From a virus (lineage: Duplodnaviria; Heunggongvirae; Uroviricota; Caudoviricetes), in IMG/VR virus record IMGVR_UViG_3300009709_000002, positions 296,228 through 360,227 of that record: DNA of 64,000 bases, one strand, 5' to 3'. Positions within the stretch are counted from its first letter, which is position 1; each line of letters opens with the position of its first letter. A model generated the notes under the pieces. That model worked only from the letters and a program-made list of their open reading frames with translations. It did no database searches and was not told where the DNA came from. Made by a program: the position numbers and the translations under genes. Positions 1 to 64,000 of this stretch are shown piece after piece.

Positions 1-256
1 TCTAAATTGACCATATCAACATTCCACTGATCAGACGTAAATGGACATTTAAATTCTACCGGGGTGCCGCCATGGCCAATTCTTGTAGATGCTACACGAA
101 TGTGACTATCATTCACTCCGTTTGTGATAACACCATCTTTAAATTCAACAGGTGTTTTGTAAGCTACACCAAGACTATGAACGTTATTTTCTTCAACAAA
201 TTTAGCCCATTCTTCTTGTGTGACGTTGGCTTCTTTCAGGTATTGTTTGAATCTCA
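1..256 (-). CDS. Family-A paralog, truncated by window edge (N-term MRFKQYLKEANVTQEEWAKF...)
   Basis: Minus-frame translation from ATG at 254-256 overlaps upstream stop (ATGA); N-terminus resembles other Family-A members. Confidence 0.6.
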
Positions 257-835
257 TAGCTTAGCCCATTCCTCAAATCCAGCGTCGATCAATTCATTTT
301 GGCATTCAAGCGTGTCTCTGTCTTTCAAATGCTTTTGCACAATTTTAAGAGCTTCACGCATTTCTTTTGTTGGTATTGAGATGCCTCGAACTTCTTTCAA
401 TGCTGGCCATTTAAGCAGCCCAAGCAGCCCACATTGGAATGCATTAGGCTCTAGGTGATTGAAAGAAACAAATTCAAGAGCATCGGTGCTTATGTCATTT
501 CTCACACGAAGATTTTTGACAGTGCATCCAGAGGTCACCATCAGGTTTTTACAAGGCGGCACAAAGTTAATGTCAAAATTTCCACTGTGAAAGTGAACAT
601 ACTCAAATTCACGATACTGCCATGCATCAGGAGGGATGTCAAAACCATGAGAGCAGTCGATATTAAGCTCATCAACCCAGGACTTCAATTTGATCTTACC
701 ATCTACAATGTCATCAAGAGCTGATTCACGATAGCGCTTATTATTGAACTTGTCAAGAAATTCAACTTTTCGAAGTTCTTCCCACCACTTGCTATCTTCT
801 GGCCTACGACCGCTAGCAATTTCAGCTATCTTCAT
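254..835 (-). CDS. Family-A paralog (LRR-like; C-term CQNELIDAGFEEWAKL)
   Basis: ORF track; shared motifs CGLLxLLK, LKGIEKL, C-terminal CQxELIDAGFEEWAKL; start overlaps neighbour stop. Confidence 0.8.
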   Translation of the reverse strand: MKIAEIASGRRPEDSKWWEELRKVEFLDKFNNKRYRESALDDIVDGKIKLKSWVDELNIDCSHGFDIPPDAWQYREFEYVHFHSGNFDINFVPPCKNLMVTSGCTVKNLRVRNDISTDALEFVSFNHLEPNAFQCGLLGLLKWPALKEVRGISIPTKEMREALKIVQKHLKDRDTLECQNELIDAGFEEWAKL

Positions 836-1416
836 AACTTTGCGAATTCCTCAAAACCTTCATCTAGCAGCTCACTTTGGCATGCCACAATATCTCTATC
901 ACCACGAAGCGCATCATTTAAAATATGCTGCAATTTCATAGACAGTTTTTCATCTAATCCAAAGCTGCCAGGATGAATTGCTATCATTTCTAAAATTGGC
1001 AGCTTAAATAGTTGAAGCATTGGAATTGGTTCAGTTGTGTTAGTCTGTTCAAATGCGATATATTTGAGCTTTGTCAAGTGACCACCGCCTTTTAGAGACT
1101 TCACTATAGATCTGCTAAAGTGCAAGGTCACTACATTAGGCAGATTTTTGAGGTCATCTACTTCAGCCCAATTGAAAATCACAGATGCAACATCCCATTG
1201 ATTTGGGTCAAATGGAAGCTCTAACTTTTTAGGCTTGTTGCCGATAGTTGAAAATGGTGCTATCTTCAATGATGATACAGCGCTTGCAGGCTTGATTTTT
1301 ATCTTGCCATCAAATTCAACGTCGCCCTTAGTAGCTCGAACGCTATAGGCGGCTCTAAATTCCTCCCAATCTTTTTGCGTTCCCTGACTTTCAGCTAAAT
1401 ATTCTCTAAATTTCAT
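832..1416 (-). CDS. Family-A paralog
   Basis: C-term CQSELLDEGFEEFAKL; ATGA overlap with neighbours. Confidence 0.8.
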   Translation of the reverse strand: MKFREYLAESQGTQKDWEEFRAAYSVRATKGDVEFDGKIKIKPASAVSSLKIAPFSTIGNKPKKLELPFDPNQWDVASVIFNWAEVDDLKNLPNVVTLHFSRSIVKSLKGGGHLTKLKYIAFEQTNTTEPIPMLQLFKLPILEMIAIHPGSFGLDEKLSMKLQHILNDALRGDRDIVACQSELLDEGFEEFAKL

Positions 1417-2024
1417 AACTTTGCGAATTCCTCAAAGCCTTCGTCTATAAGTCTAGATTGTGCTTCAACCATGTCTGATTTTTCTTTAAGCAGCTCATTC
1501 AAAAGCGTGTTAAGCTTTGACCCCCAAGCTTGTTCAACTGAAACATTGCGCAAATCACATTTGAGTAATCGAAGTAGACCTGGCTTCTTGATGTGCTCGC
1601 TTGGTCCGCTAATTCTGAACGTAATCGAATCTAGCATATTCAACTTCTCAATTCCCTTCAGTGACTCAATTTGGCAGGTGTGAAAATCTAGATGATTAAC
1701 ATTTGGCACCGTTGAAAAATCATCAAATGACATTAGTTCCATCTCAACACATCCACCAGCTGGTAAGTTCCAGCTGTCACTTGGAAAATCTACATTCCAT
1801 GGTGAAAAATCAGTATCGCCATGTTTTGGTCCTATACAGATGCCATTCCAATTTTTAGTAAGGCAAATTTTACCAGACTTGAATAGCACACCGCTTTTCT
1901 CATTGAATTCTTGCTTACTGTTGCCACCATTATTAGAGTAGTACGTTACTGTAGAATGTGTGTCTTTGAACTTTTTGAACTGTTCAGCAGTAATGCTTTC
2001 AATCAAGAATTGTTTGAATTTCAT
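1413..2024 (-). CDS. Family-A paralog
   Basis: C-term AQSRLIDEGFEEFAKL; N-term MKFKQFL. Confidence 0.8.
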   Translation of the reverse strand: MKFKQFLIESITAEQFKKFKDTHSTVTYYSNNGGNSKQEFNEKSGVLFKSGKICLTKNWNGICIGPKHGDTDFSPWNVDFPSDSWNLPAGGCVEMELMSFDDFSTVPNVNHLDFHTCQIESLKGIEKLNMLDSITFRISGPSEHIKKPGLLRLLKCDLRNVSVEQAWGSKLNTLLNELLKEKSDMVEAQSRLIDEGFEEFAKL

Positions 2025-2599
2025 TGCTTGGCAAATTCCTCTAGGCCAGCATCAATCAGCGCATTCTGACATTCAATGACATCACGGTTACCATCACGAT
2101 AGCGCATTACGATGTGCAGAGCTTTTTCGAGCTTTTCATCATCAAGCTTATGCGCCCACAGTTCTTTGCCGTGATACTTCAGAAGTTGAAGCACGCCACA
2201 ATCAAACTTCACGGCACCGATGAACTCTAGAAGCTGGATGGAATTTACTTCATTGATGCCTTTGAGCGACTTGACACGTGCACCTTCAAAGTTCAAACGT
2301 TGAACTTTTGGAAAGTGGTCAAATCCGTCTAAGATTACGTCGGGGCGTAGAGTGAGCGTGAACTCACCTAGTGGTTTGGTAGAGTGCAGAGGCCAGTAGA
2401 AATTCTTTGGGCTCTTTGCTTCTAGCTTGAGTGATGCGATCGTGTCTAGCAGCTCGCCATCTTTATCGGCCATCAGGCTCGATTTATCTACATCAACGTC
2501 AGTGTAGTCGTGCTTCATACCAGCAGTCACCGTGAAATCGGAAAGCCACTTCTTGATGTCTTTAGTAATTCCGCCGTCAAACAGTTCATTCAGTCTCAT
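2021..2599 (-). CDS. Family-A paralog
   Basis: C-term CQNALIDAGLEEFAKQ. Confidence 0.8.
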   Translation of the reverse strand: MRLNELFDGGITKDIKKWLSDFTVTAGMKHDYTDVDVDKSSLMADKDGELLDTIASLKLEAKSPKNFYWPLHSTKPLGEFTLTLRPDVILDGFDHFPKVQRLNFEGARVKSLKGINEVNSIQLLEFIGAVKFDCGVLQLLKYHGKELWAHKLDDEKLEKALHIVMRYRDGNRDVIECQNALIDAGLEEFAKQ

Positions 2600-2642
2600 G
2601 GAATACTCCCAGATGATTATGGGAGTATTTATGAGTTAGATT

Positions 2643-3218
2643 TTACAGCTTTGCGTATTCCTCATATCCTTCATCGATCAGCTTAGATTGAAAATCGACA
2701 ACATCTTGCTTGTCTTCCATGGCATTTCGTATGAGCTGTTCTAGCTCATGAAGGCTTGCATTTGTAAAGCGTACCTGCTTAAGCTTCTCACACTTCAACA
2801 GCCTGAGAACTCCGCATCGAAAATCACTACGCGCCATGCTAAATCGTATGTCTTCGAGATCTAGCTTTTCAATGCCTTTCAGTGACGTGACCACAGTGTT
2901 TCGGGTCAAGTGAATTTCCTTGGCATTGATCATCGACTCGAAGGTGCTAACCGTGAGAATGCGAGCAGATGTTCCACCGTTGCCTAGCTCAAGGTTATCT
3001 ATCACGTATGGAATGTGAAACGGCCAGTCAAACGCCTCACTGCTTCTTGGCATAATCCCAAGTTCGTGGTATTCTTTAGATGAAAGAAGACCGTTGATAG
3101 CCTCGACGCTTGATGCTCCGCCGGTTTTCTGATTGAAAGCACTTACGTGATATTTTTCTGCGTACTCTTCTTCAGCAGAAGTTACGATCTCATTTAAGAG
3201 GAAGTCTTTGAATTTCAT
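2643..3218 (-). CDS. Family-A paralog
   Basis: C-term FQSKLIDEGYEEYAKL. Confidence 0.8.
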   Translation of the reverse strand: MKFKDFLLNEIVTSAEEEYAEKYHVSAFNQKTGGASSVEAINGLLSSKEYHELGIMPRSSEAFDWPFHIPYVIDNLELGNGGTSARILTVSTFESMINAKEIHLTRNTVVTSLKGIEKLDLEDIRFSMARSDFRCGVLRLLKCEKLKQVRFTNASLHELEQLIRNAMEDKQDVVDFQSKLIDEGYEEYAKL

Positions 3219-3811
3219 AGCGTAGCGTACTCGTCGAGGTCGGCTTCAATCAGTTCATTCTGGCAATCCAAGGCGTTTGATTCACCAAGGTGGCTTCGTA
3301 CAATTGTCAGAACTTTGTGCAGCTTTGGGTTATCCAACTTGATGATAGGTGCCATCTTAAGGTGGTCTAATGATTGACACTTCAGCAGCCGCAAAACGCC
3401 GCACTTAATGTCAGACGACTTAGCAAAAACGAGTGCATTTAACGTTGAGAGCTTCTCAATTCCCTTGAATGACGTAATAGTGGTGTGAAGAAATCGAATT
3501 TCAATAGCTGTTGGCACTTTCTCAAAACCATCAATGATGTTAGAATTTGCATAGTACGCTGCATTGTGGTCAAAGTTGAAAGTCCTTAATCCCTTACCCC
3601 ACCAGCTAGCATCCATTGGCGGATCGAATGTTTGATTTGTGCGATCACTACCAAGGGTAATTTCTTTGTTGTGAAAGTCAAAAGCACCGATTGTATTGAG
3701 AAATTGAAAATCTTGAGACCTTACACTAGTTCCGCCAGATATTTTGTACTTCTTCATCCAATCTTCAAGCGCATTCTTGTTGACATCTTCTAAAAGATCA
3801 CTCAGCTTCAT
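3215..3811 (-). CDS. Family-A paralog
   Basis: C-term CQNELIEADLDEYATL. Confidence 0.8.
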   Translation of the reverse strand: MKLSDLLEDVNKNALEDWMKKYKISGGTSVRSQDFQFLNTIGAFDFHNKEITLGSDRTNQTFDPPMDASWWGKGLRTFNFDHNAAYYANSNIIDGFEKVPTAIEIRFLHTTITSFKGIEKLSTLNALVFAKSSDIKCGVLRLLKCQSLDHLKMAPIIKLDNPKLHKVLTIVRSHLGESNALDCQNELIEADLDEYATL

Positions 3812-4419
3812 AGCTTAGCCCATTCATCAAATCCAGCATCAATGAGAGCTGATTGGCACTCGATAATGTCTGGTTCAGGTTTGCTTTGTTCTTTTACTAC
3901 GATGCTAAGTGCATCTTGTAGTCTGTCATGATTGCCGCTATCAAATTCAATTTCACCGCGGAACTTAAGAAGGCTAAGCAATCCACATTCTACCTTCAGA
4001 TCATACCCGCCACCGTCCATTAGCTCAAGAATTTTAATCTTATCACGCTTCTCAATTCCCTTGAACGTCTTGATGACGACGCCACCTAGATTGAGCTTTG
4101 GCACATTTGGAATTACTGACCAATCATCAAGAATGAAGCCAGGCTTCGTAATGTCAAGCACGAAGAAATGCTTGAAATTTTGCTTTGCAAACGGCCAGAA
4201 GAATTTGTGCTGAACTGAGATGCTTTCAAGATACAAGATCTTGATGTCTGATCGCAGCGTGCCATCTTCGGCCATCAGCTGTTCTACTCTTTGTGCACTA
4301 ACGGGTGAAATGGTCGTAGCACCAAGCCGTCTAAACTTGACGACATAATCACGCATGAATTTTTCAATTCTAGCTTCCATCTCATCACGGTGGATGATGT
4401 GAATTTCATTTAGCTTCAT
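3808..4419 (-). CDS. Family-A paralog
   Basis: C-term CQSALIDAGFDEWAKL. Confidence 0.8.
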   Translation of the reverse strand: MKLNEIHIIHRDEMEARIEKFMRDYVVKFRRLGATTISPVSAQRVEQLMAEDGTLRSDIKILYLESISVQHKFFWPFAKQNFKHFFVLDITKPGFILDDWSVIPNVPKLNLGGVVIKTFKGIEKRDKIKILELMDGGGYDLKVECGLLSLLKFRGEIEFDSGNHDRLQDALSIVVKEQSKPEPDIIECQSALIDAGFDEWAKL

Positions 4420-5021
4420 AGCTTGGCATACTCCTCAAATCCAGCATCAATTAGGTCATCTTGACACTTGATGAGATCTTTATGTTCAAGATGCTTCATT
4501 ACAATTTTCAGAGCTTTTACCAAATTTTTATCTTGCCCAGAAGATTGTTCATTACCGATTTGGAGTGTCTTAAGGTTTGGTATCTTTAAAAGTCTAAGCA
4601 ATCCACTATCTGTGTGCTTGATATGTACGATCATGCTGGTCATCGAAGTGAGTTTTTCTATTCCTGCAAATGAATCTACAACTCCACCTATCGCATACCT
4701 AGAAGCGCCATTCGGAAAGTCATTGAAATTCTTGAACACAAATTGATCTAACGGTCCCCAGATATCACCAGCCGCAAAAGTTCGAATATCATGCAAGTAG
4801 CCAAATGGCCAATAGAATGTTTGAAATCGCAGCTTTGGCATTATTTGAAAAGTTGCAATATCAGGCATGAACTTCCCATCTGGATCAACGAGCGATGTTC
4901 TGCGAGAAATCGACTTCTTAAGATTGCCACCTAGAGTGCATGATACTTTGAATTTGCCAAAGTAGTCTTTTGACAAAGCTACAGCTTGAGCATCTTCTGT
5001 TAGTAGTTCTTTGAGCTTCAT
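4416..5021 (-). CDS. Family-A paralog
   Basis: C-term CQDDLIDAGFEEYAKL. Confidence 0.8.
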   Translation of the reverse strand: MKLKELLTEDAQAVALSKDYFGKFKVSCTLGGNLKKSISRRTSLVDPDGKFMPDIATFQIMPKLRFQTFYWPFGYLHDIRTFAAGDIWGPLDQFVFKNFNDFPNGASRYAIGGVVDSFAGIEKLTSMTSMIVHIKHTDSGLLRLLKIPNLKTLQIGNEQSSGQDKNLVKALKIVMKHLEHKDLIKCQDDLIDAGFEEYAKL

Positions 5022-5719
5022 AGCTTTGCGTACTCCTCAAATCCAGCATCTATTAACGCAGATTGAAGATCGACGATACTGTGACCAGCTTTGAAGCTGT
5101 CATCGATGACCTGGCACAACTTTTCATACTTTACCGATTCGTCATCGTCAAATGAATCTATACTGACGATGTCTAATTTTGGACATTTAGCGAATCTAAG
5201 AACACCACAACTGAGACTCACTCTATGAGATGCGCCGAGCGAAAATCCGCTTAGCGATTTTAACTTCTCGATTCCAGCTAAAGATTTAACTATCAAGTTG
5301 TTTGCATACTGGATTGTGATCATATTCGCGTCTGGGAATGTTTCTAACCCATCAAGCACGTGATCAGTTTTTAAAGTGATGCCTAGCAGTTTTTGTGGTG
5401 CTGGAAACATAGATGGAAATTCTATTTTCTTTCCAGGTAAGAACGTCACGGCCACATTTTCAGGATGCACGTACATCTGTTTCAGATTGCCGTGTTCATC
5501 TATCAGTGAGTGAATCGTCGGTGTCAGCTCGCCAGTTTCGTTATTCAGCCATCCACTTTCATGGTTTGGCTTAGACAAGAACGTCTCTTTATCTTCCGCG
5601 TGATAGTAGATATTATCGCTTGTTCCAGTGATCTTGAAGATGTAACAGTTGTCTACGATCCAGCTTTCAAGCTCATCAGCTTTACTTGTAGATTCTGTTA
5701 GTAGTTCTTTGAGCTTCAT
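5018..5719 (-). CDS. Family-A paralog
   Basis: C-term LQSALIDAGFEEYAKL. Confidence 0.8.
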   Translation of the reverse strand: MKLKELLTESTSKADELESWIVDNCYIFKITGTSDNIYYHAEDKETFLSKPNHESGWLNNETGELTPTIHSLIDEHGNLKQMYVHPENVAVTFLPGKKIEFPSMFPAPQKLLGITLKTDHVLDGLETFPDANMITIQYANNLIVKSLAGIEKLKSLSGFSLGASHRVSLSCGVLRFAKCPKLDIVSIDSFDDDESVKYEKLCQVIDDSFKAGHSIVDLQSALIDAGFEEYAKL

Positions 5720-6372
5720 AGGTGTGCAAAAGGCTCCATCCAGTCATACGAATCAAGCATTTCATTTTGGCAGGCGAGTACGTCTCTATCACCCTTGAGA
5801 TGCTTGTTGATGATCTTTGCTACTTCGTTATTCCACGGTAGAGTGACTTGCTTCAAGCGTGGACATTTCAGCAGACGAAGAACACCCATGCCTTTACGAG
5901 CCTTACCGTCTGGGCCAGGTCCTGCGTAGTACATGTAGAGCGTCTCAAGCTTATTGAGCTTTTCAATGCCTTTAAATGAATCGAACATGTAGTGATCTAG
6001 GCGAAGATCTTTGACGTTTGGTAGCTTCCCAAAATCATCGATCATATAGCCGCTTAGCACGACGTGCTCAACCTTTGATGAATAGCCTTTGACAGGGCAG
6101 TCATCAAATTTGGCTTTACTTCTGGTGCTCATGCTTAGGGAGTCATAACCCTTCTTTACTAGCAGCACACCGTCATAAACGTAGTAGCCATTTGGGTCAC
6201 TATGAACTTTACCGGTGTGGTTATCTTTCGGGTTCATAAGGCTTTGAGACACTGTTTTCGGTTTAGGCACCTGATGACCGTGCAAGAACGCAACCGTTCT
6301 ATTTTCTTTAAGCCATGCTTCAACAGCTTTATCTTCACTTGCTTCTTCTTTGAGTAACTCAATAACTTTCAT
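5716..6372 (-). CDS. Family-A paralog (start moved to internal Met MKVIELL; ATGA overlap at 6369-6372)
   Basis: ORF 5716..6420 overlaps upstream gene; the internal ATG restores the coupled-start pattern seen across the array. Confidence 0.7.
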   Translation of the reverse strand: MKVIELLKEEASEDKAVEAWLKENRTVAFLHGHQVPKPKTVSQSLMNPKDNHTGKVHSDPNGYYVYDGVLLVKKGYDSLSMSTRSKAKFDDCPVKGYSSKVEHVVLSGYMIDDFGKLPNVKDLRLDHYMFDSFKGIEKLNKLETLYMYYAGPGPDGKARKGMGVLRLLKCPRLKQVTLPWNNEVAKIINKHLKGDRDVLACQNEMLDSYDWMEPFAHL

Positions 6373-6962
6373 AGCTTCGCCCATTCTTCTAAGCCAGCAT
6401 CGATCAAATCTGTTTGACAATCGATGATGTCATGTTTTTCACAAAATTCATTCAGCGCACTAGTTAACTTCTGCCCTACGTCCATGTCATCGACAATGTC
6501 TGTTAGATCGATGTCTTCAATCTTCGACTTTACAAATGGAAGAACTCCAATCGGCTCTTGGTTTACTTTGAAGTCTTTGTTAATGACACAGAATGATGTA
6601 GATGATAAGTTCTCAGCGCCCTTAAAGCTCTTGAACGTGCACCCAAAGAATATTAGAGCGTGCTTCACGTTTGGGACTTGCTTCAAGCTTTCAAATTGCA
6701 AGTTGCTAAAGTCGATGCGATCAAATCCTTCTATCTCGCATGGAAAGCCATCAAAATCTTTCTTGTTATCTACGTTGTATGAGCCGACATCCATTCGCAC
6801 AATATTCGATGCGGCGGGTTTTAGCTTTCCACCTTCATAGATAATGTTTGCTCTGTCTGGAGATGAAGTAGCAGAGCTTATCCCAGTCACATTATACTTC
6901 TCAAGGAAGTCCGAAACGCTTTTCGGCATCTCGTCTTCCTTGAGAATTTCTTTTAGCTTCAT
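6369..6962 (-). CDS. Family-A paralog
   Basis: C-term CQTDLIDAGLEEWAKL. Confidence 0.8.
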   Translation of the reverse strand: MKLKEILKEDEMPKSVSDFLEKYNVTGISSATSSPDRANIIYEGGKLKPAASNIVRMDVGSYNVDNKKDFDGFPCEIEGFDRIDFSNLQFESLKQVPNVKHALIFFGCTFKSFKGAENLSSTSFCVINKDFKVNQEPIGVLPFVKSKIEDIDLTDIVDDMDVGQKLTSALNEFCEKHDIIDCQTDLIDAGLEEWAKL

Positions 6963-6999
6963 TTAGAAACTCCAATGTTTAGATGGAGTATTTATGAGC

Positions 7000-7653
7000 T
7001 TACAACTTCGCGTATTCGTCAAAACCTTTTTCAATCAGCTCATCCTGGCACTCAAGCATATTGTTTTCTTTGCCAATGTACTTCTTCACGATCTTGAAAG
7101 CTTCAATCCCCTTCATGTGCGCGTCGGTACCACGGCTACCGCCAGGTCCAAACTGCATCTCGAATTCACCTAGCTTGAGCAATGATAGCAGACCACAATC
7201 AAACGTGGTGCTATTTGAGAAATAGACGTACTCAGGTTTTATCGCAACTAGCTGCTTCAGAGATTTTACCGTGTACGGATGAAAGTATATGTCTTCATAG
7301 TGCAGCTTAGGAAGAACACTTTCATCCGTGAAGACTCCGCCATTCACGTTAATCGCGATAGGATCTTTCAGTTGAGGAAAATAGAATCGAAATTCATCAG
7401 CAGAGATAGGGCAGGCTGACAACGTAGATGAACCATTCTTTACTACGAAGTCAATACCAAAATATTGATAGTTAAGCTTGATCGGCTTACCAATCTGGAA
7501 TGATTTTTCAAGAACTCGCTTTGGATTAGGCAGATTTTTACCATTGCCAATGCGAATTCGAACGTGATCAAACCACCAGGCAATTTGTTCTTCAGAAAGA
7601 GCCATGGTGGAATCATCTTCCTCAGCTTCAAACAGAATTTCTTGTAACTTCAT
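7000..7653 (-). CDS. Family-A paralog
   Basis: C-term CQDELIEKGFDEYAKL. Confidence 0.8.
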   Translation of the reverse strand: MKLQEILFEAEEDDSTMALSEEQIAWWFDHVRIRIGNGKNLPNPKRVLEKSFQIGKPIKLNYQYFGIDFVVKNGSSTLSACPISADEFRFYFPQLKDPIAINVNGGVFTDESVLPKLHYEDIYFHPYTVKSLKQLVAIKPEYVYFSNSTTFDCGLLSLLKLGEFEMQFGPGGSRGTDAHMKGIEAFKIVKKYIGKENNMLECQDELIEKGFDEYAKL

Positions 7654-7693
7654 TAACTAACTCCAATTAAGATGGAGTATTTATGAGCTTACA

Positions 7694-8416
7694 TTACAAC
7701 TTCGCGAAATCCTCAAATCCAGCGTCGATCAGCTCGGTCTGCAGGTCAACCTTACTACGTTCTAGCACAGGCAGCTTCAAGTGCTTGTTGATGATATCAG
7801 CCATCTCATTATGCCGACCAATTCCATCTTCTTTCGAAAAGCTACTGAAAAACATCACCTCTTCCAGAATTGGTGACTTCAACAATTGAAGCACGCCCGG
7901 CTTATGCTCATTCTGATTGCAGTTATACAATCTCAACCTACGAACGTACGTCTTCTCGATCCCTTCAAAGGAGCGCACGTTGCAGTCCACCAGCGTTATG
8001 CCTTGGATGCGCTGGTTGAGCTGATCTAGAGTGGAGAACTTGTACTGGCACAGCGTCATCCACGGTGCTCCCCAGTTAATGTTTCTTGGAACTTCAAATT
8101 CCGTTCCTAAGTTCTTGGCGGTGATCTTGATCTCACTGCTCATGTGGTCGAACTGACGATTCGCCTGCATTCGCCACCAATCGACGAACTCTTTGGCCGG
8201 ATCGCTTTGGTGATTCCGAACTTCTACAGTATTCTTCATGGCGAACTCTCGCCATTGACGTTGGAACTCTAGCTCTTTTTCTTTCTCGTCCAGGAGCATC
8301 ATATCGTTCTTTCCTATGCTACCGCGAAGCGGCGGAAATTTTTCTAAGCACCTAAGAATGATTCTATCACCTTTCATGGTAGAAGTAAAGGATGCTTCAA
8401 CCTTTTCTCGCTTCAA
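7694..8416 (-). CDS. Family-A paralog
   Basis: C-term LQTELIDAGFEDFAKL. Confidence 0.8.
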   Translation of the reverse strand: MKREKVEASFTSTMKGDRIILRCLEKFPPLRGSIGKNDMMLLDEKEKELEFQRQWREFAMKNTVEVRNHQSDPAKEFVDWWRMQANRQFDHMSSEIKITAKNLGTEFEVPRNINWGAPWMTLCQYKFSTLDQLNQRIQGITLVDCNVRSFEGIEKTYVRRLRLYNCNQNEHKPGVLQLLKSPILEEVMFFSSFSKEDGIGRHNEMADIINKHLKLPVLERSKVDLQTELIDAGFEDFAKL

Positions 8417-8979
8417 AGTTCAGCATACTCATCGAGACCAGCATCGAGCATGGCAGATTGGCACGCGACGATGTCACGATCTTTCAAGTGCTTCCTAACG
8501 ATGCCTAACGCAAGCTCCAACCGCGTAGCATGAACGTTGGCGAAGATGATAGCTTCTAGGCGTGGCAGCTTCAGCAATCTCAGCAGGCCGCAATTGAAAT
8601 GGGCTCCATAGTTCAACCCAACAATATACAGCAGCTCTAGATTCTTTAAGCGATCAACGCCTTTTAGCGTTTCCACCTGCAGCCCATGAAGGCTGAGACT
8701 CTTCACCAAGGTAGGAAAGCCTTCCCAATCATTTAAGACAAGAAGCTTCGCCGGTCTGGCCATGATGTCGAGATGGCGTAGGTAAGCCTCACCGAAGGGC
8801 CAGTAGAAGGGATCTTCATTGTTCAGCTTAGGAGACACGATCAAATTATTGATGTGCATGCGAACGTTGTTCTTACTATCAAAGATCGCATCATACCGCT
8901 CGGGTGTTACCGTCGCTTTACCAGGCTCTTGGAGCTCATATTTGTCCAGCCAGTCTAATCCTTCGAGAGCTGTGGTCAT
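8413..8979 (-). CDS. Family-A paralog (GC-richer)
   Basis: C-term CQSAMLDAGLDEYAEL. Confidence 0.8.
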   Translation of the reverse strand: MTTALEGLDWLDKYELQEPGKATVTPERYDAIFDSKNNVRMHINNLIVSPKLNNEDPFYWPFGEAYLRHLDIMARPAKLLVLNDWEGFPTLVKSLSLHGLQVETLKGVDRLKNLELLYIVGLNYGAHFNCGLLRLLKLPRLEAIIFANVHATRLELALGIVRKHLKDRDIVACQSAMLDAGLDEYAEL

Positions 8980-9590
8980 AGCTTGGCATACTCCTCATAA
9001 CCCTTCTCGATGAGCTCCGACTGGCAGGCGATGATATCCCGCTCAGCACCATCTTCAGTCAGGTACGTTTCCACGATCCACAAGACGTCTTTTAGCCGAC
9101 GCTCTACGTTGACGGATCCACAGTTGATCCGGGTCAATTTCGGACACTTCAAGAGCCGAAGCAGCCCGCACGTTATGATTGTTCCATGCTGGTGCCCTTC
9201 AACGTAGAGCGAATGCATGTTTTCTAGCCTCTCCACGTTCTTGAACGTTTCGACGTGTAGCCCAGACAGATGGACGTAACGTACCGACGTTGGCAGCTCA
9301 TCCCAGCTCTTCAGCGCCAAACGCTGGTTAGTATTCTGCATGATGTTGAGAGACACTATATCCGCTTCACCGAACGGCCAGTAGAATCCACGAGGATTTC
9401 CGTAGAACTTGTTCGCCGTAATGTTCAGTTCACAGAAACCGTCGCGCAGCGTCTTCGTCGCATTGTCGAAGAGCTGATCAGCTCTAACCACAGTAATACC
9501 GGTGTCGATGTTGGTCGCCGCAACACCAAAATCAGACATGTACCGAACGATCGACATGTCAGTATCATTGTAGACTCCCGCCGCGCTCAT
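8976..9590 (-). CDS. Family-A paralog
   Basis: C-term CQSELIEKGYEEYAKL. Confidence 0.8.
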   Translation of the reverse strand: MSAAGVYNDTDMSIVRYMSDFGVAATNIDTGITVVRADQLFDNATKTLRDGFCELNITANKFYGNPRGFYWPFGEADIVSLNIMQNTNQRLALKSWDELPTSVRYVHLSGLHVETFKNVERLENMHSLYVEGHQHGTIITCGLLRLLKCPKLTRINCGSVNVERRLKDVLWIVETYLTEDGAERDIIACQSELIEKGYEEYAKL

Positions 9591-9599
9591 AGTAGCTCC

Positions 9600-10229
9600 T
9601 CACAGTTTCGCATATTCTTCTAAGCCTGAGTCGATCAGCTCCGACTGGCAGGCGACGATGTCCTTCAGCTCTAAATGCTTCTTCACGATAGATAAAGCAT
9701 CATGCTGTCTCTTATGCTCACCATCATAAGAAACTCCGATCATCCTCAGCTTAGGTAGCTTCAGCAACCGCAGCACTCCAAGCTCTTCCAACTGGAAAGG
9801 CCGACGCACCGCTCCGTTCAGAATCAGCTCCTCCAAGTTCTGCAACCGTTCAATTCCTTTGAGAGACGACACGATAGTTCCATGAAAGACCAGGCGGTGC
9901 AGGCTCTCAGGAAAATCACTCCACCCCTCCACACGAAACTGCCTAGGAATCATGCCGGTCTTAATGATAAACGAGATCAAGCCAACCGACATCACCTCCA
10001 GCTTCGCGCCGCCGAACGGCCACTCGAACCTTATAGGTTCATCTCCGTCTAGCTTCTGACAAATGTTCACCTTCACGACGTCATCCAACAGCCGAGCGCT
10101 CTTCACGTCAAAGATGTTCAGCAATGACTTCATCAGCTCGCCATTCTTCAGCACCGCGTTGACTTCATAGTCTCTTAGGTAGTCGGCCAGTACGAAAGGA
10201 TGGTTCATAAGCTCTCTTGTCACTTCCAT
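9600..10229 (-). CDS. Family-A paralog (first gene of the array)
   Basis: C-term CQSELIDSGLEEYAKL; followed upstream by a 700-bp noncoding region. Confidence 0.8.
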   Translation of the reverse strand: MEVTRELMNHPFVLADYLRDYEVNAVLKNGELMKSLLNIFDVKSARLLDDVVKVNICQKLDGDEPIRFEWPFGGAKLEVMSVGLISFIIKTGMIPRQFRVEGWSDFPESLHRLVFHGTIVSSLKGIERLQNLEELILNGAVRRPFQLEELGVLRLLKLPKLRMIGVSYDGEHKRQHDALSIVKKHLELKDIVACQSELIDSGLEEYAKL

Positions 10230-10910
10230 GCCGAGGTAACTCTGGAGTACTCTTATACAAACTCTTTCAAGAATCTTTTACGACACTTTGATCCTGGAAA
10301 TCTAGAGACTCCGGAAAAATTTTTCGGGGTGGCCTCTCCGCACCGTGTAGAATTAGAGAGTTATAAGATTTGCACCGTCAATTTGGTGCCATCCCTTATC
10401 ACCGTATAGAACTATTATAAACTATTTTGCAACACTTTGTCACACTTTTCTTCTGGGCCACAATTTTTCGTTGGTGCTCGCGAGGGCCTGAGAGGGGTAG
10501 GCCACTTGTACACAGGATGGTGCCATCATTCTAGATGGCCATTTCCTGCCACCAAATTCTACCACCAGATTTCTACTCTCAGACTACTCTACAAAACTCT
10601 CTCGCAACAACTCTGGCCTACTCTCAGACCACTCTACTCAAACTCTCTTTCTCTACTTTCTATGCTCACTCTACTCTAGGAAGTGCTTACGATACCCCTC
10701 AGGGGAGGCCCAGATATAGGCCAAGGATGGTGCCTCTCTGGAGGCTCTCGTGCACCATCTTTTCTTGCCAGTTTTCAACGAGGATTTTTCCAGCCAGATT
10801 TTCTACGAAAATCTTTCAAAAATATTTTCGCGAAAAAGTAAACAAGTTTTCAAAAAGATTTTCGAAAACTTTTGCGGTGGAAGATGCGAATGATCTTCCG
10901 GCCCGCGGAA
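10230..10910. promoter_or_regulatory. 700-bp AT-rich noncoding region upstream of the Family-A array with 31-bp direct repeats and GATTTTC/GAAAATC palindromes
   Basis: Repeats at 10566-10596 and 10618-10648; no credible ORF. Confidence 0.45.
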
Positions 10911-10913
10911 CTC

Positions 10914-11231
10914 TTACTTACTCTTCAACCGTACGTCGATGTCTTGCCCGTAGTACCGGTCGCTCTGCCGAGCCAACCCTTCTAGTACACGAACAGCATC
11001 CTTAGCATCCTTAGCCCAGAAGCTGGTCAGTACATCCGTCCGGGTCTGAGACACACGACGGATGACTTCATACTCATGCTTGTCACGACGTTCCATCGCC
11101 TCGCCGAAGCGCTTCATCGTCTCGTTCGTGAGAAAGATCTCCGTGCCGTTGTCAGTCACCACGCAGATTCCGGTGGGTGTAACCTCGGCCTTCATCAGCC
11201 CAGCTTCACGCAGTTGTTCTTTGGTTAGCAT
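10914..11231 (-). CDS. hypothetical protein
   Basis: ORF track; early promoter upstream. Confidence 0.55.
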   Translation of the reverse strand: MLTKEQLREAGLMKAEVTPTGICVVTDNGTEIFLTNETMKRFGEAMERRDKHEYEVIRRVSQTRTDVLTSFWAKDAKDAVRVLEGLARQSDRYYGQDIDVRLKSK

Positions 11232-11234
11232 GAT

Positions 11235-11426
11235 TTAGCTCCCTGCCTGAACTTTACGAGCGGCCTTCAGCATCTCTTCCAGCACTTCGACCGTGAGCGA
11301 CACCGTTTGGTTGTGCACCGAAGTAACAGCAACCTTAACGCCGTTGTAGTTAATCACCTCCACGTTCTTCAGCTCCGAGCCGATCATCTGTTGCTCAGTA
11401 AGCTTCAGCCGTTTAGCGTGCTTCAT
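11235..11426 (-). CDS. hypothetical small protein
   Basis: AAGGAG RBS and early promoter immediately upstream. Confidence 0.6.
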   Translation of the reverse strand: MKHAKRLKLTEQQMIGSELKNVEVINYNGVKVAVTSVHNQTVSLTVEVLEEMLKAARKVQAGS

Positions 11427-11454
11427 GATTTACTCCTTGGTTGACGTTAAGACT

Positions 11455-11484
11455 ATTATAACATCAACGGAGGAAGATGTAAAC
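11455..11484 (-). promoter_or_regulatory. T4-early-type sigma70 promoter (GTTTAC, 17 nt, TGnTATAAT)
   Basis: Minus strand reads GTTTACatcttcctccgttgaTGtTATAATagtc, followed by AAGGAGT RBS. Confidence 0.6.
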
Positions 11485-11486
11485 AC

Positions 11487-11801
11487 TTATGTGTAGGTAG
11501 TGCCAAAGACTTCTCGTCTGATAGCTCCCCACCTCACACCGTACTCCACGGCTGCTTCCCCAGTCATCTTAGGGTGCATCCAGAAGTTAGACAGCCCAGC
11601 GTCACGCCACACGCTTACGACCATGCCGGTGCTGATGTTGAAGTGCTCGGCCGTTTGGTTGATCGTAGCATCGTGATAGAGCCGCCAACGAATGATCTCA
11701 TTACGAAGGGCGAGCTTATCGAACTCTCTTCTCACTCTATCATACGCTTTGAGAGCCGATTGCTTTGAAGTTCTAAGCTGGGTTGGGGTACGAGGTTTCA
11801 T
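11487..11801 (-). CDS. putative HTH DNA-binding protein
   Basis: Helix-turn-helix-like segment ATINQTAEHFNISTGMV. Confidence 0.45.
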   Translation of the reverse strand: MKPRTPTQLRTSKQSALKAYDRVRREFDKLALRNEIIRWRLYHDATINQTAEHFNISTGMVVSVWRDAGLSNFWMHPKMTGEAAVEYGVRWGAIRREVFGTTYT

Positions 11802-11986
11802 TAGTACTCTTTAAAGAGCTCCATCAGCTTTGCGAACTCATCGTGACGAGCTTCATCGCCGTAAGCGATACCCTTCTCGGTGAGCCGGTCCTTGATCAGC
11901 TGCTCGAGGTGCGCTGTCTTCGCGCTCTCGTTAGCCAGCTTCGATTGCCCGTACAGCGTGAGGAGCTGCAGCAGTTTCCAGTCCAT
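11801..11986 (-). CDS. hypothetical small protein
   Basis: ORF, start overlaps downstream stop. Confidence 0.45.
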   Translation of the reverse strand: MDWKLLQLLTLYGQSKLANESAKTAHLEQLIKDRLTEKGIAYGDEARHDEFAKLMELFKEY

Positions 11987-11989
11987 GTC

Positions 11990-12346
11990 TTACCTCTTTG
12001 AGAACTCTTCCCACGTGATGCGGTGGGCGTCAGGGTCAGCGGCGATCGTAGCGAGCACGTAGTCGAAGTACGCCGGCCACTCCTTCATGTCTTTCGCAGG
12101 CTTCAAGTAGACCCTGAAGATCTCCAGGTGATCCTTGAAGTAAGGCAGGTGCTTGTTGCTGTTGTCGTAGGACGTCGCCTTACCGCAGGTGCACTGGTGG
12201 TAGATGATGCTGTTGGACGGGAAGAAGATCTTGAATGCGCCCGGGTGCTGTTTGCAGCGGACCGCGTAGTTGTATTGAGCTGGGAGCCCCATGTCACTTC
12301 TCCTTCTTCTTGAAGAGCCGTTCATACTCGACGGCGAGCTCTTCAT
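11990..12346 (-). CDS. hypothetical protein (Cys-containing)
   Basis: ORF track. Confidence 0.5.
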   Translation of the reverse strand: MKSSPSSMNGSSRRRRSDMGLPAQYNYAVRCKQHPGAFKIFFPSNSIIYHQCTCGKATSYDNSNKHLPYFKDHLEIFRVYLKPAKDMKEWPAYFDYVLATIAADPDAHRITWEEFSKR

Positions 12347-12453
12347 ACGTAGATTCTTGTACCTTAGCGACGCGCTGGTACATCTGAGTTTCCTCGATCC
12401 ACCGGCGCTTCTGTCGTTCTCTCGACGAGAGCTTCTTAGGTTTGTCTTCCACG

Positions 12454-12846
12454 TTAGAACCCTACGAGGTTGTTCGCCTGCTCCAGCGTGACGCTCGGAT
12501 CGAAGGTCACGAACTGGATGTTAGCGAGCCAGAACAAGTTGTAGAGGAGCGGGTGCTTCTTCGACTCTTCCGACTGGAGCACCGCGAGGATAGTTTCAGG
12601 CACGATCCGGTTAGTGATGATCTCGTACGAGCCGTCCTGGTTCTCCTTGCGGTAGACCTTCGGCAGCTCCACGCCCATCAGCACCATGTCCACGATGTCG
12701 TAGTCGAGGCTAGGGTTGAGCGCCATCCGCGAGACCATCCAACCCTTATCACGCACCAGGTCTTGGCCGAGGTAGGATGAGCTACGAGTCGGTACGGACT
12801 TCATCCCGGCTTCAGCAAGTTCAGCAGCGCGAGCGACGAGGTTCAT
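12454..12846 (-). CDS. hypothetical protein
   Basis: ORF; early promoter at 12879-12908. Confidence 0.55.
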   Translation of the reverse strand: MNLVARAAELAEAGMKSVPTRSSSYLGQDLVRDKGWMVSRMALNPSLDYDIVDMVLMGVELPKVYRKENQDGSYEIITNRIVPETILAVLQSEESKKHPLLYNLFWLANIQFVTFDPSVTLEQANNLVGF

Positions 12847-12878
12847 GTTCTACTCCGTTGTGTTGATCCAGTAAGAAT

Positions 12879-12908
12879 ATTGTAATACCAACGGAAGAAG
12901 AAGTAAAC
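12879..12908 (-). promoter_or_regulatory. T4-early-type promoter
   Basis: GTTTAC...TACAAT. Confidence 0.5.
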
Positions 12909-12914
12909 AGGTTC

Positions 12915-13052
12915 TTACCAGAACTTCTTGATGAAGTGAATGATGACGTAGTACTCGGCCGAGACTACTCCGATCACTATAGCGATGAAGGCGAGAGCGA
13001 TGAAAGCGCCGATAACTTCAGGAAGAGTAAAGCCTTTTTGCTTCTTAAGCAT
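12915..13052 (-). CDS. small membrane protein (46 aa)
   Basis: Hand translation MLKKQKGFTLPEVIGAFIALAFIAIVIGVV...; AAGGAG RBS; promoter upstream. Confidence 0.5.
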   Translation of the reverse strand: MLKKQKGFTLPEVIGAFIALAFIAIVIGVVSAEYYVIIHFIKKFW

Positions 13053-13077
13053 GGTAGCTCCTTGGTTGAGATAGAGC

Positions 13078-13108
13078 TATTCTAATACACTTACAGGAAG
13101 TTGTAAAA
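13078..13108 (-). promoter_or_regulatory. early-type promoter (TTTTAC...TAGAAT)
   Basis: Motif match. Confidence 0.4.
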
Positions 13109-13331
13109 CTCTTCTCAACTCTATCATAAGAATTCATGAGAGGTCTTTAGAGGTCCTGCTTAAGATTGATTGTATGGTTATCCAAACTATAACACGAGGA
13201 TCACTCAAGGTTCATGCGTCATAGCCTGCCTATTTACTTTGCCGCAATGATATGTTAGAATATAATTGGAGGATAAGTGAGTAACTCTTGCTTACTCTCA
13301 CAACAAAGGAGACCTTTCGATCTCCCTTTGA

Positions 13332-13763
13332 TTACGCGATTTGAATCGCGGTCTGTGCATCCCACTTCGGGTGAGCAGCTTCCGCGTACGTACGAGCCTG
13401 CGACGGAGTGCGAGCGGTCGTCTCGTGGAACTTGATCTCGTCCTTGTACTCACCACGACCGGTCAGCTTCACCCGGTACTTCGGCAGCTTCGAGCGGACG
13501 GTGACCGGAAGTTCTTTCGGGAGCTGCCAACGATCACAGCCCGGACCAGCGGTCTCGCGAGTCGCGATCCTCGGTTCATCCGGCTTGTCAGCCTTCTTCG
13601 TCCGCGTCTTGGGTTCATCAGCTACTGCAGGCGCCGGAGCTTCGAAGAGCTCGTCCAGCTTATTAGCCTGCTTCGGCGGGGTGTTGAAGATAGGGTCACG
13701 GCTGTCGATCATTGTAGAAGTTCTCGTGAAGGGAGGTAAAAAAGAGGGAGAGGCCAGCTTCAC
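13332..13763 (-). CDS. hypothetical protein
   Basis: ORF in GC-rich block. Confidence 0.5.
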   Translation of the reverse strand: MKLASPSFLPPFTRTSTMIDSRDPIFNTPPKQANKLDELFEAPAPAVADEPKTRTKKADKPDEPRIATRETAGPGCDRWQLPKELPVTVRSKLPKYRVKLTGRGEYKDEIKFHETTARTPSQARTYAEAAHPKWDAQTAIQIA

Positions 13764-13961
13764 CTCTCCCTAAGAGCGTTGTGTTACCCGATGCAGCGCG
13801 GCGTTCCGCTTACCATCCACCCAGGGTTCTGAGTGCGAGCGGAGGACGCGGCTCCTGCTTCGGTGTTCGCCTCAACCGAGACGACGCGAATTTGGCTGGA
13901 CGAAGTACTACGAAGTGAGACGCTGTAGATCTTCATGGTACTTCTCCAGGTTAGGTACTGC

Positions 13962-14501
13962 TTAAGCGGCGCGGACGAAGCGGGGCAGGAAGCGGCCGGC
14001 GTTCGGTTGACCCTTGGGGATGCGAACCAGCTCGCCTTCACCCTTCGGCGGGGAGAACTTCAGCGGATCGTAGCCGAGATCGGTTGCAGCTTCCGTCTTA
14101 GCGGCCGGAACTTCTTCAGCCTTCGGGCCGGCGAGCAGCAGCGGAGCAGCGGGTTCGACGGCGGTTTCGGTCTTCACCGGCACGATGTTCTCGGTAGCAA
14201 TCTTCAGCGGAGCACGAGTGACGTACTTCGCGAGATCGGCGGCCGTGATCTCCTTGCCTTGCAGGTCAGCCGCGACGACGAAGGCACCGGCGCGAACTCC
14301 CTTTTCCTTCTGGCGAACCACAGCACCGGCGCGCTTGAGAGCGTACAGCATGGTGCGCGCGGTGGCCGGCGAGCGGCCCATGTCCTTGACAGCATCCGCG
14401 AGAGCCGAGACGATGTCTTCTTGCTTCTTGCCCGGGTTAGCCGCGACGAAATCGAAAACGTTCTTGGCGACGAGGAATTGTTGGTTTGCAGCGTTTGCCA
14501 T
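13962..14501 (-). CDS. hypothetical protein (start at MANAANQQF)
   Basis: AAGGAGAAACAAC RBS before ATG at 14499-14501; promoter at 14555-14584. Confidence 0.6.
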   Translation of the reverse strand: MANAANQQFLVAKNVFDFVAANPGKKQEDIVSALADAVKDMGRSPATARTMLYALKRAGAVVRQKEKGVRAGAFVVAADLQGKEITAADLAKYVTRAPLKIATENIVPVKTETAVEPAAPLLLAGPKAEEVPAAKTEAATDLGYDPLKFSPPKGEGELVRIPKGQPNAGRFLPRFVRAA

Positions 14502-14554
14502 GTTGTTTCTCCTTGCTTCGGTTTGGTTGGATCGGTTTAGGTTACCGTAAGATA

Positions 14555-14584
14555 ATTCTAACATCATAGTTGAACGTTGTAAAC
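14555..14584 (-). promoter_or_regulatory. T4-early-type promoter
   Basis: GTTTACaacgttcaactatgaTGtTAGAAT. Confidence 0.55.
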
Positions 14585-14590
14585 ACCTTT

Positions 14591-14800
14591 TCAACTACTT
14601 TGTGCAACTTTTTCAACCGTGATGAGGAACACCTCGCCGTTGAGCGCCGTGTACTCGATGTCGATAAAGTGGTAGCCGGCGCAGGTTTTCGCATCGGCCA
14701 TCGCAGCATCCAACGTCGGCCACGGTTCGGAGACGACCTTAACATCACGCTCCTGATTGTGGTCGTACTTACCAGCGATTACTTGGAAGGTTCCGTTCAT
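14591..14800 (-). CDS. hypothetical small protein
   Basis: ORF with upstream promoter-like motif. Confidence 0.5.
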   Translation of the reverse strand: MNGTFQVIAGKYDHNQERDVKVVSEPWPTLDAAMADAKTCAGYHFIDIEYTALNGEVFLITVEKVAQSS

Positions 14801-14828
14801 GACGATCTCCGTCAGTTGATGTTAAGAC

Positions 14829-14860
14829 TATTCTATCCTACCTATAGGAGGAAGTAAAGG
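14829..14860 (-). promoter_or_regulatory. early-type promoter (CTTTAC...TAGAAT)
   Basis: Motif match. Confidence 0.4.
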
Positions 14861-14872
14861 ACTCTTCAACTC

Positions 14873-15130
14873 TCAGACCGACTCGTTCAGCAGGTGAAAC
14901 CAGTGCTTATCTAGCGCGTCTTTGTACCGCGTACCGCACGCCTTCTCGATGCTCGTCTGGTTGAAGTCGGTTGCGAACCGGTTCATGATCGCCGTCTGCA
15001 GCTCATTCAACCACACGCCGAACGTGCTAAACGACTTGAAGTCGCCTAGGTTCGTCTCGTCCAGCCGCTTGCCCATCACCACCATATCACCGTTCAACAT
15101 AGCTGCTCCTACGCGCCGTTTCAAACTCAC
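14873..15130 (-). CDS. hypothetical protein
   Basis: ORF track. Confidence 0.45.
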   Translation of the reverse strand: MSLKRRVGAAMLNGDMVVMGKRLDETNLGDFKSFSTFGVWLNELQTAIMNRFATDFNQTSIEKACGTRYKDALDKHWFHLLNESV

Positions 15131-15278
15131 TGGATAGCCAAGCTATCACCGTCACCAATATAGCGGCTGGAGCTTCCCACCCAAAGAACTTCGTGAGGAT
15201 GGTGCCTAATATTATAGCCACCGTCCAAGGCAGCACTACCACCAGAAATACTCCAACTATCACGTCCAAAGTCTTCAT
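15087..15278 (-). CDS. small membrane protein
   Basis: Hydrophobic helices. Confidence 0.45.
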   Translation of the reverse strand: MKTLDVIVGVFLVVVLPWTVAIILGTILTKFFGWEAPAAILVTVIAWLSSEFETARRSSYVER

Positions 15279-15391
15279 GTGCTCTCCAAGATGATCCTTT
15301 CTATTCTATCACAGCTATAGGAGAATGTAAACAGGAAAATATACTTAAGCTCTATAGCTAGATACAATAGGCTTATAACCCGAGGATCACC

Positions 15392-15577
15392 ATGTTTTTC
15401 TTTCGCACTCGCTATAGGATCGTCCTAGACACTTACTCCGGCTTTGAGGCACAGTACCGGCCCTGGTGGTCACCATTCTACCTGCAGATCGGTGGAACTA
15501 ACACCAGCTCATCCTTAGCCGAAGCTCGTAAGATAGTTGACAATCATAAGCACCACGTGGTCTGGCAAGGCTACTAA
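15392..15577 (+). CDS. hypothetical small protein (plus-strand mini-operon)
   Basis: ORF preceded by a CTATAGG-type motif. Confidence 0.4.
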   Translation: MFFFRTRYRIVLDTYSGFEAQYRPWWSPFYLQIGGTNTSSSLAEARKIVDNHKHHVVWQGY

Positions 15578-15642
15578 CTCTTGTTTACTCTCTCCTATAG
15601 CTATGATAGAATGAATCCATCGTAGCTATAGGGACAAAGTGA

Positions 15643-15831
15643 ATGGTAAACTTGGAACAAGGCAGGATCGAGCTGCTCTCGCTAATTACCGAGACCTCCA
15701 ACGACATCGTCTTCTTGGAGCGCGGCTTCGCTTACCTGCACACGCCGAACGCCATCCACCTGGCCCGCGAGCACATCAAGGAGAAGCAATCGCTCCTGAA
15801 GAAGCTCCAATCTGTTTACAACCAGCTATAG
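15643..15831 (+). CDS. hypothetical small protein
   Basis: AGCTATAGGGAcaaagtgaATG context. Confidence 0.45.
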   Translation: MVNLEQGRIELLSLITETSNDIVFLERGFAYLHTPNAIHLAREHIKEKQSLLKKLQSVYNQL

Positions 15832-15837
15832 GGATAG

Positions 15838-15948
15838 TATGGAACCGGACCGCTACTGCGAATCCTGCAAGAAGATGTGCTCTCAGTGGGGCGGAGGCTG
15901 GCTCTACGGTCGTTGGTGCTGCGCCTGGTGCCTTAAGTGAAAGCTCCG
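15838..15948 (+). CDS. Cys-rich mini-protein (MEPDRYCESCKKMCSQWGGGWLYGRWCCAWCLK)
   Basis: Hand translation; CTATAGGGA motif upstream. Confidence 0.35.
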
Positions 15949-16114
15949 GTCTTCGAGTTCACCGTCACCTACTCCTATAGGTTCAACCCTATGTATGAGA
16001 ACACGATCAAGGTGAGGGTAACTCAGGCCGACTTTGAGCGCTATGAGCGACCCTACTACCAGAAGTACTTCATCCTGAAGAAAGTTGTTCAACGCAAGCT
16101 ATAGGGAGTATTGA

Positions 16115-16324
16115 ATGTTCCTCGAAGTTACCCTCGCCGAAACAGGCACTCGCGGTCGTAAGAAGACGCTCAACCTCATGCAGATCGCCAGCATCGAGCA
16201 AGACACGCACTCGACCAAGATCGTGATGCACCACGGTGGCGGCCAGATCTACTACGTGAACGAGACCTACGACTCGCTCATCAACCTGATCGCCGAAGAA
16301 GGGCTGCTCATCCGATTGGCTTAA
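16115..16324 (+). CDS. hypothetical small protein
   Basis: CTATAGGGAgtattgaATG context. Confidence 0.45.
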   Translation: MFLEVTLAETGTRGRKKTLNLMQIASIEQDTHSTKIVMHHGGGQIYYVNETYDSLINLIAEEGLLIRLA

Positions 16325-16394
16325 GCACCCTATAGGGATAGACACAACAAATAGCCGAGGATCACTCACTCGGCTAGACCTCCCTACGACCGAC

Positions 16395-16622
16395 TTATCT
16401 TGCCGATCTATCGCCCATGCTCTGCGCGCATAACTTCATGTAGTTATTCGCCGACCTCTGCTTGCTCAGCTTCAGCTCACGCTGCCCATCGGTCAACCCG
16501 CCAAACGGCTTACCCTCCGCAGACAACCTAGCCTGCAGCTCAACGATCTCCATCTCGGTCCAAGGTGCCGAGTGATCTACCGCCATCAGCTCTGCCATGC
16601 TTTTCCCTCCAAAGATGTTCAT
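16395..16622 (-). CDS. hypothetical small protein
   Basis: ORF track. Confidence 0.4.
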   Translation of the reverse strand: MNIFGGKSMAELMAVDHSAPWTEMEIVELQARLSAEGKPFGGLTDGQRELKLSKQRSANNYMKLCAQSMGDRSAR

Positions 16623-16710
16623 AAGACTTCGCCCGCTTCCCGGTCCACACAGCTAGAACTCAATCCAGCTATAGGATGTATTTCAACCTTGACTATTGTT
16701 CAACCATCAA

Positions 16711-16926
16711 CTAACGACCGATGATCGCCTTGCAGAGGTCTAGGTAGCTCTGCTGACTCCTCATCTCCTTCAGCACTCGATTCTTCTCTCGAGTCGTCAT
16801 GCTGTCCCACAGCTTCCCGCTCGTTTCACTCAGCTCAGCCAGCATCTTGTTCTTCGCGGCCTCGATCTCTTCATCCGTATAGGGAACAAAGACATCCTTA
16901 GGCACGGTCTTCGGCTCAGCGTCCAT
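16711..16926 (-). CDS. hypothetical small protein
   Basis: Promoter and TATAGGGGAAGAG RBS upstream. Confidence 0.5.
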   Translation of the reverse strand: MDAEPKTVPKDVFVPYTDEEIEAAKNKMLAELSETSGKLWDSMTTREKNRVLKEMRSQQSYLDLCKAIIGR

Positions 16927-16960
16927 TCAACTCTTCCCCTATAGCTTATACACTAAGAAT

Positions 16961-16990
16961 ATTGTAACATATAGCTTAGAAGAAGTAAAC
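16961..16990 (-). promoter_or_regulatory. T4-early-type promoter
   Basis: GTTTACttcttctaagctataTGtTACAAT. Confidence 0.55.
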
Positions 16991-16999
16991 ACGTTCGCC

Positions 17000-17760
17000 G
17001 TGACACTTTGACCCAGGCTTGAGTGAGCGCTAGAGTTCGTTTGATGCCTTAGATCTGCGAGAGAGTTCTTCCGTGACGGTGAAAGTTCTTCCGAAAATAA
17101 AGTGTAACAGCGGTTTACTTTCTTTGAATAGTGTTATATGCTTTGCTTTGACCTCGGCCAACGTTGACTCGCTCTTGAGACACCGCTAGAGTTCGTTTGA
17201 TGCCTTAGTAGAATGAATATAGACGAGAGCTCTCTCATGTGCTATAGATGTATGAGAGGCTTATAGGTAGTAGAATGAGAATGTGAACCTGCTCTCTCGT
17301 GTATGATAGATGTATGAGAGGCTAATAGGTAGTAGAATGAGAATGGAGGAGAGCTCTCTCATGTGCTATAGATGTATGGGAGGCTATAAGGCGAGAATGC
17401 TTGTGTGCTATAGAAGCAGAGACCTATAGTGAGGTAGCATACCATGTAGGAGTAGTATGTAAGTGAGATTTTTCTCGCTCTCAGTCTATAGGGAGATGAG
17501 TAGCTGAGTGTATAGCTCTATCTGTATTAGATGAATGTATAAGTGAGTGAGCTATAGGGAGATAGTGATAAAATTTTCTTGAGGATACTATAGGAGTATG
17601 ACTTATAGCTGATTAGGATATTTCGGGTATTAAATGTCTCGCTTTTTGATGGTTTTGGGTGAGATTGTTTACTAGAATGGGAGGTGAGGGGTTTAGAATG
17701 TTGAATATGTCGTTCAACTAAGGCACTTTTGGGGTCTTTTGAGATGGGTGCTTGAGATAG
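17000..17760. repeat. noncoding repeat region: three tandem ~60-bp repeats plus a duplicated 23-bp GCTAGAGTTCGTTTGATGCCTTAG element
   Basis: Direct repeats at 17226-17285, 17290-17345 and 17350-17400; duplicates at 17031 and 17186. Confidence 0.6.
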
Positions 17761-17761
17761 G

Positions 17762-18325
17762 TCAGGAGGCCTTCTGCTTAGTAGCCTCTATCGTGGAGGT
17801 GTGAGCGGGTATAGAAACGTCAAGAATGTTGGTTGTAGAGTCATCTTGCTCTATAGGTCTAGTCTTCCTATAGCTAGATGGGAGTACTTCTTGCGCGGGG
17901 AGTGAGTCATAGAGCTCGTTCAGCTCGGCCTTTAGCTTCTTCGCTCTATTGTCATGTCGCTCGGCGTACATCAGCGCCGTTTGAGCGGTGAGCTTACGGC
18001 CGTCTAGCGGAGCGATGAGCAGCCCGTCTACAGGTGGGGAGAAGTAAACTTGGAGCCAGTAGTCACGGTGGCTCAGGGAGATCTTCAGGCGGGATTGTAG
18101 CTCGGCGAGCTTCTCTTGTCTCATAAGGTCGTTTAGCCTCTCGGTGAATCGGATCGCCTGCTGCTCATAGGTCTCGATGTAGTGGGTGTATCTCTCGATC
18201 GCATGCGGATCGGTAGAGTCTTTAAGCCGCTTCGTAAAGATCCTAACACAAGCTTGAGCGCGGGAGATCACTCTCTCGAGTTTCTCTTTTTTGGTGGGTG
18301 GATCGATGAAAGGTCTGGGGCTCAT
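17762..18325 (-). CDS. Family-B protein (C-term LPSSYRKTRPIEQ)
   Basis: Conserved C-terminal motif; variable N-terminal body. Confidence 0.7.
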   Translation of the reverse strand: MSPRPFIDPPTKKEKLERVISRAQACVRIFTKRLKDSTDPHAIERYTHYIETYEQQAIRFTERLNDLMRQEKLAELQSRLKISLSHRDYWLQVYFSPPVDGLLIAPLDGRKLTAQTALMYAERHDNRAKKLKAELNELYDSLPAQEVLPSSYRKTRPIEQDDSTTNILDVSIPAHTSTIEATKQKAS

Positions 18326-18608
18326 CTTGCTCTATAGGTCTGGTCTTGTTGAAGCTGGTAGGGAGTACTTCAGCTGGGTCTTGGTCGGCTTGAAATTTGG
18401 CGAGCAGCCAGCGCAGCTGACGTTGAAAGTACTCGAGATCTTGCCTGTACTGAGCGATAGTTCTATTATCTGACTCGATAACGTGAGGTCGATCTTCACT
18501 ATCACGCAGCTCCGTCATTCTCCGAATGAGCATTTCGGTAGTTCGAATGCGGCGCTCGAGGCGCTCTTGCTCTGACTTCTGTGTGTGCAGGTAGCTCATC
18601 TGAGGCAT
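18243..18608 (-). CDS. Family-B protein (EVLPTSFNKTRPIEQ)
   Basis: Motif; tail overlaps next gene. Confidence 0.7.
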   Translation of the reverse strand: MPQMSYLHTQKSEQERLERRIRTTEMLIRRMTELRDSEDRPHVIESDNRTIAQYRQDLEYFQRQLRWLLAKFQADQDPAEVLPTSFNKTRPIEQDEPQTFHRSTHQKRETRESDLPRSSLC

Positions 18609-18855
18609 CTTCTATAGGTCTAGCTCGGAAGCTGGTGGGTAGTACTTCAATCTCTTCCTTCTGCAGGTACTCTTTGACCTTGACTAGACGGTCGCGCACC
18701 GCGGTGTAGCCGTCGACTCCACCCTGCCAATAGTCTCTAGTTACTTGGTGAACAGCTCTATCACGGGCTCGAGCGCAGTAATCGATGCTGAAGTCCTGGT
18801 GGCCGATGCACTCGTCAATGTTCTCTAAGCTTAGGGTGATTGTTCGGTTTGACAT
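18502..18855 (-). CDS. Family-B protein (EVLPTSFRARPIED)
   Basis: Motif. Confidence 0.7.
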   Translation of the reverse strand: MSNRTITLSLENIDECIGHQDFSIDYCARARDRAVHQVTRDYWQGGVDGYTAVRDRLVKVKEYLQKEEIEVLPTSFRARPIEDASDELPAHTEVRARAPRAPHSNYRNAHSENDGAA

Positions 18856-19174
18856 GAATGATCTTCTGCTGGTAAAGAGCTTCCTGCTCTTCGGTAGGTC
18901 TGGGGCGGCCGAAGCTGGTCGGGAAGAGCTCTTTGAAGGGCTTGTTGACCTCGAGGTAGCGCGCTTTTTCCTTTCGCCAGTAGGTAATCTTAGCCTGATA
19001 TATCTCTACATACTTGAGCACGTTCTCGACGGTGTGCTTGCGGCCAGCGGTGTCGTAAAGGAGACCGTCTTCCGGCTTAGTGTCGGAGAAGTAGACGTCA
19101 TACCAGTAGCGTAAGCTAACGGATTCATACTCGATTATAGAGTCATAGCGTTCGATTACTTTCGGATCGATCAT
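18815..19174 (-). CDS. Family-B protein (ELFPTSFGRPRPTEEQ)
   Basis: Motif. Confidence 0.7.
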   Translation of the reverse strand: MIDPKVIERYDSIIEYESVSLRYWYDVYFSDTKPEDGLLYDTAGRKHTVENVLKYVEIYQAKITYWRKEKARYLEVNKPFKELFPTSFGRPRPTEEQEALYQQKIIHVKPNNHPKLREH

Positions 19175-19487
19175 GCGGAGCTCGCGGTAAGGTTAGTTGG
19201 ATAGTAGCTTCTTCCTGCTCGATCGGTCGTGAGCGCTTAAAGCTGGTCGGGAGTACTTCAGCCACGTGCTGTCGTTCAGCTTCAAGCAGGAGCTCTAAGG
19301 TGTCTTTGCGCTCGGCGATAACTCCCTCGAGGTAGGATTCCATCGACTTGAAGTTCATGACCAGCCAACCTACCGACTCAAGCTCCTTCTCTTCATAACT
19401 CAGCCGAGTCTCGATAGTGCCGTTTAGCATCTTCTCGTACTCTTTGATCGACGTTTCGAGGTAAGCTATTTCTTCCGGGTAGTTCAT
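19143..19487 (-). CDS. Family-B protein (EVLPTSFKRSRPIEQ)
   Basis: Motif. Confidence 0.7.
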   Translation of the reverse strand: MNYPEEIAYLETSIKEYEKMLNGTIETRLSYEEKELESVGWLVMNFKSMESYLEGVIAERKDTLELLLEAERQHVAEVLPTSFKRSRPIEQEEATIQLTLPRAPHDRSESNRTL

Positions 19488-19830
19488 GGGCTTGGTCCTC
19501 TAAGAGACTGGTAGCTTCTAGCGGTCTGGTCTTCTGGAAGCTTGTTGGTAGCACTTCAATCGGTTCTGCTTTGAGAGCTTCTATCTTTCTCTGGTGATTT
19601 TCATTCAGCTCGTCGATGTAGCGGCTGTAGTACTCAATACACGAGATCGCATGGTTGAGGTAACCGTCATCAAAGTCATTCATCTCTCGCTGCAGCTCCA
19701 GCTGAAGGTCTCTTGTTTTTATCCAAGCTCTACGGCACCGGTTCAGCTCATCATATCGTTTGCTGTAATCCAGGTGCGCCCGCTCGTTGATGGTTTCCCA
19801 CATCGCTTGCATCAGATTGTTCATGGTCAT
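19393..19830 (-). CDS. Family-B protein (EVLPTSFQKTRPLE)
   Basis: Motif. Confidence 0.7.
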   Translation of the reverse strand: MTMNNLMQAMWETINERAHLDYSKRYDELNRCRRAWIKTRDLQLELQREMNDFDDGYLNHAISCIEYYSRYIDELNENHQRKIEALKAEPIEVLPTSFQKTRPLEATSLLEDQAHELPGRNSLPRNVDQRVREDAKRHYRDSAEL

Positions 19831-20278
19831 AGGCGTTAAGCTGTCTGCTTTTATTTAGCGAGTTGGGTAACACTTCAACGGTCGCTTCACCTCGTTTTTC
19901 TGCGCAGTTTTTGATGTAGATCTCTGCATCATGCAGAACAGCGAGGTAATGCTTGATCTTCGCCTGGCACAGGTCGATGTGCGCCTGGTCATTAGACATC
20001 TCAGCTTCACCAAGGTGAGCATACCAGCTGGCCAACCAATACGTAGCGGCATTGACCTTCGCTTTATACATACGTTGTTCACGTCGAGCGACTTGGCCGT
20101 GTTCACACTCGACTAGAGCATCAAGAAAGGCTTTCCGTTCCGGTGACTCGCCGAACTCCAGCGCTTCGGCAGTCGGCTTCCGTCCACGTATACTCTGAAG
20201 AATCTCTTCCGATCTGTTCAGCATGATTCGCCTTGTGAGTAAATTTGTTGGGTAGCAGCTCGACATGCCCTCGTTCAC
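19751..20278 (-). CDS. Family-B protein (EVLPNSLNKSRQLN)
   Basis: Motif, divergent. Confidence 0.65.
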   Translation of the reverse strand: MNEGMSSCYPTNLLTRRIMLNRSEEILQSIRGRKPTAEALEFGESPERKAFLDALVECEHGQVARREQRMYKAKVNAATYWLASWYAHLGEAEMSNDQAHIDLCQAKIKHYLAVLHDAEIYIKNCAEKRGEATVEVLPNSLNKSRQLNAYDHEQSDASDVGNHQRAGAPGLQQTI

Positions 20279-20498
20279 ACATCTCTATCATCGAAACGAA
20301 CTTAGCCATGCGCTGCTCGTACTCTATTACAGACGCTAAGATGTTACTCTGTTGCTCAAACGTCAGTTTGACGTTGTGATCCCAGTGATCATCAAGCTGG
20401 CAGAGTAGCCTTTCTCTCGCTCGGCATAAAGATTCGTGGCATCGACGCAAGAAGGTTAGCGTGTCTTCCTGGCTGCTCTGTTCTATCGTCAGCATCAA
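20121..20498 (-). CDS. Family-B protein (ELLPNKFTHKANHAEQ)
   Basis: Motif, divergent. Confidence 0.6.
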   Translation of the reverse strand: MMLTIEQSSQEDTLTFLRRCHESLCRARERLLCQLDDHWDHNVKLTFEQQSNILASVIEYEQRMAKFVSMIEMCERGHVELLPNKFTHKANHAEQIGRDSSEYTWTEADCRSAGVRRVTGTESLS

Positions 20499-20850
20499 TC
20501 ACCCGCTTAGGTTTGTTGGGTAACACTTCTACTACTTGATTCTCGATCGCTGCAAGCTCTTCTATTCTCGCTTTTAGCCAATCGACATTATGCTGCATCA
20601 TCTTCTTAACGATCTTTATTCGTCTAACCAACACAGCTTCCTTAGCAGCATTGTACTCAGGATTATCGCCGGTGCGAGCGAGTCGAATTTGCTCATCGAT
20701 CATTTTATCAAGCTTGCGCCAATCTTGAAACAAAGCGTCGCTCGTCACCACGTACACTTCATAGTGCTCAGCTTTAACTCGTCCGCATGCAGTGATCACG
20801 ATCGACTGATCGTATGGGTCGTAGTTGGTGTACGTGCGTAGTGTTTTCAT
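20392..20850 (-). CDS. Family-B protein (EVLPNKPKRVIDAD)
   Basis: Motif. Confidence 0.65.
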   Translation of the reverse strand: MKTLRTYTNYDPYDQSIVITACGRVKAEHYEVYVVTSDALFQDWRKLDKMIDEQIRLARTGDNPEYNAAKEAVLVRRIKIVKKMMQHNVDWLKARIEELAAIENQVVEVLPNKPKRVIDADDRTEQPGRHANLLASMPRIFMPSERKATLPA

Positions 20851-21190
20851 CTAATTGCCTCTGCTTCTTGAATGAGGTAGGAAGCACTTCAACTGGTGGG
20901 GTAGTGAATGCAGCGATCTGCTCTTTCAATACATCAAGAGCTCTTTCCATCGCAGCATCATGCTCGGTGATTTTCTCTATCGCCTCAGTGTGAAGCTCTT
21001 CATTGTACTTGTCACGCTCTTCATACCACAATCGAACCTGCTCTTCTTCAATTCTTTCCCACTTACGACGTGCCGACCAGAGCTCACCGTGACTTCTTAT
21101 GTACACCATGTATGACGGAACATCCACCTGGCCCCAGACCGTGTTGCACCATGCGACCGGCGTGTTGGTATGAAGGTTCGGTTGATTCAT
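20774..21190 (-). CDS. Family-B protein (EVLPTSFKKQRQLDE)
   Basis: Motif. Confidence 0.7.
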   Translation of the reverse strand: MNQPNLHTNTPVAWCNTVWGQVDVPSYMVYIRSHGELWSARRKWERIEEEQVRLWYEERDKYNEELHTEAIEKITEHDAAMERALDVLKEQIAAFTTPPVEVLPTSFKKQRQLDENTTHVHQLRPIRSVDRDHCMRTS

Positions 21191-21470
21191 GGCTATCCTC
21201 GTGTGGTCTTAGTTTAAATGAAGTAGGAAGCACTTCCGCTACATCTTCGGCATCTTGAAGTTTACTCATGAGCTCGCGCTCTACTTCTCTATTCTTCTCT
21301 ATGAGCTCACTGTAATACTCGATGCCGATCTCGTGCGTCTCGTAAGACAGTTCTTGCTCCAACGCGTTGATGATAGCTCTCGTTATCGTCAATTGATTCT
21401 TCAATTCCGGCGCTGTCATCTTTGTTCTTCTTAAAGCTCGTTGGAAGCACTTCAGGGTGTTGATGTTCAT
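21084..21470 (-). CDS. Family-B protein (EVLPTSFKLRPHED)
   Basis: Motif. Confidence 0.7.
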   Translation of the reverse strand: MNINTLKCFQRALRRTKMTAPELKNQLTITRAIINALEQELSYETHEIGIEYYSELIEKNREVERELMSKLQDAEDVAEVLPTSFKLRPHEDSHESTEPSYQHAGRMVQHGLGPGGCSVIHGVHKKSR

Positions 21471-21774
21471 GGAGTTCTATGACCTTCTTAGCAGCTTGAA
21501 TCGACATCGCTTGGTCTGTCAAAAACTCTGGCTTATAGTGCACAAACAGCCGAATGTAGTCCTTGGCATCTTCGATCGACACCATCAGGTGAGCGTCATC
21601 ATCTCGACCATAAAGTGACAGCATCGTGTACATCAGGTCTCTGAAGTGAACGAACTCGTCCGTCGTCTCATCAGCTGGATTGTTCATGAAAATCCTTGTT
21701 TGCTGCTGACAAGTTGCCAAGATAAACTTCTCGTGCGGTGTTAGTGAGTGAGCACTGCATGAAGATGTCTTCAT
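21307..21774 (-). CDS. Family-B protein (EVLPTSFKKNKDD)
   Basis: Motif. Confidence 0.7.
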   Translation of the reverse strand: MKTSSCSAHSLTPHEKFILATCQQQTRIFMNNPADETTDEFVHFRDLMYTMLSLYGRDDDAHLMVSIEDAKDYIRLFVHYKPEFLTDQAMSIQAAKKVIELHEHQHPEVLPTSFKKNKDDSAGIEESIDDNESYHQRVGARTVLRDARDRHRVLQ

Positions 21775-22111
21775 TCGTTCTTTTCAACTCTCTTTGTTTC
21801 TTCACGAAAGAGCTTGGTAGCATCTCCGTGAATTCTTCATCTCGCTTAGCAAGCTCTATTCTACGTTTCGCTACTTGAAACGTAGTTGAGTTAACGCTTG
21901 CCTCTAACGCTTCGTGCCGATTCTTGAAGAACAAATCGATGTAGAGCTCCGCCTGCTCAGGAGTTATCTCCATGAAGTGCTCATACGTCATGTAACCTTG
22001 CATCATCACGTGGAACAGCTGTTGATAGCGAGGATCTTTTTCTCCAAACGTTTTCGTCTGGAGAATGTCTTTGTCACTCGATAGATGCAGCTGCGGCCAT
22101 GATTGTGTCAT
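21671..22111 (-). CDS. Family-B protein (EMLPSSFVKKQRELK)
   Basis: Motif. Confidence 0.7.
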   Translation of the reverse strand: MTQSWPQLHLSSDKDILQTKTFGEKDPRYQQLFHVMMQGYMTYEHFMEITPEQAELYIDLFFKNRHEALEASVNSTTFQVAKRRIELAKRDEEFTEMLPSSFVKKQRELKRTNEDIFMQCSLTNTAREVYLGNLSAANKDFHEQSS

Positions 22112-22571
22112 GATAAGTCACGATTTCCTGATAAAGATCACCAATATTGCTGTGGATCTTCAAGTTAGGGTCCACCAGGTGAGCTTGAACTTGCACGTCT
22201 AACAGTCGCTCATAACCTGGGTCACATCCAACAAAAATCTTCTTTCCCGAGAGCTGCGATTGAGCGAGCCAATAACCAAACTCAAACAATGTGATCGGAC
22301 AAAGCGTCTCTTTCGGAAACCAGAACGAAATGCAGGTAGCTGCTTTCAGGTACTGGTGCTCCCAGATGATCTGCTGAATCGAGATTTCATGCCGCGAAGT
22401 ATCAAAGTCATTCCGACGTGGATTGATGACCAGGAAGTTCGTCGCCTTCATCAGCAGTTCAGCAAATATCTTTTGCCAGTCGGGGCAGTTTGAGATGCCA
22501 CCGGCTAAAAAGATCGAGAGTAGGTTATGTTCTGGCGTGCGCTCATTAGGCGCTTCGAGATAGTTGTTCAT
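22074..22571 (-). CDS. nucleoside 2-deoxyribosyltransferase-like protein
   Basis: SIFLAGGISNCPDWQ and FLVINP segments resemble the Rossmann-like deoxyribosyltransferase fold; embedded in the Family-B array. Confidence 0.45.
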   Translation of the reverse strand: MNNYLEAPNERTPEHNLLSIFLAGGISNCPDWQKIFAELLMKATNFLVINPRRNDFDTSRHEISIQQIIWEHQYLKAATCISFWFPKETLCPITLFEFGYWLAQSQLSGKKIFVGCDPGYERLLDVQVQAHLVDPNLKIHSNIGDLYQEIVTYHDTIMAAAASIE

Positions 22572-23079
22572 TAGTTAGAAGGGTTGGAGAATTATGCTTA
22601 TGTTGTGCTGTTACATCGACTGCATCATCAATCATCCGCTTCTTATTTAGGAAGGACGAAGGAAGGCATTCTTGCTCTGGAGGCGGCGGCTCAGACATCT
22701 CAACTCCGAGGATCATGTCAGCCATCAGCTTAGGCATCATGCGCTTGATAATCGGTAGCACAACTGGCCCACCAGGAAGCGTTCCCACTAAAGAGCCCTT
22801 GCCACGCGGATTCGGGAAGATGAAATTTTCTGTAGACGACGTTGGATCATACGGAATGAACGCTTCAACTTCATCCTCTGAAAAGCCACCAACATTCGTC
22901 TGATAGACTCGTCCATTTTTGTTCGGCTGACCATCATTTCGCAAGATCATGACATAGCCATCGCGGTTTTCAATCCGGCTTGAGTAGCCTTCATCGCTCA
23001 TTCGTTGCTCCATTGTCTTGTCGATTGAAGATCGTAAATCTACCAGCATTTTCCTGAAGCGTTCCAGAAACTTCTCCAT
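22546..23079 (-). CDS. Family-B protein (ECLPSSFLNKKRMIDD)
   Basis: Motif; start may be an internal Met because of the overlap. Confidence 0.65.
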   Translation of the reverse strand: MEKFLERFRKMLVDLRSSIDKTMEQRMSDEGYSSRIENRDGYVMILRNDGQPNKNGRVYQTNVGGFSEDEVEAFIPYDPTSSTENFIFPNPRGKGSLVGTLPGGPVVLPIIKRMMPKLMADMILGVEMSEPPPPEQECLPSSFLNKKRMIDDAVDVTAQHKHNSPTLLTNEQLSRSA

Positions 23080-23890
23080 CTTCTATCACTCGTTTCTTGC
23101 TAAAAGTTGTTGGAAGCACTTCAACAGGTTCTTCTATCTCAATACCAAAATCTTCACGAAGTTCTTCTAGCTCTTCGACAAGATTAAACGGCGTGTTCAA
23201 AATCTCATTCAGCTCAGCTTCAAGGTTGATGCCGTATTGCAGCTGTAGCTGAATTTGATCTTCATCTGAAATTTCTTTCATACGCCAGAAGTCCATGCCT
23301 GGATTGATGATGCGATTCGGAACTGGCAGTGGTTTGACGGTGATGTCGACATTCAGCTTGCCGTTGTCAATATCTTCCTGCGAGTTGTTCGATTCGTCAC
23401 AAGTGACTTTGTAATCTGTTAGCATAAGCGGAATGTAAGGTGCGTAATAGCAACCAATGTCGGCGGTCGTTGTGCCTCTCAGTTTCACTGGTGGAATTTC
23501 ATCGGCTGGTTTATCCAATGACGAGTGAACGATCATCTCACCAGGTTTGAAACCACCAGTCTTTCCGTATTCAGAGTTCAGATCAATCTTGCGAGTTAGA
23601 ATTTCTCGCTTAATGTCTTCAATATACTTCGCAGTTTCTTCTGTAGTAAAATTGCGCTCGACATCTACGTAGAACACTCGTCTATCAGGTTCGCGAGCTG
23701 TCTTATAGGTGATGACGTTCGATTCAGCGTGCATCGTCTTTGGATAGGGTTTGTTGTGAGTGACTTTTATGGATTGAGTGTCGCCGTCGAAGTCCATAAT
23801 CGGACTTAGATTCCGCCAGTACATCGAATTGATGTCATAGTCAGGGACAAACGCTTTTCTACTTTCGTCACTCACAACTGCACCCCGCAA
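22991..23890 (-). CDS. Family-B protein, long member (EVLPTTFSKKRVIEDGE); first gene of the array
   Basis: Motif; 299 aa. Confidence 0.7.
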   Translation of the reverse strand: MRGAVVSDESRKAFVPDYDINSMYWRNLSPIMDFDGDTQSIKVTHNKPYPKTMHAESNVITYKTAREPDRRVFYVDVERNFTTEETAKYIEDIKREILTRKIDLNSEYGKTGGFKPGEMIVHSSLDKPADEIPPVKLRGTTTADIGCYYAPYIPLMLTDYKVTCDESNNSQEDIDNGKLNVDITVKPLPVPNRIINPGMDFWRMKEISDEDQIQLQLQYGINLEAELNEILNTPFNLVEELEELREDFGIEIEEPVEVLPTTFSKKRVIEDGEVSGTLQENAGRFTIFNRQDNGATNER

Positions 23891-23902
23891 ATAATGTTGG
23901 AC

Positions 23903-24628
23903 TTACTCTTTTACGTAAGCGGTGCCGAACACCGTGTCTTTCAGCTCGACGTTGGTGAGCATGTCGACCGCCGGAATCACACAGAAATCAGGCTGCTCTA
24001 CCACCGGAAACGCCGTTGGAATGATGATCGTAGGACGCTCTCGGATAACCGACTGATTGCAAAACAGCATAGCCAGCTGTTGGTGCGCATAAGAGTACGA
24101 GTACACGATGCGGTGGTGATAGATACCACCGTCGAGTAACTGCGCCTCGAGCGTCTCACCAACACCGCCAAACTGTTGCGCTAACTTTTCAATCGCAGCG
24201 CCATGTGTCTTCCTGACTTCAAACTCATACAGGTAGACATAACGAGTTTCCCACGTGACCATGTCATGCGTGGCACCATAAAAGACGGCACGACCAGGAA
24301 CGATGTTCTTCCGCCAGTGAGTCAAGCTGCTCTTCAGCAGCTCAGCTACACCAGCTAACCAGCTTTCTTCAATTTCGGTGTATGGCGCACGTTCTCGTTC
24401 TTCCAGAGGCAATGCGTAATATGTCTTTACTGCATCGAAATTGTTGTCTGCGTGAGCAGTTGCAAGCTGATACTCAATCAGGTCAGTCGTCAAGTATTTG
24501 AAGTTTCCGCTTGTCGACTGAATTCGTTCCAATAGATAGGCCAGTGCTTCTGTGAAGGTTGTAGGTTTGTCCATCTTCTTCCTTAATAGATTCGTATGCT
24601 CGAACTGGTTTTCCAGGAATGACTTCAC
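23903..24628 (-). CDS. hypothetical protein (downstream part; possible frameshift partner)
   Basis: Long ORF with no separate plausible start clear of the overlap. Confidence 0.5.
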   Translation of the reverse strand: MKSFLENQFEHTNLLRKKMDKPTTFTEALAYLLERIQSTSGNFKYLTTDLIEYQLATAHADNNFDAVKTYYALPLEERERAPYTEIEESWLAGVAELLKSSLTHWRKNIVPGRAVFYGATHDMVTWETRYVYLYEFEVRKTHGAAIEKLAQQFGGVGETLEAQLLDGGIYHHRIVYSYSYAHQQLAMLFCNQSVIRERPTIIIPTAFPVVEQPDFCVIPAVDMLTNVELKDTVFGTAYVKE

Positions 24629-25064
24629 ATTTCTCGGGTCCGGAAACCAGACTATCTACTATAGGTGCAGCCCCTTCTAGCGCTGGAATTGAGCCAATGA
24701 TGGACTCAAGTTCAGCCACAATGTTTGCTTTTTGCCGTTCACTTTCATGCAGCACTAAATGCATGAGATCAGGCGTCATGGTCAGCAACTCAGCCATATT
24801 GTCAGCTTGGCCGGCGATCGCCATCATCTTTTGATAATTTGGTCCACTTTTAAACGAATGAGCCAAATCATTTCGATCAATTTCGACGCCTTGCGCCCAC
24901 AGCACAGATTGAACAGACTCAACACACATGGAGAGCGTATTGATGTAGAATGGAGTCATCTTGGAATTCGGCATGAAAAAGTAGTCGCTGAAAACATCGA
25001 GTACAATATCGCTTCCGTTGGCCATCAGTTGATCTCTCGCCATAAATGCACTGGGCCAACGCAT
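24483..25064 (-). CDS. hypothetical protein (upstream part of a possibly frameshifted gene)
   Basis: Overlaps the next ORF by 146 nt in a different frame. Confidence 0.5.
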   Translation of the reverse strand: MRWPSAFMARDQLMANGSDIVLDVFSDYFFMPNSKMTPFYINTLSMCVESVQSVLWAQGVEIDRNDLAHSFKSGPNYQKMMAIAGQADNMAELLTMTPDLMHLVLHESERQKANIVAELESIIGSIPALEGAAPIVDSLVSGPEKCEVIPGKPVRAYESIKEEDGQTYNLHRSTGLSIGTNSVDKRKLQILDD

Positions 25065-25330
25065 CTCGTACTCAAGATGGTTAGCCCATATTCGTGGAGT
25101 TAAAGGGCAGTCTGTTACAAATTGACACTATAAAACCGTTAAGATCATTATAATACAAGACTGTTACGATGTAAATCAATTTGTATTACTTATCATCGTT
25201 GGTCTGATCTTTATTTTTCTCATCGAAGATTTTGATCATCACGTAAGACATACGCCAAATCTTATCAATTGCTCGCTGCTCTAACGCTGCCTTGCCTGCA
25301 AACTTACCAGGCAGATATTCGCGAAACTCT

Positions 25331-25525
25331 TCAGGTTCTTTTTGCTTCTCTGTCATGGCTGTATCCTTTCATCGCGCTGATCACAGCGTCTCGAAATGAC
25401 TTGCCTTTGAAGGTGAGGTCCATTGAGTGATTGACGTGTACAAAGTGCTCACCACGGCTGTTGATACCATGAAAGCAGTTGTGCACCTCATAAAAATCAA
25501 GAAGATCAGTGTCACTGTATTTCAC
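25331..25525 (-). CDS. hypothetical small protein
   Basis: ORF track. Confidence 0.4.
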   Translation of the reverse strand: MKYSDTDLLDFYEVHNCFHGINSRGEHFVHVNHSMDLTFKGKSFRDAVISAMKGYSHDREAKRT

Positions 25526-25531
25526 AATGCA

Positions 25532-26116
25532 TCACCTAATCAAAGTGTGCCTCATTGCGATGAGGCGTCTAAGTTGTACTGTGTCCTCGTCATCATAGTA
25601 CTTCTTCATGACGATCCGCTTATTGTCTTCCTCGGACGTCTGTGGCACAAAGTCAGCCGTCAGAATGTCATGTGGATAGTTGCCGTGCGTGTAGTCAATG
25701 AACTCATCCCATGGCACAGGCTTGACGTACACTGATGGACGGTCAGGTCGTGTGAACGTCCACCAAAAGTAGAGCTGCAGTTGCTGTTCAGCGATGTCAG
25801 CTTCTGCCGTGGGATACGCATCATCGTCAAGTCGAGTTTGTCGTGACGCTAAAGTCAACGCTACAGTTCCTGCGTTCGCATCCCTGAAGGGAGCATACCA
25901 CTTGTGAACTGGCCTTTTGAACGTGTCGGCATTCATGTATTCGGTCATGCGGTGTTCATAAGCAACTTCAACTTCCACATGGTCTACTAGCATGTTAAAC
26001 ATCGCATGAAGCATCACCTCTGAACTATCGAAGTGATTGCTCTTTGGCAGCTTGCTATCAACCACATGAGTCCGTTGAAGGAACTTTCGATAGGCATTAG
26101 CAAGGAGTTGTTTCAT
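25532..26116 (-). CDS. hypothetical protein; tandem paralog of 26118..26798
   Basis: Shared WW..RPDRP and C-terminal L(R/K)xLIxxRxxL motifs. Confidence 0.6.
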   Translation of the reverse strand: MKQLLANAYRKFLQRTHVVDSKLPKSNHFDSSEVMLHAMFNMLVDHVEVEVAYEHRMTEYMNADTFKRPVHKWYAPFRDANAGTVALTLASRQTRLDDDAYPTAEADIAEQQLQLYFWWTFTRPDRPSVYVKPVPWDEFIDYTHGNYPHDILTADFVPQTSEEDNKRIVMKKYYDDEDTVQLRRLIAMRHTLIR

Positions 26117-26117
26117 G

Positions 26118-26798
26118 TCACGTCCAAAGGTGAGTTCGAATGTCGATAAGCTCTTTCAGCTTCTCAGAGTCTTCTCGCGTGTAATATGCATCGATGACCA
26201 AGATGGTCAACCGCTTAGGGCTTCCTCTTCCACTCACTGTGTACTCCTTCACGAGATCTTCAGGTATTGGTGTGTCACCAAGATACTCAAGGAACAGCTC
26301 CCACGCTTTTGCATCACCTTCAGCATGATATGAGTCTGGCCTGCTTGGACGTTTGTCACGCCACCAGTGGTAGAGCTCACGCTGTTTTCGCGCAGAGATA
26401 GCTTGCAACGTGAGCTGCCCGACACATGGATCATCTGGCGCAAAGCCTTCATCAACCGACCAACGCAGATTGCACTCCCAGTCAAAGCGCTTCTCAGCGT
26501 ACTCTCTGCTTCTAAATCTTTTGAACCACGGGCTCTTGAAGTTGTCATCACCCCAAGTTCCCATCCAAGCGCACTGCACCTCTACGTAGTCGCAAAATGC
26601 AGCAAACGCACCGTAGAGGATTTGATCTTCAGTCTCATGCCACTGACCAGGCTTAAGCTCAGTTCGAATGATGTGAGACCGCGTGATCAGCCTATTTCGC
26701 ACGTATGATCTTACATCTCGTGCGGCACGAATGGATTTGTAACTAATCCACTCAGCTTTGTCTTTAAGAGTCTTTTGATCTTTAAAGTGATATGGCAT
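26118..26798 (-). CDS. hypothetical protein; tandem paralog of 25532..26116
   Basis: Same motifs. Confidence 0.6.
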   Translation of the reverse strand: MPYHFKDQKTLKDKAEWISYKSIRAARDVRSYVRNRLITRSHIIRTELKPGQWHETEDQILYGAFAAFCDYVEVQCAWMGTWGDDNFKSPWFKRFRSREYAEKRFDWECNLRWSVDEGFAPDDPCVGQLTLQAISARKQRELYHWWRDKRPSRPDSYHAEGDAKAWELFLEYLGDTPIPEDLVKEYTVSGRGSPKRLTILVIDAYYTREDSEKLKELIDIRTHLWT

Positions 26799-27103
26799 TA
26801 CACTCTGTCAAGTTCCAACTGCTCGGCCAATTTTGATACTAGACCTCGCGCTCGTTCCAGCTGGCGCAGAATGTCCTTCGATGAGTCATACTCGGCATAC
26901 AAACAATCACGCAGCTCTTCCACGTTGCCTGAAAAACGCTTGATGTGGTTGTTCATTTCTTCTAAACCTTTACGAGCATCTTTTAGAGCGGCCGCAGTCT
27001 TGCATGTTGTTTCTGCTGGTTTACACGTGGTGTAATACTCTTTGAGAGCTTCAGCAGATTCTGGGGTTTGTGGATTATGGGACATCGTCTTCCTCAATGA
27101 CAA
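26798..27103 (-). CDS. hypothetical protein (coiled-coil-like)
   Basis: ORF track. Confidence 0.45.
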   Translation of the reverse strand: MSLRKTMSHNPQTPESAEALKEYYTTCKPAETTCKTAAALKDARKGLEEMNNHIKRFSGNVEELRDCLYAEYDSSKDILRQLERARGLVSKLAEQLELDRV

Positions 27104-27278
27104 TGACTCCCGCCGCAGCTTCGATGGAGTCAGAGTCAGAAATTGATTTCAACAGCAATGCTATGGCTGCAATCCCGAACAGAAATGCGGCTGCCAGTAG
27201 CACGTAAAAGACGGTAGTGAAAGCTTCAATACCATCGAAAACCGTCATTGACATGTGATTCTGTGATGATGTAAAACG

Positions 27279-27500
27279 TTAGGCTTTTTGCTGATGTTCA
27301 AGCAGATCTGCGAGGGCTCGAAGCTCCGAAGGGCTAAATCTGAACATCATCGTCGGAGTGATGAACGTCCACGGTGAGATGATACCAAAGAGGTTTGGTT
27401 TCATGATCTCTGGCGTCATCGTTACCATTCGAAATCTAGTTTCCTCGCCATCACTATCTATTCCAACAAATTCCGATTGCTTCTTAATCTTTGCGATCAT
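27279..27500 (-). CDS. hypothetical small protein
   Basis: ORF track. Confidence 0.4.
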   Translation of the reverse strand: MIAKIKKQSEFVGIDSDGEETRFRMVTMTPEIMKPNLFGIISPWTFITPTMMFRFSPSELRALADLLEHQQKA

Positions 27501-27600
27501 TCTACCACCACTACAACTTACTTGTTATTTGCACTGCTTATGGTTCATTATATAACCAGCATCACCAGATGTACATTCTTAGATGATGCTGGTTACACTT

Positions 27601-28419
27601 TTAGAACTCCATGGCGTTAATGGCGCCGACATATTTGTTCATGTCGCATGCATAAAAACCAGACGAGTTGATCGCGTTGATTTCGATCACCTTCGGTCCT
27701 TCGTCTGTGTCGGCAATGTCTAACACAAAAGCACGATTCGGCTGCCACTTGTCGACCATCTTCTGAGCAAACTCTTTGATGAAAGGCATGACATCTGACG
27801 TGTAGTAGACATTGTGGCCAGCTTTGTACTGCGAGCCTGTCACTACTTCGCCATCAACCACGTAGAAACGAGTCTCGGTGTAAAGCTTGCTCAACGGAGC
27901 CACGATGATCTTATCCTCAGGCATCAACGTCGAAAATGAATTCGGCTGGTCGCATAGCGCTACTACTTTCGTACGCCATGCGTCAAAATCTTCCCAATCC
28001 ATCACTTGGCCTGAGAAAGACTTCAAATCGAGCGTCGGCCTAGTGAAGAACTTTGCGTCAGGATCGACAAGCATGTCTCTTGTGACTTCACGAAGAGTCG
28101 TGACCTTGCCACGCCAATTCAAACAGTCTTCACCGTAGTGCTTCATGGTGAGCTCATAATCCAGGTTGTCATCGAAGTAACCTGGCACCCAGCCCTTCTG
28201 ACGAGCGATCTTCCCGATCGCCGTTGAACCACAGACGTAGACGTGACCTTCTGGGTTGAGATCAGGTTCCATGTCATGTGCAAAATGGCGCACGCTGACG
28301 ATCTCGTGCGGAGTTTCTTGTCGTTCGAGTGCCGTCACTAAACCTTCAAAGGCAGCCTCTGCAAACAGATTCTTTTGTAGCACCCAAAACATCACATTCT
28401 CCTTATGTAGAGCACACAC
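27601..28419 (-). CDS. ATP-grasp-like enzyme
   Basis: C-terminal VLDIADTDEGPKVIEINA resembles the ATP-grasp Mg/ATP-binding segment. Confidence 0.45.
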   Translation of the reverse strand: MCALHKENVMFWVLQKNLFAEAAFEGLVTALERQETPHEIVSVRHFAHDMEPDLNPEGHVYVCGSTAIGKIARQKGWVPGYFDDNLDYELTMKHYGEDCLNWRGKVTTLREVTRDMLVDPDAKFFTRPTLDLKSFSGQVMDWEDFDAWRTKVVALCDQPNSFSTLMPEDKIIVAPLSKLYTETRFYVVDGEVVTGSQYKAGHNVYYTSDVMPFIKEFAQKMVDKWQPNRAFVLDIADTDEGPKVIEINAINSSGFYACDMNKYVGAINAMEF

Positions 28420-28469
28420 AAATGCTCCGTAAATGAATATTCTATCACTTAACGGAGCATTTGTAAACT

Positions 28470-28823
28470 TTAAGCTGATTCAGCCCATTCCCACTTGTAC
28501 ATCAAATCATTGAGCTCAACGATTTCAGGCACGCTTTTTGCGTCAGCAGCATTGCGGTGGATGTACTTGTGAAGATACTTCAAACGCTCTTCAGCTTGCT
28601 TGTACTCTTTCTCGTTTGAAACTGTGCTCACCCGCGGTGGTGGAAACGGCTTCCACCCTTTATTGTGCTTCCAGAACTCATCCATCGATTCTTTGTGAAG
28701 CTTCGCTGCGAGCTCAAAATTCCCATCAGCTAAAGCGTAGGCACATTGGGTATTTGGAGCGAGCCTTACGCCGTTGTAGTACTCTGGTACCGGGAGCTTC
28801 TTCTTTTCTTCAGCCATGACCAT
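28470..28823 (-). CDS. hypothetical protein
   Basis: ORF track. Confidence 0.45.
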   Translation of the reverse strand: MVMAEEKKKLPVPEYYNGVRLAPNTQCAYALADGNFELAAKLHKESMDEFWKHNKGWKPFPPPRVSTVSNEKEYKQAEERLKYLHKYIHRNAADAKSVPEIVELNDLMYKWEWAESA

Positions 28824-28826
28824 TCC

Positions 28827-29330
28827 TTAGAGCTCGGTCACAGTCTCCAAATCAACTCCAGCTTTGATCAATCTACGAAGGGCTGTCAAACGTCTACAGA
28901 ATTCTCGTTGCGTCAGCACTGTGTCGGCTTCTGAGTTGCGACCGATTGTATGTATAAGCACGGCATCGCCTGAGGCGATCAGTGCGTTTCTAAACTTTTC
29001 ATTCTGCTTCGTGATCTCGATGTAAATTCGATCGAGGAGCCGCTGGTATTCATCACTCTTACGCGGATATGCTACGCCTTTCCACCAGAGGGTTTGCTTT
29101 TGCTTCCAAGCGGAGTTGCGGTCTTGCCCACGCTTCTTAGCTGCCCGACCAACAAGCTTGCACACCTCAACTTGGATGTGTTCTTTGTCGAACTTTAAAG
29201 CTTGCAAAATACCTTCACGAGAAGCAACTTCGACCTCATCAAAGACGAATCCTTGTGGGCCGAAGTTACTTAGAGCAGCGGAAGGGTATCCCTTCCCTGA
29301 TCCTATGTCCATTGCTGGGTGTATCTCCAT
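28827..29330 (-). CDS. hypothetical protein (Gly-rich DIGSGKGYPS motif; possible nucleotide or SAM binder)
   Basis: Motif only. Confidence 0.35.
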   Translation of the reverse strand: MEIHPAMDIGSGKGYPSAALSNFGPQGFVFDEVEVASREGILQALKFDKEHIQVEVCKLVGRAAKKRGQDRNSAWKQKQTLWWKGVAYPRKSDEYQRLLDRIYIEITKQNEKFRNALIASGDAVLIHTIGRNSEADTVLTQREFCRRLTALRRLIKAGVDLETVTEL

Positions 29331-29336
29331 TGTGTC

Positions 29337-29561
29337 CTAACTTTCTACCATCAACTCCTCGAGGCGAGACTGAATGCGATCGGAGTAAATCCAATCCGAG
29401 GCGCAGCGACCATCGTTATCCGAAGTGCAACCCATCGAGCAGTTGTCAGCTACGTCGATAGCCTTGCTGAAGATCATGTTAGCCAAACAAACTGCAGCTT
29501 CCATGTTGTCGGTCGGAATGCCGATAGCTTCCATTTCCTTCTTCAATTCATCGCGAGTCAT
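29337..29561 (-). CDS. hypothetical small protein
   Basis: ORF track. Confidence 0.4.
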   Translation of the reverse strand: MTRDELKKEMEAIGIPTDNMEAAVCLANMIFSKAIDVADNCSMGCTSDNDGRCASDWIYSDRIQSRLEELMVES

Positions 29562-29591
29562 GATTTCCTCTGTTGCTAGTAGATAAGTCCT

Positions 29592-29909
29592 TTAATTGAG
29601 GGTGATCTCTTTGAACCCAAGCGAGTCGCAGAGGTAATACTTGGTGTCGATCTGCACGATATCGCCGACCGACATCGAACGCCAGTTGCGCGGTTTGTCG
29701 GAATTTTGGTCGTGAAACACTTTCTCACAGATGTCGAGATGATCATGCTCATCACGAGCAGTAGTATCAGCGATTGCGTTATAAAGCTTGGCCGTCCATG
29801 CACGTTGAACTGCGTCGATCTTCGGCATGAACGTGATGTTGAAATGATCAGCATCATTCTGCTTGCGACCTTCTACACAGTTGTAGTGGTGGAGAGTAAC
29901 CTTAGCCAT
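29592..29909 (-). CDS. hypothetical protein
   Basis: ORF track. Confidence 0.45.
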   Translation of the reverse strand: MAKVTLHHYNCVEGRKQNDADHFNITFMPKIDAVQRAWTAKLYNAIADTTARDEHDHLDICEKVFHDQNSDKPRNWRSMSVGDIVQIDTKYYLCDSLGFKEITLN

Positions 29910-29981
29910 TTTGCAACTCCGTGTTGTTTGACGATAGATTCATTATATCCCAAACAACACGGTTTGTAAACCGTTCTTCAA

Positions 29982-30758
29982 CTACGCGTTGCTAGTATCA
30001 GCAACGTTAATGACGAAACCATCTTCAAGCAAGACGCTTTTGTGGTGAGAAAGCAAGATAGAATTGCCGCCAAATGGAGCGCTACAAATTACCGACAAAA
30101 TGCGTGTGTGGTCATAGCCAGCCATTGAAACAATATACTCATACGTAGCTATCCTTGGAATAGTCACTGACCTGCCGTTTAACCAGACTGTCACATGTTT
30201 TACTTCTTCATCCTGTTTCGGCATCATCGACAGCTCTTCATCGCCTGGAATCAGTGACTTCAATGACGCTACTAGCTGTGGCCAATTGCGAACTACTAGC
30301 ATGCCATGTTCTGTGTATGGACCAACATAGCCATTATCAGTCACGGTGTCAAACTTAACTAGCTTGCCAGGAAACTTGTTTGCATTCGCCCACTGTGGAT
30401 GATCGTCAACTAGCACGTCATTCTTGCCACCAACAGCTCCCTTGTCAGGGACGATAAAGACCTTGCCCATCAACTTCGGCAAGTATGCATGAATCCAATA
30501 GAGCTTCTCAGATGCAGCGTTTGGAGCTTTGTCAGGAATCTTCGTGCAAACAAAGATTCGACCACGAGCATAGTTGATCAGCTCATTTACACCCTCAATC
30601 GCACCTGGCATCGGCTTCAAATGCTGATAGACGCCTGGGATCAGCTTAATTACCTTTGCTGGTTGGTCATACTCACGCATCGCTCGATCAAAGTCAGCGA
30701 TCACGCCATCCATGTCAAGATAGATGCGTGGTCCATCTTCAAAGATTTTCACACCCAT
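29982..30758 (-). CDS. HAD-superfamily 5'(3')-deoxyribonucleotidase-like protein with extra C-terminal domain
   Basis: N-terminal YLDMDGVIADF (HAD motif I, DMDGV); deoxyribonucleotidase-like spacing. Confidence 0.6.
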   Translation of the reverse strand: MGVKIFEDGPRIYLDMDGVIADFDRAMREYDQPAKVIKLIPGVYQHLKPMPGAIEGVNELINYARGRIFVCTKIPDKAPNAASEKLYWIHAYLPKLMGKVFIVPDKGAVGGKNDVLVDDHPQWANANKFPGKLVKFDTVTDNGYVGPYTEHGMLVVRNWPQLVASLKSLIPGDEELSMMPKQDEEVKHVTVWLNGRSVTIPRIATYEYIVSMAGYDHTRILSVICSAPFGGNSILLSHHKSVLLEDGFVINVADTSNA

Positions 30759-30760
30759 AA

Positions 30761-31399
30761 TCAGACTCCAGCAAACAAAGTTTCTTTGTCTTCAAAGCTG
30801 ATCGAGAGCACGTGATTCAACGCGTTGTTAGCGCGTGAAAGCTTCAGATTGACAGTCGCCGGCAGAACAACCTTGTCCAAGGTCTTTTGGTCAATCACGT
30901 AGAAATCATCACGCTTGATCGTACCATTGAGGTTCTGTGAATTCGACGGCCCGTAACGCAGCTCACCATAAGTCATAGCTATGAACTTCGCGTGCTTATA
31001 GATTGTACGCTCGAGAATGCCGTCACAACCGTCCAAGATTTCTACGACGATATCAAGCGCATAGTCTTCATTGAGCTTTTGGCGCTTCACTTGCTCTATC
31101 ACAGCTTGGCGCGCCTGCGACTTGAGATCGTCTTGGAATTCAATTCCGATGTAGTTAGCTTCAATGAAATCATCAAAGTTATCTACGCCTTGATCAACAG
31201 CAAGAATTTGATACACAAGTGGGATGAGGTGATCCGCTGCGACACGAGGCTCAGTAATACCGGCGTCAATGTCTACTGCTGTTTGAGGCTCGAGAAACCC
31301 TACTCGAAAGCGGTGTTCAATCTTCGGAGCTAAAATGGAAATCTTGTTTGGATTGAGCGGCTCAGCAGCCGCTTGAATTGTAAGAGGAGAAAGTGACAT
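30761..31399 (-). CDS. hypothetical protein
   Basis: ORF track. Confidence 0.45.
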   Translation of the reverse strand: MSLSPLTIQAAAEPLNPNKISILAPKIEHRFRVGFLEPQTAVDIDAGITEPRVAADHLIPLVYQILAVDQGVDNFDDFIEANYIGIEFQDDLKSQARQAVIEQVKRQKLNEDYALDIVVEILDGCDGILERTIYKHAKFIAMTYGELRYGPSNSQNLNGTIKRDDFYVIDQKTLDKVVLPATVNLKLSRANNALNHVLSISFEDKETLFAGV

Positions 31400-31416
31400 G
31401 CTTCATGATTCTTGTA

Positions 31417-32004
31417 CTACGTGGGTACTTCCTCGTGGAAATTCTCGGCCATCAGCACGAGTTCATCCAACGGTGCATTTTTGAACTTTTTGTAAACTTT
31501 CGCACGCAAACCATCATACGTGTGAGGGTGAGTCAGTGAAAGCAGCAGCTCTTTGATCGGAGCTGCATTACCACGCTTCACGTTGCATTTTTCACACATG
31601 CAACGCAGATTGTCGAGGCTATCTGTTCCACCAAGAGACACTGGGACGATGTGATCTTGAGTGAGCATCCGTATGATGCGATCTCTGTCCAGATTTGACC
31701 GCATCATGTAGGTGTTATCTTGCTCTTTACCCACTAAGTTCATCACCCAACCGAAAAGCTGGTCATTCTTGTGCCGCTCGATGCTGAAATGAGTTGCCTT
31801 CCAACCGCACTGAAAGCAGGTGATCTTACCCTTTTTCTCATACACTGATTTGAAGAGAGCAGCTCCACCAGGCTCTGCGATGTGCTTACCTTGAAAGATT
31901 CGCTGCTTCTTAGGCAGCTCCAACATCTTGAAACCTCTCACCATGTCAACTTCACCGAGTACGATGAAGCCGCCTTTACGACCTTTACGAGTTTGTTCAG
32001 CCAT
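31417..32004 (-). CDS. HNH endonuclease
   Basis: DHIVPVSLGGTDSLDNLRCMCEKCNVKRGN HNH motif. Confidence 0.7.
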   Translation of the reverse strand: MAEQTRKGRKGGFIVLGEVDMVRGFKMLELPKKQRIFQGKHIAEPGGAALFKSVYEKKGKITCFQCGWKATHFSIERHKNDQLFGWVMNLVGKEQDNTYMMRSNLDRDRIIRMLTQDHIVPVSLGGTDSLDNLRCMCEKCNVKRGNAAPIKELLLSLTHPHTYDGLRAKVYKKFKNAPLDELVLMAENFHEEVPT

Positions 32005-32040
32005 GGTGATGAAAGTGTAAGTTTACTTACTTACATTATA

Positions 32041-32688
32041 TCATACATAGTTCGGGTCGTGTAATTTTCTTAGCTGTTGCAACTCGGTGATAGTGCTGAT
32101 GAGAAATCCAGGAGTGATGATGGTGAGAAGCTCTGCATATTCAGCATCATCAAAGACCTGGCAAACGTGATCTTCGACAGAACCACCTTCAGGTTTGATG
32201 CCATATACAGGCAAGCCTGAGAACTCATCATTGAACTCATCAACTTCAAGATGATTGTCTACGAGTGTAATTTTGGCTAGATACAATGCTCGTTCAAGCG
32301 GTCCAGTTTCAGTCGAATGGCTGATTGGTGGATCGCTGAAGAACTTTGTGTTTATGAGATGTTTCTTGATGACGTAACGACACACAGCTTCAGCGCGTGT
32401 ATTGCCATAAGCTTCGGTGCACGTGACGTTGCCGTATTCCATCACCGGAACCATCCAGTCATCAATGCTTCCATGAATGAGAGGAATCTTGTACTTCTCG
32501 ATCATCTCATCGATGAAAGCAAGGTCAGCAGATGGTGCAAACTTCAACTTCTGATCAGCGTCTTCATTGCTGTTCTTCTGATAGCAGCTAACGACACTAT
32601 CGTGGCTGATAAGAATGACATCATAACCAAGTGCTATGCCGACCCAGTAGTCAAGCAGATGACCAGTGAGCTCGTGGAGCTGTTTCAT
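32041..32688 (-). CDS. DUF2591/NinX-like phage protein
   Basis: N-terminal LTGHLLDYWVGIALGY resembles the NinX family. Confidence 0.35.
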   Translation of the reverse strand: MKQLHELTGHLLDYWVGIALGYDVILISHDSVVSCYQKNSNEDADQKLKFAPSADLAFIDEMIEKYKIPLIHGSIDDWMVPVMEYGNVTCTEAYGNTRAEAVCRYVIKKHLINTKFFSDPPISHSTETGPLERALYLAKITLVDNHLEVDEFNDEFSGLPVYGIKPEGGSVEDHVCQVFDDAEYAELLTIITPGFLISTITELQQLRKLHDPNYV

Positions 32689-32702
32689 TTGATTGTATGG
32701 TC

Positions 32703-33146
32703 CTATTTAACCAGGAGCACAGGGTCATGCTGGACCATCTGGTACATTCTGGTGATATTGGCTGACTTACCACTTTCATAGATCATTAGGTCTACGTCCA
32801 GAACTTCAAATCCATACCGCTTGTAGAACTCTACAAGATCATGGTTGGAGAAGCTTGGATTAGTGGAAGAAACTTGATTGAGGATGTTGTACTTGTAGCC
32901 TTCAGCGAAGCGTAGCACTTCACCGAGCAAACGTCGAGCAACACCTTGCTGGCGATACTTTGCAGGAACATTGAGCCGATTGAAGAACAACATTGGCTCT
33001 TTGATACGATCACGTGGATCGAAAGACATCGCTTTCCAGAGATTAAGCGCGCCTTGATCCATTCGTGTGAGATGAGCGGTAGCGAGACCTACAGCTCCGA
33101 GACGGAGATTGATGTTGATTTCTTTACCAACGCTAGATACTTTTAG
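32703..33146 (-). CDS. GNAT-family N-acetyltransferase (start at MLKVSS)
   Basis: QQGVARRLLGEVLRFA acetyl-CoA-binding motif; GAGAGGTG RBS before ATG 33144-33146. Confidence 0.55.
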   Translation of the reverse strand, partial: LKVSSVGKEININLRLGAVGLATAHLTRMDQGALNLWKAMSFDPRDRIKEPMLFFNRLNVPAKYRQQGVARRLLGEVLRFAEGYKYNILNQVSSTNPSFSNHDLVEFYKRYGFEVLDVDLMIYESGKSANITRMYQMVQHDPVLLVK

Positions 33147-33164
33147 CATAATCACCTCTCGTTT

Positions 33165-33255
33165 GTTCTGGCGGGGCAGCGGGATTCGAACCCTGCTTGT
33201 GTGCTTTGGCATCACTGCGAATGAGCCGCTAATAGTTACCCTATCCCGAATGTCC
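33165..33255 (-). ncRNA. tRNA-like remnant (T-arm gggttcgaatccc plus gccccgCCA 3' end, no matching 5' acceptor)
   Basis: Upstream of the GNAT gene; no canonical cloverleaf found. Confidence 0.3.
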
Positions 33256-33431
33256 AGAGTAACGGATGCCCGCGTCGATGTCGGTCCACCTAGCACAACT
33301 TACGCCAGTAGCAGCTCATGGTGCTCATCCACCATTTTCCCAAACCCGGAACGCCGGCCCGAGCTGCTTCATTACTACCGGAATTTCACCGGTTCTATCG
33401 ACCTTTCCCACAGGTCAGCTGCCCCAAAACT

Positions 33432-33716
33432 TTAGTGGCGCGTGTAGTATGCTTCTCGTTCAGCTACTTCGCGATGCTCTTCGGAGGCTGCGCTAAAATC
33501 AACGCCGCCATTAGTCATCACAAACTGGCGAAAATCACCATACGCATCTTCAATTCGCCAAGCTCGCAAGTGAACTTGCTGTATCAGCAAATCATTTCGT
33601 GAGATAACGTTGATGTAGTACTCACCATAGTTATTCACCATCAAAAACGCCATCGGCGCTACTTCTTCATCATAAGACCCGGTGCGATTTATTCTCGCAT
33701 ACATCAAAGCACGCAT
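33432..33716 (-). CDS. hypothetical protein
   Basis: ORF track. Confidence 0.4.
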   Translation of the reverse strand: MRALMYARINRTGSYDEEVAPMAFLMVNNYGEYYINVISRNDLLIQQVHLRAWRIEDAYGDFRQFVMTNGGVDFSAASEEHREVAEREAYYTRH

Positions 33717-33725
33717 AGAGATTCT

Positions 33726-33929
33726 TCAACATTTCTGAGCCGCGTCCTTGTAGATCATCACCATCGTGTAATTCCAACCAATGATGAGCAATCCGATGAA
33801 AGCAACCCACTTGCTGAAACTGCCTCCAAGCAGTACTCCAACAGTAAGTAGAATGAACCCTACCACCAAGAGAAGCAGTGCTTGGGATGTCTTAACTTGT
33901 ATTTGATCGGCTGTCAATTTAGCCATCAC
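33726..33929 (-). CDS. small membrane protein
   Basis: Two hydrophobic helices. Confidence 0.45.
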   Translation of the reverse strand: MMAKLTADQIQVKTSQALLLLVVGFILLTVGVLLGGSFSKWVAFIGLLIIGWNYTMVMIYKDAAQKC

Positions 33930-33981
33930 TGCTATTCAATATGATTATTGTAACATAAGTGAGGCCAAATGTAAATTAGCC

Positions 33982-34203
33982 TTACCAGATCCTGCTTGCC
34001 GATTTAACGAGGTTGAACGGCGCACAGATGATCGACTTCAACACGAAAAATGTGACGGTCCACGCAAAGCTGATGTAGTTACCAAGCAGCAAGAATGGAA
34101 AAGAGATGACGATGATCAGACGACGAAGTAAATCATTTTCGATGGTGCTTAGCGTGAGCTTGATCGAATCATCGTCTTTTTGTTCCTGAGCTACTTCACT
34201 CAT
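33982..34203 (-). CDS. small membrane protein
   Basis: Hydrophobic helices. Confidence 0.45.
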   Translation of the reverse strand: MSEVAQEQKDDDSIKLTLSTIENDLLRRLIIVISFPFLLLGNYISFAWTVTFFVLKSIICAPFNLVKSASRIW

Positions 34204-34205
34204 GG

Positions 34206-34448
34206 TCAGTCCCTCTTAAGTCTGTACACCCTCGGTGAAAGGTATACTAGCTGGGCAAGAATCTCACCGGATTCACCGTCTTGCAATCCTAAGTACTTCG
34301 AGCCTTCGATGAGAACATCGTGGCTAGCTAAAACACTTACGCTAATGCTGGAGTCGAGGTCAGCTAAGATCTCTTGTCCTAACACACTAGCTGCATCAAC
34401 AACCTCACTCGGCTTGTTGAAAAATGAAGCAATCAAGTTAGCCAGCAT
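34206..34448 (-). CDS. hypothetical small protein
   Basis: ORF track. Confidence 0.4.
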   Translation of the reverse strand: MLANLIASFFNKPSEVVDAASVLGQEILADLDSSISVSVLASHDVLIEGSKYLGLQDGESGEILAQLVYLSPRVYRLKRD

Positions 34449-34929
34449 GCTGTGCTTTGATTATCTCTCTGGCCTTCATCAGCGCGATGCCAAGCCAGTT
34501 TGTTCCTTGCCACTGGGATTGATCTAGCGCTCTAGGATCATCTTCAGCTAATCCAATGCCCCAGATCTTGTCGTAAGGACTTGCCTCAACGATCAGATCA
34601 TCTCCAGACGACAGAATTTCTGCCAACAGTGCTTTGCTTTGGGTAAACTTCTCCACTAAAGCTGGCACCATCAGGTCGACTGCTACTTCAGCCCACGCTG
34701 CAGGATCAAAGCCTTTTACTTCCCGACCCAACCGCTTTTGTTCGCGAGGATCGTGTGACTTCATGATCTGCGCGGCCTTGACTTCGTCTCCGAACATCAA
34801 AGCCTTAACGTGCATCATGTACTGCTCGGAGCAATTGTATCGAATTCCGTTGAAAACGAAACTAGCTCCAGTGTACCAATTCGAGTACGGTCCGCCCCAA
34901 AACAGGACCATACCATTTGACTTCACCAT
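34438..34929 (-). CDS. NADAR (YbiA-like, DUF1768) domain protein
   Basis: FWGGPYSNWY...EQYMMHVKA...LVEASPYDKIWGIGL matches the NADAR signature. Confidence 0.65.
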   Translation of the reverse strand: MVKSNGMVLFWGGPYSNWYTGASFVFNGIRYNCSEQYMMHVKALMFGDEVKAAQIMKSHDPREQKRLGREVKGFDPAAWAEVAVDLMVPALVEKFTQSKALLAEILSSGDDLIVEASPYDKIWGIGLAEDDPRALDQSQWQGTNWLGIALMKAREIIKAQHAG

Positions 34930-34999
34930 GCAACCAACTATGTTCTTATTGTTATGCTTACTGCAAGGGAGAAGCCTAAACTTCTCCCCTTCCGACTCT

Positions 35000-35223
35000 T
35001 TACGCCTTCAGTGACTCGCCGTCCTTCAACTTCTGAAGGTACGTCTTGTCGTTGCGCTTCAGCACCGCCATGCGGGCCTTCTTCGTCTCATCGCTGTTCC
35101 AGCGAGTCTTCTTCTTCCCATGCTTCGGGATAGTCGACGCCGGACCCTTGCCGCCGTTCTTGTGGACCTTCGCCATTTCACGTGCTGCTGCCAGGCGTTT
35201 GGCATTCTTGCTTTGACGGGACA
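35000..35223 (-). CDS. highly basic small protein (possible DNA- or RNA-binding)
   Basis: K/R-rich; start chosen at MSRQSKNAKR. Confidence 0.4.
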
Positions 35224-35235
35224 TGCGTTTCCTCT

Positions 35236-35490
35236 TTATGATGCTGTTGAAAATTGCTCGGTCTGAGCGGTTTTGATAACTTCTACATGCTTGCGCATCC
35301 AACGCATTAGGTGTATAGCCTTCTCTTGCGCTTGGAAATTCGCATCACCTACGTCAGATGTTGGGACAGGGAATTCAAAACCGCACTCGGTTTTGTACCA
35401 CAATTCACCTTGACCGTCACGCAGACGAAAGTGAGAAAAATGGGCCAGCTTACCGTCCTTGACGGCATCCTTGATGCTAAACATACTCAA
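35236..35490 (-). CDS. hypothetical small protein
   Basis: ORF track. Confidence 0.4.
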   Translation of the reverse strand: MSMFSIKDAVKDGKLAHFSHFRLRDGQGELWYKTECGFEFPVPTSDVGDANFQAQEKAIHLMRWMRKHVEVIKTAQTEQFSTAS

Positions 35491-35499
35491 CTCTTACTA

Positions 35500-35576
35500 T
35501 GGTACTCGGTACAGGGATCGAACCTGTGCATTCTACCATGTCAAGGTAGCGATTTACCGCTCATCTTCAACCGAGT
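35500..35576 (-). tRNA. tRNA-Val (anticodon GAC), solitary
   Basis: 7-bp acceptor actcggt/accgagt plus CCA; T-arm acagg-ttcgatc-cctgt; anticodon stem ctacc/ggtag, loop ttGACat. Confidence 0.65.
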
Positions 35577-35729
35577 GTTAGGGTACTACTTTACAACTGG
35601 TTATCTTTGTTGCCGAGAAACTCTCGGTGTGTTTCACCGATCTTATTGAATTCCCATGACATGGCTGCTAGAAATGATCCTGCAACAGCGGCACAGAACA
35701 AAATAAGAACGGTGACCTTTGCATAATCT

Positions 35730-35927
35730 TCAATCGTCATAGTCACGTTCGACGATCACTACACCATCATCTTCGTACACCACTTCTTCGGTGACGTACA
35801 CTTCCACAGGCTGGTCATCTTCATAGATAACCTCGGTGCTGGAGAAACCGATCTCATCCCAGAACAACCAGGTGAGAAACGCAATGGCAAGCACTACAAT
35901 TACGAGAACTACTACGGCTGTTGTCAT
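35730..35927 (-). CDS. small membrane protein with acidic tail
   Basis: TM helix plus D/E-rich C-terminus. Confidence 0.4.
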   Translation of the reverse strand: MTTAVVVLVIVVLAIAFLTWLFWDEIGFSSTEVIYEDDQPVEVYVTEEVVYEDDGVVIVERDYDD

Positions 35928-35933
35928 GATGTG

Positions 35934-36191
35934 TTATGAGTTATCAGAGCCAGCCTTCAGCAATGTGCTGATATTCGAGCAAGTGACGTGAGACACGTTC
36001 TTACCGCGATACAGACCATCAGTTGCTTCCAGCTCTCTCAGCTTTTTGATCAACTTAATCGCGCCCTTCTCATCAGTGAAGGACAGCGATGACGCTTTTA
36101 CTTCATCCGTACCAGCATACAGCTTGTGTAGGCTGCGAGCAGTCCAATACACAAAAATTGCATCTGGGTCAAACGACTCATGTCGTGCCAT
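35934..36191 (-). CDS. hypothetical small protein
   Basis: ORF track. Confidence 0.4.
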   Translation of the reverse strand: MARHESFDPDAIFVYWTARSLHKLYAGTDEVKASSLSFTDEKGAIKLIKKLRELEATDGLYRGKNVSHVTCSNISTLLKAGSDNS

Positions 36192-36213
36192 GATGGTCTT
36201 ACAGAGTTAATCT

Positions 36214-36300
36214 TGGAGTCCCCGGCCGGAATCGAACCGTAAGCTTTCGCTGCGTTTTCGGCTTTGCAGGCCGCTGTGTGAACCACTCTACCACGGGGAC
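36214..36300 (-). tRNA. tRNA-Cys-like (anticodon GCA) with unusually long variable region
   Basis: Acceptor gtccccg/cggggac plus CCA; loop ctGCAaa; T-loop ttcgatt. Confidence 0.45.
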
Positions 36301-36650
36301 TTTGGGTTACTACTCGGTTATTTATACCATCAACGGAATCGTATCATGGCTGACGTGATAGTAAATCTCTTCATGCTTCTCACGTTCAGTCAATCGAGCA
36401 TTCAATGAAACCGCTTTGTCATTAAGCGTTGCCTTATGCTCAGACGCAGCTTGCGGAATGTCCTTCGATACGTCGAAATCAACGTAAGTGCGGCGGTACA
36501 GAACGTAAACTTGTTTCATTTGCGAATCCGTTTGTTTAACCGATAGATAGATTATATCTCACTCTTGAGTGTTTGTATAATTGTTTGCTTTGGATGCAAC
36601 AAGGCGGCCTTTCGACCGCCTCATTCACAGCTTAGACGTTAAACGTCTTG

Positions 36651-36974
36651 TCAGGTTTTGTCCTGATTGCGATGCAGCGTATTGTTGTCCGCCGGATGCT
36701 GCAGCTGCGGAAACTGCTTAAGCACAGTTTCCCGAGTCATCTCCGGGCCACCACATTGTGAGTGGTACTCGGGGCTCGTAAAGAAGCGAATGATGTCTTC
36801 CGCATGGCCTTCGATGTCGAACAGGTTGGAACTATTGCCTGCCGTCTTGGCCGTTCGGATGTCGATGCGGTACTTATGATGAAGCATTCCAATCTGCTCT
36901 TCATCCAACGCTGTGTTGAACTTTTGAGCATCAAGAGAGACGATACCACGATTTCTAGACGATTCGCCAGACAT
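36651..36974 (-). CDS. hypothetical protein (start MSGESS)
   Basis: GGAGATTGTG RBS; promoter at 37036-37064. Confidence 0.5.
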   Translation of the reverse strand: MSGESSRNRGIVSLDAQKFNTALDEEQIGMLHHKYRIDIRTAKTAGNSSNLFDIEGHAEDIIRFFTSPEYHSQCGGPEMTRETVLKQFPQLQHPADNNTLHRNQDKT

Positions 36975-37035
36975 ATCACAATCTCCACATAGTTGATGGA
37001 ACTTCAATCTACCGCAAAAATTAACGGTAGATGTT

Positions 37036-37064
37036 CATTATAACATCGTGATCTGGAAAGTAAA
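37036..37064 (-). promoter_or_regulatory. T4-early-type promoter
   Basis: GTTTAC...TGtTATAAT. Confidence 0.55.
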
Positions 37065-37124
37065 CAGGAATTCCTCGCCGGCCAACAAGTAGCATGCGAG
37101 GAATGAGGTGATTTCTGGTGGATT

Positions 37125-37448
37125 TTAGATGAGCTTGTGGATGCGATATTGCACATCGATAAGCCACGCGAGACGAGCTTCTGTCTTTGTCACGCCAACT
37201 GCAACGTTTGGCGCACCCTGGATAATCTTGATGTAGCCACCCTCGATGCTGATCATCGGAATTTCAAGCTCCCAAACCTCAACGGCGATCTGAGCACGCT
37301 TCAGCGCATTTTCCTGCGCGGTGCGCCCTGTGGGATGAAACACAGGCTTCGTGAATTCCTTCCCATCTGTCCAAGCAACGGTGTAGCCGTGACACTTGTA
37401 GACAAAGGGAATCTCCTGATCCGCAAGCCTAACGATAGGTCTAAGCAC
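37125..37448 (-). CDS. hypothetical protein
   Basis: ORF track. Confidence 0.45.
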   Translation of the reverse strand: MLRPIVRLADQEIPFVYKCHGYTVAWTDGKEFTKPVFHPTGRTAQENALKRAQIAVEVWELEIPMISIEGGYIKIIQGAPNVAVGVTKTEARLAWLIDVQYRIHKLI

Positions 37449-37457
37449 GGTAGCTCC

Positions 37458-37853
37458 TTACATGAGATTAAGACGAGCAGCTTCAGCGAACAGACGGGCT
37501 TGGTCACGAGTGCGGCCTTCAGCCATCAGCCTGGTGCAACCTTCAGCCATCAGCTCCTCAATTACGTCTTCGCGAAACTGAGGAGTGTTGAAGTATTCTT
37601 GAGCCTCTTCCTTGGCACTTTCAAACTCTGCTTGCGCTTTTCGCTCGGCGGCCACGGCGCGTTCGGCTTGTTCTGCAACTTCTTCATCATGCTCATGAAG
37701 CAGCTGATTGACGAAGCACTTATCAACGTTTGAGAGCTTGTCAAACATCGGACGATTTCCTGATGCACGCTCACGAAGATACAAGTCTTTGTTAATGATC
37801 AGGTGCATCTGGTGGATGCCGCGTTCAAAAAGAGCCAGATCGAAGTTTTTCAT
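37458..37853 (-). CDS. hypothetical protein
   Basis: Promoter upstream. Confidence 0.5.
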   Translation of the reverse strand: MKNFDLALFERGIHQMHLIINKDLYLRERASGNRPMFDKLSNVDKCFVNQLLHEHDEEVAEQAERAVAAERKAQAEFESAKEEAQEYFNTPQFREDVIEELMAEGCTRLMAEGRTRDQARLFAEAARLNLM

Positions 37854-37874
37854 CTTGAAGAACTGTTTTGTTGA

Positions 37875-37904
37875 CGTTAGAGTAATTATAACATCAACGG
37901 TTGA
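37875..37904 (-). promoter_or_regulatory. early-type promoter (ATTTAC...TATAAT)
   Basis: Motif match. Confidence 0.45.
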
Positions 37905-37921
37905 AGAAGTAAATGGCTTTC

Positions 37922-38218
37922 TTACTTCTTCAACACGACGTCGGTCGGATCCATGCCAGCAGCCATCGCCTTGGCGTACGCGTCGCCGTAGGAAGTTGCT
38001 TGAACTACACCAGCCTTGCGCTCAGAGCCGTCGGTGTCAGTCATGTAAACTTGCCAGTCTTTCTCCACCAGCTCAGTTTTGGCTTCTTCAACCAGGAGAG
38101 CGAGCATTTCATGAGTGAGAAAAACTTCGTTGCCAACAGCCGATTGAAGCAAAATACCAGCGTCGGTGATTTCGGCTTTGCGAAGGCCAGACTGTGCAAG
38201 CTGAAATTTCGTAATCAT
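37922..38218 (-). CDS. hypothetical protein
   Basis: AAGGAGTAAAGC RBS plus early promoter. Confidence 0.6.
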   Translation of the reverse strand: MITKFQLAQSGLRKAEITDAGILLQSAVGNEVFLTHEMLALLVEEAKTELVEKDWQVYMTDTDGSERKAGVVQATSYGDAYAKAMAAGMDPTDVVLKK

Positions 38219-38245
38219 GCTTTACTCCTTGGTTGACGTTAGAGT

Positions 38246-38276
38246 CATTATAACATCAACCGATGAAGAAGTAAAC
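38246..38276 (-). promoter_or_regulatory. T4-early-type promoter
   Basis: GTTTACttcttcatcggttgaTGtTATAATgactc then AAGGAGTAAAGC ATG. Confidence 0.65.
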
Positions 38277-38277
38277 A

Positions 38278-38640
38278 CTATTGAGGAGGCTTCACGATAA
38301 ACCAGCGCTCGAATGGTTTTTCTTCTAGCTCGCATGGTTCATAGTGCGGATCATGCACGATCTCATCTTTGATACAGACAACTGCATGATGAACTGGCGA
38401 ACCTATGAACCTCTTGCCGATCGCGATGTGTGGGAAACAACAGTAGAAAGAGTTGACAGCTTTGTAGGGAACGCAGATGAGAGTGTAACCACGAGCTTCC
38501 AGGAATTCTACAAACTTCTGTTTGTAGTCTTTTCCATATTGATGAGTGAAGCTGGGTACATCTTCAAGAGGTAGATCTAAAATCGTACAAACGCATGCAC
38601 GAAGACAGTCATAGGGATTGGGTTGAGTGACGGGTGTCAT
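38278..38640 (-). CDS. hypothetical protein (Cys/His-rich; possible cysteine-peptidase-like)
   Basis: Conserved C...H spacing only. Confidence 0.3.
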   Translation of the reverse strand: MTPVTQPNPYDCLRACVCTILDLPLEDVPSFTHQYGKDYKQKFVEFLEARGYTLICVPYKAVNSFYCCFPHIAIGKRFIGSPVHHAVVCIKDEIVHDPHYEPCELEEKPFERWFIVKPPQ

Positions 38641-38651
38641 ATCAGATATGA

Positions 38652-38741
38652 TGGCGCTGTGAGGTGGACTCGAACCACCTAACTCCCTCGGAACGCCTGC
38701 CCAGATTCCATTGAGGAGCTTTACCGCCTAAGCTACACAGC
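38652..38741 (-). tRNA. type-II tRNA (Ser or Leu; anticodon unresolved)
   Basis: 90 nt; T-arm ggtgg-ttcgagt-ccacc, CCA, long variable arm. Confidence 0.55.
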
Positions 38742-38746
38742 ATTGA

Positions 38747-38822
38747 TGGTCCCACCGAGAGGAATCGAACCCCTATTCCAGGTTTAGAAGACCCGTGTCT
38801 TAATCCGTTAGACGACGGTGAG
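38747..38822 (-). tRNA. tRNA-Arg (UCU)
   Basis: D-arm gtct-aacggatta-agac; loop ctTCTaa; CCA. Confidence 0.7.
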
Positions 38823-38834
38823 ATGATGTATTTA

Positions 38835-39221
38835 TCAGGATGATTTTTCGTACGCTTTGCACCGATCGATGCGTTCTTGCGTCCATCCTAGCAGCTTAAA
38901 AGCTTCATCGGCTAGCAAGTTGCAGTATTCATCGCTTGGCCAGTAAAAGCCTTGCGTCAGATGATTCTCAACCATGTGGCCGTGATGATGCATCAAGTCA
39001 CAGGTGTTGCAGAGAATATCATAGTCGATCGCGGCGTCTAGCTCATCTGCAATGAATTGTGCTATGGCGTAGAGCCTTGATCTCTTTGGGTTCATAACAA
39101 ATGGTCTTGTATGATTTCCCTTCGATTCATTGTTCTTCAGCCAAGCATACCGCTCGGCGTAGTCAGCTTTTTGCTGATCGGTGGCTTCATACGTGCCAGG
39201 GACTTTGAAATCCAGGATCAT
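38835..39221 (-). CDS. hypothetical protein
   Basis: ORF track. Confidence 0.45.
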   Translation of the reverse strand: MILDFKVPGTYEATDQQKADYAERYAWLKNNESKGNHTRPFVMNPKRSRLYAIAQFIADELDAAIDYDILCNTCDLMHHHGHMVENHLTQGFYWPSDEYCNLLADEAFKLLGWTQERIDRCKAYEKSS

Positions 39222-39481
39222 GATTGTTCAACTGGAAACAAAATAGCCGATTGTACGCTCACCTTCTCCGCAGTAGCGTGGTTCCACTCGATCGGGTCGC
39301 CGTACAAGAAATTACGGCGACGGATGACACGAAGCGTGATCCCCTTTGCTGTTTCTTTGATCGCTTCGCCTACAACAGTAGTTGCAAAGCCGCTCTTTTG
39401 ATTCGAATAGCCGTAGTGCTTATTCAAGAGCACTGGATTACCAAGAGCATCGAATTTTGAAGTAGTTACAAGATCACTCAT
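39218..39481 (-). CDS. hypothetical small protein
   Basis: ORF overlapping neighbour stop. Confidence 0.45.
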   Translation of the reverse strand: MSDLVTTSKFDALGNPVLLNKHYGYSNQKSGFATTVVGEAIKETAKGITLRVIRRRNFLYGDPIEWNHATAEKVSVQSAILFPVEQS

Positions 39482-39538
39482 ATCATTTACTCCAGTAGGC
39501 GATATGAAGATTGTATCCTATCGAGGCCTCAAAGTAAA

Positions 39539-40171
39539 TTAAAGCTTGGCCCAGTCCTCAAACCCAGCTTCTATCAATTCAGTTTGACAATCCACCAAAC
39601 TTCTATCAGCTTTGAGGTGCTTCTGGATTATCATAAGCACCTTTTCAAATGCTCTGTCTACGTCACTGAGCGGTTGTGATTGGTACCTAACTTTCTCTAA
39701 ACGCGGAACTTTTAATAGCTCAAGCACACCGATCGGCTTCTTCATCGATATGCCATCACCACGCATAAAGAAGGATTTCATAGTCTTGAATTCCTTGATA
39801 CCTTTGAGCGTGCTTACGTGGCTAGCTCTACCATCAACAAAGTAGCTTGAGAAGATTGAGGGAATCTTAGACCAGTCAGTGATGTCAAAATTCATGTACA
39901 AGTAGCTAGGATCTTCAACTACATTCTTGCTAGACCACACGTCATTTGAGAACTTAGGCTGTTCTTTCATCTTCATGGCCATCAGCTTCTCACCGCGGCT
40001 ATCATGGAACGTTATCTTATTGTCGCTGAATGAAAACTCAGTGCTAACGTATTCGTCTACGTATCTTGTGCCACCATTATGTGAGTCACCCATAATTTCT
40101 GTCACGTTCGCATCAATCCATTTTTCAAGAGGATTTTCGATTCTTGCTTCAATCAGGTCTTTTAGTTTCAT
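39539..40171 (-). CDS. Family-A paralog (dispersed copy)
   Basis: C-term CQTELIEAGFEDWAKL. Confidence 0.8.
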   Translation of the reverse strand: MKLKDLIEARIENPLEKWIDANVTEIMGDSHNGGTRYVDEYVSTEFSFSDNKITFHDSRGEKLMAMKMKEQPKFSNDVWSSKNVVEDPSYLYMNFDITDWSKIPSIFSSYFVDGRASHVSTLKGIKEFKTMKSFFMRGDGISMKKPIGVLELLKVPRLEKVRYQSQPLSDVDRAFEKVLMIIQKHLKADRSLVDCQTELIEAGFEDWAKL

Positions 40172-40180
40172 GTTTATCCT

Positions 40181-40256
40181 TGGGTCCGTCCATCCAGAAT
40201 CGAACTGGAGTCTAATCGCTCGGAACGACTTGTACTTTCCACTGTACTATGGACGA
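40181..40256 (-). tRNA. tRNA-Arg (CCG)
   Basis: D-arm gtac-agtggaaa-gtac; loop ttCCGag; T-arm tccag-ttcgatt-ctgga. Confidence 0.65.
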
Positions 40257-40618
40257 TTTACTGCTGGTAGTTGACAGAAGTCTGTTGGAATTTGTGCGAC
40301 AGAGCCTTGAACAGCAAGCGTTAGAGCAGTTTGGTAAGCTAACTGTTCTTCCTTTGAAGGATCCATCTTGTACGGATTGAATGCATTGAAGTTAGAGATC
40401 TTCTCAGGCATCTGATCCCACATATCTGCGGCCGCTTTGTAGATAGTAGCGGTGACTCTACGATCAACCTCAGCTGCATAGCGCTCGGCATCCAATTGTG
40501 GATCGTCGAACGGAATGGTTGAGACAACCTCACGTCTTGAAACGCTGCCCGCTGGAAACTTCTTCAGCATATTGGTCAGCTTATTTTGGATGTACGCAGC
40601 AGCGTCGATAGTATTCAT
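40247..40618 (-). CDS. hypothetical protein
   Basis: ORF track. Confidence 0.45.
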   Translation of the reverse strand: MNTIDAAAYIQNKLTNMLKKFPAGSVSRREVVSTIPFDDPQLDAERYAAEVDRRVTATIYKAAADMWDQMPEKISNFNAFNPYKMDPSKEEQLAYQTALTLAVQGSVAQIPTDFCQLPAVNRP

Positions 40619-40687
40619 GTCGGTATTTATTTCATCTCCAAAAACAACAAAAGGAGCCGAAGCTCCTTTTGTTTCATTTCAAACTAC

Positions 40688-41950
40688 TTAAGCTTGTGGA
40701 GCCCAAGTGATCGTGCCGGTGAAGCCTGTACCAGCACCGCTCGTTGCCGTTTGAGCAACTGGGTTAGCTGGAGTAGCGCCTGGAACTGCGTTACCTTGAC
40801 CAGTGATCGACAGACCTGTTACAATGCCGTTCGTACCGATTGTCGTTACCTTAACGATGACGCCATCAGCTAGGGTGATGGTGTTACCAACTGCGTAGCC
40901 TGTACCAGCCGCCGTTACTGCAACTGCTGAAGCGTACAGATTCGATTGCCATGCTAGTTGGAACTGAGCACCAAGACCAGCGTGGTTCGTCGAAACTTGA
41001 GGAACTGGGTTAGCTGGGAGAACTGTTTCCGAACCTGGGGTCGTTACAGTTACTGTAGCTGGGCCATAAGTCCACGACAGAGTGAACGTTGCACCGTGAC
41101 CTACGCCGCTCGATGTAACTTGAGCTTCTGGGTTGGTGAACGAAGTTGCAGAAGTGATGATACCTGGTTCGAACACAGTAACAGCAGCAACGCCGAGTGT
41201 CCATTCGAGGTAAACCGTTGCACCTGTACCAGCACCGCTTGTTGCAGTTGGGGTGATTGGTTCTGGTGGGAAGTTACCAGCAGCAGCGTCAGCCGAATCA
41301 ACAGCGCCTGCAGCAGTAATCGTCAGCGTTTCAATCACGCCGTTCGTACCGATCGTTGCAACCTTAGCTACAACGCCGTCTGGCAGAGTGAGTGTATCGT
41401 TAACTGCATAGCCCGTACCAGCTGCGCCGATCGTAGCACCAGTTGCGTAACCAGTTACGCCAGTGACCTTTAGTACGAGACCATCAAACAAGCTGATGTT
41501 TTCGCCAAGAACGTAACCTGCACCAGGTGCAGCAACGACAGCGTGAACATGACCAGCATTCAGAGTAGCGACAGTAACCACTGCACCACCTGGTAGAGTG
41601 ACTGTATCACCAACAGCATAACCAGAGCCTAGAAGTATAGGAGTAGCTGATTGAAGTGAATACGTTGGTGTACCAACATAACCACCAACACCAACAACCA
41701 GACCTGAACCAGGAATAGCAGCAACTGCTGCTGTAATTGCAGCGGTGATAGCCGTTACATCAGCACCTGGAATCAGAGCCAGGCCAATGCTTACACCGTT
41801 GAGAGCGAATTCATCCAGGATGAATTCGATATTGCTTGTTCCGAGCGGCAGTGTAGGATCTGTAAGACCACGGCCGTTCAATTGAAATGTATATTGTGAA
41901 AAGGTAGCAGACATTGTCTTATCTCCAAAAGGGCTTGCAATGATTGTCAA
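40688..41950 (-). CDS. Gly/Thr/Ala/Val-rich repeat protein (beta-rich ~40-aa repeats; structural or adhesin-like)
   Basis: Internal repeats AGTGYAV(G/N)(D/N)T(L/I)TL(P/A)DGV(V/I)xKV(A/T)TIGTNG(V/I). Confidence 0.55.
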   Translation of the reverse strand: MTIIASPFGDKTMSATFSQYTFQLNGRGLTDPTLPLGTSNIEFILDEFALNGVSIGLALIPGADVTAITAAITAAVAAIPGSGLVVGVGGYVGTPTYSLQSATPILLGSGYAVGDTVTLPGGAVVTVATLNAGHVHAVVAAPGAGYVLGENISLFDGLVLKVTGVTGYATGATIGAAGTGYAVNDTLTLPDGVVAKVATIGTNGVIETLTITAAGAVDSADAAAGNFPPEPITPTATSGAGTGATVYLEWTLGVAAVTVFEPGIITSATSFTNPEAQVTSSGVGHGATFTLSWTYGPATVTVTTPGSETVLPANPVPQVSTNHAGLGAQFQLAWQSNLYASAVAVTAAGTGYAVGNTITLADGVIVKVTTIGTNGIVTGLSITGQGNAVPGATPANPVAQTATSGAGTGFTGTITWAPQA

Positions 41951-42062
41951 AGCTATGCAAGCTGTACACCGCTAAACGAATATTTATTGGTGTTGACTTA
42001 TTGGAGATATTTATTCTACGTAGACTTAAGGCTCACCAGTTTCACCACATATTGCATACAGA

Positions 42063-42401
42063 TTAGGCTACTTTGGCCCGGCGAGCGGCTTTTGCCTCAG
42101 CAACCAACCGCTGAGCGGTAGCACGATCATTTGACTTGATAATTTTGATTACGCTTTCCATATCCGTTTCGGTGAAGCGACCATCATGAAACTCATCAGC
42201 ATCACGAAACCACAGCTTTTGTTCAAAAGGCCAGACATGCATGTAAGCGGTTGTCTCGGTCAGATCCTTCGCGTGCTGCCCTTGACCAAAGAGCACATAG
42301 ATACCACCATCTTGGTGCTTGAAGTACTTTGGTGTTTCTCCTAGTAAATTGACAAGCGGATCAAGATCAACGTCAAACGTCGAGTTTTCATTTGTAGACA
42401 T
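42063..42401 (-). CDS. hypothetical protein
   Basis: ORF track. Confidence 0.45.
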   Translation of the reverse strand: MSTNENSTFDVDLDPLVNLLGETPKYFKHQDGGIYVLFGQGQHAKDLTETTAYMHVWPFEQKLWFRDADEFHDGRFTETDMESVIKIIKSNDRATAQRLVAEAKAARRAKVA

Positions 42402-42774
42402 GTGGAGATTGAAAAGAAATTGGGTAGAATGAATCTACCCAGTTGTGAACTACATGAGGGTGTAACTTACATCAGCGTGTATTCATCTTCATCATCTGGA
42501 ATCAACCAGCCGAAGAGGCAAAGAAGGATGACGGCCCAGATTGTAACCAACCAAGTGATCAATTTTTGCATGTTTACTCGTAGGGTGTCAGTTGTATATG
42601 TTCATCGGAAACCGGTTGAAAGAGTTTCAATCCGGTCAAGCTCAGCAGCCACAATCCAGCGTGAAGGACAGCACCAAAAATCTGCAAGACACCGATCAGG
42701 ATGAAGACAATTGCAGCGAGCACCTTAAGGAAGAGCCATTCAGCAACTTTCATCTTTCACCCCAACTTGGTTGT

Positions 42775-42815
42775 TTTACTATAGAGTCATTATATCACCA
42801 GCGAGTGGCGAAGTA
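42775..42815 (-). promoter_or_regulatory. early-type promoter (ATTTAC...TATAAT)
   Basis: Motif upstream of the small membrane ORFs at 42473-42752. Confidence 0.4.
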
Positions 42816-42824
42816 AATAACTTT

Positions 42825-43054
42825 TCAAACTGCCTCGCGCTTCTTGTTTTCACGGTACATTTGGCGCTTACGAGCAGCATAGGCGCGGCCGCGATTGTTG
42901 ACGACTTCCTCAAACTGCTTCGTATCTTCATTGAAACGAACACAGGGAATGTCGCCGTGATCAAGAACGAAGGCGTTGTACAGACGGCCTCCGATCTTCT
43001 TGACATGTTGGCACTTGTGACGAATCTTAACACGAATGTCTTTCCAAATTACCA
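42825..43054 (-). CDS. hypothetical small basic protein (start MVIWKD)
   Basis: AGAGGAAAAC RBS. Confidence 0.45.
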
Positions 43055-43077
43055 TGTTTTCCTCTATGGGAGATGTT

Positions 43078-43201
43078 TGGTGGCGCTGGAAGGAATCGAA
43101 CCAACCATGTTTCGCGATAGGCCCACCTATCTGCACGGAATCAAACCGTACCTCGCTACTTCCTCTGGCGAGAGGGTGCTTCCCCAGCTAGCAACAGCGC
43201 C
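43078..43201 (-). tRNA. 124-nt tRNA-like gene with perfect 7-bp acceptor stem (ggcgctg/cagcgcc) plus ACCA and two T-arm-like hairpins; possibly intron- or insertion-containing
   Basis: ggttcgattcc and acggtttgattccgt motifs; cloverleaf could not be resolved by eye. Confidence 0.4.
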
Positions 43202-43209
43202 ATTACAAC

Positions 43210-43479
43210 TTAAGACAGACCACCAATTTCGTTGAGCTTCGGATTCGTCAGCTGAGCCCAGGCATAAAACGCAGTAGGAGCTCGGCTACGAACTTCACGA
43301 AGAACAACCTTGTCTTCTTCCGTCAACGTCTCATTCACCGCACGAGTGGCGATCATCAAGCCTGCGCAGGTCATGATTTCATCACCTGCAACCTTTGCAG
43401 CCTCGCGAAGTGCATTCGTCTTCAACGTTTGCTCAGCGCGTTCAAGTTCTTTCAGACGTACGATCGAAATGTTCGGCAT
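43210..43479 (-). CDS. hypothetical small protein
   Basis: ORF track. Confidence 0.4.
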   Translation of the reverse strand: MPNISIVRLKELERAEQTLKTNALREAAKVAGDEIMTCAGLMIATRAVNETLTEEDKVVLREVRSRAPTAFYAWAQLTNPKLNEIGGLS

Positions 43480-43488
43480 TACAGCTCC

Positions 43489-43929
43489 TTACATCGGCTT
43501 CGAGTTAGCGATTGCTTCGAGGAACGAACGAGCACCAACAGAGTAATCATTCATCTTGATGCGCCAGATACGGACCGGTGAGTTAGGTTGACCAAACTCC
43601 TTGAACAAAATCTTTGCAGCACGACGGCCGACAATCACGAAGTCCTTGCCTTGGTAAGTTGCTTTGTGAAGCAGCTTGCCGCGAGTATCAGCGTGCTTGT
43701 TAAGCTCGACGACGACATCAGCCGGAATGTCCTTCATGTACGGCGATTCTTCTTTGATGACGACCGTCAGATCTTTCATCGTGAAGTTCGTGCCGGTCGA
43801 ATCATACATTGCCTTACGCGACGTAGAAATCGTTACACCGAATTCTGCTTCAACCTTAGCGAGAGCCTCGCGAATTGCATCACGAACGATGTCGATGTTT
43901 TGGCCGTTTTCGAAAGAGGAAATTTTCAT
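43489..43929 (-). CDS. hypothetical protein (start MKISSF)
   Basis: GAAAGGTG RBS; early promoter at 43964-43994. Confidence 0.55.
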   Translation of the reverse strand: MKISSFENGQNIDIVRDAIREALAKVEAEFGVTISTSRKAMYDSTGTNFTMKDLTVVIKEESPYMKDIPADVVVELNKHADTRGKLLHKATYQGKDFVIVGRRAAKILFKEFGQPNSPVRIWRIKMNDYSVGARSFLEAIANSKPM

Positions 43930-43963
43930 TTGGTGCACCTTTCGGTTTGGTTGACGTTAGAAT

Positions 43964-43994
43964 AATTATATCAATCTTCTTCAACCTTGTAAAC
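43964..43994 (-). promoter_or_regulatory. T4-early-type promoter
   Basis: GTTTACaaggttgaagaagattgaTATAAT. Confidence 0.55.
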
Positions 43995-44271
43995 ACCTTT
44001 GTGAAAATTTCACACTTTTTCAATCAAATCTGAGCTGATTCGATAGTTGCACGATACTTTGCTCGGTCTTGACGATGAATTTTTCCACCGTTTTGTCTGG
44101 CTGAACTTGGAAGATGGCAACTCCACCTTCAACCTTCTGAATGCGGTGAATTGACTGCGCATCAAAAATGCAGCCTTCAAAGAACAAGAACTGCTTGCGG
44201 GTGTAGCGTGTGGCTTCTGACATATGAGTCTCCTATGGGATATGAACCCATATTTATGGAGGCTCTAAGTC

Positions 44272-44526
44272 TTACATCGTCGCGACGGCACACACCATGG
44301 CGATGAACAGCAGATAGATCAGTGACGAGAGCAGCTTTTCGCTAGCGTTCACCGCTTCAGGATACCCGTAGAGTACGCTTCCGCCGCCCCAAACGAAGAT
44401 GGCGAGGAAAACAAACGTGCAGCTGAACCGTGCGATCCAAGGAACCATTTCAAGATGATGCATGATGTACTCCATTGCTTCACAGTATGGTTCATTATAA
44501 ATCAAACCGCACTCAAAGTACATCAC
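44272..44526 (-). CDS. small membrane protein
   Basis: Hydrophobic. Confidence 0.4.
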   Translation of the reverse strand: MMYFECGLIYNEPYCEAMEYIMHHLEMVPWIARFSCTFVFLAIFVWGGGSVLYGYPEAVNASEKLLSSLIYLLFIAMVCAVATM

Positions 44527-44963
44527 AAATCATCATCCGTGATGATGCGACCTGGTTGGAATTGTTTTGCGTATGAGAAGGGAGCTGCAGGCGGTTTGAA
44601 TTGCGGTGGCGGAGTCATGATGACTTGCACCGGCTTTGGCGCTCGCTTCACCGCTTTTCTTGGTGCGCGAGGTTTTGGTGGAGCGAGAGGTTTTGGTGGA
44701 ACTGGAGTTCCGATCTTGCCCTCTTGAGAAGGATGTCCCTTCTGCCGAACATAAGGTGCTATCTTCGGATTGCTCAACCGCTGCAAGAGCCATTCTTCAA
44801 CTTGACTCTTCCAGAAGACAGGCCCAGACCGAAGGTTTGCGACTGGTTTAGGGAAGTCCACGTGGGTTTTCTTCCAGTTCGACACGCTATTTTTACTAGC
44901 GCCAGCCATGTCGGCAATCTCTGCTACACCAACGAGATCAAGAGTTTCTGGTAGAACGTTCAT
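44523..44963 (-). CDS. HTH DNA-binding protein with Pro/Lys-rich tail
   Basis: N-terminal LVGVAEIADMAGASKNSVSNW helix-turn-helix. Confidence 0.5.
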   Translation of the reverse strand: MNVLPETLDLVGVAEIADMAGASKNSVSNWKKTHVDFPKPVANLRSGPVFWKSQVEEWLLQRLSNPKIAPYVRQKGHPSQEGKIGTPVPPKPLAPPKPRAPRKAVKRAPKPVQVIMTPPPQFKPPAAPFSYAKQFQPGRIITDDDL

Positions 44964-45084
44964 TGCTAGCCTTCAAAGTATTTAGACATTATATACCATG
45001 AAGATGAAAAAGTATTACTTTGTCCAACTCCAGATAGGAATTCCGAACAGAAACCACACGGTTCTAACCGGATATCCCCAAAAT

Positions 45085-45399
45085 TCAGGGTTGCGACCCT
45101 TGTACCACTTCCTCGGATTGTGCTGTACCATCTGCTGCGTTTCGCTCGTCAGAATGTGCATGACATGCCTTTATCAAATCTTCTTTTCGCATTTCGAGGT
45201 ACACTTCAGGTGAGCTTATGAGCGCTATGTCAGGAACACGTGAGCACAGGCCAGTAAACTCGAAGTATAGCCGTTTGAACTTCTGGAGCTGATCAGGATC
45301 TTCGATCATAGCTCCACAATACAGCCTGTCAAGCAGCTGAATGGAAGCGATAGCCTGGTCAATAGCGTCATTGCGCTTATACGTCATTTGATTAGACAC
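45085..45399 (-). CDS. hypothetical protein
   Basis: ORF track. Confidence 0.4.
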   Translation of the reverse strand: MSNQMTYKRNDAIDQAIASIQLLDRLYCGAMIEDPDQLQKFKRLYFEFTGLCSRVPDIALISSPEVYLEMRKEDLIKACHAHSDERNAADGTAQSEEVVQGSQP

Positions 45400-45643
45400 G
45401 TCGTTTCTTCCAGTTGTAGCCAGGTTCTACATCAGCCGCGCCAGGATTTCCAACCGAGTTGGGATTCTCTGAGCAGAAGGTCACGAAGCCGATCGGGCCA
45501 CCTTCGCGTTGTTCTTTTCGAAGTTCTTCAACCAGCTTCAGCGCTTCCATCATCCCGTCACCGTCAAACATCTTCGCCTGCGCGTAGCCTACCGTGCAGT
45601 TATTGTCGGTTTGATATCTTGTCCAGTATACTGCGTAAGTCAT
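45392..45643 (-). CDS. hypothetical small protein
   Basis: ORF track. Confidence 0.4.
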   Translation of the reverse strand: MTYAVYWTRYQTDNNCTVGYAQAKMFDGDGMMEALKLVEELRKEQREGGPIGFVTFCSENPNSVGNPGAADVEPGYNWKKRRV

Positions 45644-45876
45644 ATTCCTCTTTTTCGTGTTCTAGCTCTCTTTGCGTCTTTCGCAAAGAAGTTTACATGG
45701 TTCTTGATCATCCAGATCGGATTGAAGTCATACGGCATCATGTCAGTGCCTATGCTCCTGAGATTTGCGTAAGCTCCCATTCGTCGACGAAACGTACGCC
45801 AGTCTTCGAAGTGCCTACAGCCGGACTTGTAAATCTGGCGGCGATTTCGCCTGTTATTGTGGCTTAGATCATTCAT
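45640..45876 (-). CDS. hypothetical small protein
   Basis: ORF track. Confidence 0.4.
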   Translation of the reverse strand: MNDLSHNNRRNRRQIYKSGCRHFEDWRTFRRRMGAYANLRSIGTDMMPYDFNPIWMIKNHVNFFAKDAKRARTRKRGI

Positions 45877-45961
45877 TGTTCTATTCTATAATAAATCTAA
45901 TGCATTGTATACTACAAAGCCGAGGAGAATTCTCCTCGGCTTTTACTACTGAGCCGACAGC

Positions 45962-46372
45962 TTACACCGGCTTGTTCAGCAGAGCGAGCAGCTCTTCGTC
46001 GGACGCGCTGTCCAGCTTGGCGTCCTTGCGCTTTTCGAGGATCGCCATGATGCGCTGATCGCGTTCGCGAGTTGCTTGAGCTTTCGCTTCGGCATCACGC
46101 TTCTCGATCTTCACCTCGATGATGTGCTTCACGATGTCCAGCTTGACCTGGATGGTGCCGTCAGCCTTCACCGTCGAATCGACGAACGATTTGCGATTGC
46201 CTTCAGCGCTCAGTTGGCGATCGAGAGTCAGCGCGATGTCGTCGAGGTTCGGACCACCAGTCGACTTCAGCGGCAGTTCCCACAGTTGTTCGACGGTCAG
46301 TTCGCCCTTTGCAGTCGGGAAACGAAATTTTTGACGAGCTGCTTGTTCGAAAATGTTCATGTCTTTCTCCAT
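45962..46372 (-). CDS. hypothetical protein
   Basis: ORF track. Confidence 0.5.
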   Translation of the reverse strand: MEKDMNIFEQAARQKFRFPTAKGELTVEQLWELPLKSTGGPNLDDIALTLDRQLSAEGNRKSFVDSTVKADGTIQVKLDIVKHIIEVKIEKRDAEAKAQATRERDQRIMAILEKRKDAKLDSASDEELLALLNKPV

Positions 46373-46398
46373 TTGAGAGTTGATCAGTTGTACTACGT

Positions 46399-48486
46399 TT
46401 AAATCTTGAGCTTCAACACTTGGCCGAAGCTGCCAGTCGTTCGGACGATCACATCATCACGCTTCGTCGACGAGAAGCCTAGTCCGCTGAGCTGGTTGTC
46501 GGAGTCCGCGACCTTCATCTTGCCACCAACGATCTCCAACACCTTGCGGTGCGGCGTAAGCTGATCCTTCAGGAATTCATTGAAGAATCCGCGCGACGTG
46601 CCGTCGTTCTTGCACCCGTCGATCATGAAGAAGTAGTGCAAGTTGCCGATGCCGGTGAGACCATGTCCACCAGGAATGTTTACCACGCCATCCCAGTAGT
46701 TCGGCGACAGCATCACCGCATTGACCTGATGGAAGGACTGCGTCGGCAGGTTCCAGATGGTGCGCGACGATTGCTTGCCCTTCAGCGACTCGACGATCTC
46801 GAATCCATGAGCTTTCGAGTACTTGATCTTCGCGACTTCGACGCTTTCCTTGGGCCGCAGCGCGCGGTCATAGCCGAAGCTGTAAGTCGTGCCACCGAAC
46901 TCGATCTCCACTTCAAAACCTGCGCCGTCGCTACGACGCGTGAAGTTGTGAACCACGAGACGATACACGCCTTCACGCATCTTGTCTCGATTCGGGTAGA
47001 AGATGTTTTCCACCGGATGGTCCATCATTCCGTTGCCGCCGTTTGCGTCTACGTCGAGCTGGCCATTCGCCGAGGAGCGACGTTCGGCAAAGTAGATGTG
47101 ACCGCCGCCAGGTTCATACATGTGGAAGTCCAGATCATCTTTGTACTCCCAGGCGAGACGGCAGCACAGATCGCCAGTTACGCTACCGCCAGCGGCCTTG
47201 ACACGCTCCTTGATCGAGTCGGCAAATTCGCCGGAGTACGACCATGAGAAGCCGTTGTTCCACTTGAACAGCTGGCCAGCAGTTGGATCAACGGGAGCGA
47301 TCAAGCTCGCGAAGTTTCCGGAGTGGCGATTTTCGAGCAGCACTTCGACGGTCTTGGCACGAGGCAGCACGTTAGCGATGAAGTCGGAGATTGCCATCTC
47401 CTTCACGTCGTCCAGCTTCTTGACCTTCGCCGACGTAGCAGCGGCCATCTCATCGAACACATCGCCGGTCAGCACCTGTTTCGTCGATGAGTTGGCGAAC
47501 AGCAGGTTGTTGATGGAAATGTCCGACAGAGTCGCATAGCGACGCTGCAAGGCCGACGTCAGGCCGAGTTCTTCGATCGTCTTCTTGGCCTTCTCGATCA
47601 TGGCCTTCGACACCAGCGCCGACGGACGCTTGAAGCTTGCAGCGCCGACGATGGATGATTCGAACTTCTTGACCGCATCTTCCAGATCCTTGCCTTCGGC
47701 AAGATCGTACAGCAGCACGCCGATGCCGGAGTTGCCGACCCAGGCGATGGCCGCATTTTCGAGAGACTTAGTCCAGGCGAAGAGTTCACGCTCTTCGGCC
47801 GTCTTCAGCTTGACGAATTGACGCTTCAGCGCGAGGAAGCCGTCGACGACGAACTTGTAATCTTGACCGCGATAGAGCGAGTTCTGGCGAATGATGTCCG
47901 AGACAGTTTCAACCGACTCGAGGTCGACTTCCGTGAGCGCGCGGAGCAGCACCTGCTTAGCATCGCGCAGCTTTGCGATCGACGATGCGATGTCCTTGTT
48001 CGCCATGACGAACTTGGAATCGATGTTGACGAAGAAGTGTTCCCAGGCCTTCTGGCCGTTGACCAGTTGCTCGAAGTTCCGGTTCGTCCCGGCCGAACGT
48101 TCATAGTGCAGGAACGTGTTTGCGATCGGGTGCGACTTGGCGAGCGCCGACAGCGCATCAGCCACGACTTGATAGCCAGGTTCCGACGGAACCTTCACAT
48201 CCCAGATCGAGACGAGTTTGCCGTCGATGATCGCAACGCAATCACCGATCGCGCGAATGAACTGCTTGCAGCAGGAACAATCATGCTCGGTGCGTTCGCG
48301 ATAGTGCGGGTTCGTATCTGGCGGGAAACTGCCGAGGTAGGTGTTCCACAGCAGTTCCTTCATCGACAGCTGCTTCGCACGCTCTTCTTCAGTTTCCGCA
48401 GGCACCACATCAACGCGGAATAGCTGATGTTTCTGCATGCGTTCGAACTGCTTAGCGACCGCCGTCTTTAAGACGATGAAATCCAT
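46399..48486 (-). CDS. large hypothetical protein (695 aa)
   Basis: Long ORF; AAGGAGG RBS. Confidence 0.7.
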   Translation of the reverse strand: MDFIVLKTAVAKQFERMQKHQLFRVDVVPAETEEERAKQLSMKELLWNTYLGSFPPDTNPHYRERTEHDCSCCKQFIRAIGDCVAIIDGKLVSIWDVKVPSEPGYQVVADALSALAKSHPIANTFLHYERSAGTNRNFEQLVNGQKAWEHFFVNIDSKFVMANKDIASSIAKLRDAKQVLLRALTEVDLESVETVSDIIRQNSLYRGQDYKFVVDGFLALKRQFVKLKTAEERELFAWTKSLENAAIAWVGNSGIGVLLYDLAEGKDLEDAVKKFESSIVGAASFKRPSALVSKAMIEKAKKTIEELGLTSALQRRYATLSDISINNLLFANSSTKQVLTGDVFDEMAAATSAKVKKLDDVKEMAISDFIANVLPRAKTVEVLLENRHSGNFASLIAPVDPTAGQLFKWNNGFSWSYSGEFADSIKERVKAAGGSVTGDLCCRLAWEYKDDLDFHMYEPGGGHIYFAERRSSANGQLDVDANGGNGMMDHPVENIFYPNRDKMREGVYRLVVHNFTRRSDGAGFEVEIEFGGTTYSFGYDRALRPKESVEVAKIKYSKAHGFEIVESLKGKQSSRTIWNLPTQSFHQVNAVMLSPNYWDGVVNIPGGHGLTGIGNLHYFFMIDGCKNDGTSRGFFNEFLKDQLTPHRKVLEIVGGKMKVADSDNQLSGLGFSSTKRDDVIVRTTGSFGQVLKLKI

Positions 48487-48555
48487 CCGGAACCTCCTTA
48501 TGATCAGTTGTAGATAAGTAATTCTAATACAACTTTCATAAGAAGTATATCGCTT

Positions 48556-49227
48556 TTAGTGAAAAAGATCAAATTTACCGCTTTTGAGGATCAAGTCAGC
48601 AGAGACCTGCATGTCTGACCGATGATCTTTTACCACACCATGCTGTAACGCATAAGTGCGGATCTTTTCACCACGATTGCCGTTGCCGATTTGCGCCGCA
48701 CGAACATCAGCTGCCTTGCCGCTCACTTTCGAGTGCTCTAAAGCTGTGATCCTAGCTTCGAGCTGTTTCCAAGCTTCATCATAGCTATTCTCACGTGACC
48801 GCTGCTGCGAGGTCGCAATGATGCCTGTCGCTTTGTGTGTCAGCCTGCATGAGTTTTGATGCTTGTTGCGGTGCTGTCCACCTGCGCCAGTCCCGGAGTA
48901 CCACTCAACTTTGACATCTGCCTCATTGAGCTTGAACTCTAGCTTTACTTCGGTAGTGATTGCAACTGTGACGAGCGAGGTATGAACTCTGCCCTTCCGT
49001 TCAGTAGGCGGCACTCGTTGGAACTGGTGGCCGCCTGCTTCACTGTCTAGGAAGGTAAGGTCGGTTCCTTTAACTTCAAGGACCGTTTCGCCTACTCGAT
49101 TGACGGTGCTGACGAGGAGTCAGCCCTTGCGGAGGATCAGCTTGGTGTAAGCCTTGGCCAAATCTGCTACGAGTAGCTTGGAATCATCACCACCTTCAGC
49201 GGCGCGAATTTCGATGTAACGTTTCAT
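48556..49227 (-). CDS. prfA-like: class-I peptide chain release factor, RF1-type, lacking domain 1; in-frame TGA at 49120-49122
   Basis: GGQ motif (SGTGAGGQHRNK), RF1-type PxT tripeptide (RVPPTE) and RF C-terminal IRTY..DHR; frame verified continuous across TGA; the TGA aligns with the conserved Trp of RF1 (..EARRWRVEIM). Confidence 0.65.
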
Positions 49228-49424
49228 TCTATCTTCTCCGTGTTAAAAACCTTGTGAAGCTCGATCCGTAGCGGTCGGTGTGACGAGTTCAATTTCTGCC
49301 ACGTGCCGGTGATCTCGCTTAAGTACTCAAAATTACCTGTTCGTGAGTTCTTTCTGTAGTAAGTTCCATTTGTATGTTTGTAAGCATCTTGTGAATTTGC
49401 GTCAAAGAGCTTCTGCACACTCAT
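49224..49424 (-). CDS. hypothetical small protein
   Basis: ORF track. Confidence 0.4.
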   Translation of the reverse strand: MSVQKLFDANSQDAYKHTNGTYYRKNSRTGNFEYLSEITGTWQKLNSSHRPLRIELHKVFNTEKIE

Positions 49425-49443
49425 CGTGAACTACTCCTATATG

Positions 49444-50076
49444 TCAGTGCTTTCTGGTATAGACAAGCAGTACGAACTTCTTCAGCTTGTCCTCTTCAGC
49501 CCAGATCTCATCATCTGGGAGATTCTTGCCATCATAGTAGAACGGCTCATCACCGTCCATCTTCAGGTGGCCATGATCCAAGATCATGACTACCTCGTTA
49601 CTCGCGTGGCTACGAGCAATCTTCTTCCATAGCTCAGCACCGCCCTTGAACTGCTTGGTGTCTGAGATGATGGTGTATCCTTTGCTCACCAGTGAATGGT
49701 AGAGGAACGTTCCAAGACCTGCAAACTTGGTCTGCTTAGCGACCTGCACGAGATCAACTTGAAGAACGTTCGGCGAAAACTCACGACGTTCTTCGGTACC
49801 AAGCTGTAAGCTCAGCTTAAACAGCAGCTGGCCAATAACCTGCACACCATCTTCGCCATCATGGCGCTGACCACGAGTGCCGATAATAGCGGTGTCGTGA
49901 TCATCATCTAGGTAAACTTCAACGTTATCTTGCTTGCCCATCAACCTGTACTTGCGTTCTTCAAGCGCCTTGTTGGTCATGAAGTAGACGCTGAACGGCT
50001 CCGCATCTGGATCATCATCCATCTCACGGTTAGAGAGCATCGGCATTTCTGTAAGTAGTAGTTCATCTAGTCTCAT
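49444..50076 (-). CDS. hypothetical protein
   Basis: ORF track. Confidence 0.5.
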   Translation of the reverse strand: MRLDELLLTEMPMLSNREMDDDPDAEPFSVYFMTNKALEERKYRLMGKQDNVEVYLDDDHDTAIIGTRGQRHDGEDGVQVIGQLLFKLSLQLGTEERREFSPNVLQVDLVQVAKQTKFAGLGTFLYHSLVSKGYTIISDTKQFKGGAELWKKIARSHASNEVVMILDHGHLKMDGDEPFYYDGKNLPDDEIWAEEDKLKKFVLLVYTRKH

Positions 50077-50159
50077 CGGTACCTCCTAATGAGAACTATT
50101 TATTGGTTGGCAAAAGACCATCTTACTGTCATTGTATACCAACTCTACTACGTTGTACA

Positions 50160-50792
50160 TCAAAGAATTGCAAACTCATCAAGGTTTGCGTCAATCAGTT
50201 CATTCTGGCATTCAAGAATATCTCTGTCATCTTCATACACATACTTCTTTACTATTCTAAGCGCAACAAATTGATCTTCTTTTGAACCATTATCACATAC
50301 AATGAATTTCAGTTTTGGCGCTTTTAGTAAACTCAACAATCCACATTCTATCTTTATGTCATTAGAAAAATTTAATTGCTGAATTTTAGAAGATGGCTCC
50401 AATTTTAGTGATTTAATTTTGGCTCTCTTAAATTCTATTTGCAAGAAATCAATATTTAAATTACAAAGTAATTTAGCATCATCTATGATACAATTTTCAT
50501 ATCTAATGCCATTACCATGCTCTTCTAAAATATTAAGCCATACGTCATCTGGTACTGGACATTTTGTGATTGCTTTATCTTTGAAATTGAAAAATATTTT
50601 CCAGTATGAAAATTTATCATTATTTTTAGAATTATATGCTTTTACCAGCAAATCATATACTTCATCACCATCAAACTTTTTAAAGTTCATATGTGACTGA
50701 TCAACTGACAATATAACGTGATCTTTAAACCATTGTTTAGTCGATGGAGAATTCCACGCTATTTTTGATTTTGAAATTTCATGTAGTTTCAT
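50160..50792 (-). CDS. Family-A paralog (AT-rich copy)
   Basis: C-term CQNELIDANLDEFAIL. Confidence 0.75.
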   Translation of the reverse strand: MKLHEISKSKIAWNSPSTKQWFKDHVILSVDQSHMNFKKFDGDEVYDLLVKAYNSKNNDKFSYWKIFFNFKDKAITKCPVPDDVWLNILEEHGNGIRYENCIIDDAKLLCNLNIDFLQIEFKRAKIKSLKLEPSSKIQQLNFSNDIKIECGLLSLLKAPKLKFIVCDNGSKEDQFVALRIVKKYVYEDDRDILECQNELIDANLDEFAIL

Positions 50793-51400
50793 AGCTTTGC
50801 GTACTCATCAAGATTTGCATCAATCAGTTCATTCTGGCATTCAAGAATATCTCGGTCGTCTTTCAACAAGTGCTTGTTGATGATTTGAAGCGCTAATTGC
50901 AAGTCTTTCGGGCATGAAGCTGTGCCACCTACTCGGCCAATCGTTTTGCACTTCAAAATACCAAGCAATCCACACTTAACTTTCGGAAAATCTAGTGTTA
51001 GATTATCAATGCCTCCATCTAGCGAACCAAGCTTAAATGTATGAAACTCGCATCGATCCAAGATAAGCAGCTGAGCTATCGGCATTTTATCCCACGTGTC
51101 AATAACTGCACCGATTATGCGCAAACTTTCAAGCCGATTGTTACCTTGCGGCCAAGCTTTAGAATCAAATGGAATTGAGCTGATAGTTTCTTGGTGCATT
51201 ACCAGACAAGCTTTATTGATGTTCTCAATCTCTACCTTGCCATTTTCATATTTGAAAGTTACTCCACGCTCTTTCTCATACGAGATGTCATTACCATCTA
51301 CTTTCTCAGCGGTGCGTGAATCAAGGCCCCAATGCAAGGCGTGCTTTACCCACTCATCACCTACGTTATCTGATTCTTGCAGATATTGTTTGAATTTCAT
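50789..51400 (-). CDS. Family-A paralog
   Basis: C-term CQNELIDANLDEYAKL. Confidence 0.8.
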   Translation of the reverse strand: MKFKQYLQESDNVGDEWVKHALHWGLDSRTAEKVDGNDISYEKERGVTFKYENGKVEIENINKACLVMHQETISSIPFDSKAWPQGNNRLESLRIIGAVIDTWDKMPIAQLLILDRCEFHTFKLGSLDGGIDNLTLDFPKVKCGLLGILKCKTIGRVGGTASCPKDLQLALQIINKHLLKDDRDILECQNELIDANLDEYAKL

Positions 51401-52023
51401 ACCTTAGCCCACTTTTCAAACCCAGCGTCAATTAAATCTGATTGACATTCAATAATGTCTTTGCCTTCTTTGAGGTGTTTATTGACAATCTCAAATGCTT
51501 TCTCTACGTCATTATCAGCTTCATTAAAGCCATGAACGGTCTTGATGTTTTCTGTCTTCATTAGATTAAGAAGACCACACTTGATCTTTACATCTTCAAA
51601 ATTTAGAGAGTTCGTATTGACTGACGGTGGAAACTTAACAGACTCAACCACAGCACCGTTCAAATAAAGCCTAAGAAGTTTTGCTGGTGTGAAAAGCTTC
51701 TTAGGATCTTTCAAAATCCCATTGAAAACTGTTTGATGCTTGACTTGATCGCCAAACACAGCTGTCCAAAGATCTACTGAGAAATCCGGTGGCATTGAAT
51801 ATTCTTCATCCGTTTCATGATAGAATTCCAGAAAGAGCTTACACGGTCCAGAGTTTTCAGGCACGCCTTTATTTAGCGCAGTGCAAATAGCTTCACCAGT
51901 ATAAAGCGGCGTTGATCCATCATTAAATGAGCCAACGTTCACGATAATTGCATGCTTCATGAACCAATCTTCGGCTTTTGGTGATAATGCCCGTTTTGGT
52001 TTTGTTATCTCTGTTAGTTTCAT
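51397..52023 (-). CDS. Family-A paralog
   Basis: C-term CQSDLIDAGFEKWAKV. Confidence 0.8.
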   Translation of the reverse strand: MKLTEITKPKRALSPKAEDWFMKHAIIVNVGSFNDGSTPLYTGEAICTALNKGVPENSGPCKLFLEFYHETDEEYSMPPDFSVDLWTAVFGDQVKHQTVFNGILKDPKKLFTPAKLLRLYLNGAVVESVKFPPSVNTNSLNFEDVKIKCGLLNLMKTENIKTVHGFNEADNDVEKAFEIVNKHLKEGKDIIECQSDLIDAGFEKWAKV

Positions 52024-52126
52024 GCCGTCTCCTCATAAGCTTGTATTTATGTGTGAGACAAATACAACAACGGAGAGTCATTGACTCTCCTTTCTATTGT
52101 ATACTCAAGATGAAGCTTTGTAAACC

Positions 52127-52468
52127 TCAGGTCCAGAGAATGTGTCGATACTTCCAGAGCGTGTCGATATGCCTCAAAAGAGCTGTGTTTGCGATAGAAT
52201 CATATCCGTCACGCTGCTTTTCGACGATTTGATCAATCGCAAAGATTGCTTTCTTGATCTTCTTGTACGTTCGTATGCACCCTTTAGTGTGCTCATAGTC
52301 TACGGCGTCTTTGTTAGTTCTACTCAGGTAGAACTTGAATTGATCATCACCAGCTCGCTCCATGAACTCCTTCGCCATGAGGTAAACGACGTACTCCATG
52401 GAGTTATCTGCTGAATAGAAGAACGCTGGTTTGAGCTCTAGGTTGAAGTACTCGTTGGATACTTTCAT
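52127..52468 (-). CDS. hypothetical protein
   Basis: ORF track. Confidence 0.45.
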   Translation of the reverse strand: MKVSNEYFNLELKPAFFYSADNSMEYVVYLMAKEFMERAGDDQFKFYLSRTNKDAVDYEHTKGCIRTYKKIKKAIFAIDQIVEKQRDGYDSIANTALLRHIDTLWKYRHILWT

Positions 52469-52479
52469 GAGGTAGAAAT

Positions 52480-52506
52480 GACAAACCCAGCGAATATGCT
52501 GGGTTT
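52480..52506. terminator. bidirectional hairpin (aaacccagc-gaatat-gctgggttt flanked by A/T runs) at the 3' end of the tRNA cluster
   Basis: 9-bp stem with T-tract on both strands. Confidence 0.45.
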
Positions 52507-52583
52507 TGGTACACGGTGTCAGACTCGAACTGACATACTCAATCTTGTAAGGATTGTGGACTAACCTCTCTCACCAACCGTGC
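52507..52583 (-). tRNA. tRNA, anticodon loop ctTACaa (Val-UAC-like), atypical D-arm
   Basis: Acceptor gcacggt/accgtgt plus CCA; T-arm gtcag-ttcgagt-ctgac. Confidence 0.5.
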
Positions 52584-52585
52584 GG

Positions 52586-52658
52586 TACCTGGTGACGGGA
52601 TCGAACCGCCGACAATCGCCTTGTAAGGGCGGTGCTCTACCAGCTGAGCTAACCAGGC
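52586..52658 (-). tRNA. tRNA-Val (UAC); no encoded CCA; 2 nt from previous tRNA
   Basis: Canonical D-arm tagctcagctggtagagc; loop ctTACaa. Confidence 0.7.
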
Positions 52659-52664
52659 ATCATA

Positions 52665-52889
52665 TCATTCAACTTCACTGTCACTCGGAAACTCAGGCGT
52701 CTGAGGAGTCGGTGACGTGTAGATGAACTCGACTAAATTCGTCGAAGTTTCACTATAGAACAAAGTCAAGCTGGGATCGAGTGTTGGTGGTTCTGTCACC
52801 GTCGGATCATACCCAACATAATAAACTTGCACTCCGGTAGCAGTGAGATTATCAAGCTGCTGCTTTTGTGCCAGTGTGAAATTGTTCAT
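52665..52889 (-). CDS. hypothetical small protein inside the tRNA cluster
   Basis: GGAGTAAGTT RBS inside a conserved hairpin. Confidence 0.45.
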   Translation of the reverse strand: MNNFTLAQKQQLDNLTATGVQVYYVGYDPTVTEPPTLDPSLTLFYSETSTNLVEFIYTSPTPQTPEFPSDSEVE

Positions 52890-52921
52890 AACTTACTCCA
52901 TTTGATGGAGTATTTATTACT

Positions 52922-52997
52922 TGGCCCCTTGGAGTGGATTTGAACCACCGACAGGAGATGTTCAGTCTCCTACTCTACCAGGCTGAGTTACCGCGGG
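52922..52997 (-). tRNA. tRNA-Phe (GAA)-like
   Basis: Loop ctGAAca; T-loop ttcaaat; CCA; acceptor has 2 mismatches. Confidence 0.5.
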
Positions 52998-53052
52998 ATT
53001 GTAGCACCTGACATAGATTATAGAGGATATCAGGTGACAACGTCTCCTCTTT

Positions 53053-53128
53053 TGGCTCCCCAGGCTGGGCTCGAACCAACGACCATTGCATTAACAGTGC
53101 AACGCTCTACCAACTGAGCTACTGGGGA
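53053..53128 (-). tRNA. tRNA-Asn (GUU)
   Basis: Perfect acceptor tccccag/ctgggga plus gCCA; loop ctGTTaa. Confidence 0.8.
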
Positions 53129-53255
53129 ATTGACTGGTTTCTACGCATTTAAAAGTATCGTAAGGGCTTATCCAGACAGCCTCAACATTAATAGTGAATT
53201 GCAACCAATAAAGCCTACCCCGCAAGGCAGACTACCGTCATCGTCTTATCATCAC

Positions 53256-53331
53256 TGGTGCCCCTTGTCTGATTCGAACAGACCACCTACGCATTACAAG
53301 TGCGTTGCTCTACCAAATGAGCTAAAGGGGC
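53256..53331 (-). tRNA. tRNA-Thr (UGU)
   Basis: Acceptor gcccctt/aaggggc plus aCCA; loop ctTGTaa. Confidence 0.8.
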
Positions 53332-53405
53332 AATGACGTTAGAGTTAAAAGCAATCTGAGTGATTTTTCTATGCGCGAAGTAACTCAGATCTACGCAACT
53401 AACGA

Positions 53406-53480
53406 TGGAGCCCTGCCACGGAATCGAACCGTGTTCGCTGGATTACAAAACCAGTATAATAACCAATATACGAGAAGGGC
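53406..53480 (-). tRNA. tRNA, Thr(UGU)-like loop ttTGTaa, noncanonical D-arm
   Basis: T-arm acgg-ttcgatt-ccgt; CCA. Confidence 0.5.
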
Positions 53481-53523
53481 ATTAAAGGCAGAGATAAAGT
53501 CGAAAAGTGTTTAAGCCTCTTGC

Positions 53524-53600
53524 GAGGTTCGATGGACTTGAACCATCCTTATCGCCAAGATTATTAGTCCCGCGAATTTACCCGATGTAACACTTCACTA
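53524..53600 (-). tRNA. tRNA-like element (perfect T-arm gatgg-ttcaagt-ccatc, no clear acceptor)
   Basis: Partial structure only. Confidence 0.25.
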
Positions 53601-53610
53601 CGCAACTACC

Positions 53611-53685
53611 TGGTGCCCTAGTACGGAATCGAACCGCATTTTCTTGATTACGAAACAAGTGTAATAGCCAGTATACTACAAGGGC
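53611..53685 (-). tRNA. tRNA, loop ttCGTaa (Thr-CGU-like), noncanonical D-arm
   Basis: Acceptor gcccttg/ctagggc plus aCCA. Confidence 0.5.
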
Positions 53686-53689
53686 AATC

Positions 53690-53896
53690 TTAATCTTCAC
53701 CGGGCTTCTTCAATGTGAAGCCCTTATCAATCGCGATACTTTCCAACAGTGCGCAGATAACTTTCATTGCACCAAGCGGACCAGATCCTTTCGGATAGTA
53801 AGCGAGATAATACTCTTGCAACTGTTCTTCTGTGTCGAACTGGCCTACAAAATCAGGCAGAAAACGAGGAAAAGAACGTTCAATTTTCTTTTTCAT
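53690..53896 (-). CDS. hypothetical small protein inside the tRNA cluster
   Basis: ORF track. Confidence 0.4.
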   Translation of the reverse strand: MKKKIERSFPRFLPDFVGQFDTEEQLQEYYLAYYPKGSGPLGAMKVICALLESIAIDKGFTLKKPGED

Positions 53897-53956
53897 GATT
53901 TACTCCAAGTTGTAGATGGTACTATTCTATCATCATTTCATCTCAAAGTAAATTAG

Positions 53957-54030
53957 TGGTCAAGGATAACGGAATCGAACCGTTGACTCTTCGCTCCAAA
54001 GGAAGTATGTTACCATTACATCAATCCAAG
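53957..54030 (-). tRNA. tRNA-Pro (UGG)-like
   Basis: D-arm atgt-aatggtaa-acat; loop ttTGGag; CCA. Confidence 0.5.
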
Positions 54031-54112
54031 ATAGACACAGAGTTAAAGTCGACGTGAGCTGTTGTAAGCAAATGGAAGATTAGCGATGAAACTCACTTCT
54101 ACGCAACTGTGT

Positions 54113-54186
54113 TGGTCACCGTGGCTGGAATCGGACCAGCGATTCGACCATCCGAGGGTCGTATGTTACCACTACATTACACGGGG
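54113..54186 (-). tRNA. tRNA-Pro (CGG)
   Basis: D-arm atgt-agtggtaa-acat; stem cgacc/ggtcg; loop ctCGGat; CCA. Confidence 0.65.
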
Positions 54187-54579
54187 ATTGCTGAATCTAC
54201 GGATAGGTTCCCTCTGTTCCGGGAGTCGTATTTATCGTAGCCTTCAACTTACAAACTTGAGAATGGTTTGTTCAACCAAGCTTGGTATTCACCAGGCTTC
54301 CATTCTTTGGCTTTACACTCTTCATCAAATTTCTTCAGACGTTCATTCAATCTTTTGAAATCTTCTTCAGTAGGTTCAAACTTCTTTGCTGCTTCAATCA
54401 ATTCACAAACTGTCATAGATCTAAGTCCGAGATTGGATCTTCAGCTTTACCGCTACCCCAACATCTACTACATGCTCTTGGATCGCAGTTAACTAATTCT
54501 TCATAAGTTGGCTCATACTGATCGCCAGGCTCATAACCAGAACCTTCACATCGTTCACACTTATCAACTTTATTCATGA

Positions 54580-54653
54580 TGGCAGGCCACCAGGGAATCG
54601 AACCCCGGTCCGCAGTTTTGGAGACTGTTATGTTACCACTACACTAGTGACCC
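54580..54653 (-). tRNA. tRNA-Trp (CCA)
   Basis: Loop ctCCAaa; T-arm cgggg-ttcgatt-ccctg; gCCA. Confidence 0.75.
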
Positions 54654-54788
54654 GTTGTACTTCAATGATAGCAGCTAGATCCACTTTAACAGTGTTGCCC
54701 GGGACGTGCTGATCTGACCCAACTACTATTATTGAAGTTGCTGGTTACAAGTTCCAGCGATGCCTCTATCTTTGGCCCTGATTTTCTA

Positions 54789-55016
54789 CTACGCGTTAAC
54801 GGCTGGGAAGTCGCCGCCAACGTTATCTGCTTCATCCTGTCCGTCATAGCCGCATGTTGCACATGAAACATCATCGGACGGATTTACATCTGTCGGCATC
54901 GGAGCACCACAGTTAGCACAGATTTCATCACCGTCATTATTGAACGAATCTCTGTTCAACATGCGCCGCTGATCTTTTGCCGACTGAAGAGGAGTCATTA
55001 ACTCTTTAAGCTTCAT
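54789..55016 (-). CDS. small zinc-ribbon protein (CxxC..CxxC), paralog of 55026..55226
   Basis: MKLKELMTPLQSAKD...CANCG...CATCGYDG. Confidence 0.5.
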   Translation of the reverse strand: MKLKELMTPLQSAKDQRRMLNRDSFNNDGDEICANCGAPMPTDVNPSDDVSCATCGYDGQDEADNVGGDFPAVNA

Positions 55017-55025
55017 GATTCATCC

Positions 55026-55226
55026 TCAAGGATTCGGTGCGGCATAATCGCCTGCCACATCTTCCGAACCCGGTTCTCCATCATATCCACACTCAGTACA
55101 TGCACCTTCATCATCCATCGTATCTTGACCACATTGTGGACAAGGTCCGGTTTGTTCATCTCGAGAAAGCATGCGATAACGATCTTTCGTCGATTGAAGC
55201 GGAATATTCAGCTCATGTAACTTCAT
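55026..55226 (-). CDS. small zinc-ribbon protein, paralog of 54789..55016
   Basis: MKLHELNIPLQSTKD...CPQCG...CTECGYDG. Confidence 0.5.
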   Translation of the reverse strand: MKLHELNIPLQSTKDRYRMLSRDEQTGPCPQCGQDTMDDEGACTECGYDGEPGSEDVAGDYAAPNP

Positions 55227-55240
55227 GTTTCATCCTTAGT

Positions 55241-55315
55241 TGGCGGTCCGTAAGGGGATCGAACCCTCATGTCCGGATAGACAGTCCAGCATAATGACCA
55301 TTATATGAACGAACC
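55241..55315 (-). tRNA. tRNA-Asp (GUC)-like
   Basis: Loop ctGTCta; acceptor ggttcgt/acggacc; CCA. Confidence 0.5.
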
Positions 55316-55346
55316 AGCGATGAAACTATTTATACAACTCAAAACT

Positions 55347-55420
55347 TGGTGGGTCTGCCTGGAATTGAACCAGGAATCTCCGGCGGCAATCGCGCAGTGT
55401 GTTGCTTACACTACAGACCC
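55347..55420 (-). tRNA. tRNA, anticodon unresolved (atypical loop cgATTgc)
   Basis: Perfect acceptor gggtctg/cagaccc plus aCCA; T-arm cctgg-ttcaatt-ccagg. Confidence 0.5.
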
Positions 55421-55583
55421 AAGGAATGATTGACGAGTCACTCGGATTTGCACCCAGGTTTCACGCTTTGCTCGCGTGCGTCCTTCTACTAGACGATAAC
55501 CCTCACTACTTTTCGCTGGTTGGCGCCAACTTTGCGTAGTGCAATCATAATTTTACATCCGTGCGCCAACACTTCAGTAAAAT

Positions 55584-55656
55584 TGGTGGAGCTGCCTGGA
55601 ATTGAACCAGGAATCTTCAGCCTAAGCGGCCGATGTGTTGCTTACACCACAACTCC
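55584..55656 (-). tRNA. tRNA, anticodon unresolved (loop cgCTTag); paralog of 55347..55420
   Basis: Same D and T arms as its neighbour; CCA. Confidence 0.5.
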
Positions 55657-55663
55657 AAAATAT

Positions 55664-55882
55664 TTAGTGAACTAACATCACCTGAACGACTGGTGTTTCT
55701 GAACCATCATTCTCTGTCCAGAAACGAATAGCGAAGCAATCTACTGCGTAAGCTTCACCACCGTCGATCGCTTCAACGAGTAGCTCTTTCTTCTGATCAA
55801 ACTGTTGAAGATGTTTGATAGCTTCTTCAACCGTCATTTTCTTCACCTTGTTGCTCACGAAGAATATCCATTGCGAAATCAT
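55664..55882 (-). CDS. hypothetical small protein
   Basis: ORF track. Confidence 0.4.
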   Translation of the reverse strand: MISQWIFFVSNKVKKMTVEEAIKHLQQFDQKKELLVEAIDGGEAYAVDCFAIRFWTENDGSETPVVQVMLVH

Positions 55883-56066
55883 AACCTGACCAGTTATCTA
55901 CACCAGCACATTCAAGCGCAGTGAGCTTTGCTGAATCTTCACAAAGACTGTTATACTCTTTCTTTGTGATAGTTACCATCTCTTCAGTTGGTGCAACCAT
56001 GTTGTTGTCCTCAGTTTGAATCAGTAAGAGGATTCTAAATCATTTCAACAACATCGTAAATTTATT

Positions 56067-56140
56067 TGGTAGTCCGTTACGGAATCGAACCGTCTTCATT
56101 CGCTAATCGGGCGAAGACCTTACCAATAGATGACCGGACC
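56067..56140 (-). tRNA. tRNA-Ile (GAU)-like
   Basis: Stem ttcgc/gcgaa; loop ccGATta; CCA. Confidence 0.5.
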
Positions 56141-56225
56141 ATTGTAGTACTAGAGTTAAAGTCGAAAAGAGAAATTTTACGTGCTCGGCCATTGAGCTAC
56201 AGCGCCATTAAATCAACTACAAGTT

Positions 56226-56300
56226 TGGCGACGCTGGCTGGGATTCGAACCCTGCATCCACGCGATTCGGAGTCGGAGTAACTCTTCTCTACGCAACTAA
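56226..56300 (-). ncRNA. tRNA 3'-half-like fragment (T-arm plus acceptor plus CCA, no 5' half found)
   Basis: cagggttcgaatccc...gtcgCCA with no complementary 5' acceptor. Confidence 0.3.
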
Positions 56301-56303
56301 TAC

Positions 56304-56378
56304 TGGCGCCGCGGAGGGGGAATGATCCCCTACTTCATCCGTGACAGGGATGCATGCAGACCACTACATCACCGCGGC
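56304..56378 (-). tRNA. tRNA-Asp (GUC)
   Basis: Perfect acceptor gccgcgg/ccgcggc plus gCCA; stem catcc/ggatg; loop ctGTCac. Confidence 0.75.
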
Positions 56379-56388
56379 AAAATAATTC

Positions 56389-56465
56389 TGGTCCCTGCGC
56401 TTGGACTCGAACCAAGGACCTATGCGTTATCAACACATTGCTCTAACCAGCTGAGCTACGCAGGG
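56389..56465 (-). tRNA. tRNA-Ile (GAU)
   Basis: Canonical D-arm tagctcagctggttagagc; loop ttGATaa; aCCA. Confidence 0.8.
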
Positions 56466-56744
56466 ATTTTATGAAGCACTCATACAATTCCGTCGTGTCA
56501 TCAGGGTGCGCTTCAAGTTACACCAATATGAATGAGATGATGAGTCCCTAACTGTTAACCAAGTCGACGTTGCATAATACTCATCGGAAATATGCAGGCC
56601 CATAGGCTCTGTTACAGCCCAGCCGAAGCCGGTAAAACTAGTAAGTTTCTGCTCCACGACCTGGGAACGATCCAGGCTAATCGTGATTAACAGTCACGCG
56701 GTTGCCACCAAGGCGCCTCTCGTGGAGCAGAAACTTCTAATCTT

Positions 56745-56819
56745 TGGTACCCGCAGTTGGTATCGAGCCAACCTCTGAGCCTTATCAAGACTCTGCTAAT
56801 CCGTCTCAGCTATACGGGC
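56745..56819 (-). tRNA. tRNA, loop ttGATaa (Ile-GAU-like), atypical D-arm
   Basis: T-arm gttgg-ctcgata-ccaac; aCCA. Confidence 0.5.
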
Positions 56820-56830
56820 ATTGTACTAAT

Positions 56831-56908
56831 TGGCTCCGGTTCAGGGAATCGAACCCCGCTCTATGCGCATTAACAGTGCGCCGCTTACACCTTGCTTGCT
56901 CAACCGGA
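56831..56908 (-). tRNA. tRNA-Asn (GUU)-like, atypical D-arm
   Basis: Perfect acceptor tccggtt/aaccgga plus gCCA; stem gcgca/tgcgc; loop ctGTTaa. Confidence 0.55.
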
Positions 56909-56975
56909 ATCGGTCGCCGAGAATTTTATACTTGATAGCTCGGCAGTCAAGTCGTGGCAGCTTCTACCACTGTTT

Positions 56976-57047
56976 TGGACCCACCGGACAGAGTCGAACT
57001 GTCTACATCTCGTTCGTAGCGAGTTGGCCTAATCCCTAGGCGGTGAG
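56976..57047 (-). tRNA. tRNA-Arg (ACG)
   Basis: Loop ctACGaa; T-arm gacag-ttcgact-ctgtc; tCCA. Confidence 0.6.
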
Positions 57048-57052
57048 ATACT

Positions 57053-57130
57053 TGGTGGGTGCGCTGGGATTCGAACCCAGGTCAGCCGGATTAAGAGTCC
57101 GGTATAATAAAGCCGCTATACGACACACCC
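57053..57130 (-). tRNA. tRNA-Lys (CUU)
   Basis: Stem ccgga/tccgg; loop ctCTTaa; aCCA. Confidence 0.6.
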
Positions 57131-57141
57131 AAAATAAAACT

Positions 57142-57215
57142 TGGTGGGACTGGAGGGTACTGGCCCCTCTTCTACGAGGTAAAAGCTCGTTGCTTCACTT
57201 TAAAGCTTCAATCCC
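57142..57215 (-). tRNA. tRNA-Lys (UUU), unusual T-loop
   Basis: D-arm gctt-taaagtg-aagc; stem acgag/ctcgt; loop ctTTTac; aCCA. Confidence 0.6.
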
Positions 57216-57226
57216 ATTCTACATCT

Positions 57227-57302
57227 TGGCGGGGGTGCTAGGTTTCGAACCTAATCCTAGTGAGTCAGAGTCACTCATGCAAACCAATTACACCTCACCC
57301 CT
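57227..57302 (-). tRNA. tRNA-Gln (CUG)
   Basis: Stem agtga/tcact; loop ctCTGac; gCCA. Confidence 0.55.
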
Positions 57303-57313
57303 ACTGTACTTCT

Positions 57314-57388
57314 TGGTAGTCCTCCAGGGAATCGAACCCTGTCACCTGCGGTCAAAGCGCAGTATCTGCTCCAATCGATTTGAGGACA
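57314..57388 (-). tRNA. tRNA-Gln (UUG)
   Basis: Stem ctgcg/cgcag; loop ctTTGac; T-arm caggg-ttcgatt-ccctg. Confidence 0.6.
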
Positions 57389-57390
57389 GG

Positions 57391-57462
57391 TGCCGCCGAT
57401 TGGTAACGATCCAACCTCTTGGGTGTTTCAAACCCACGCTAATCCATCTCAGCTACCGCGGC
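57391..57462 (-). tRNA. tRNA-Phe (GAA)-like; no encoded CCA; unusual T-loop
   Basis: Acceptor gccgcgg/cggcggc; stem tgggt/accca; loop ttGAAac. Confidence 0.5.
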
Positions 57463-57474
57463 ATCTATAAATCT

Positions 57475-57551
57475 TGGGGTGAATGAGGGGAATCGAACCC
57501 CCACCGAGATGTTCACAGCATCCCATGCAGAACCACTACACTACATCCACC
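57475..57551 (-). tRNA. tRNA-His (GUG) with encoded G-1
   Basis: Loop ctGTGaa; extra 5' G before acceptor gtggatg/cattcac; cCCA. Confidence 0.65.
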
Positions 57552-57586
57552 ATTGAAGTAGAGCCCGAAGACTCTACCTTGAAACT

Positions 57587-57901
57587 TTACACCTTGTCTG
57601 GATACTTTTCATCCAGCCAGTCGATATAAGCTAGAGGGCTCATACCTGGCTCACAGTTGTGAATCTTTGTGAAGCCATTTTCCTTTGTGATCAACGATTC
57701 AGTTCCTGGAACTGCACCGCGATATTTCTGTCCGTACTGGCCTTCAATTTGACCAGTTGCTGGATTTAAATCTCCCCAGAAAGCCTTCTTACCTGCGAGA
57801 GGTTCTACGAAATAAGTCTTACCAGTGCGCTGCGATACAACGATAAAGCGGCCGGTTTCATCTGTATTTGTGAGAAACCTTGCCCGTAGGTCGGGGTCCA
57901 T
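57587..57901 (-). CDS. hypothetical protein
   Basis: ORF track. Confidence 0.45.
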   Translation of the reverse strand: MDPDLRARFLTNTDETGRFIVVSQRTGKTYFVEPLAGKKAFWGDLNPATGQIEGQYGQKYRGAVPGTESLITKENGFTKIHNCEPGMSPLAYIDWLDEKYPDKV

Positions 57902-57929
57902 ATCAAGTCCTATTCAAGTTAAGTACAGC

Positions 57930-58005
57930 TGGTGCAGCCTCCCGGTTTCGATCCGGGCTTTCTACCTTTTCAGAGTAGCACTTTCACCAGATTAGTTTAG
58001 GCTGC
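57930..58005 (-). tRNA. tRNA-Phe (GAA)-like
   Basis: Perfect acceptor gcagcct/aggctgc plus aCCA; T-arm cccgg-atcgaaa-ccggg; loop ctGAAaa. Confidence 0.55.
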
Positions 58006-58024
58006 ATTCATTACATCTACTACT

Positions 58025-58099
58025 TGGCATCGATGAGGGGAGTCGAACCCCCGTTTCCAGATTGAAAGTCTAGCGTCCTAACCATTAGACGACATCGAT
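58025..58099 (-). tRNA. tRNA-Glu (UUC)
   Basis: Perfect acceptor atcgatg/catcgat plus gCCA; loop ctTTCaa. Confidence 0.7.
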
Positions 58100-58113
58100 A
58101 TTGTTAGACAATA

Positions 58114-58189
58114 TGGAGTCTCCAGCCGGGCTCGAACCGTGCATTCCAACCTTGAAAGGGTTGTGTCCTGACCTTTAGACGATGGAGAC
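58114..58189 (-). tRNA. tRNA-Glu (UUC), tandem duplicate
   Basis: Perfect acceptor gtctcca/tggagac; stem caacc/ggttg; loop ctTTCaa. Confidence 0.7.
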
Positions 58190-58221
58190 GTTGTAACTAA
58201 ATCCGGCCCCGGAAATCAATC

Positions 58222-58249
58222 AGGGGAACCATTTTAGTGGTTCCCCTGC
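58222..58249. terminator. 11-bp hairpin caggggaacca-ttttag-tggttcccctg at the upstream edge of the tRNA cluster
   Basis: Perfect inverted repeat. Confidence 0.35.
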
Positions 58250-58273
58250 TTTACGATTCACGAAGATTAGAAC

Positions 58274-58507
58274 TTAGTTCTTAACCTCTCGTTCGCCGAA
58301 AGCAAGGGACATATCATCACGAATCTCAACCTCATTATTCTTTCGAATAAAGGTCTGTGTTGGCTGTTGATGCCATTTCACAGAGGGTTGAGGGAAATTC
58401 GTAAACATGATAGTCAATGTCCTTTCGGTTAATTTGATGAATCTATTTATAAAGCAGGTGGAAAACACCACCAAAATCATGGACGGATCGGTAAGGAATT
58501 GAACCAA
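58274..58507 (-). CDS. hypothetical small protein
   Basis: ORF track. Confidence 0.35.
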   Translation of the reverse strand: MVQFLTDPSMILVVFSTCFINRFIKLTERTLTIMFTNFPQPSVKWHQQPTQTFIRKNNEVEIRDDMSLAFGEREVKN

Positions 58508-58907
58508 ATCTTCCTAAGAGGTTCCGTCAAAACGACTATGTCTTAGGCGTGCACCGTACACTAACAATCCGTTGTAGCAACTGCTATATTGCTTAGCAGT
58601 TACTGTAGGATGATTATAAACTAACTATCCGAGAGTGTAAATTTTATTTTGCAACTTTTTACTTCAGACCTGGCAGCTGGTTGGTCAACACCCAGGCGTG
58701 AATTTTAGAAGAATGAACGTTCACCAACCTTTCATCCAGCGATATGGGTCTATGAGATAGAAGACCAATCACCAATAACTTCTCAACTTTCGCTGAGTAT
58801 CCCATCCCGAAGTACTCGGTTCTTATCGAACCGTTCGGTGTATCCAGAAATGATATAGTAACACCAGTTGCTCAAGATGTAAAATACTTTTTGCAACTTT
58901 TCCAGCA

Positions 58908-59172
58908 TCAATCTGAGACGATTTCGAAGCCTTCAGGCAGCTCTTCTTCATGATCTTCGATCAACTGCCAACCAACGTTCTTTTTACCAAGAACTTTCAG
59001 CTCATGCGTTTTGATCGGTGGCCGACCGAACCTGGTTTGCTCAACTTCTTCAATCGACCTAGCTAGGATGTTGTCACCAAAGTAGAACTTGTAGAGCTGG
59101 CCAAAACGATCAATGCCGTACAAGCCGTCTCCAGCGGAGACCATCTGCACTACTTCTGAGACCATGCTCATT
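58908..59172 (-). CDS. hypothetical protein (start MSMVSEV)
   Basis: CAGGGAGCAAGAA RBS. Confidence 0.45.
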
Positions 59173-59428
59173 TCTTGCTCCCTGGTGGAGTAAGATTGGT
59201 GAACACCGTGATCGAACCATCTTGGTTGATCTGGCACTTTTGTGCCGGTGGTGTCAGCTGGTATTGTGACTCTAATGGTTCAACCCGACCATCATTGTAG
59301 ATTGTGACAGTAGTTAGAGTGCCGAGCTGATTGCAGGTGACTCCGTTGCCGTAGTCATAGCGCCCGTCGCCATTGCGTGAATTACAGGCTGCTAGAAAGA
59401 TCACAGCCAAAATGAGAAACTTCTTCAT
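59168..59428 (-). CDS. putative lipoprotein
   Basis: Signal peptide MKKFLILAVIFLAAC with lipobox. Confidence 0.55.
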   Translation of the reverse strand: MKKFLILAVIFLAACNSRNGDGRYDYGNGVTCNQLGTLTTVTIYNDGRVEPLESQYQLTPPAQKCQINQDGSITVFTNLTPPGSKK

Positions 59429-59919
59429 TCTTATCCTTAGAAGATGGTGTAGTCTGGCGTCGCGTCTTGCAGCTTGTATGAGCTATGACCCGTAGACCTT
59501 GGACCATAGTCACACTCATATGCGATCCACAGCAAGAATGTAGAAAACACGATGAACACTGCGATTAACGCCTTCATCAGAAATCTCTAGGACCAGGAAG
59601 CTGCATCATGGCGTCAGCATTCAATGCACCGATCAAGAACATGATCACCGACGGCAGAATGTATTGTGGTAGGGAAATAGCCGTGAGCAACGCAAAGCTA
59701 TCGCCAAGAGCGAGCATGCAAGCTAGTCGTATCATATCCAGCTGAAGATCCACTTGAGAGTTTTCTTCAAGATGCTCGGCATGTATGGCAGCTCATAGTC
59801 AGTGATGTCTCGCTGAACGTGATATTTCTCTGTCACAGGCAAGAATGTCATGCTAGTAACTTCTCTAGCTGATCTTCCAGTTGCGATAGGCTGTGCAACC
59901 ATCCGAGCATCTTTCATGA

Positions 59920-60294
59920 TTAGCCCTTGTAGCTAGCAGCGATCATTTCGAATTGCTTCTTCCACGGCCAATCATTCTTGAAGAAGGCCTTGAAGCTTTG
60001 GTGATCGAGGTTGATCTTTTCATCGACAGACATCTCGAACATCTCGATCATTTCCGTGAATTCCGTCTCGTGATTTTGCGGCGGATTGATGCCGAGCGAG
60101 GTGATCTGCACGAGCTGTGCGTCAGTCGCAGCATTGACTTCCTTGGTCTTTGCCTTCAGATCACGAAGCACCTTGGCGCGAAAGTCTTGAACAGCCTCGG
60201 CGTACTCAGCTTGGTGAATGGCGAGGTTTTCCTTGAGCGCGGTGATGAGATCAAGGCGAAGGACGTTGACAGAACGTTGATTGTGATTTAGCAT
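59920..60294 (-). CDS. hypothetical protein
   Basis: ORF track. Confidence 0.45.
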   Translation of the reverse strand: MLNHNQRSVNVLRLDLITALKENLAIHQAEYAEAVQDFRAKVLRDLKAKTKEVNAATDAQLVQITSLGINPPQNHETEFTEMIEMFEMSVDEKINLDHQSFKAFFKNDWPWKKQFEMIAASYKG

Positions 60295-61109
60295 TATTTC
60301 GATGCGGAAAGTTGGTTAAAATTGAGGAACGGCATTTGTTCACCGCTGTACTGCGACGGCAGAACACCATTCCACTTCTTGATCGCTTCAAGCGCGATGA
60401 ACTTGTCACCACCTTGATTTTCAACGGCTTGTGCCTGGATCGCGATCGCCTTAGCGTTACCTTCAGCTTCAACGACCTTCTGCTCGGTGGAGATCTTTGC
60501 AGTTTCGAGAGCTTGTTCAGCTGTCAAGCGGTTCTGACCAGCCACGACCTTGCGACGAACTGCGTCAGCAAATTGCGGATCGAAGTGGAAGTTTTGGACG
60601 TTAATGTCCGACACGATGATGTGGTACTTCGACAGCTTTGTCTGCAGCGTTGAAACGATGTCGGCCGAAACTGCTGCACGCTTCGTGACGAGCTCTTCAG
60701 CCGTGTACTTCGCCGTCACACCCTTGAATGATTCATACAGCGCCGGGACGATGAACTTCGTCTCGATATCTGCGTCATCACCGAAGTTGTTGTAGATGTA
60801 CGGAGCTTGAGTAGGATCATACTCATAGTTCACCGAGATATCTTCAAACACTTCTTGAAGGTCAGACGTACCGCCTTCTGCTCGTGGAGCTTGAGCACTT
60901 TGGAAACGGACGTTGAAATCCTTGACGACGGCCAGCGGATTCAGGAAGTGCAGACCTTCAGATAGAGGGACACTTTGTACATCACCGAACAGCTTAACAA
61001 CACCGCGGTGACCTGCAGGAACGACGTGAACAGCGGTGAAAATGCCGAACAAGAGAGCAGCGCTTGCTACTGCACCAGCGATGATATTTTTGTTAAACGG
61101 AGACGCCAT
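60294..61109 (-). CDS. SPFH (band-7/prohibitin/HflKC-like) domain membrane protein
   Basis: N-terminal TM helix then VPAGHRGVVKLFG SPFH signature. Confidence 0.65.
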   Translation of the reverse strand: MASPFNKNIIAGAVASAALLFGIFTAVHVVPAGHRGVVKLFGDVQSVPLSEGLHFLNPLAVVKDFNVRFQSAQAPRAEGGTSDLQEVFEDISVNYEYDPTQAPYIYNNFGDDADIETKFIVPALYESFKGVTAKYTAEELVTKRAAVSADIVSTLQTKLSKYHIIVSDINVQNFHFDPQFADAVRRKVVAGQNRLTAEQALETAKISTEQKVVEAEGNAKAIAIQAQAVENQGGDKFIALEAIKKWNGVLPSQYSGEQMPFLNFNQLSASK

Positions 61110-61262
61110 GTGGATGTACCTATTGGTTGTTTTGGTATGGACATATTATCATGACGTTTTGTTTGAGTATATTTTAATTGTAGGATTACTCATCACACAT
61201 GCAACAAGGCCACTAGCGTCAACTAGTGGCCTTGAGAACTACTTTGAAGCTAGGTGATCGTG

Positions 61263-62444
61263 TTAACCGTCGTCACGAAGCAAGAATGCTTCCATCGCAC
61301 GTTGGCACGCCGAAATTCTTGCAGCTTGCAAGAGAATACCAACATGAGGTCCTTGCTCACCAGGAGCTACTACATCAGCTGTTATCAGAGCCGCGATTTT
61401 TGCCGAATACAACACCAAATCTGATGTCATTTCAGGAACTTCGCCAAGCAATTCATACAGCAAGAGCGGATTCAGGTTAGTGAACCAGACCGGAGTGCGC
61501 CAGACGCCGATGAACTTCAACGTCTTGTGAAGACCGACAGCAGTCATGCCGTTCGCCAGCTCGTCACCGATGCTGATGAGCATGTTCGCATCATTGATCG
61601 CGCTGCTCTGCATCTTGATGTCGGCGAAATCAGCATTGCGATTGAACGCCGAGATCACCGCAAGCATACACGAAACAAACTCGGACTCCGACAGCTCATC
61701 TTCATGATCTTCGATAAGCTGAATCGAGTCGAAGATCATAGCAATCCGCGAGTATTTCATGTCACCAAGCCACTTCTTGAAGAAGCTCACGGTCCGCACG
61801 GCGTCGACCAAGAACAGCGTGTGGAAGAAATTCATCGGGTGCGGTTCAATGAACGCACGGGTGATTTCTTTCCAGTAGCGCTCGTGAGAAACTTCATCGA
61901 GCTCACCAGATTTGATGACTTCCTTGCAAAGCTCGATCGTGTCTGGTGCGATCGTGAAGTCGAATCTGGCAGCGAAACGTGCAAGCCGCAAGACACGCAG
62001 CGGATCTTCCGAGAAAGCTTCCGATGTGTGTCGCAAAATGCCGCTATGGAGATCATCTTCACCACCGAACGGGTCGATCAGTGTGGTCAAACCTTTGTTG
62101 GGAGCTGGGATGATCGTTCCATCTTGCTTCACGACGGAAACTTCATACGCCATCGCGTTGATAGTCAAGTCGCGGCGGCGCAGATCATCTTCAATCGTCA
62201 CGCTCGAGTCAAAAGCCGTCTCGAAGCCGTGATAGCCGACGCCGACCTTGCGTTCAACACGAGCCAACGCCCATTCATCGCCAGTTGTAGGGTGAAGGAA
62301 CACTGGGAAATCTGCACCAACCTGCTTGAAGCCGAAGCTCACCATTTCTTCAGGTGTCGAGCCGACAACGACATAGTCGACGTCTTTCGGCTTGCGGGAC
62401 AACAGCATGTCCCGCACAGCTCCACCAACAACATATACTTTCAT
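61263..62444 (-). CDS. cca: tRNA nucleotidyltransferase (CCA-adding enzyme), class II
   Basis: GGAVRDMLL...DVDYVV head motif and RRRDLTINA motif B. Confidence 0.8.
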   Translation of the reverse strand: MKVYVVGGAVRDMLLSRKPKDVDYVVVGSTPEEMVSFGFKQVGADFPVFLHPTTGDEWALARVERKVGVGYHGFETAFDSSVTIEDDLRRRDLTINAMAYEVSVVKQDGTIIPAPNKGLTTLIDPFGGEDDLHSGILRHTSEAFSEDPLRVLRLARFAARFDFTIAPDTIELCKEVIKSGELDEVSHERYWKEITRAFIEPHPMNFFHTLFLVDAVRTVSFFKKWLGDMKYSRIAMIFDSIQLIEDHEDELSESEFVSCMLAVISAFNRNADFADIKMQSSAINDANMLISIGDELANGMTAVGLHKTLKFIGVWRTPVWFTNLNPLLLYELLGEVPEMTSDLVLYSAKIAALITADVVAPGEQGPHVGILLQAARISACQRAMEAFLLRDDG

Positions 62445-63049
62445 TGCGAAACTCCTTGGATGGGGTCGAGTTCTTTCGGTTCCCAGTCTTTGATGCGGAT
62501 TTCTTGCCAGGTGATGTGATTCTTGATCTTGCGGATTGTTTCTTCAAAGGCTTCGGCCCGCTTGTTGTTCATGTGCTTGATCACCATCTTCTTGCGCAGA
62601 GCATCACGTTCTTCACCCTCAGGTGCAGCGTAAAGCTCCCGGTGTTCTTTTTCATTGAAGTAGTAATCACCACGCTCTTTCTTGCCGAGACCGTTGGTGT
62701 ACTGGATGTGCCAGTTGATCTCGACATCCTCGACTTTATGCGAGCACCAGATGTGGTAGCCGCGACCATGCCGACCTGCAGGCCGCCATTCATTGAGGTA
62801 GATGTGTGTTTCATCACCGCGAACCATGACGCACATAGCCGTGAGCTCTTGAATTTTTTCATGACACCGTTTGATGTCATGGTCGATCAGGTCTTTCGAC
62901 TGCTCGAAGGGCAGGTGGTCTGCACCGTAGCAAACACCATTGAAGAAGCCGTGCTCTACATCATAACCGTGCTTTGAGAGCTTGCCGTTCGGCAGCTTTT
63001 GGCGCGATCCGCAGACCTGGCAGATTCCGTAGTGAGTAGCTTTAGCCAT
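62441..63049 (-). CDS. hypothetical protein (Cys/His-rich)
   Basis: Early promoter at 63083-63112. Confidence 0.5.
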   Translation of the reverse strand: MAKATHYGICQVCGSRQKLPNGKLSKHGYDVEHGFFNGVCYGADHLPFEQSKDLIDHDIKRCHEKIQELTAMCVMVRGDETHIYLNEWRPAGRHGRGYHIWCSHKVEDVEINWHIQYTNGLGKKERGDYYFNEKEHRELYAAPEGEERDALRKKMVIKHMNNKRAEAFEETIRKIKNHITWQEIRIKDWEPKELDPIQGVSQ

Positions 63050-63082
63050 GGTTTTGTTTTACTTGGTGGTTGACGTTAGATT

Positions 63083-63112
63083 ATTATAACATCAACAACC
63101 ACTAAAGTAAAC
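63083..63112 (-). promoter_or_regulatory. T4-early-type promoter
   Basis: GTTTAC...TGtTATAAT. Confidence 0.55.
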
Positions 63113-63164
63113 ACTTTGCGTGGCTAGAGTGGTAAAAGATGGTAGTTTTGAGCTAGAATTGAAG

Positions 63165-63395
63165 CTATCTGAGAAAACGCTTCATCTTTTTGATCTCGCT
63201 TGCAACTTTGAGAGCTCCGGTTCGAGCGACCGGTGCACATTCATCAGCAACTCTCACAGCTAGCTCTTCACACTCATCATAAGCGGTCACCCGCATCAGC
63301 TTGAGGTGAAACTTCATCATGTTTTCTTTCTCCTCATCGGACGCTGCTCTAAATTCATCCGAGAGCACGAGCTTGACCAAGTCATCGTAGTACAT
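63165..63395 (-). CDS. hypothetical small protein
   Basis: Early promoter at 63437-63467. Confidence 0.45.
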   Translation of the reverse strand: MYYDDLVKLVLSDEFRAASDEEKENMMKFHLKLMRVTAYDECEELAVRVADECAPVARTGALKVASEIKKMKRFLR

Positions 63396-63436
63396 GATGG
63401 TAGTCTCTATTAGAAGTATGTTGAGGCCATAGTTCT

Positions 63437-63467
63437 AATTATATCACAAAAGCCACTAAAGGTAAAC
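63437..63467 (-). promoter_or_regulatory. T4-early-type promoter
   Basis: GTTTACC...TATAAT. Confidence 0.5.
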
Positions 63468-63509
63468 CCTTAGTGGCTTTCACTGCCAGACCATGCCGGC
63501 GAGTGGATG

Positions 63510-63905
63510 TTACTTGGTTTGTGCCGTGGCGTACACCAGCTGGCCTTGTGCGTTCTTTTCAGCACCGGCGACCACCGGGCCTTGGGACACTTGAATTTGG
63601 GCATCGGTCTCTCCCTTCTTGCGCGGACGAACTTCGCACTTCATGCCCGCGGCAACCATCGCGGCGTAGACATCCTCATCTACCATGCACTTCACGTTGA
63701 CAGCGGCCTGGACGACCTGAGCGCGTTCGACCGGATCGGTGATGACGGTCGTTTGCTTCATCAGCTCGTTCGACATCGACATCAGCACGCAGGAGTGGAG
63801 TTCCACACCGCCGCCGAGGCCAGCCGAAAAGCCAGGACCAGCGACGTAACCCTGCATCGTGTTGCCGCAGTTGTACGAGCTGAAACCGGAGCCGTAGGCG
63901 CCCAT
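63510..63905 (-). CDS. hypothetical Gly-rich protein (GC-rich block; may extend past window end)
   Basis: ORF track. Confidence 0.35.
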   Translation of the reverse strand: MGAYGSGFSSYNCGNTMQGYVAGPGFSAGLGGGVELHSCVLMSMSNELMKQTTVITDPVERAQVVQAAVNVKCMVDEDVYAAMVAAGMKCEVRPRKKGETDAQIQVSQGPVVAGAEKNAQGQLVYATAQTK

Positions 63906-64000
63906 GCCAGGAGCCGAAACGTTTGCTACGGTTTGGTGCGTGTCCGACGGTGATGCGGCGCTGTTGAACGTGATGTTCTGAGCGTTGCCGGCGTTTTGCG

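Follow-up and report, generated by a model that had tools for sequence, protein, structure and literature searches.

What does a bare NADAR domain do for the phage that encodes it, and why would such a phage hold two enzymes of this superfamily? Both questions are raised by an ORF within the 64-kb stretch of viral DNA analysed here (hereafter the window). The ORF encodes a protein of 163 aa from an ATG start, and its coordinates, which include the stop codon, are presented in Table 1 together with those of the neighbouring features. An initial annotation, made from the sequence by eye, had recognised a NADAR/YbiA signature in this protein and proposed a search for PF08719. The signature was borne out by that search, as well as by the predicted fold and the retained active-site residues described below. 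The Pfam profile PF08719 (NADAR) matched with 155.9 bits against a gathering cut-off of 35.1 bits (E = 1.4e-45), covering profile positions 11-162 of 163. The protein also matched PHROG phrog_1017 (E = 4.3e-45), NCBIfam TIGR02464 (139.1 bits; cut-off 73.7) and the PADLOC model PDC-M42C (135 bits). These matches lie far past chance level and confirm that the annotation as a NADAR protein is solid.

Table 1 Position and supporting evidence of the two NADAR-superfamily genes and the features around them.
Feature	Coordinates	Strand	Evidence or remarks
Glu-type stand-alone NADAR gene (predicted type)	34438..34929	minus	PF08719, predicted fold, active-site residues
T4 gp30.3 / AdfN-T4-type (His-type) NADAR, 167 aa	28827..29330	minus	PF08010 Phage_30_3, E = 4.6e-51, 172.7 bits
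80-aa acidic ORF, pI 4.6	34206..34448	minus	start overlaps the NADAR end by 11 nt
Intergenic hairpin, GGGAGAAG-TTTAGG-CTTCTCCC (minus-strand reading)	34967..34988	minus	between the upstream 100-aa basic ORF and the NADAR start
GNAT acetyltransferase	32703..33296	minus	PF13508 (29.4 bits), PF13673 and PF00583, all marginally above cut-offs
HNH endonuclease	31417..32004	minus	PF14279 (E ~1e-10), PF01844 (E ~1e-9), many HNH PHROGs
NT5C-type HAD 5'-deoxyribonucleotidase	29982..30758	minus	PF06941, 44.4 bits (cut-off 24.8)

The structural predictions agreed with this assignment. An AlphaFold2 model, built from an alignment of the protein with 49 database homologues (48-76% identical), had a pLDDT of 97.5 and a pTM of 0.92 and displayed the alpha-helical core fold of NADAR/YbiA. 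Foldseek comparison of this predicted model with the PDB returned the Phytophthora nicotianae NADAR:ADP-ribose complex (8BAU; TM 0.86, 35% identity) and E. coli YbiA (2B3W; TM 0.78), and nothing beyond these two at E <= 0.001. A profile of the 50 homologues ranked the same two structures in the same order (8BAU, E = 3e-32, 115 bits; 2B3W, E = 1.4e-16, 64 bits) and reached no DarG1-type NADAR chain in the PDB at E <= 1.

The residues of P. nicotianae NADAR (PnNADAR) that contact ADP-ribose or are catalytically important have been listed by Schuller et al. (PMC11543638). We mapped these onto the phage protein through HMMER and MAFFT alignments, for which the PDB chain number equals the paper number + 2. 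Ten ligand positions were residue-identical, with E43, K50, K75, G78 and R79 of PnNADAR corresponding to E35, K42, K65, G68 and R69, and V81, W89, E125, D130 and W133 corresponding to V71, W79, E115, D120 and W123. All ten were invariant across the 50 aligned sequences (the phage protein and its 49 homologues), an alignment with 31 invariant columns. Eight of them (E35, K42, K65, R69, W79, E115, D120 and W123) are contacts associated with catalysis or with the binding of phosphate and ribose. Y84 of PnNADAR was replaced by F74, and two ligand contacts were lost (R93 to A83 and D86 to P76). The Glu and Lys of the superfamily, together with an acidic residue or His at the E125 position, were present as E35, K42 and E115.

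The third of these catalytic positions separates the known branches, being Glu in NADAR and YbiA, Asp in DarG1 (BC4488) and His in T4-type phage NADARs (PMC11543638, PMC12945103). In the phage protein it is Glu (E115). Pairwise identity was 35% with PnNADAR (E = 2e-26) and 28% with E. coli YbiA (E = 1.6e-10), and an insertion following the WGIG motif was found in the phage protein, in PnNADAR and in phage NADARs but not in YbiA. The protein is a bare domain with no N-terminal extension. Judged from its sequence, the product is a stand-alone Glu-type NADAR (NADAR/YbiA branch) of neither the DarG1 (Asp) nor the T4 gp30.3 (His) type, because it has Glu at the third position, no N-terminal extension and the post-WGIG insertion, lies nearer to PnNADAR than to YbiA, and gave a family profile that missed the DarG1 chains.

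The match to TIGR02464, a model named 'riboflavin biosynthesis intermediates N-glycosidase', bears on the function of this enzyme. A metabolic housekeeping role like that of YbiA/COG3236, in which the N-glycosidase would destroy reactive early intermediates of the riboflavin pathway in the infected cell (as damage control or directed overflow), would be consistent with a score well above cut-off for this model, with the third-position Glu common to YbiA and with the annotation of many phage homologues as 'GTP cyclohydrolase II' or 'YbiA'. PMC11543638 refers to such a riboflavin role for YbiA. However, TIGR02464 models a domain and picks up Glu-type NADARs other than YbiA as well, and the 'GTP cyclohydrolase' labels probably derive from the rib-fusion proteins that define the family. 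By identity, profile score and predicted fold the phage protein is nearer to PnNADAR than to YbiA, with which it does not share the post-WGIG insertion. It is not fused to any riboflavin gene, and a Pfam scan of ~95 of the ~100 minus-strand ORFs in the window detected no riboflavin, ART, DarT or macrodomain gene. Moreover, YbiA itself also hydrolyses guanosine- and cytidine-ADP-ribose (PMC11125620, PMC12945103). We therefore consider a riboflavin role improbable.

Experimental work on other NADARs points to base-linked ADP-ribose as the substrate. Cihlova et al. found in-vitro hydrolysis of guanosine-ADP-ribose for each of four NADAR subtypes from E. coli and phages (PMC11125620), and this linkage, on DNA and RNA, was hydrolysed by every NADAR family tested (PMC11125620, PMC11833690). 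Johannesman et al. 2025 demonstrated that AdfN-T4 (T4 gp30.3) and two unrelated phage NADARs, AdfN-Bas32 and AdfN-Bas60, clear guanine-linked ADP-ribose off DNA and counteract DarTG1 (PMC11825919). AdfN-Bas32 and AdfN-Bas60 neutralised DarT1 and restored phage plating on DarTG1 hosts, and most non-T4 phage NADARs cluster with bacterial NADARs that are neither YbiA nor DarG1 (PMC11825919). The initial annotation had also proposed a candidate reverser of ADP-ribosylation defence, a suggestion that agrees with these published experiments through homology to the AdfN-Bas60 type (31% identity).

By analogy with these enzymes, we hold with moderate confidence that the phage protein is an AdfN-like enzymatic counter-defence, i.e. 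an orphan N-glycosidase that would remove base-linked ADP-ribose from phage nucleic acid. The protein's domain and predicted fold were established here, as were its intact active site, its stand-alone state, its setting in a phage and its homology to experimentally validated enzymes, and the best explanation of the gene product is a putative catalytically competent single-domain NADAR N-glycosidase. Its substrate, the timing of its action and counter-defence as its biological role we infer from homology. If the ligand is bound as in the PnNADAR:ADP-ribose structure, K42, R69, W79, W123 and D120 would hold the pyrophosphate, F74 would stack against the adenine, and E35 and E115 would position and attack at the distal ribose. 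The bond cut would be the N-glycosidic one between ADP-ribose and the nucleobase, at guanine N2 and probably at cytosine too. During infection, the enzyme would then act as an orphan antitoxin-like counter-defence and functional equivalent of AdfN, erasing ADP-ribose put on phage DNA (or RNA) by a DarT1-like or pierisin-like ADP-ribosyltransferase of the host, and this removal may restore phage replication.

Several observations count against this AdfN-like reading. The phage protein is only 31-35% identical to any enzyme validated in vivo, the R93 and D86 contacts are lost and TIGR02464 also scores above its cut-off. Activity in vitro does not imply rescue in vivo: YbiA and T4 gp30.3 are both active on guanosine-ADP-ribose in the test tube, yet neither saved uninfected cells from DarT1 (PMC11125620). 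Finally, the phage already has a gp30.3-type NADAR, so the gene at 34438..34929 may have a different target.

The genomic neighbourhood provided further context. The NADAR gene lies in a block consisting of a long run of small minus-strand ORFs and tRNA genes, the latter numbering 30 across the window and all on the minus strand. Phage origin is supported by these 30 tRNA genes, many PHROG matches, a T4 gp30.3 homologue and both IMG/VR and phage relatives. Going by nucleotide searches, this phage is not in the isolate collection, as megablast of 33000..37000 against the phage collection gave no match and sensitive blastn of 27000..34990 gave short patches only.

Downstream of the NADAR gene and on the same strand are, in order, the 80-aa ORF, three small ORFs, the GNAT gene, a NinX-like ORF, the HNH gene, a 212-aa ORF, the NT5C/HAD gene and a YodL-like ORF. 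The 80-aa ORF is probably co-translated with the NADAR gene, and whether it forms part of the NADAR feature is uncertain. It had no Pfam, PHROG or PADLOC match. The same overlapping arrangement was found in relatives L001 and L002 (~55% identity for this ORF), and no such ORF was seen next to NADAR at 80 further viral loci or at 80 genome loci (mostly metagenome-assembled). The true start of the GNAT gene is probably an internal ATG near 33149, which would give ~148 aa and place it near the 145 aa of its relatives, and the HNH endonuclease is probably of the homing type. The NT5C gene has the gp30.3-type gene close by, an arrangement shared with some other phages; in locus L166 it adjoins a 30.3 homologue, and a deoxyribonucleotidase is annotated at this place in Vibrio phage PG216.

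The intergenic hairpin upstream may act as a weak terminator or affect RNA stability. A hairpin also occurs at the matching site in L001 and L002, although its sequence there is different. No U-run follows the hairpin in the window, the terminator scan made no call there, and both promoter and terminator scans near the NADAR gene were uninformative. The upstream motif CAGTAAGNATAAYAAT was considered as a shared promoter motif and rejected, its frequency being no higher than chance.

The initial annotation had placed the NADAR gene next to GNAT, HNH and HAD-nucleotidase genes in an accessory island. All three genes are present on the same strand, but four small ORFs separate them from the NADAR gene, which they follow at a distance of 1.1 to 4.5 kb. 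Gene order (NADAR, 79 aa, small ORFs, GNAT, HNH, NT5C) was kept in the metagenomic relatives P0001 and P0002, whose NADARs are 76-77% identical to that of the window, and L002 was collinear with the window from 50088 to 25970 at 65-76% nucleotide identity. No module was conserved with NADAR genes generally, however, as 26 neighbouring ORFs of the window, searched for in the 10-kb flanks of 80 IMG/VR NADAR loci, did not recur beyond two close relatives. With gene order kept in two relatives and no wider co-occurrence, the island is thus a lineage feature and not a conserved module. GNAT, HNH and NT5C are context, and no neighbour is tied to NADAR more widely. A conserved partner gene was rejected on the same grounds, with no neighbour recurring across the 80 loci beyond the two close relatives and no PADLOC partner component among the ten neighbours tested.

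This lack of partners also bears on whether the gene contributes to a phage-borne defence or to superinfection exclusion, in the manner of the NADAR-containing candidate systems PDC-M42 and DS-32. NADAR domains do occur in validated defence proteins (PMC13092281), and the protein matched PDC-M42C as well as, weakly, NF053876 ('NADAR family anti-phage protein'). Yet the NF053876 score (46.5 bits) was far under the cut-off of 240, only the C-component model of PDC-M42 was matched, 0/10 neighbours matched any PADLOC partner model, and a bare domain of 163 aa has neither an effector nor a sensor module. Of all the readings weighed here, we give this one the least credence and regard it as extremely unlikely.

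A second NADAR-superfamily gene lies ~5 kb from the first. It had escaped the initial annotation and was found through PF08010 genes in the gene tables of relatives. Its product is 37% identical to T4 gp30.3 (E = 6e-27), and E36, K43 and H123 of gp30.3 are matched by E39, K46 and H127. BLASTP between the two NADAR proteins of the window gave no similarity. The best phage matches of the gp30.3-type gene include T4-like phages, and the gp30.3-type gene and other accessory genes of the window have best matches in alphaproteobacterial phages. The pair is also present in L002 and in the P0001 contig. Elsewhere such pairs were rare. None of the 80 IMG/VR NADAR loci had a 30.3 homologue within 10 kb, and none of the ten IMG/VR 30.3 loci had a NADAR gene within that distance. 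In the phage collection, NADAR homologues occurred in 723 records and 30.3 homologues in 1507, and a concatenated query returned 2230 places in 2228 records. As 723 and 1507 sum to these 2230 places, both types therefore occur together in only 2/2,228 records, a count based on tblastn with these two queries (E <= 1e-5) that would miss remoter NADAR subtypes. Vibrio phage D479, with 17 kb between the genes, is one of these two records.

The second gene shifts the question from the presence of an anti-DarT enzyme to the reason for having two. One answer is that the Glu-type enzyme shares the chemistry of the gp30.3-type enzyme and complements it at a different target, clearing cytosine- and/or RNA-linked ADP-ribose left by pierisin/ScARP-like or undescribed defences or toxins, with the His-type enzyme clearing DarT1 guanine marks on DNA. 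According to Mikolcevic et al., Glu-type NADAR and YbiA remove both guanosine- and cytidine-ADP-ribose, on DNA and RNA, whereas T4 gp30.3 and DarG1 remove guanosine-ADP-ribose only and leave the cytidine mark (PMC12945103). Having one enzyme of each type (E115 and H127), with differing published substrate ranges, the phage may cover different modifications rather than duplicate one function. The rarity of co-residence and the retention of the pair in relatives are in keeping with this division of labour. On the other hand, AdfN-Bas60, the sole Glu-type phage NADAR tested in vivo, counters DarT1 on DNA (PMC11825919). The pair would be accounted for just as well by redundancy or by protection against different DarT variants. 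To our knowledge, no natural anti-phage system that ADP-ribosylates cytosine has been found. On balance, we regard a separate target as possible but rather unlikely.

In the same tentative vein, the two genes may constitute a two-enzyme de-ADP-ribosylation kit within one accessory island, in which the His-type enzyme is limited to guanine and the Glu-type enzyme adds cytosine- and RNA-linked ADP-ribose. If true, this would mean that the phage's hosts use base ADP-ribosylation beyond the guanine chemistry of DarT1 as an anti-phage defence; we know of no description of such a natural system.

A T4-like gp30.3 gene also raises the possibility of self-control, whereby the Glu-type enzyme would reverse or limit the phage's own ADP-ribosyltransferases (compare Alt, ModA and ModB of T4) and not the marks of a host defence. 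T4 alt is close to gene 30.3, and the visible window is 64 kb of a much larger genome. Against this, the scanned window ORFs contained no ART domain, and known NADARs target base-linked ADP-ribose and not protein arginine or phosphate ends (PMC11833690). We consider self-control very unlikely.

Homologues of the Glu-type protein were found in 723/50,697 phage records (best identity ~51%), the hosts of which include Staphylococcus, Listeria, Enterococcus, Bacillus, Escherichia, Klebsiella, Xanthomonas, Stenotrophomonas and Vibrio. This occurrence across many hosts fits a mobile accessory gene. Outside phages, homologues with 40-54% identity were common in bacterial genomes and metagenome-assembled genomes. 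A phage NADAR alone is now an expected annotation given this distribution, and the counter-defence idea for phage NADARs has already been published (2023-2025), to which the gene at 34438..34929 is a further divergent example. If the AdfN-like role is right, it would be a divergent, metagenome-derived addition to the enzymatic 'orphan antitoxin' counter-defences of phages, extending them to a large tRNA-rich phage. The pairing is the more useful point. It offers a natural system in which to study redundancy versus specialisation of NADAR subtypes, and it allows cytosine or RNA ADP-ribosylation to be tested as a form of bacterial immunity.

Comparison with the known systems places the Glu-type protein as follows. 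DarG1, the antitoxin of DarTG1 (BC4488 family, 8BAT), belongs to the same NADAR superfamily, and its guanine-N2 de-ADP-ribosylation is a reaction that the phage protein may share by analogy. Unlike the phage protein, DarG1 has a catalytic Asp, an N-terminal extension and an adjacent DarT1. YbiA/COG3236 (2B3W) is alike in its Glu-type active site, in the above-cut-off match to TIGR02464 and in fold. It differs in its low identity and missing post-WGIG insertion, and the window lacks a riboflavin context; the phage protein is thus a TIGR02464 match that is neither closest to YbiA nor linked to rib genes. E. coli YbiA is encoded in a LexA-controlled operon and is a host housekeeping or DNA-damage gene (PMC11125620). 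T4 gp30.3/AdfN-T4 belongs to a common superfamily and would have in common the proposed role of counter-defence de-ADP-ribosylase. It showed no significant sequence similarity to the Glu-type protein (E = 0.005 to 0.04) and has His rather than Glu at the third position. The combination of PF08010 and His that defines this type was found in the product of 28827..29330 and not in that of 34438..34929, which matches PF08719 only. AdfN-T4 additionally depends on a T-even-specific factor (PMC11825919).

PnNADAR (from P. nicotianae var. parasitica; PMC11543638) is the best match of solved structure, with the ten identical ADP-ribose contacts including E43, K50 and E125. It is, however, eukaryotic, has a longer post-WGIG insertion and has the R93 and D86 that are not kept in the window protein. 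A close phage counterpart is AdfN-Bas60, which comes from the phi92-like E. coli phages Bas60-62. We represented this type by a 183-aa protein (L176:553-1104), which matches the EmilieFrey (Bas61) protein at 100% identity and the PaulScherrer one at 98.9%. The NADAR of Vequintavirinae phage A73 was rejected as a stand-in, its variant occurring in only 6 records and Bas60-62 being phi92-like. Net charge was likewise discarded as a clue to a nucleic-acid versus a small-molecule substrate, the validated AdfN-Bas60 type being equally acidic (pI 5.9 vs 5.6). Two further insertions near the N-terminal half set the AdfN-Bas60 type apart, and it belongs to a different phage lineage, probably with a different host from that of the window phage. 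Nevertheless, the two align over near full length (31% identity, E = 2e-24) with the catalytic motifs kept, and both are phage-encoded, single-domain, stand-alone, acidic Glu-type proteins with a VEASPYD motif and no adjacent toxin. The window protein therefore has two attributes of an AdfN, being a phage-encoded orphan without a cognate toxin among the window ORFs scanned and a homologue of a validated AdfN.

The reported stand-alone Glu-type NADAR gene was not the only member of its superfamily in the window. A second gene, of the His-type family represented by T4 gp30.3 (AdfN-T4), was identified 5 kb away, and the co-occurrence of both types was found in only 2/2,228 phage records carrying either type. 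The locations of this gene and of the other features described here are presented in the table below. Homologues of NADAR are labelled 'GTP cyclohydrolase (II)' in many deposited phage genomes, and this label is probably an error inherited from rib-fusion proteins. A nucleoside 2-deoxyribosyltransferase-like protein was also encoded among the scanned ORFs of the window.

Features identified in the window (window positions unless stated)
Feature	Position	Strand	Remarks
Paralogous ORF family, 20 copies	254..10229, 39539..40171, 50160..52023	-	about 190-240 aa; shared C-terminal motif
R2K-clade ATP-grasp protein	27601..28419	-	accessory
NADAR-superfamily gene, T4 gp30.3/AdfN-T4 type	28827..29330	-	PF08010
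YodL-like protein	29592..29909	-	accessory
212-aa ORF	30761..31399	-	between HNH and NT5C genes
Stem-loop	34967..34988; relative L002, about 9950-9990; relative L001, about 1690-1740		between upstream basic 100-aa ORF and NADAR start
tRNA genes, n = 30	35500..58189	- (all)	
phrog_1735 protein, 695 aa	45988..48486	-	compared with L002:14808-17236
RF-1/ArfB-like GGQ protein	48556..49014		translation-related; near tRNA genes
SPFH/Band-7 protein	60294..61109	-	accessory
CCA-adding tRNA nucleotidyltransferase	61263..62444		translation-related; near tRNA genes

Upstream of the NADAR start, a stem-loop was present in 3/3 sequences (the window and its two metagenomic relatives, L001 and L002), and all of the stem sequences differed. 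Conservation at this site is therefore one of structure and not of sequence. Between the HNH endonuclease gene and the HAD-type 5'-nucleotidase (NT5C) gene, the window carries a 212-aa ORF whose sole PHROG match was weak ('tail tube'). A counterpart was absent from L002, where the HNH gene is followed directly by NT5C. The NT5C gene of the window also has a C-terminal extension (about 60 aa) compared to those of the relatives.

The majority of the tRNA genes were crowded into 52.5-58.2 kb of the window, with numerous duplicated isoacceptors (Val, Thr, Asn, Phe, Glu, Asp, Ile, Lys, Pro and Gln). In the paralogous ORF family, 16 members form an uninterrupted tandem array; one copy is isolated and a further three are in tandem. 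Their common C-terminal motif takes the form ..CQxELIDAGFEEyAKL, and the sequence holding them has a low GC content (0.37-0.43). No matches were obtained in PHROG (2 members tested) or Pfam (5 members scanned), nor did tblastn of one paralogue against 50,697 phage records return any. One family member was located in L002 (6853..7470).

Gene order was rearranged between the window and L002 around the gene encoding the phrog_1735 protein. In L002, this gene and the next ORF are flanked by the genes for the gp30.3-type protein and the R2K ATP-grasp protein, whereas in the window the pair is ~17 kb away from that position, demonstrating rearrangement between close relatives. The phrog_1735 protein corresponds to DUF8224 in the records of relatives and shares 52% identity with proteins of phiCbK-like Caulobacter phages and Ralstonia phiRSL1.

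Follow-up and report, generated by a model that had tools for sequence, protein, structure and literature searches.

A tRNA-like RNA that very probably does not decode is shared by an uncultured large phage lineage and T4-like Aeromonas phages

We analysed a 64,000-nucleotide stretch of phage DNA, hereafter the window, and found in it a gene for a 124-nt tRNA-like RNA (positions 43078 to 43201, minus strand, ACCA end included). The gene represents a previously undescribed conserved RNA family, whose members occur both in T4-like Aeromonas phages and in a lineage of large uncultured phages; our search of the literature found no description of it. Comparison of the members makes us nearly sure that the product is a functional structured RNA that does not decode. 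With more reserve, but leaning towards it, we propose that the gene encodes a stable, non-decoding tRNA mimic that would be cut from an operon transcript and bound by a factor that reads tRNA shape. The mechanistic part of this proposal, namely that the RNA acts as a mimic of tRNA or of its elbow, we put at about an even prospect or a little below.

Read 5' to 3', the RNA is GGCGCUG UU GCUAGCUGGGGAAGC AC CCUCUCGCCAGAGG AAGUA GCGA GG UACGGUUUGAUUCCGUG CAGA UAGGUGGGCCUA UCGC GAAACAUG GUUGGUUCGAUUCCUUC CAGCGCC ACCA, where CCUCUCGCCAGAGG is CCUCU-CGCC-AGAGG, UACGGUUUGAUUCCGUG is UACGG-UUUGAUU-CCGUG, UAGGUGGGCCUA is UAGG-UGGG-CCUA and GUUGGUUCGAUUCCUUC is GUUGG-UUCGAUU-CCUUC. RNA position n corresponds to window coordinate 43202-n, and all features described below lie on the minus strand. 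An earlier note on this DNA had described a tRNA-like RNA about 50 nt too long. We found a tRNA core with about 45 extra nucleotides, which together form a conserved structured RNA. ARAGORN and Rfam made no call on the 43078-43201 region, Rfam being run both at its gathering threshold and at E<=10, and the tRNA and tmRNA models to which the earlier note had pointed gave no match to the window copy even at E<=10. The single-sequence fold energy of the window RNA was also unremarkable (z = -1.03), so the sequence of this one copy proves nothing by itself.

Relatives of the RNA were sought by several routes. Searching the phage collection with this region by megablast and blastn returned only short T-arm matches to tRNAs, and the window phage genome has no close relative among deposited phages. 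A search of the viral contigs with the protein from the flanking 89-aa open reading frame (ORF) gave no match, and narrow DNA patterns run on viral, metagenome and genome collections gave chance matches only; those to GGTTCGATTCCTTCCAGCGCCACCA and AGCACCCNCTCGCCAGNGG(AA) in viral and metagenome contigs lay in GC-rich coding DNA. Diverged RNA copies (L003, L004 and L011) were reached via the flanking 89-aa ORF, and the assemblies L001 and L002 carry RNA copies identical to that of the window. The pattern "two T-loops 20-50 nt apart", applied to viral contigs, led to L110, which is the T4-like Aeromonas phage Aeh1. By blastn, the element is present in 13 Aeromonas phage records, including Aeh1, Ah1, avDM12-TAAL, AsFcp_1/2/4, PX29, phiAS5 and phiWae14. 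The bacterial genomes that we scanned held no copy. Two candidates were discarded: a match in a Planctomycetota MAG (L154) was due to chance, and L153 proved to be a tRNA-Leu plus a fragment.

In all, we recognised nine distinct homologues with RNA lengths of 117-121 nt. Five, the window copy included, come from uncultured relatives of the window phage (window, L156, L003, L004 and L011), and four come from T4-like Aeromonas phages (Aeh1, PX29, phiAS5/phiWae14 and Ah1). A covariance model, R1, built from four metagenomic copies only, scored the Aeromonas-phage copies at 69-78 bits (E ~1e-17 to 1e-21), so the homology does not stem from the pattern used in the search. The window copy scored 122 bits over its full length with R1 and 120 bits with a second model, R2, a match by construction as it is part of both models. 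In the deposited records the element is unannotated in Aeh1, and its 5' part is labelled "tRNA-OTHER" in PX29 and "tRNA-Ala" in phiWae14. The phiWae14 copy passes the Rfam tRNA threshold (40.4 bits against RF00005) by virtue of its acceptor, D and T arms alone. Standard annotation, in short, misses or mislabels the family.

Covariation was scored on a covariance-model (CM) alignment of eight distinct members, in which we examined six helices: the acceptor stem, the D stem, hairpin A, helix P, hairpin B and the T stem. A MAFFT alignment of both clades was misaligned in its 5' half. We used instead a hand-curated alignment and the CM alignment; in the acceptor stem the latter places the Aeromonas copies one base out of register. 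Across the six helices and eight members, 97.8% of cells were paired, and 16 of the 29 pairs showed changes on both sides. The covariation score was 0.59 compared with 0.22 in shuffled alignments, none of 500 shuffles reaching 0.59, and pairing in slid controls was at most 51%. RNAalifold, run on the first four sequences, independently recovered six helices and with them the arms. In phiAS5 the comparative fold coincides exactly with the unconstrained minimum free energy (MFE) structure; in the other members it lies 7-14 kcal/mol above the nearest-neighbour MFE, which is a caveat, although tertiary contacts are not scored by nearest-neighbour energy models.

The same signal is visible between close relatives. 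L156 comes from a close relative of the window phage (flanking protein 99% identical), and its RNA differs from the window copy at three positions, two of which form a compensatory change of G46-C88 to A-U in helix P (ACGA/UCGU). Nucleotide identity was 89-96% in the RNA compared with 71-78% in the adjacent coding gene. The covariation analysis also changed our own model: a long hairpin C (RNA 70-89) was dropped in favour of helix P and a short hairpin C', because helix P, which had been noticed by eye, was better supported than the outer part of the long hairpin. The earlier note had staked its reading on conserved structure in covariance models, and here the comparative evidence is decisive in favour of conserved structure. 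We conclude that the fold is well supported by the aligned sequences.

The core of the RNA resembles tRNA closely. It has a 7-bp acceptor stem with a discriminator, U8, a D arm with G18 and G19, and a T-loop of the form UUCRANY with a G53-C61 pair. The perfect pairing of GGCGCUG with CAGCGCC ahead of A-CCA, described previously, was confirmed on the minus strand. The 5' strand (RNA 1-7, 43195-43201) is preceded by a U at position -1, as throughout the window clade, and pairs with RNA 114-120 (43082-43088). In the hand-curated tRNA register the two clades differ at all seven acceptor pairs; in the CM alignment, three pairs change on both sides. The D arm (RNA 10-24, 43178-43192) has a 3-bp stem, GCU/AGC, and the loop AGCUGGGGA with a conserved GG. 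The D stem is 100% paired in the alignment; its pair 11-23 is CG in five sequences and UA in three, and the Aeromonas copies have a canonical 4-bp D stem. The T arm occupies RNA 97-113 (43089-43105). Here the earlier description of a canonical T-loop holds for the loop, since GGUUCGAUUCC is present, but not for the terminal T stem, because GUUGG/CCUUC contains two U.U mismatches in the window lineage. The T stems of the relatives are fully paired and covary (GCAGG/CCUGU, ACUGG/CCAGU, GUUGG/CCAAC and GCUGG/CCAGC).

The anticodon arm is replaced by hairpin A (RNA 27-40, 43162-43175), which begins one or two nucleotides past the D stem, exactly where an anticodon arm would stand. Hairpin A is 100% paired and four of its five pairs change on both sides, the covarying register being the one that leaves a tetraloop. 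Loop A reads CGCC in the window clade, AUCG in PX29, phiAS5 and Ah1, and UAGCC in Aeh1. All nine homologues have a loop of 4-5 nt here, so there is no anticodon and no codon could be read. The 5-bp stem and 7-nt anticodon loop of a decoding tRNA, with U33 and a purine at 37, were not found.

The extra nucleotides lie in the variable region. They are bounded by linker L1 (RNA 41-45, 43157-43161), which is AAGUA in the window and AAKUA in all members, and linker L2 (GAAACAUG, RNA 89-96, 43106-43113), in which GAAAY is invariant. The 43 nt between the linkers form a three-way junction in which helix P encloses hairpins B and C'. Helix P pairs GCGA (RNA 46-49, 43153-43156) with UCGC (RNA 85-88, 43114-43117); it is 100% paired, and three of its four pairs covary (UA/GU/AU/GC, CG/UA and AU/GC). 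Hairpin B (RNA 51-69, 43133-43151) is the second T-like hairpin noticed earlier, GUACGG-UUUGAUU-CCGUGC, and it is indeed present. Its 5-bp stem is 97.5% paired with two covarying pairs. Loop B is UUUGAUU in the window and UUCGAAU or UUCGAUU in relatives, which fits the T-loop consensus U54 U55 Y56 G57 A58 N59 U60 with the closing pair G53-C61 (UUYGAWU); the window copy has U at the position equivalent to C56. Hairpin C' (RNA 73-84, 43118-43129) keeps its three inner pairs in all members of the hand-curated alignment, with changes in the window copy; its loop reads UGAG in L156 and (A)UGGG in the other eight members. Across both clades, L1, L2, loop B and loop C' are the most conserved parts of the RNA. 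As read from the aligned copies, the hallmarks of the family are the acceptor stem, the D arm, the short-loop hairpin A, AAKUA, helix P enclosing a T-loop hairpin and a UGGG hairpin, GAAAY and the T arm; the window copy has all of these.

The ends of the RNA are far less constant. In the window the discriminator A and CCA (43078-43081) overlap a trailer hexamer, CAAACA (43074-43079), the whole running from 43074 to 43081. The 3' end sequences are ACCAAACA in the window, ACCCAAACA in L003, L004 and L011, and CAACAAACA in the Aeromonas phages. CCA is thus encoded in the window lineage only, and relatives read ACCC or CAAC. CAAACA lies 2-3 nt past the acceptor strand in all members, and a complementary GUU(U)G in the leader is also conserved; the window "CCA" may be partly a by-product of this conserved trailer. 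In Aeh1, leader-trailer pairing extends the acceptor helix to ~15 bp, and maturation may therefore differ from that of ordinary tRNAs. The long acceptor helix and the absence of an encoded CCA in the Aeromonas clade fit poorly with simple maturation by RNase P and a CCA-adding enzyme. The sequence of loop A, the discriminator (A or C), the first acceptor pairs and the 3' end (ACCA, ACCC or CAAC) are not conserved between clades. Because the discriminator, 3' end and first acceptor pairs differ in this way, the conserved function probably resides in the body of the RNA rather than in an aminoacylation identity.

In the window, the RNA gene is placed between two small ORFs, 8 nt past the stop codon of one and 22 nt ahead of the start codon of the next. 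The upstream 89-aa ORF (43210-43479) has no family match, and its synteny with the RNA is confined to the clade of the window phage; there is no counterpart of it next to the RNA in Aeh1. The downstream 76-aa ORF (42825-43055) has a ribosome-binding site, its start codon following 22 nt past the CCA of the RNA. Elsewhere this 76-aa protein is widespread (L005, L006 and L024-L026) without linkage to the RNA. When we compared the proteins that neighbour the RNA in both clades, none was in common. A promoter-like site (43965-43993), TTTACA-17-TATAAT with a TG extension, matches the consensus at 11 of 12 positions, a consensus match being all that defines it, and lies upstream of a 149-aa ORF, the 89-aa ORF, the RNA and the 76-aa ORF. 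Together with a terminator-like site at the minus-strand operon end (42441-42421), it brackets these genes and some further ones. The RNA thus appears to lie within a promoter-to-terminator operon and would therefore have to be excised from a polycistronic transcript.

In the model that we favour, the RNA would share a transcript with the small ORFs on either side and be released from it by tRNA-processing enzymes, the U at -1 being compatible with RNase P. In the window phage it would carry a CCA end like the real tRNAs of this phage. ARAGORN called 30 tRNAs in the window and Rfam one more, all on the same strand; 26 of the 30 ARAGORN tRNAs encode CCA, and a CCA-adding-enzyme-like gene is present in the window. 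We further propose that the T-loop of B docks with the GG of loop C' in the manner of the T- and D-loops of tRNA, which would create a second "elbow" beside the normal one. Such docking is probable judging from the two loop sequences; both loops are almost invariant across members, so no covariation bears on the contact, and the exceptions, the UGAG loop of L156 and the U at the C56-equivalent position of the window B loop, speak against it. The released RNA would then be a tRNA mimic that binds a factor reading tRNA shape or elbows, a suggestion made from shape alone. Candidate partners would be the ribosome, enzymes of processing or modification, or a defence by which the host targets tRNAs. 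Points that weigh against the model are the two U.U mismatches of the window T stem, the 7-14 kcal/mol by which the comparative fold of most members lies above the MFE, the long acceptor helix and missing CCA of the Aeromonas clade, and the lack of a neighbouring protein common to both clades.

A different reading makes the element act in cis. By attracting RNase P and 3' processing enzymes, the tRNA-like fold would have the operon mRNA severed between the genes for the 89-aa and 76-aa proteins and so determine the stability or translation of the flanking cistrons; the RNA set free would itself be without function. The position inside the operon, just past one stop codon and just ahead of the next start, suits this reading, as do the U at -1 and the retention of the CAAACA trailer and its complementary GUU(U)G leader in all members. 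There is also precedent in tRNA-like processing signals such as MALAT1/mascRNA. However, an ordinary tRNA-like minihelix would serve the purpose, yet the 45-nt P/B/C' module, AAKUA and GAAAY are what is most conserved across two unrelated phage groups. Moreover, what comes after the element in the Aeromonas phages is not an ORF but a further pair of tRNA-like genes. We consider cis-acting punctuation of this kind unlikely.

The earlier note had raised the possibility of an intron- or insert-containing tRNA. On this reading the P/B/C' module, or hairpin A plus L1, would be an intron-like or mobile insert that is removed after transcription to leave a shorter mature RNA. Part of the proposal stands, because there is an "insert" in the variable region, conserved and covarying. 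Next to the element, Aeh1 and PX29 have among other genes a tRNA that is annotated as joined and contains a ~48-nt insert, and many viral contigs hold tRNA-like genes with inserts that carry a T-like hairpin at various positions. In our RNA, however, no deletion restores a canonical tRNA. An exhaustive single-deletion ARAGORN scan of four sequences returned "tRNA-???(gc)" with a 2-nt anticodon or an artefactual Ser call, and the intron, tmRNA and lowered-threshold modes of ARAGORN gave inconsistent calls of low quality, such as an "inner" tRNA-Ser whose acceptor stem is mismatched, called in L011. Rfam found no group I intron or ribozyme, and the supposed insert is the best-conserved part of the RNA. 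Removal of an intron is, in our judgement, very unlikely.

We also considered a decoding tRNA-Ser, in which B would be the anticodon arm (UGA or CGA), the next hairpin a class-II variable arm and A an extra arm at position 26. When approximately RNA 25-50 is deleted from L003, L004 and L011, ARAGORN reports a tRNA-Ser(CGA) that uses the true acceptor stem; serine is the amino acid specified by either anticodon, UGA or CGA, and no tRNA-Ser is among the tRNA calls of the window. Such a call is automatic, however, as any T-loop UUCGAAU reads "CGA", and the window copy carrying the same deletion is not called tRNA-Ser. Position 37 of a tRNA is essentially always a purine, yet three of eight copies (window, Aeh1 and Ah1) have U where position 37 would fall. 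The covarying helix P encloses B and lengthens the "anticodon arm" by at least 4 bp, and it is hairpin A, not B, whose spacing from the D arm is canonical. Bacterial tRNA-Ser typically has G73, whereas the discriminator here is A or C. With its T-loop consensus, the U at would-be 37 and its enclosure by helix P, B is on sequence grounds a T-loop and not an anticodon loop, and a serine tRNA here is a remote prospect.

Finally, a tRNA pseudogene in decay, or duplicated 3' halves of a tRNA left behind at an attachment site, the latter akin to the integration-site remnant suggested in the earlier note, could appeal to the "3 pseudo" tRNAs that are all the Aeh1 genome paper lists, from tRNAscan-SE (PMC1524935), to the U.U mismatches of the window T stem and to the tRNA plus T-arm fragment seen, among the matches listed, at 39 of 134 double-T-loop sites elsewhere, but it is effectively refuted by the covariation, with compensatory changes in every helix even between close relatives whose flanking protein is 99% identical, conservation across two unrelated phage groups that exceeds that of the adjacent coding gene, and no copies in the bacterial genomes scanned.

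If the RNA is a non-decoding tRNA mimic, as we favour, its closest analogues are T4 RNAC, the tRNA-like domain of tmRNA, and mascRNA. It shares with canonical and class II tRNAs (RF00005) the 7-bp acceptor stem, U8, the GG of the D arm and a T arm with UUCRAWU and G53-C61. As in class II tRNAs, its extra structure emerges between the arm at the anticodon position and the T arm, and in the window phage it ends in CCA. Unlike canonical tRNA, it has no 7-nt anticodon loop, and its variable region is a 43-nt three-way junction with a T-loop of its own. The T4 RNAs C (species 1) and D (species 2) are small stable RNAs of 119-139 nt that are encoded beside tRNA genes and whose function is still unknown (PMC3014915, PMC9697503). 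RNAC resembles the element in its acceptor-like stem with two U.U mismatches, its T arm and a CAAACA just past the 3' end, but it has neither a second T-loop hairpin nor a P/B/C' module, and RNAD has no T arm. R1 and R2 found no match on T4 70908-71171, and as far as the sequences go, RNAC and RNAD are analogues and not demonstrable homologues.

The tRNA-like domain of tmRNA, including reduced mitochondrial tmRNA, likewise joins an acceptor/T-arm module to a replaced anticodon arm and does without anticodon decoding. The element differs in lacking G3.U70, a tag reading frame and pseudoknots, and in keeping a true D stem. We rejected an identity with tmRNA itself: the 3-70 pair is either C-G or G-C, the D loop is closed by a stem, 121 nt leaves no room for an ORF, and ARAGORN -m and the Rfam tmRNA models were empty. 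mascRNA/MALAT1 and bacterial YrlA, a tRNA-mimicking Y RNA module, are also tRNA-shaped with a shortened or absent anticodon loop, and are handled by tRNA enzymes or mimic the T/D elbow. They come from other organisms, show no sequence or CM similarity to the element, and have no second T-loop module in the variable region; for YrlA there was just a 17-bit sub-threshold match on a neighbouring region.

What makes the family of interest is that an RNA backed by covariation and unable to decode is nevertheless retained by large phages of two unrelated groups. The tRNA genes of phages are now viewed as tools against host defences that target tRNA and for the tuning of translation, and we know of no function assigned to T4 RNAC or RNAD in about 50 years. 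Structurally, the element would be a natural tRNA scaffold bearing a second T-loop/"D-loop" module. Its presence in cultivable Aeromonas phages (Aeh1, PX29, phiAS5 and Ah1) makes expression, processing, charging, partners and knockouts directly testable.

The element could also be the first recognised member of a wider, unannotated class of phage "two-elbow" tRNA mimics, in which a tRNA scaffold carries an autonomous T-loop/GG-loop module, a generalisation that we regard as possible but rather doubtful. The module sits in the variable region here and possibly in L023, L019, L035 and L089, and possibly in the anticodon region in other phages. If the class exists, its RNAs would engage or sequester machinery that reads elbows, such as RNase P, the CCA-adding enzyme, ribosomal sites, and host defence nucleases or transferases that target tRNA. 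A double-T-loop scan of viral contigs found at least 134 sites in at least 120 contigs. At least 93 of the sites lie outside any ARAGORN tRNA, and at least 30 of these are closed by a perfect 7-bp stem. Some, for example L023 and L019, have their arms in the same order as the element. So far, what suggests such a class is these uncalled sites, several of which score above the ordinary-tRNA baseline with R2. As members of the present family, L023, L019, L118, L129 and L089 were rejected as look-alikes (29-51 bits with R2, compared with ~27-34 bits for ordinary tRNAs).

As a separate observation, the two tRNA-like genes that lie directly downstream of the element in Aeh1-type phages are themselves each ~120 nt long.

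A closely related phage, L156, whose flanking 89-aa protein is 99% identical to that of the window, carries the family RNA at positions 782-907, and three substitutions separate the two RNA copies. Two of these form a compensatory change in helix P, where a G-C pair has become A-U. The third changes the UGGG loop, otherwise invariant, to UGAG.

We found the hexamer CAAACA 2-3 nt 3' of the acceptor 3' strand in every family member. It lies at 43074-43079 (minus strand) in the window and also occurs in the uncultured phages L003, L004 and L011, in Aeh1 (L147) and in sequences L146 and L148. The same hexamer is found 3' of T4 rnaC, the gene of the analogous stable RNA (L149, about 1901-1908). The leaders hold GUU(U)G, which is able to pair with CAAACA, and in Aeh1 this leader-trailer pairing prolongs the acceptor stem into a helix of about 15 bp. 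The hexamer may be a processing signal.

Directly 3' of the family member in Aeh1 are two more tRNA-like genes of about 120 nt (L147:1709-1829 and L147:1845-1963), and both are present at the same places in L146 and L148. The second is a tRNA in which a structured insert of about 48 nt precedes the anticodon loop. The anticodon of this gene varies by phage (UCA in Aeh1, UAA in PX29, CAA in phiWae14), and the gene has been annotated inconsistently, either as tRNA-Val(CAC) or as a "joined" tRNA-Leu.

Many uncalled elements of about 100-140 nt were also detected in tRNA-rich phage contigs (L027-L145), each combining an acceptor stem and a T arm with an internal T-arm-like hairpin, often with a UGG or UUGG loop 3' of that hairpin. 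Among the matches listed for these contigs there were at least 134 sites, at least 93 of them outside any ARAGORN tRNA. Examples of uncalled elements are L023:366-489, L019:9559-9667, L035:719-833, L089:2587-2700, L118:4786-4899 and L129:1673-1789. Two tRNA-Thr(UGU)-like genes, L083:3871-4021 and L120 about 5774-5936 (minus strand), bear AT-rich inserts of 75-90 nt immediately 3' of the anticodon, and each insert has a T-arm-like hairpin inside a 9-bp stem.

The window phage itself has three other tRNA-like genes, all on the minus strand, that ARAGORN missed. Adjoining tRNA-Arg(UCU) is a 92-nt gene with a 3' CCA (38650-38741), which neither ARAGORN nor Rfam called. Its acceptor, D and T arms are all canonical, and a 12-nt loop caps its "anticodon arm", whose long stem reads CCUC-AAU-GGAA...UUCC-GAGG; this gene may encode another tRNA-like RNA of the phage that lacks an anticodon, the second after the family member. 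ARAGORN also made no call at 56065-56140, which has the loop CCGAUUA (position 33 is C) and a 3' ACCA, or at 57145-57215, called by Rfam only (41.7 bits).

Within the cluster, the 87-nt "tRNA-Cys(GCA)" (36214-36300, minus strand) has a long, class-II-like variable arm, unusual for tRNA-Cys, and several other tRNAs, such as Asn(AUU) and Lys(CUU), have odd D arms. Adjoining the cluster is an ORF (61263-62444, minus strand) that we consider CCA-adding-enzyme-like because it contains a PolyA_pol head domain and an RNA-binding domain. Despite this gene, 26 of the 30 tRNAs of the window phage encode CCA. Elsewhere in the window, 16 consecutive head-to-tail ORFs of 188-240 aa each (254-10229, minus strand) resemble a large array of paralogues in tandem.

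Follow-up and report, generated by a model that had tools for sequence, protein, structure and literature searches.

The window, that is, the whole stretch of 64,000 nucleotides of phage DNA that was analysed, carries on its minus strand a complete, recoded gene for a release factor of the RF1 type without domain 1 (48556..49227), as judged from its translation, its Pfam matches and alignments to solved structures. The gene is read from 49227 to 48556 and comprises 224 codons, with a single internal stop and a terminal TAA at 48556-48558. The product has 223 residues when the UGA position is counted as a sense codon. The internal stop, the proposed readthrough site, is a UGA at codon 36 (49120..49122, minus strand, context GGC UGA C); it is read from 49122 to 49120 in GGC TGA CTC, and the reading frame is unbroken across it. 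Codons 1-35 form ORF1 (MKRYIEIRAAEGGDDSKLLVADLAKAYTKLILRKG; 49123..49227, minus strand), which is the start of RF domain 2 and whose amino acid sequence is strongly conserved in the alignment of the RF family. The zero-frame continuation of 187 codons (48559..49119, minus strand) encodes, according to its translation, Pfam matches and alignments, the PPT and GGQ motifs and domain 4. The initiation region, read directly from the sequence (49224..49239, minus strand), has a GGAG at 49236-49239, 8 nt before the ATG at 49225-49227. This ATG overlaps, as ATGA, the TGA stop (49224-49226) of an upstream 66-aa ORF, which has no similarity to release factors.

Canonical RF1 is comprised of four domains, of which the N-terminal domain 1 has about 105 residues. 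The PPT tripeptide is responsible for codon recognition and GGQ for peptidyl-tRNA hydrolysis. In the window protein these motifs occupy residues 73-75 and 116-118, respectively. The Pfam domain PCRF matches residues 4-88 (profile positions 103-194 of 194) and runs across the stop, and RF-1 (PF00472) matches residues 96-203 with 76 bits against a cut-off of 35. The top NCBIfam match is prfA with 174 bits, compared with 114 bits for prfB. Because the prfA alignment covers only profile positions 107-321 of 347, domain 1 is missing. The similarity to RF1 of T. maritima (E = 7e-36) begins at residue 87 of that protein, and the alignment to RF1 of E. coli at residue 111. The window protein thus lacks the full four-domain architecture of RF1, and its prfA score is under the 400-bit equivalog cut-off. 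The recognition segment is of the RF1 type (FQRVPPTERKGRVHTS). It has the RF1 residues QRVPxTE..GRxHTS that flank PxT, with the FQRVP..HTS determinants present; PPT is nearly invariant and GAGGQ is invariant through the family. Two ribosome rescue proteins of the RF family, PrfH and ArfB, have likewise lost a part of the canonical architecture, but the window protein, unlike these, keeps the RF1 codon-recognition superdomain with PxT. Identity with PrfH was rejected (TIGR03072, 40 bits against a cut-off of 166.65, on the GGQ domain only, and no RtcB neighbour), and so was identity with ArfB (18 bits against 100). As a part of the explanation favoured below, it is reasonably probable from the sequence that the protein is an accessory class-I release factor that lost its domain 1 and recognises UAA/UAG as RF1 does.

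When the protein is aligned by phmmer to RF1 of solved structure, codon 36 falls opposite the Trp in both T. maritima (ERKGWNLEV) and E. coli (EARRWRVEIM). The original prediction had described an RF1-type factor with PPT and GGQ, devoid of domain 1, in which a stop replaces the conserved Trp of RF1 and the frame stays in phase across it without a prfB-style shift. All of this was borne out. The PCRF and RF-1 domains span the stop, the prfA alignment proceeds without domain 1, codon-level translation is intact through the TGA, and no Shine-Dalgarno-like sequence lies upstream of GGC UGA C.

The gene is enclosed in an array of 30 tRNA genes on the same strand (35500..58189, minus strand, from a tRNA search), which together with the gene for a CCA-adding enzyme at 61263-62444 makes up a translation-supply module. 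The neighbours of the RF gene are tRNAs, a DUF8224 gene and small ORFs. The tRNA-Trp that had been predicted nearby was found by the tRNA search as tRNA-Trp(CCA) at 54580..54653 (minus strand, as is the RF gene), 5.35 kb away. It is a candidate near-cognate decoder of the UGA and is also present close to the RF gene in nine related loci. A U11:A24 Watson-Crick pair, the state found in the Hirsh suppressor, is present in 10 of 10 phage tRNA-Trp compared; this pair is also common in wild-type bacterial tRNA-Trp and is not diagnostic of the Hirsh type. Most related loci, and the Variovorax megaplasmid as well, have the RF gene enclosed by tRNA genes of the same strand. Around the chromosomal copies of Jiella, Thalassospira and Pararhizobium, a Pfam scan gave a mixed set of neighbours that is not informative (LytB, APH, NUDIX/NMNAT and a methyltransferase). 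The DUF8224 neighbour in the window is about 51% identical to its counterparts in phiCbK-like Caulobacter phages and Ralstonia phage phiRSL1, which is too distant for a host to be assigned from it.

A TGA is found at the homologous codon in about 110 loci with domain-1-less genes (42-99% identity) from IMG/VR, SRA assemblies, metagenomes, isolate chromosomes and megaplasmids, the only exception being locus L097 with a recoding of another kind. In the first set, TGA occupies the Trp36 codon of all 85 genes (71 distinct sequences, 51-99% amino acid identity), each of which has exactly one in-frame stop. The TGA recurs in Jiella, Thalassospira and Pararhizobium, on MAG contigs and on the chromosomes of isolates, in 19 metagenome loci, in the Variovorax megaplasmid and in loci L252-L255. 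About 130 full-length cellular RF1 genes recovered in the same scans nearly all have TGG, with a few TTT/TTC and one GAT, so that an aromatic residue is expected at codon 36. Coding conservation extends in one frame on both sides of the stop over about 50% divergence in the family alignment, which indicates that purifying selection acts on both sides. On this comparison of sequences, the sharing of the TGA is far beyond chance. The carriers are large tRNA-rich phages and related megaplasmid and chromosomal islands of Proteobacteria. A near-identity DNA search against GenBank phages gave no match, and the GenBank phage collection contains no cultured phage with the RF family, the best tblastn match being 40% identical.

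In databases the gene is obscured in two ways. Gene callers that use code 11 list ORF1 as a separate 35-aa ORF, and RefSeq divides the gene on plasmid 2 of Variovorax sp. SRS16 (E5P2_RS28060/28050) in two, a "hypothetical" of 35 aa and a fragment called "release factor-like". The database proteins that do have 'W' at the site are code-4 gene calls on short contigs, the DNA of which is not translatable so under code 11. This is an annotation problem, as code 11 pipelines split the gene and metagenome callers applying code 4 to short contigs silently write Trp.

The phage uses the standard code. In the window, 80 non-nested ORFs of the coding strand end in 41 TGA, 33 TAA and 6 TAG, and 13 of the 41 TGA stops overlap the following start as ATGA. 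The gene directly upstream of the RF gene ends in TGA 35 codons before the recoded UGA, and this ATGA at the end of the 66-aa ORF shows TGA in use as an ordinary stop beside the RF gene. In the loci of relatives, TGA accounts for 170 of 556 stops (31%). No tRNA(UCA), a search for which had been proposed with the original prediction, was found among the 30 tRNAs of the window or in 60 related loci (up to 36 tRNAs). The longest genes of the window contain no internal TGA, and a crude scan of its coding strand for two ORFs in one frame with a lone TGA between them gave no other convincing candidate, in agreement with the earlier statement that no other gene in the window requires recoding. Within the 64 kb, the marks of a genome with a reassigned stop codon (code 4 or 25) were thus not found. 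Two readings of the UGA had been offered. The first, UGA as Trp in a code-4-like manner, is not supported on these grounds. The second, a readthrough or regulatory switch, is backed, far more strongly than could be foreseen from the sequence of the window, by the family-wide TGA and by an RNA-level signal 3' of the UGA.

A change of code confined to a stage of infection has also to be weighed. A suppressor encoded elsewhere, or a modified tRNA-Trp or RF2, would convert UGA to Trp late, and the RF1 gene would be one of several late genes bearing TGA. The window covers 64 kb of the genome, and recoded late genes or a suppressor tRNA may lie outside. RF1-like genes of AT-rich huge phages do contain in-frame TGAs, one or two per gene, at positions other than this one, and in the TGA-recoded 'Jade' phages (code 4) a phage RF1 is tied to UGA/Trp decoding much as here. 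The Jade RF1 gene, however, is itself in the standard code, stands beside a tRNA(UCA) and TrpRS, and serves a genome-wide reassignment (bioRxiv 10.1101/2021.08.26.457843), whereas TGA is the main stop of the window and is found in frame only in the RF gene. The stop usage of the window and of the relatives, the lack of a second in-frame TGA candidate in the window and of tRNA(UCA) in the large arrays, and the identical single TGA on bacterial chromosomes and megaplasmids, where a code switch is not expected, make this explanation unlikely.

The UGA sits in a weak termination context. The base at +4 of the 85 recoding sites is A in 54, G in 26, C in 5 and U in none, whereas among the genuine TGA stops of these phages 40 of 170 have U there. 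A U at +4 has been reported to lower read-through in bacteria (PMC5289835).

RNA-level constraint and an excess of predicted RNA structure are seen 3' of the UGA. The strongest synonymous constraint in the gene begins at codon 36 and peaks over codons 36-45, with an excess of 0.35 compared with -0.02 (sd 0.09) for the median window of codons. Ile41 is ATA in 59 of 60 sequences and Arg39 is CGC in 59 of 65. RNAalifold found no consensus structure for 66 aligned sequences, and for this reason controls with randomised synonymous codons and a single named structure were adopted instead. Since the coding constraint leaves the alignment ungapped, a covariance model would for the most part reflect conservation of the protein sequence. 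Against such controls, the mean MFE z for codons 34-54 in 39 sequences below 80% identity is -1.88, and all other windows along the gene give -0.8 to +0.2. In the family, pairing of +7..+13 and +17..+20 with +25..+39 is enriched. For the named structure, 80.4% of the cells can pair, compared with 26-45% in slid registers, and its covariation score is 0.176, compared with at most 0.084; none of 500 shuffles reached it. Double compensatory changes are few (21 cells). Distant members of the family have hairpins at the same place formed by unrelated sequences, and the favoured hairpin begins 5-9 nt 3' of the UGA. An Rfam scan of the region returned nothing relevant.

The clade of the window folds otherwise than the main clade. 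Its first predicted hairpin, GCUGAC-UCCUC-GUCAGC (49108..49124, minus strand), has a pairing probability of 1.0 and holds the UGA in its 5' arm; it is kept in an 82%-identical relative (L084) and absent from another (L003). Folding predicts further stem-loops from about +16 (49060..49107, minus strand), the exact pairs of which are of low confidence in this clade. The 66-nt region of the window has z = -2.36 against dinucleotide shuffles, and individual hairpins are modest by the same measure (z from -0.55 to -3.7). Sequestration of the UGA in a stem was not retained as a trait common to the family, as its pairing is marginal and bimodal (0.63 compared with 0.51 in controls, p = 0.05). The hairpin predicted in the family would stimulate readthrough.

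An absolutely conserved UGA with a hairpin at or just after it could also be part of a bacterial SECIS, in which case SelB and tRNA-Sec would place selenocysteine at position 36. The geometry is similar to that of the fdhF-type SECIS of E. coli, with the apical loop about 19-24 nt downstream. The apical loops, however, are wholly different (AAUGAG, GAU, AUCA, ACGA and AUAC) and contain no conserved SelB-contact motif. Neither the family nor the cellular homologues have a Cys at position 36, the homologues having Trp or Phe, and no redox role is conceivable there. A tRNA-Sec is absent from the window and from 60 loci. As the Cys homologues, SelB-binding loop and Sec machinery of a bacterial selenoprotein were all missing, selenocysteine insertion is quite improbable.

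The stop might simply be obeyed, giving the 35-residue peptide and a separate C-terminal fragment or nothing useful, with the TGA keeping a potentially toxic factor nearly silent. Gene callers and RefSeq indeed annotate two ORFs, and an abundant release factor without domain 1 could be harmful. There is, however, no conserved start codon after the stop. In the window, the first possible one is 35 codons downstream of the UGA, which makes independent initiation unlikely. The PCRF and RF1 alignments continue through the stop, purifying selection is indicated on both sides of it in one frame over the divergence given above, and an RNA element at the stop appears to be selected. Moreover, one A-to-G substitution would suffice to remove the stop, and a deletion to inactivate the gene, and neither is seen in about 110 loci. 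This explanation is considered very improbable.

RNA editing would provide another route to Trp: deamination of the A of the UGA to inosine would give UGI, read as UGG, as at the amber/W site of hepatitis delta virus. Folding gives the UGA a pairing probability above 0.9 for about half of the diverse sequences, but this pairing is the bimodal, non-universal one described above. Bacterial TadA substrates have a UACG loop motif, which the site lacks, and we know of no dsRNA adenosine deaminase in phages or bacteria. Editing is scarcely credible here. A sequencing error or a recent pseudogene confined to one genome, which had been named at the outset as possible refutations, has nothing in its favour but the presence of a stop and is excluded for practical purposes, because this TGA recurs in two further SRA assemblies of the near-identical phage (L001 and L002), in relatives of 76-82% identity (L003 and L084), in 80 IMG/VR contigs, and in isolate genomes and megaplasmids.

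The TGA looks like a deliberate read-through switch and not an error. The explanation favoured here, with fair but not strong confidence, is that programmed, structure-assisted readthrough of the UGA as Trp gates the synthesis of an accessory RF1. At codon 36, host RF2 would terminate translation and release an inert peptide of 35 residues, or a near-cognate tRNA-Trp(CCA), host or phage-encoded, would be accepted, restoring the ancestral Trp and allowing the factor to be completed. Trp is thus the residue presumed to be inserted. The weak context, with never a U at +4, and the stem-loop about 5-9 nt 3' of the stop would favour readthrough. As the outcome would depend on the competition of RF2 with tRNA-Trp, the output of phage RF1 should track the two and rise when RF2 is limiting or tRNA-Trp abundant. 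The extra RF1 could take over termination at UAA (and UAG), freeing RF2 for the many UGA stops. The switch probably reports the balance of RF2 and tRNA-Trp, and RF2 sensing may be its purpose; low basal expression could also be the sole function of the UGA.

Among the closest known systems is the autoregulatory +1 frameshift of prfB, the RF2 gene, at CUU UGA C, which likewise has an early in-frame UGA in a release factor gene; its decoding competes with RF2, so that expression depends on the activity of RF2. The window gene does not have the features of prfB-type frameshifting. It continues in the zero frame and has neither a shifty CUU nor a Shine-Dalgarno-like stimulator. Because its two ORFs share one frame, it must be readthrough that joins them, and as the product is of the RF1 type, RF2 would cross-regulate it and not autoregulate. 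A homologue from a huge phage (LR745208) has at the same codon position a prfB cassette, GGAGGGG-U-CUU-UGA-C, with a +1 continuation. By analogy with prfB, it is an established RF2-sensing device that occupies the same spot there.

Low-frequency reading of UGA by the normal tRNA-Trp(CCA) occurs in a standard-code bacterium in the synthesis of A1 of phage Q-beta, as in other near-cognate readings of UGA by tRNA-Trp in bacteria; for Q-beta we know of no requirement for a 3' structure. In Q-beta A1 the readthrough lengthens some of the coat protein at its C-terminus and the stop does not stand in place of a conserved sense codon, unlike the stop in the window gene. Alphaviruses, coltiviruses and MuLV have a leaky UGA, a favourable +4 base, enhanced synonymous conservation and a stem-loop a few nt 3' of the stop (PMC3159437), features that have candidate counterparts in the window gene. 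There, eukaryotic ribosomes and eRF1 are involved and a polyprotein is extended, whereas the window gene would be read by bacterial ribosomes in competition with RF2, and its stop lies inside a single globular domain. The eRF1-like gene of Megavirus/Mimivirus is another viral termination-factor gene that needs recoding of its own stop (PMC5009743). It encodes, however, a eukaryotic-type eRF1 of an amoeba virus and has two recoding events, readthrough and frameshifting; the window gene encodes a bacterial-type RF1 without domain 1 and has a single UGA at a conserved Trp codon with a predicted 3' hairpin.

Literature searches found no prior description of a UGA-gated RF1 family, and the gene looks like a previously undescribed switch that is a variant on known recoding. 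Control of RF2 or RF1 genes by readthrough of an in-frame stop has been hypothesised and was stated to be unknown in bacteria (Atkins et al. 2016, PMC5009743). The proposed logic would connect RF2 with RF1, in that the activity of the former controls a paralogue of the latter, a connection that the recoding field had anticipated for RF genes and reported as unknown (PMC5009743). We suggest, tentatively and with somewhat less assurance than an even case would warrant, that this is the first bacterial-type release factor gene under readthrough control, in which RF2-sensitive, hairpin-assisted decoding of UGA as Trp sets the level of a mobile domain-1-less RF1. If so, the gene would be to readthrough what autoregulated prfB is to frameshifting, a counterpart that was postulated decades ago and never found, and phages and megaplasmids would sense the RF2/tRNA-Trp balance of the host and re-tune its termination capacity during takeover. 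Stimulators of readthrough located 3' of the stop are well known in eukaryotic viruses and, to our knowledge, such structural signals have not been established in bacteria; the candidate described here would be the first to act on bacterial ribosomes.

The analysis also defines a large unannotated family of RF1 proteins without domain 1, whose genes are embedded among the tRNA genes of large phages and of megaplasmids. As a candidate for programmed UGA readthrough on bacterial ribosomes, the family occurs in nature, is widespread and lends itself readily to testing, and the cultivable carriers include Variovorax sp. SRS16, Thalassospira xianhensis MCCC 1A02616, Jiella sp. LLJ827 and Pararhizobium sp. 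BT-229.

The release factor (RF) gene lies at 49227 to 48556 on the minus strand. Direct translation gives 224 codons with one internal stop and a terminal TAA, and the product is identical to the peptide quoted in the original prediction. The ATG overlaps the TGA stop of a preceding 66-aa ORF (ATGA) and is preceded by GGAG 8 nt upstream on the same strand. The internal stop, codon 36, is a TGA at 49122 to 49120 (minus strand) in the context GGC TGA CTC. For the domain searches Trp was placed at this codon. The C-terminal half of the PCRF domain was found by Pfam at residues 4-88, across the stop, and the RF-1/GGQ domain at residues 96-203. NCBIfam scores were highest for prfA (174 bits, below the equivalog cut-off), followed by prfB (114 bits), PrfH (40) and ArfB (18). 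The prfA alignment begins only at profile position 107 of 347. A phmmer search of solved structures matched Thermotoga maritima RF1 (E = 7e-36) from its residue 87, and codon 36 aligned with the Trp of ERKGWNLEV in this protein and of EARRWRVEIM in E. coli RF1. The PPT, GGQ and FQRVP..HTS motifs and the domain-4 IRTY..DHR block are present. Because of these domain matches, alignments and motifs, the protein is, as judged from its sequence, a class-I factor of RF1 type that lacks domain 1. The RF1 type, the missing domain 1 and the alignment of the stop with Trp had all been proposed originally, and all three were borne out.

Searching at the protein level brought up a large family of RF1-like proteins of roughly 222 residues that lack domain 1; the full-length ones are mostly on contigs of about 1 kb and the truncated ones on long contigs. 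The short-contig entries (P0001, P0003-P0095) had been translated under code 4 by metagenome callers, with Trp written at UGA. Where the database protein of an 82% identical relative shows "W" the DNA reads TGA, and the same is true of one NCBI-sourced member; these residues are code-4 gene calls, which hide the recoding from protein-level searches. A 35-codon ORF, TGA and a zero-frame continuation are found in a near-identical phage that was sequenced in two other runs (L001 and L002) and in two relatives of 76% and 82% identity (L003 and L084). All 80 IMG/VR loci, which are 51-60% identical and lie on contigs of up to 364 kb, have TGA at codon 36 and no further in-frame stop, and the count for this codon is 85 of 85 genes, 71 of them distinct. 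A scan of species-representative genomes showed TGA at this codon in MAG contigs and on the chromosomes of three isolates (Jiella sp. LLJ827, Thalassospira xianhensis and Pararhizobium sp. BT-229). It is also TGA in 19 more loci from a metagenome scan and, in a plasmid collection, on megaplasmids of Variovorax, Rhizobium and Bosea. Several carriers are cultured isolates. A sequencing error or a pseudogene is excluded by this conservation in independent runs, relatives, isolate chromosomes and megaplasmids, and the sequences indicate that the stop is a family character and not a lesion.

About 130 full-length cellular RF1 genes from the same scans have TGG at the equivalent codon, apart from a few TTT/TTC and one GAT. 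TGA in the domain-1-less genes and TGG in cellular RF1 separate the two groups almost without exception. The sole exception, a Hahella MAG contig (L097, JANQMN010000065), has TGG at codon 36 and, six codons later, TCT CTT TAG CCC (about 4105-4130), after which reading continues in frame +1. The sequence may be a CUU-UAG counterpart of the prfB shift site that is sensed by RF1, or it may come from an assembly error. In the 801-kb 'plasmid' 2 of Variovorax sp. SRS16 (NZ_LR594667.1) the RF gene (5959-6663) is surrounded by an array of 12 tRNAs, and genes for an HNH endonuclease and a SecB-like protein accompany it. RefSeq divides it into a "hypothetical protein" (WP_162570722.1) and a "peptide chain release factor-like protein" (WP_162571144.1), an annotation gap that probably extends to all carriers.

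The genome uses the standard code. Of the window's coding-strand ORFs with 100 aa or more, the 80 non-nested ones end in TGA (41), TAA (33) or TAG (6), 13 of the TGA stops being ATGA overlaps with the next start. The three longest genes (695, 420 and 393 aa) contain no internal TGA, and 81% of the strand is already occupied by code-11 ORFs. When the window was scanned for two ORFs in one frame with a single TGA between them, nothing similar to the RF gene emerged, in agreement with the earlier statement that no other gene there needs recoding. Stops in the relatives' loci are TGA (31%), TAA (62%) and TAG (7%). By ARAGORN, the window has 30 tRNAs and related loci have as many as 36, often including tRNA-Trp(CCA); the UCA anticodon, for which a check had been proposed, and tRNA-Sec were absent from both. 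The code-4-like reading that had been offered is not supported by this stop usage and tRNA content. A late code switch with UGA recoded, for which there is room since only 64 kb of this genome has been seen, is disfavoured by TGA being an ordinary stop, by the lack of suppressor tRNAs in the window and related loci, and by the copies of the gene on bacterial chromosomes.

The surroundings of the stop are constrained. The base following UGA (+4) is A in 54 recoding sites, G in 26, C in 5 and U in none; U occupies +4 in 40 of 170 genuine TGA stops of the same phages. In bacteria, +4U is reported to lower read-through (PMC5289835). The preceding codon is nearly always Gly (GGC 61, GGT 18, GGA 4). 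The nine codons that follow the stop show the highest synonymous-codon identity: ATA encodes Ile41 in 59 of 60 sequences, AAT encodes Asn42 in 31 of 31 and CTT encodes Leu45 in 47 of 52. With pairwise control for relatedness, the highest 7-codon window of the whole gene begins at codon 36 (excess 0.35; median -0.02, sd 0.09).

When 39 sequences below 80% nucleotide identity were folded against synonymous-codon-randomised versions, only codons 34-54 were unusually stable (mean z -1.88; z < -1.5 in 62% of sequences), the ten remaining windows having z between -0.8 and +0.2; z-scores of individual hairpins are modest. Counted 3' of the stop, pairing is enriched at +7 to +13 and +17 to +20 with +25 to +39 and depleted in a loop near +22. 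The fold predicted for the main clade is CGCC-U-GAUA-AAUGAG-UAUC-UU-GGCG, often lengthened by pairing of UGAACU with AGUUCA. Its 3' arm is found in three or more reading-frame registers, with different amino acids encoded. On the ungapped alignment this structure has 80.4% of cells paired against 26-45% in slid registers, and a covariation score of 0.176 against at most 0.084, reached by none of 500 shuffles. In distant members (45-50% identity) stable hairpins whose stems and loops are unrelated are predicted at this site; RNAalifold predicted no single consensus structure for the family, and pairing of the UGA itself is bimodal. The window's own clade folds differently (region z = -2.36), with GCUGAC-UCCUC-GUCAGC at 49124 to 49108 followed by further stems; this hairpin is not conserved in L003. 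Insertion of selenocysteine is disfavoured by these unconserved loops, by the missing tRNA-Sec, by the lack of Cys homologues and by the aromatic residue expected at codon 36. Separate expression of two peptides is disfavoured, given the domain continuous across the stop, the lack of a restart codon and the candidate RNA element at the stop. A-to-I editing of the UGA is a speculative possibility.

The parsimonious reading of the UGA is programmed readthrough. Near-cognate tRNA-Trp(CCA) would decode it and give back the aromatic residue found in every cellular homologue, helped by a weak context and by a stem-loop at the usual position of a recoding stimulator. Termination at codon 36 relies on RF2, for which the RF1-type product should not substitute; more of the factor should accordingly be made as RF2 becomes limiting or tRNA-Trp more abundant. 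RF2 can read 93% of the stops in these genomes, and the 62% that are UAA can be read by either factor. Extra RF1 would unburden RF2 of UAA termination, which may be its purpose.

Programmed readthrough of the RF gene would be conceptually parallel to prfB control. A domain-1-less homologue in a 485-kb uncultured phage (L090, LR745208.1) has CGG AGG GGU CUU UGA CCU at 684-701, a textbook prfB-type SD plus CUU UGA C +1 frameshift site. The cassette GGAGGGG U CUU UGA C takes the place of the codon that corresponds to Trp36, and translation would proceed in +1; an established device for sensing RF2 has thus been recruited to this position as well. The protein has GGQ and is without PxT or the SPF loop (QRTSNGRIHSS). 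The domain-1-less RF1-like genes of four uncultured phages with AT-rich genomes (630-735 kb; LR756504, LR756502, LR745206, LR756501) have one or two in-frame TGAs elsewhere nearby, e.g. ASI-TGA-LQG and NFN-TGA-RVVEV. Full-text literature searches found no prior description of the family or its stop. Readthrough control of RF genes has been hypothesised for RF2, with no bacterial RF2 gene having such an in-frame UGA, the RF1/UAG counterpart unknown, and a giant amoeba virus supplying the sole RF gene that needs readthrough (PMC5009743, a 2016 recoding review). In TGA-recoded Jade phages RF1 is written in the standard code (bioRxiv 10.1101/2021.08.26.457843).

Several other features of the window were observed. 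Many isoacceptors in the tRNA array are duplicated (Val-TAC x2, Thr-TGT x2, Phe-GAA x3, Asn-GTT x3), and ARAGORN also called a tRNA-Asn with the unusual anticodon ATT at 55347-55420 (minus strand). On the minus strand, 254-10229 and 49444-52023 hold long runs of about 17 and 4 mostly ATGA-joined ORFs of about 190-240 aa, which resemble an expanded family of paralogues; the only match is a weak one of a single member to phrog_7522. About 15 tandem paralogous ORFs of 110-175 aa at 17762-23890 (minus strand) share the motif (V)EVLPTSFxK(T/S)RPIEQ(D/E), followed by about 30 codons to TGA, and overlap the next ORF's start by 80-110 nt in a different frame. At 17206-17386, in an apparently non-coding stretch, a 62-nt unit is repeated in tandem (2.9 copies, 79% matches). 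The RF gene is immediately followed, at 46399-48486 (minus strand), by a gene for a 695-aa DUF8224/phrog_1735 protein, syntenic in L001-L003. The protein is about 51% identical to those of phiCbK-like Caulobacter phages and Ralstonia phiRSL1, and local GC is 56% compared to about 47% in the surroundings.
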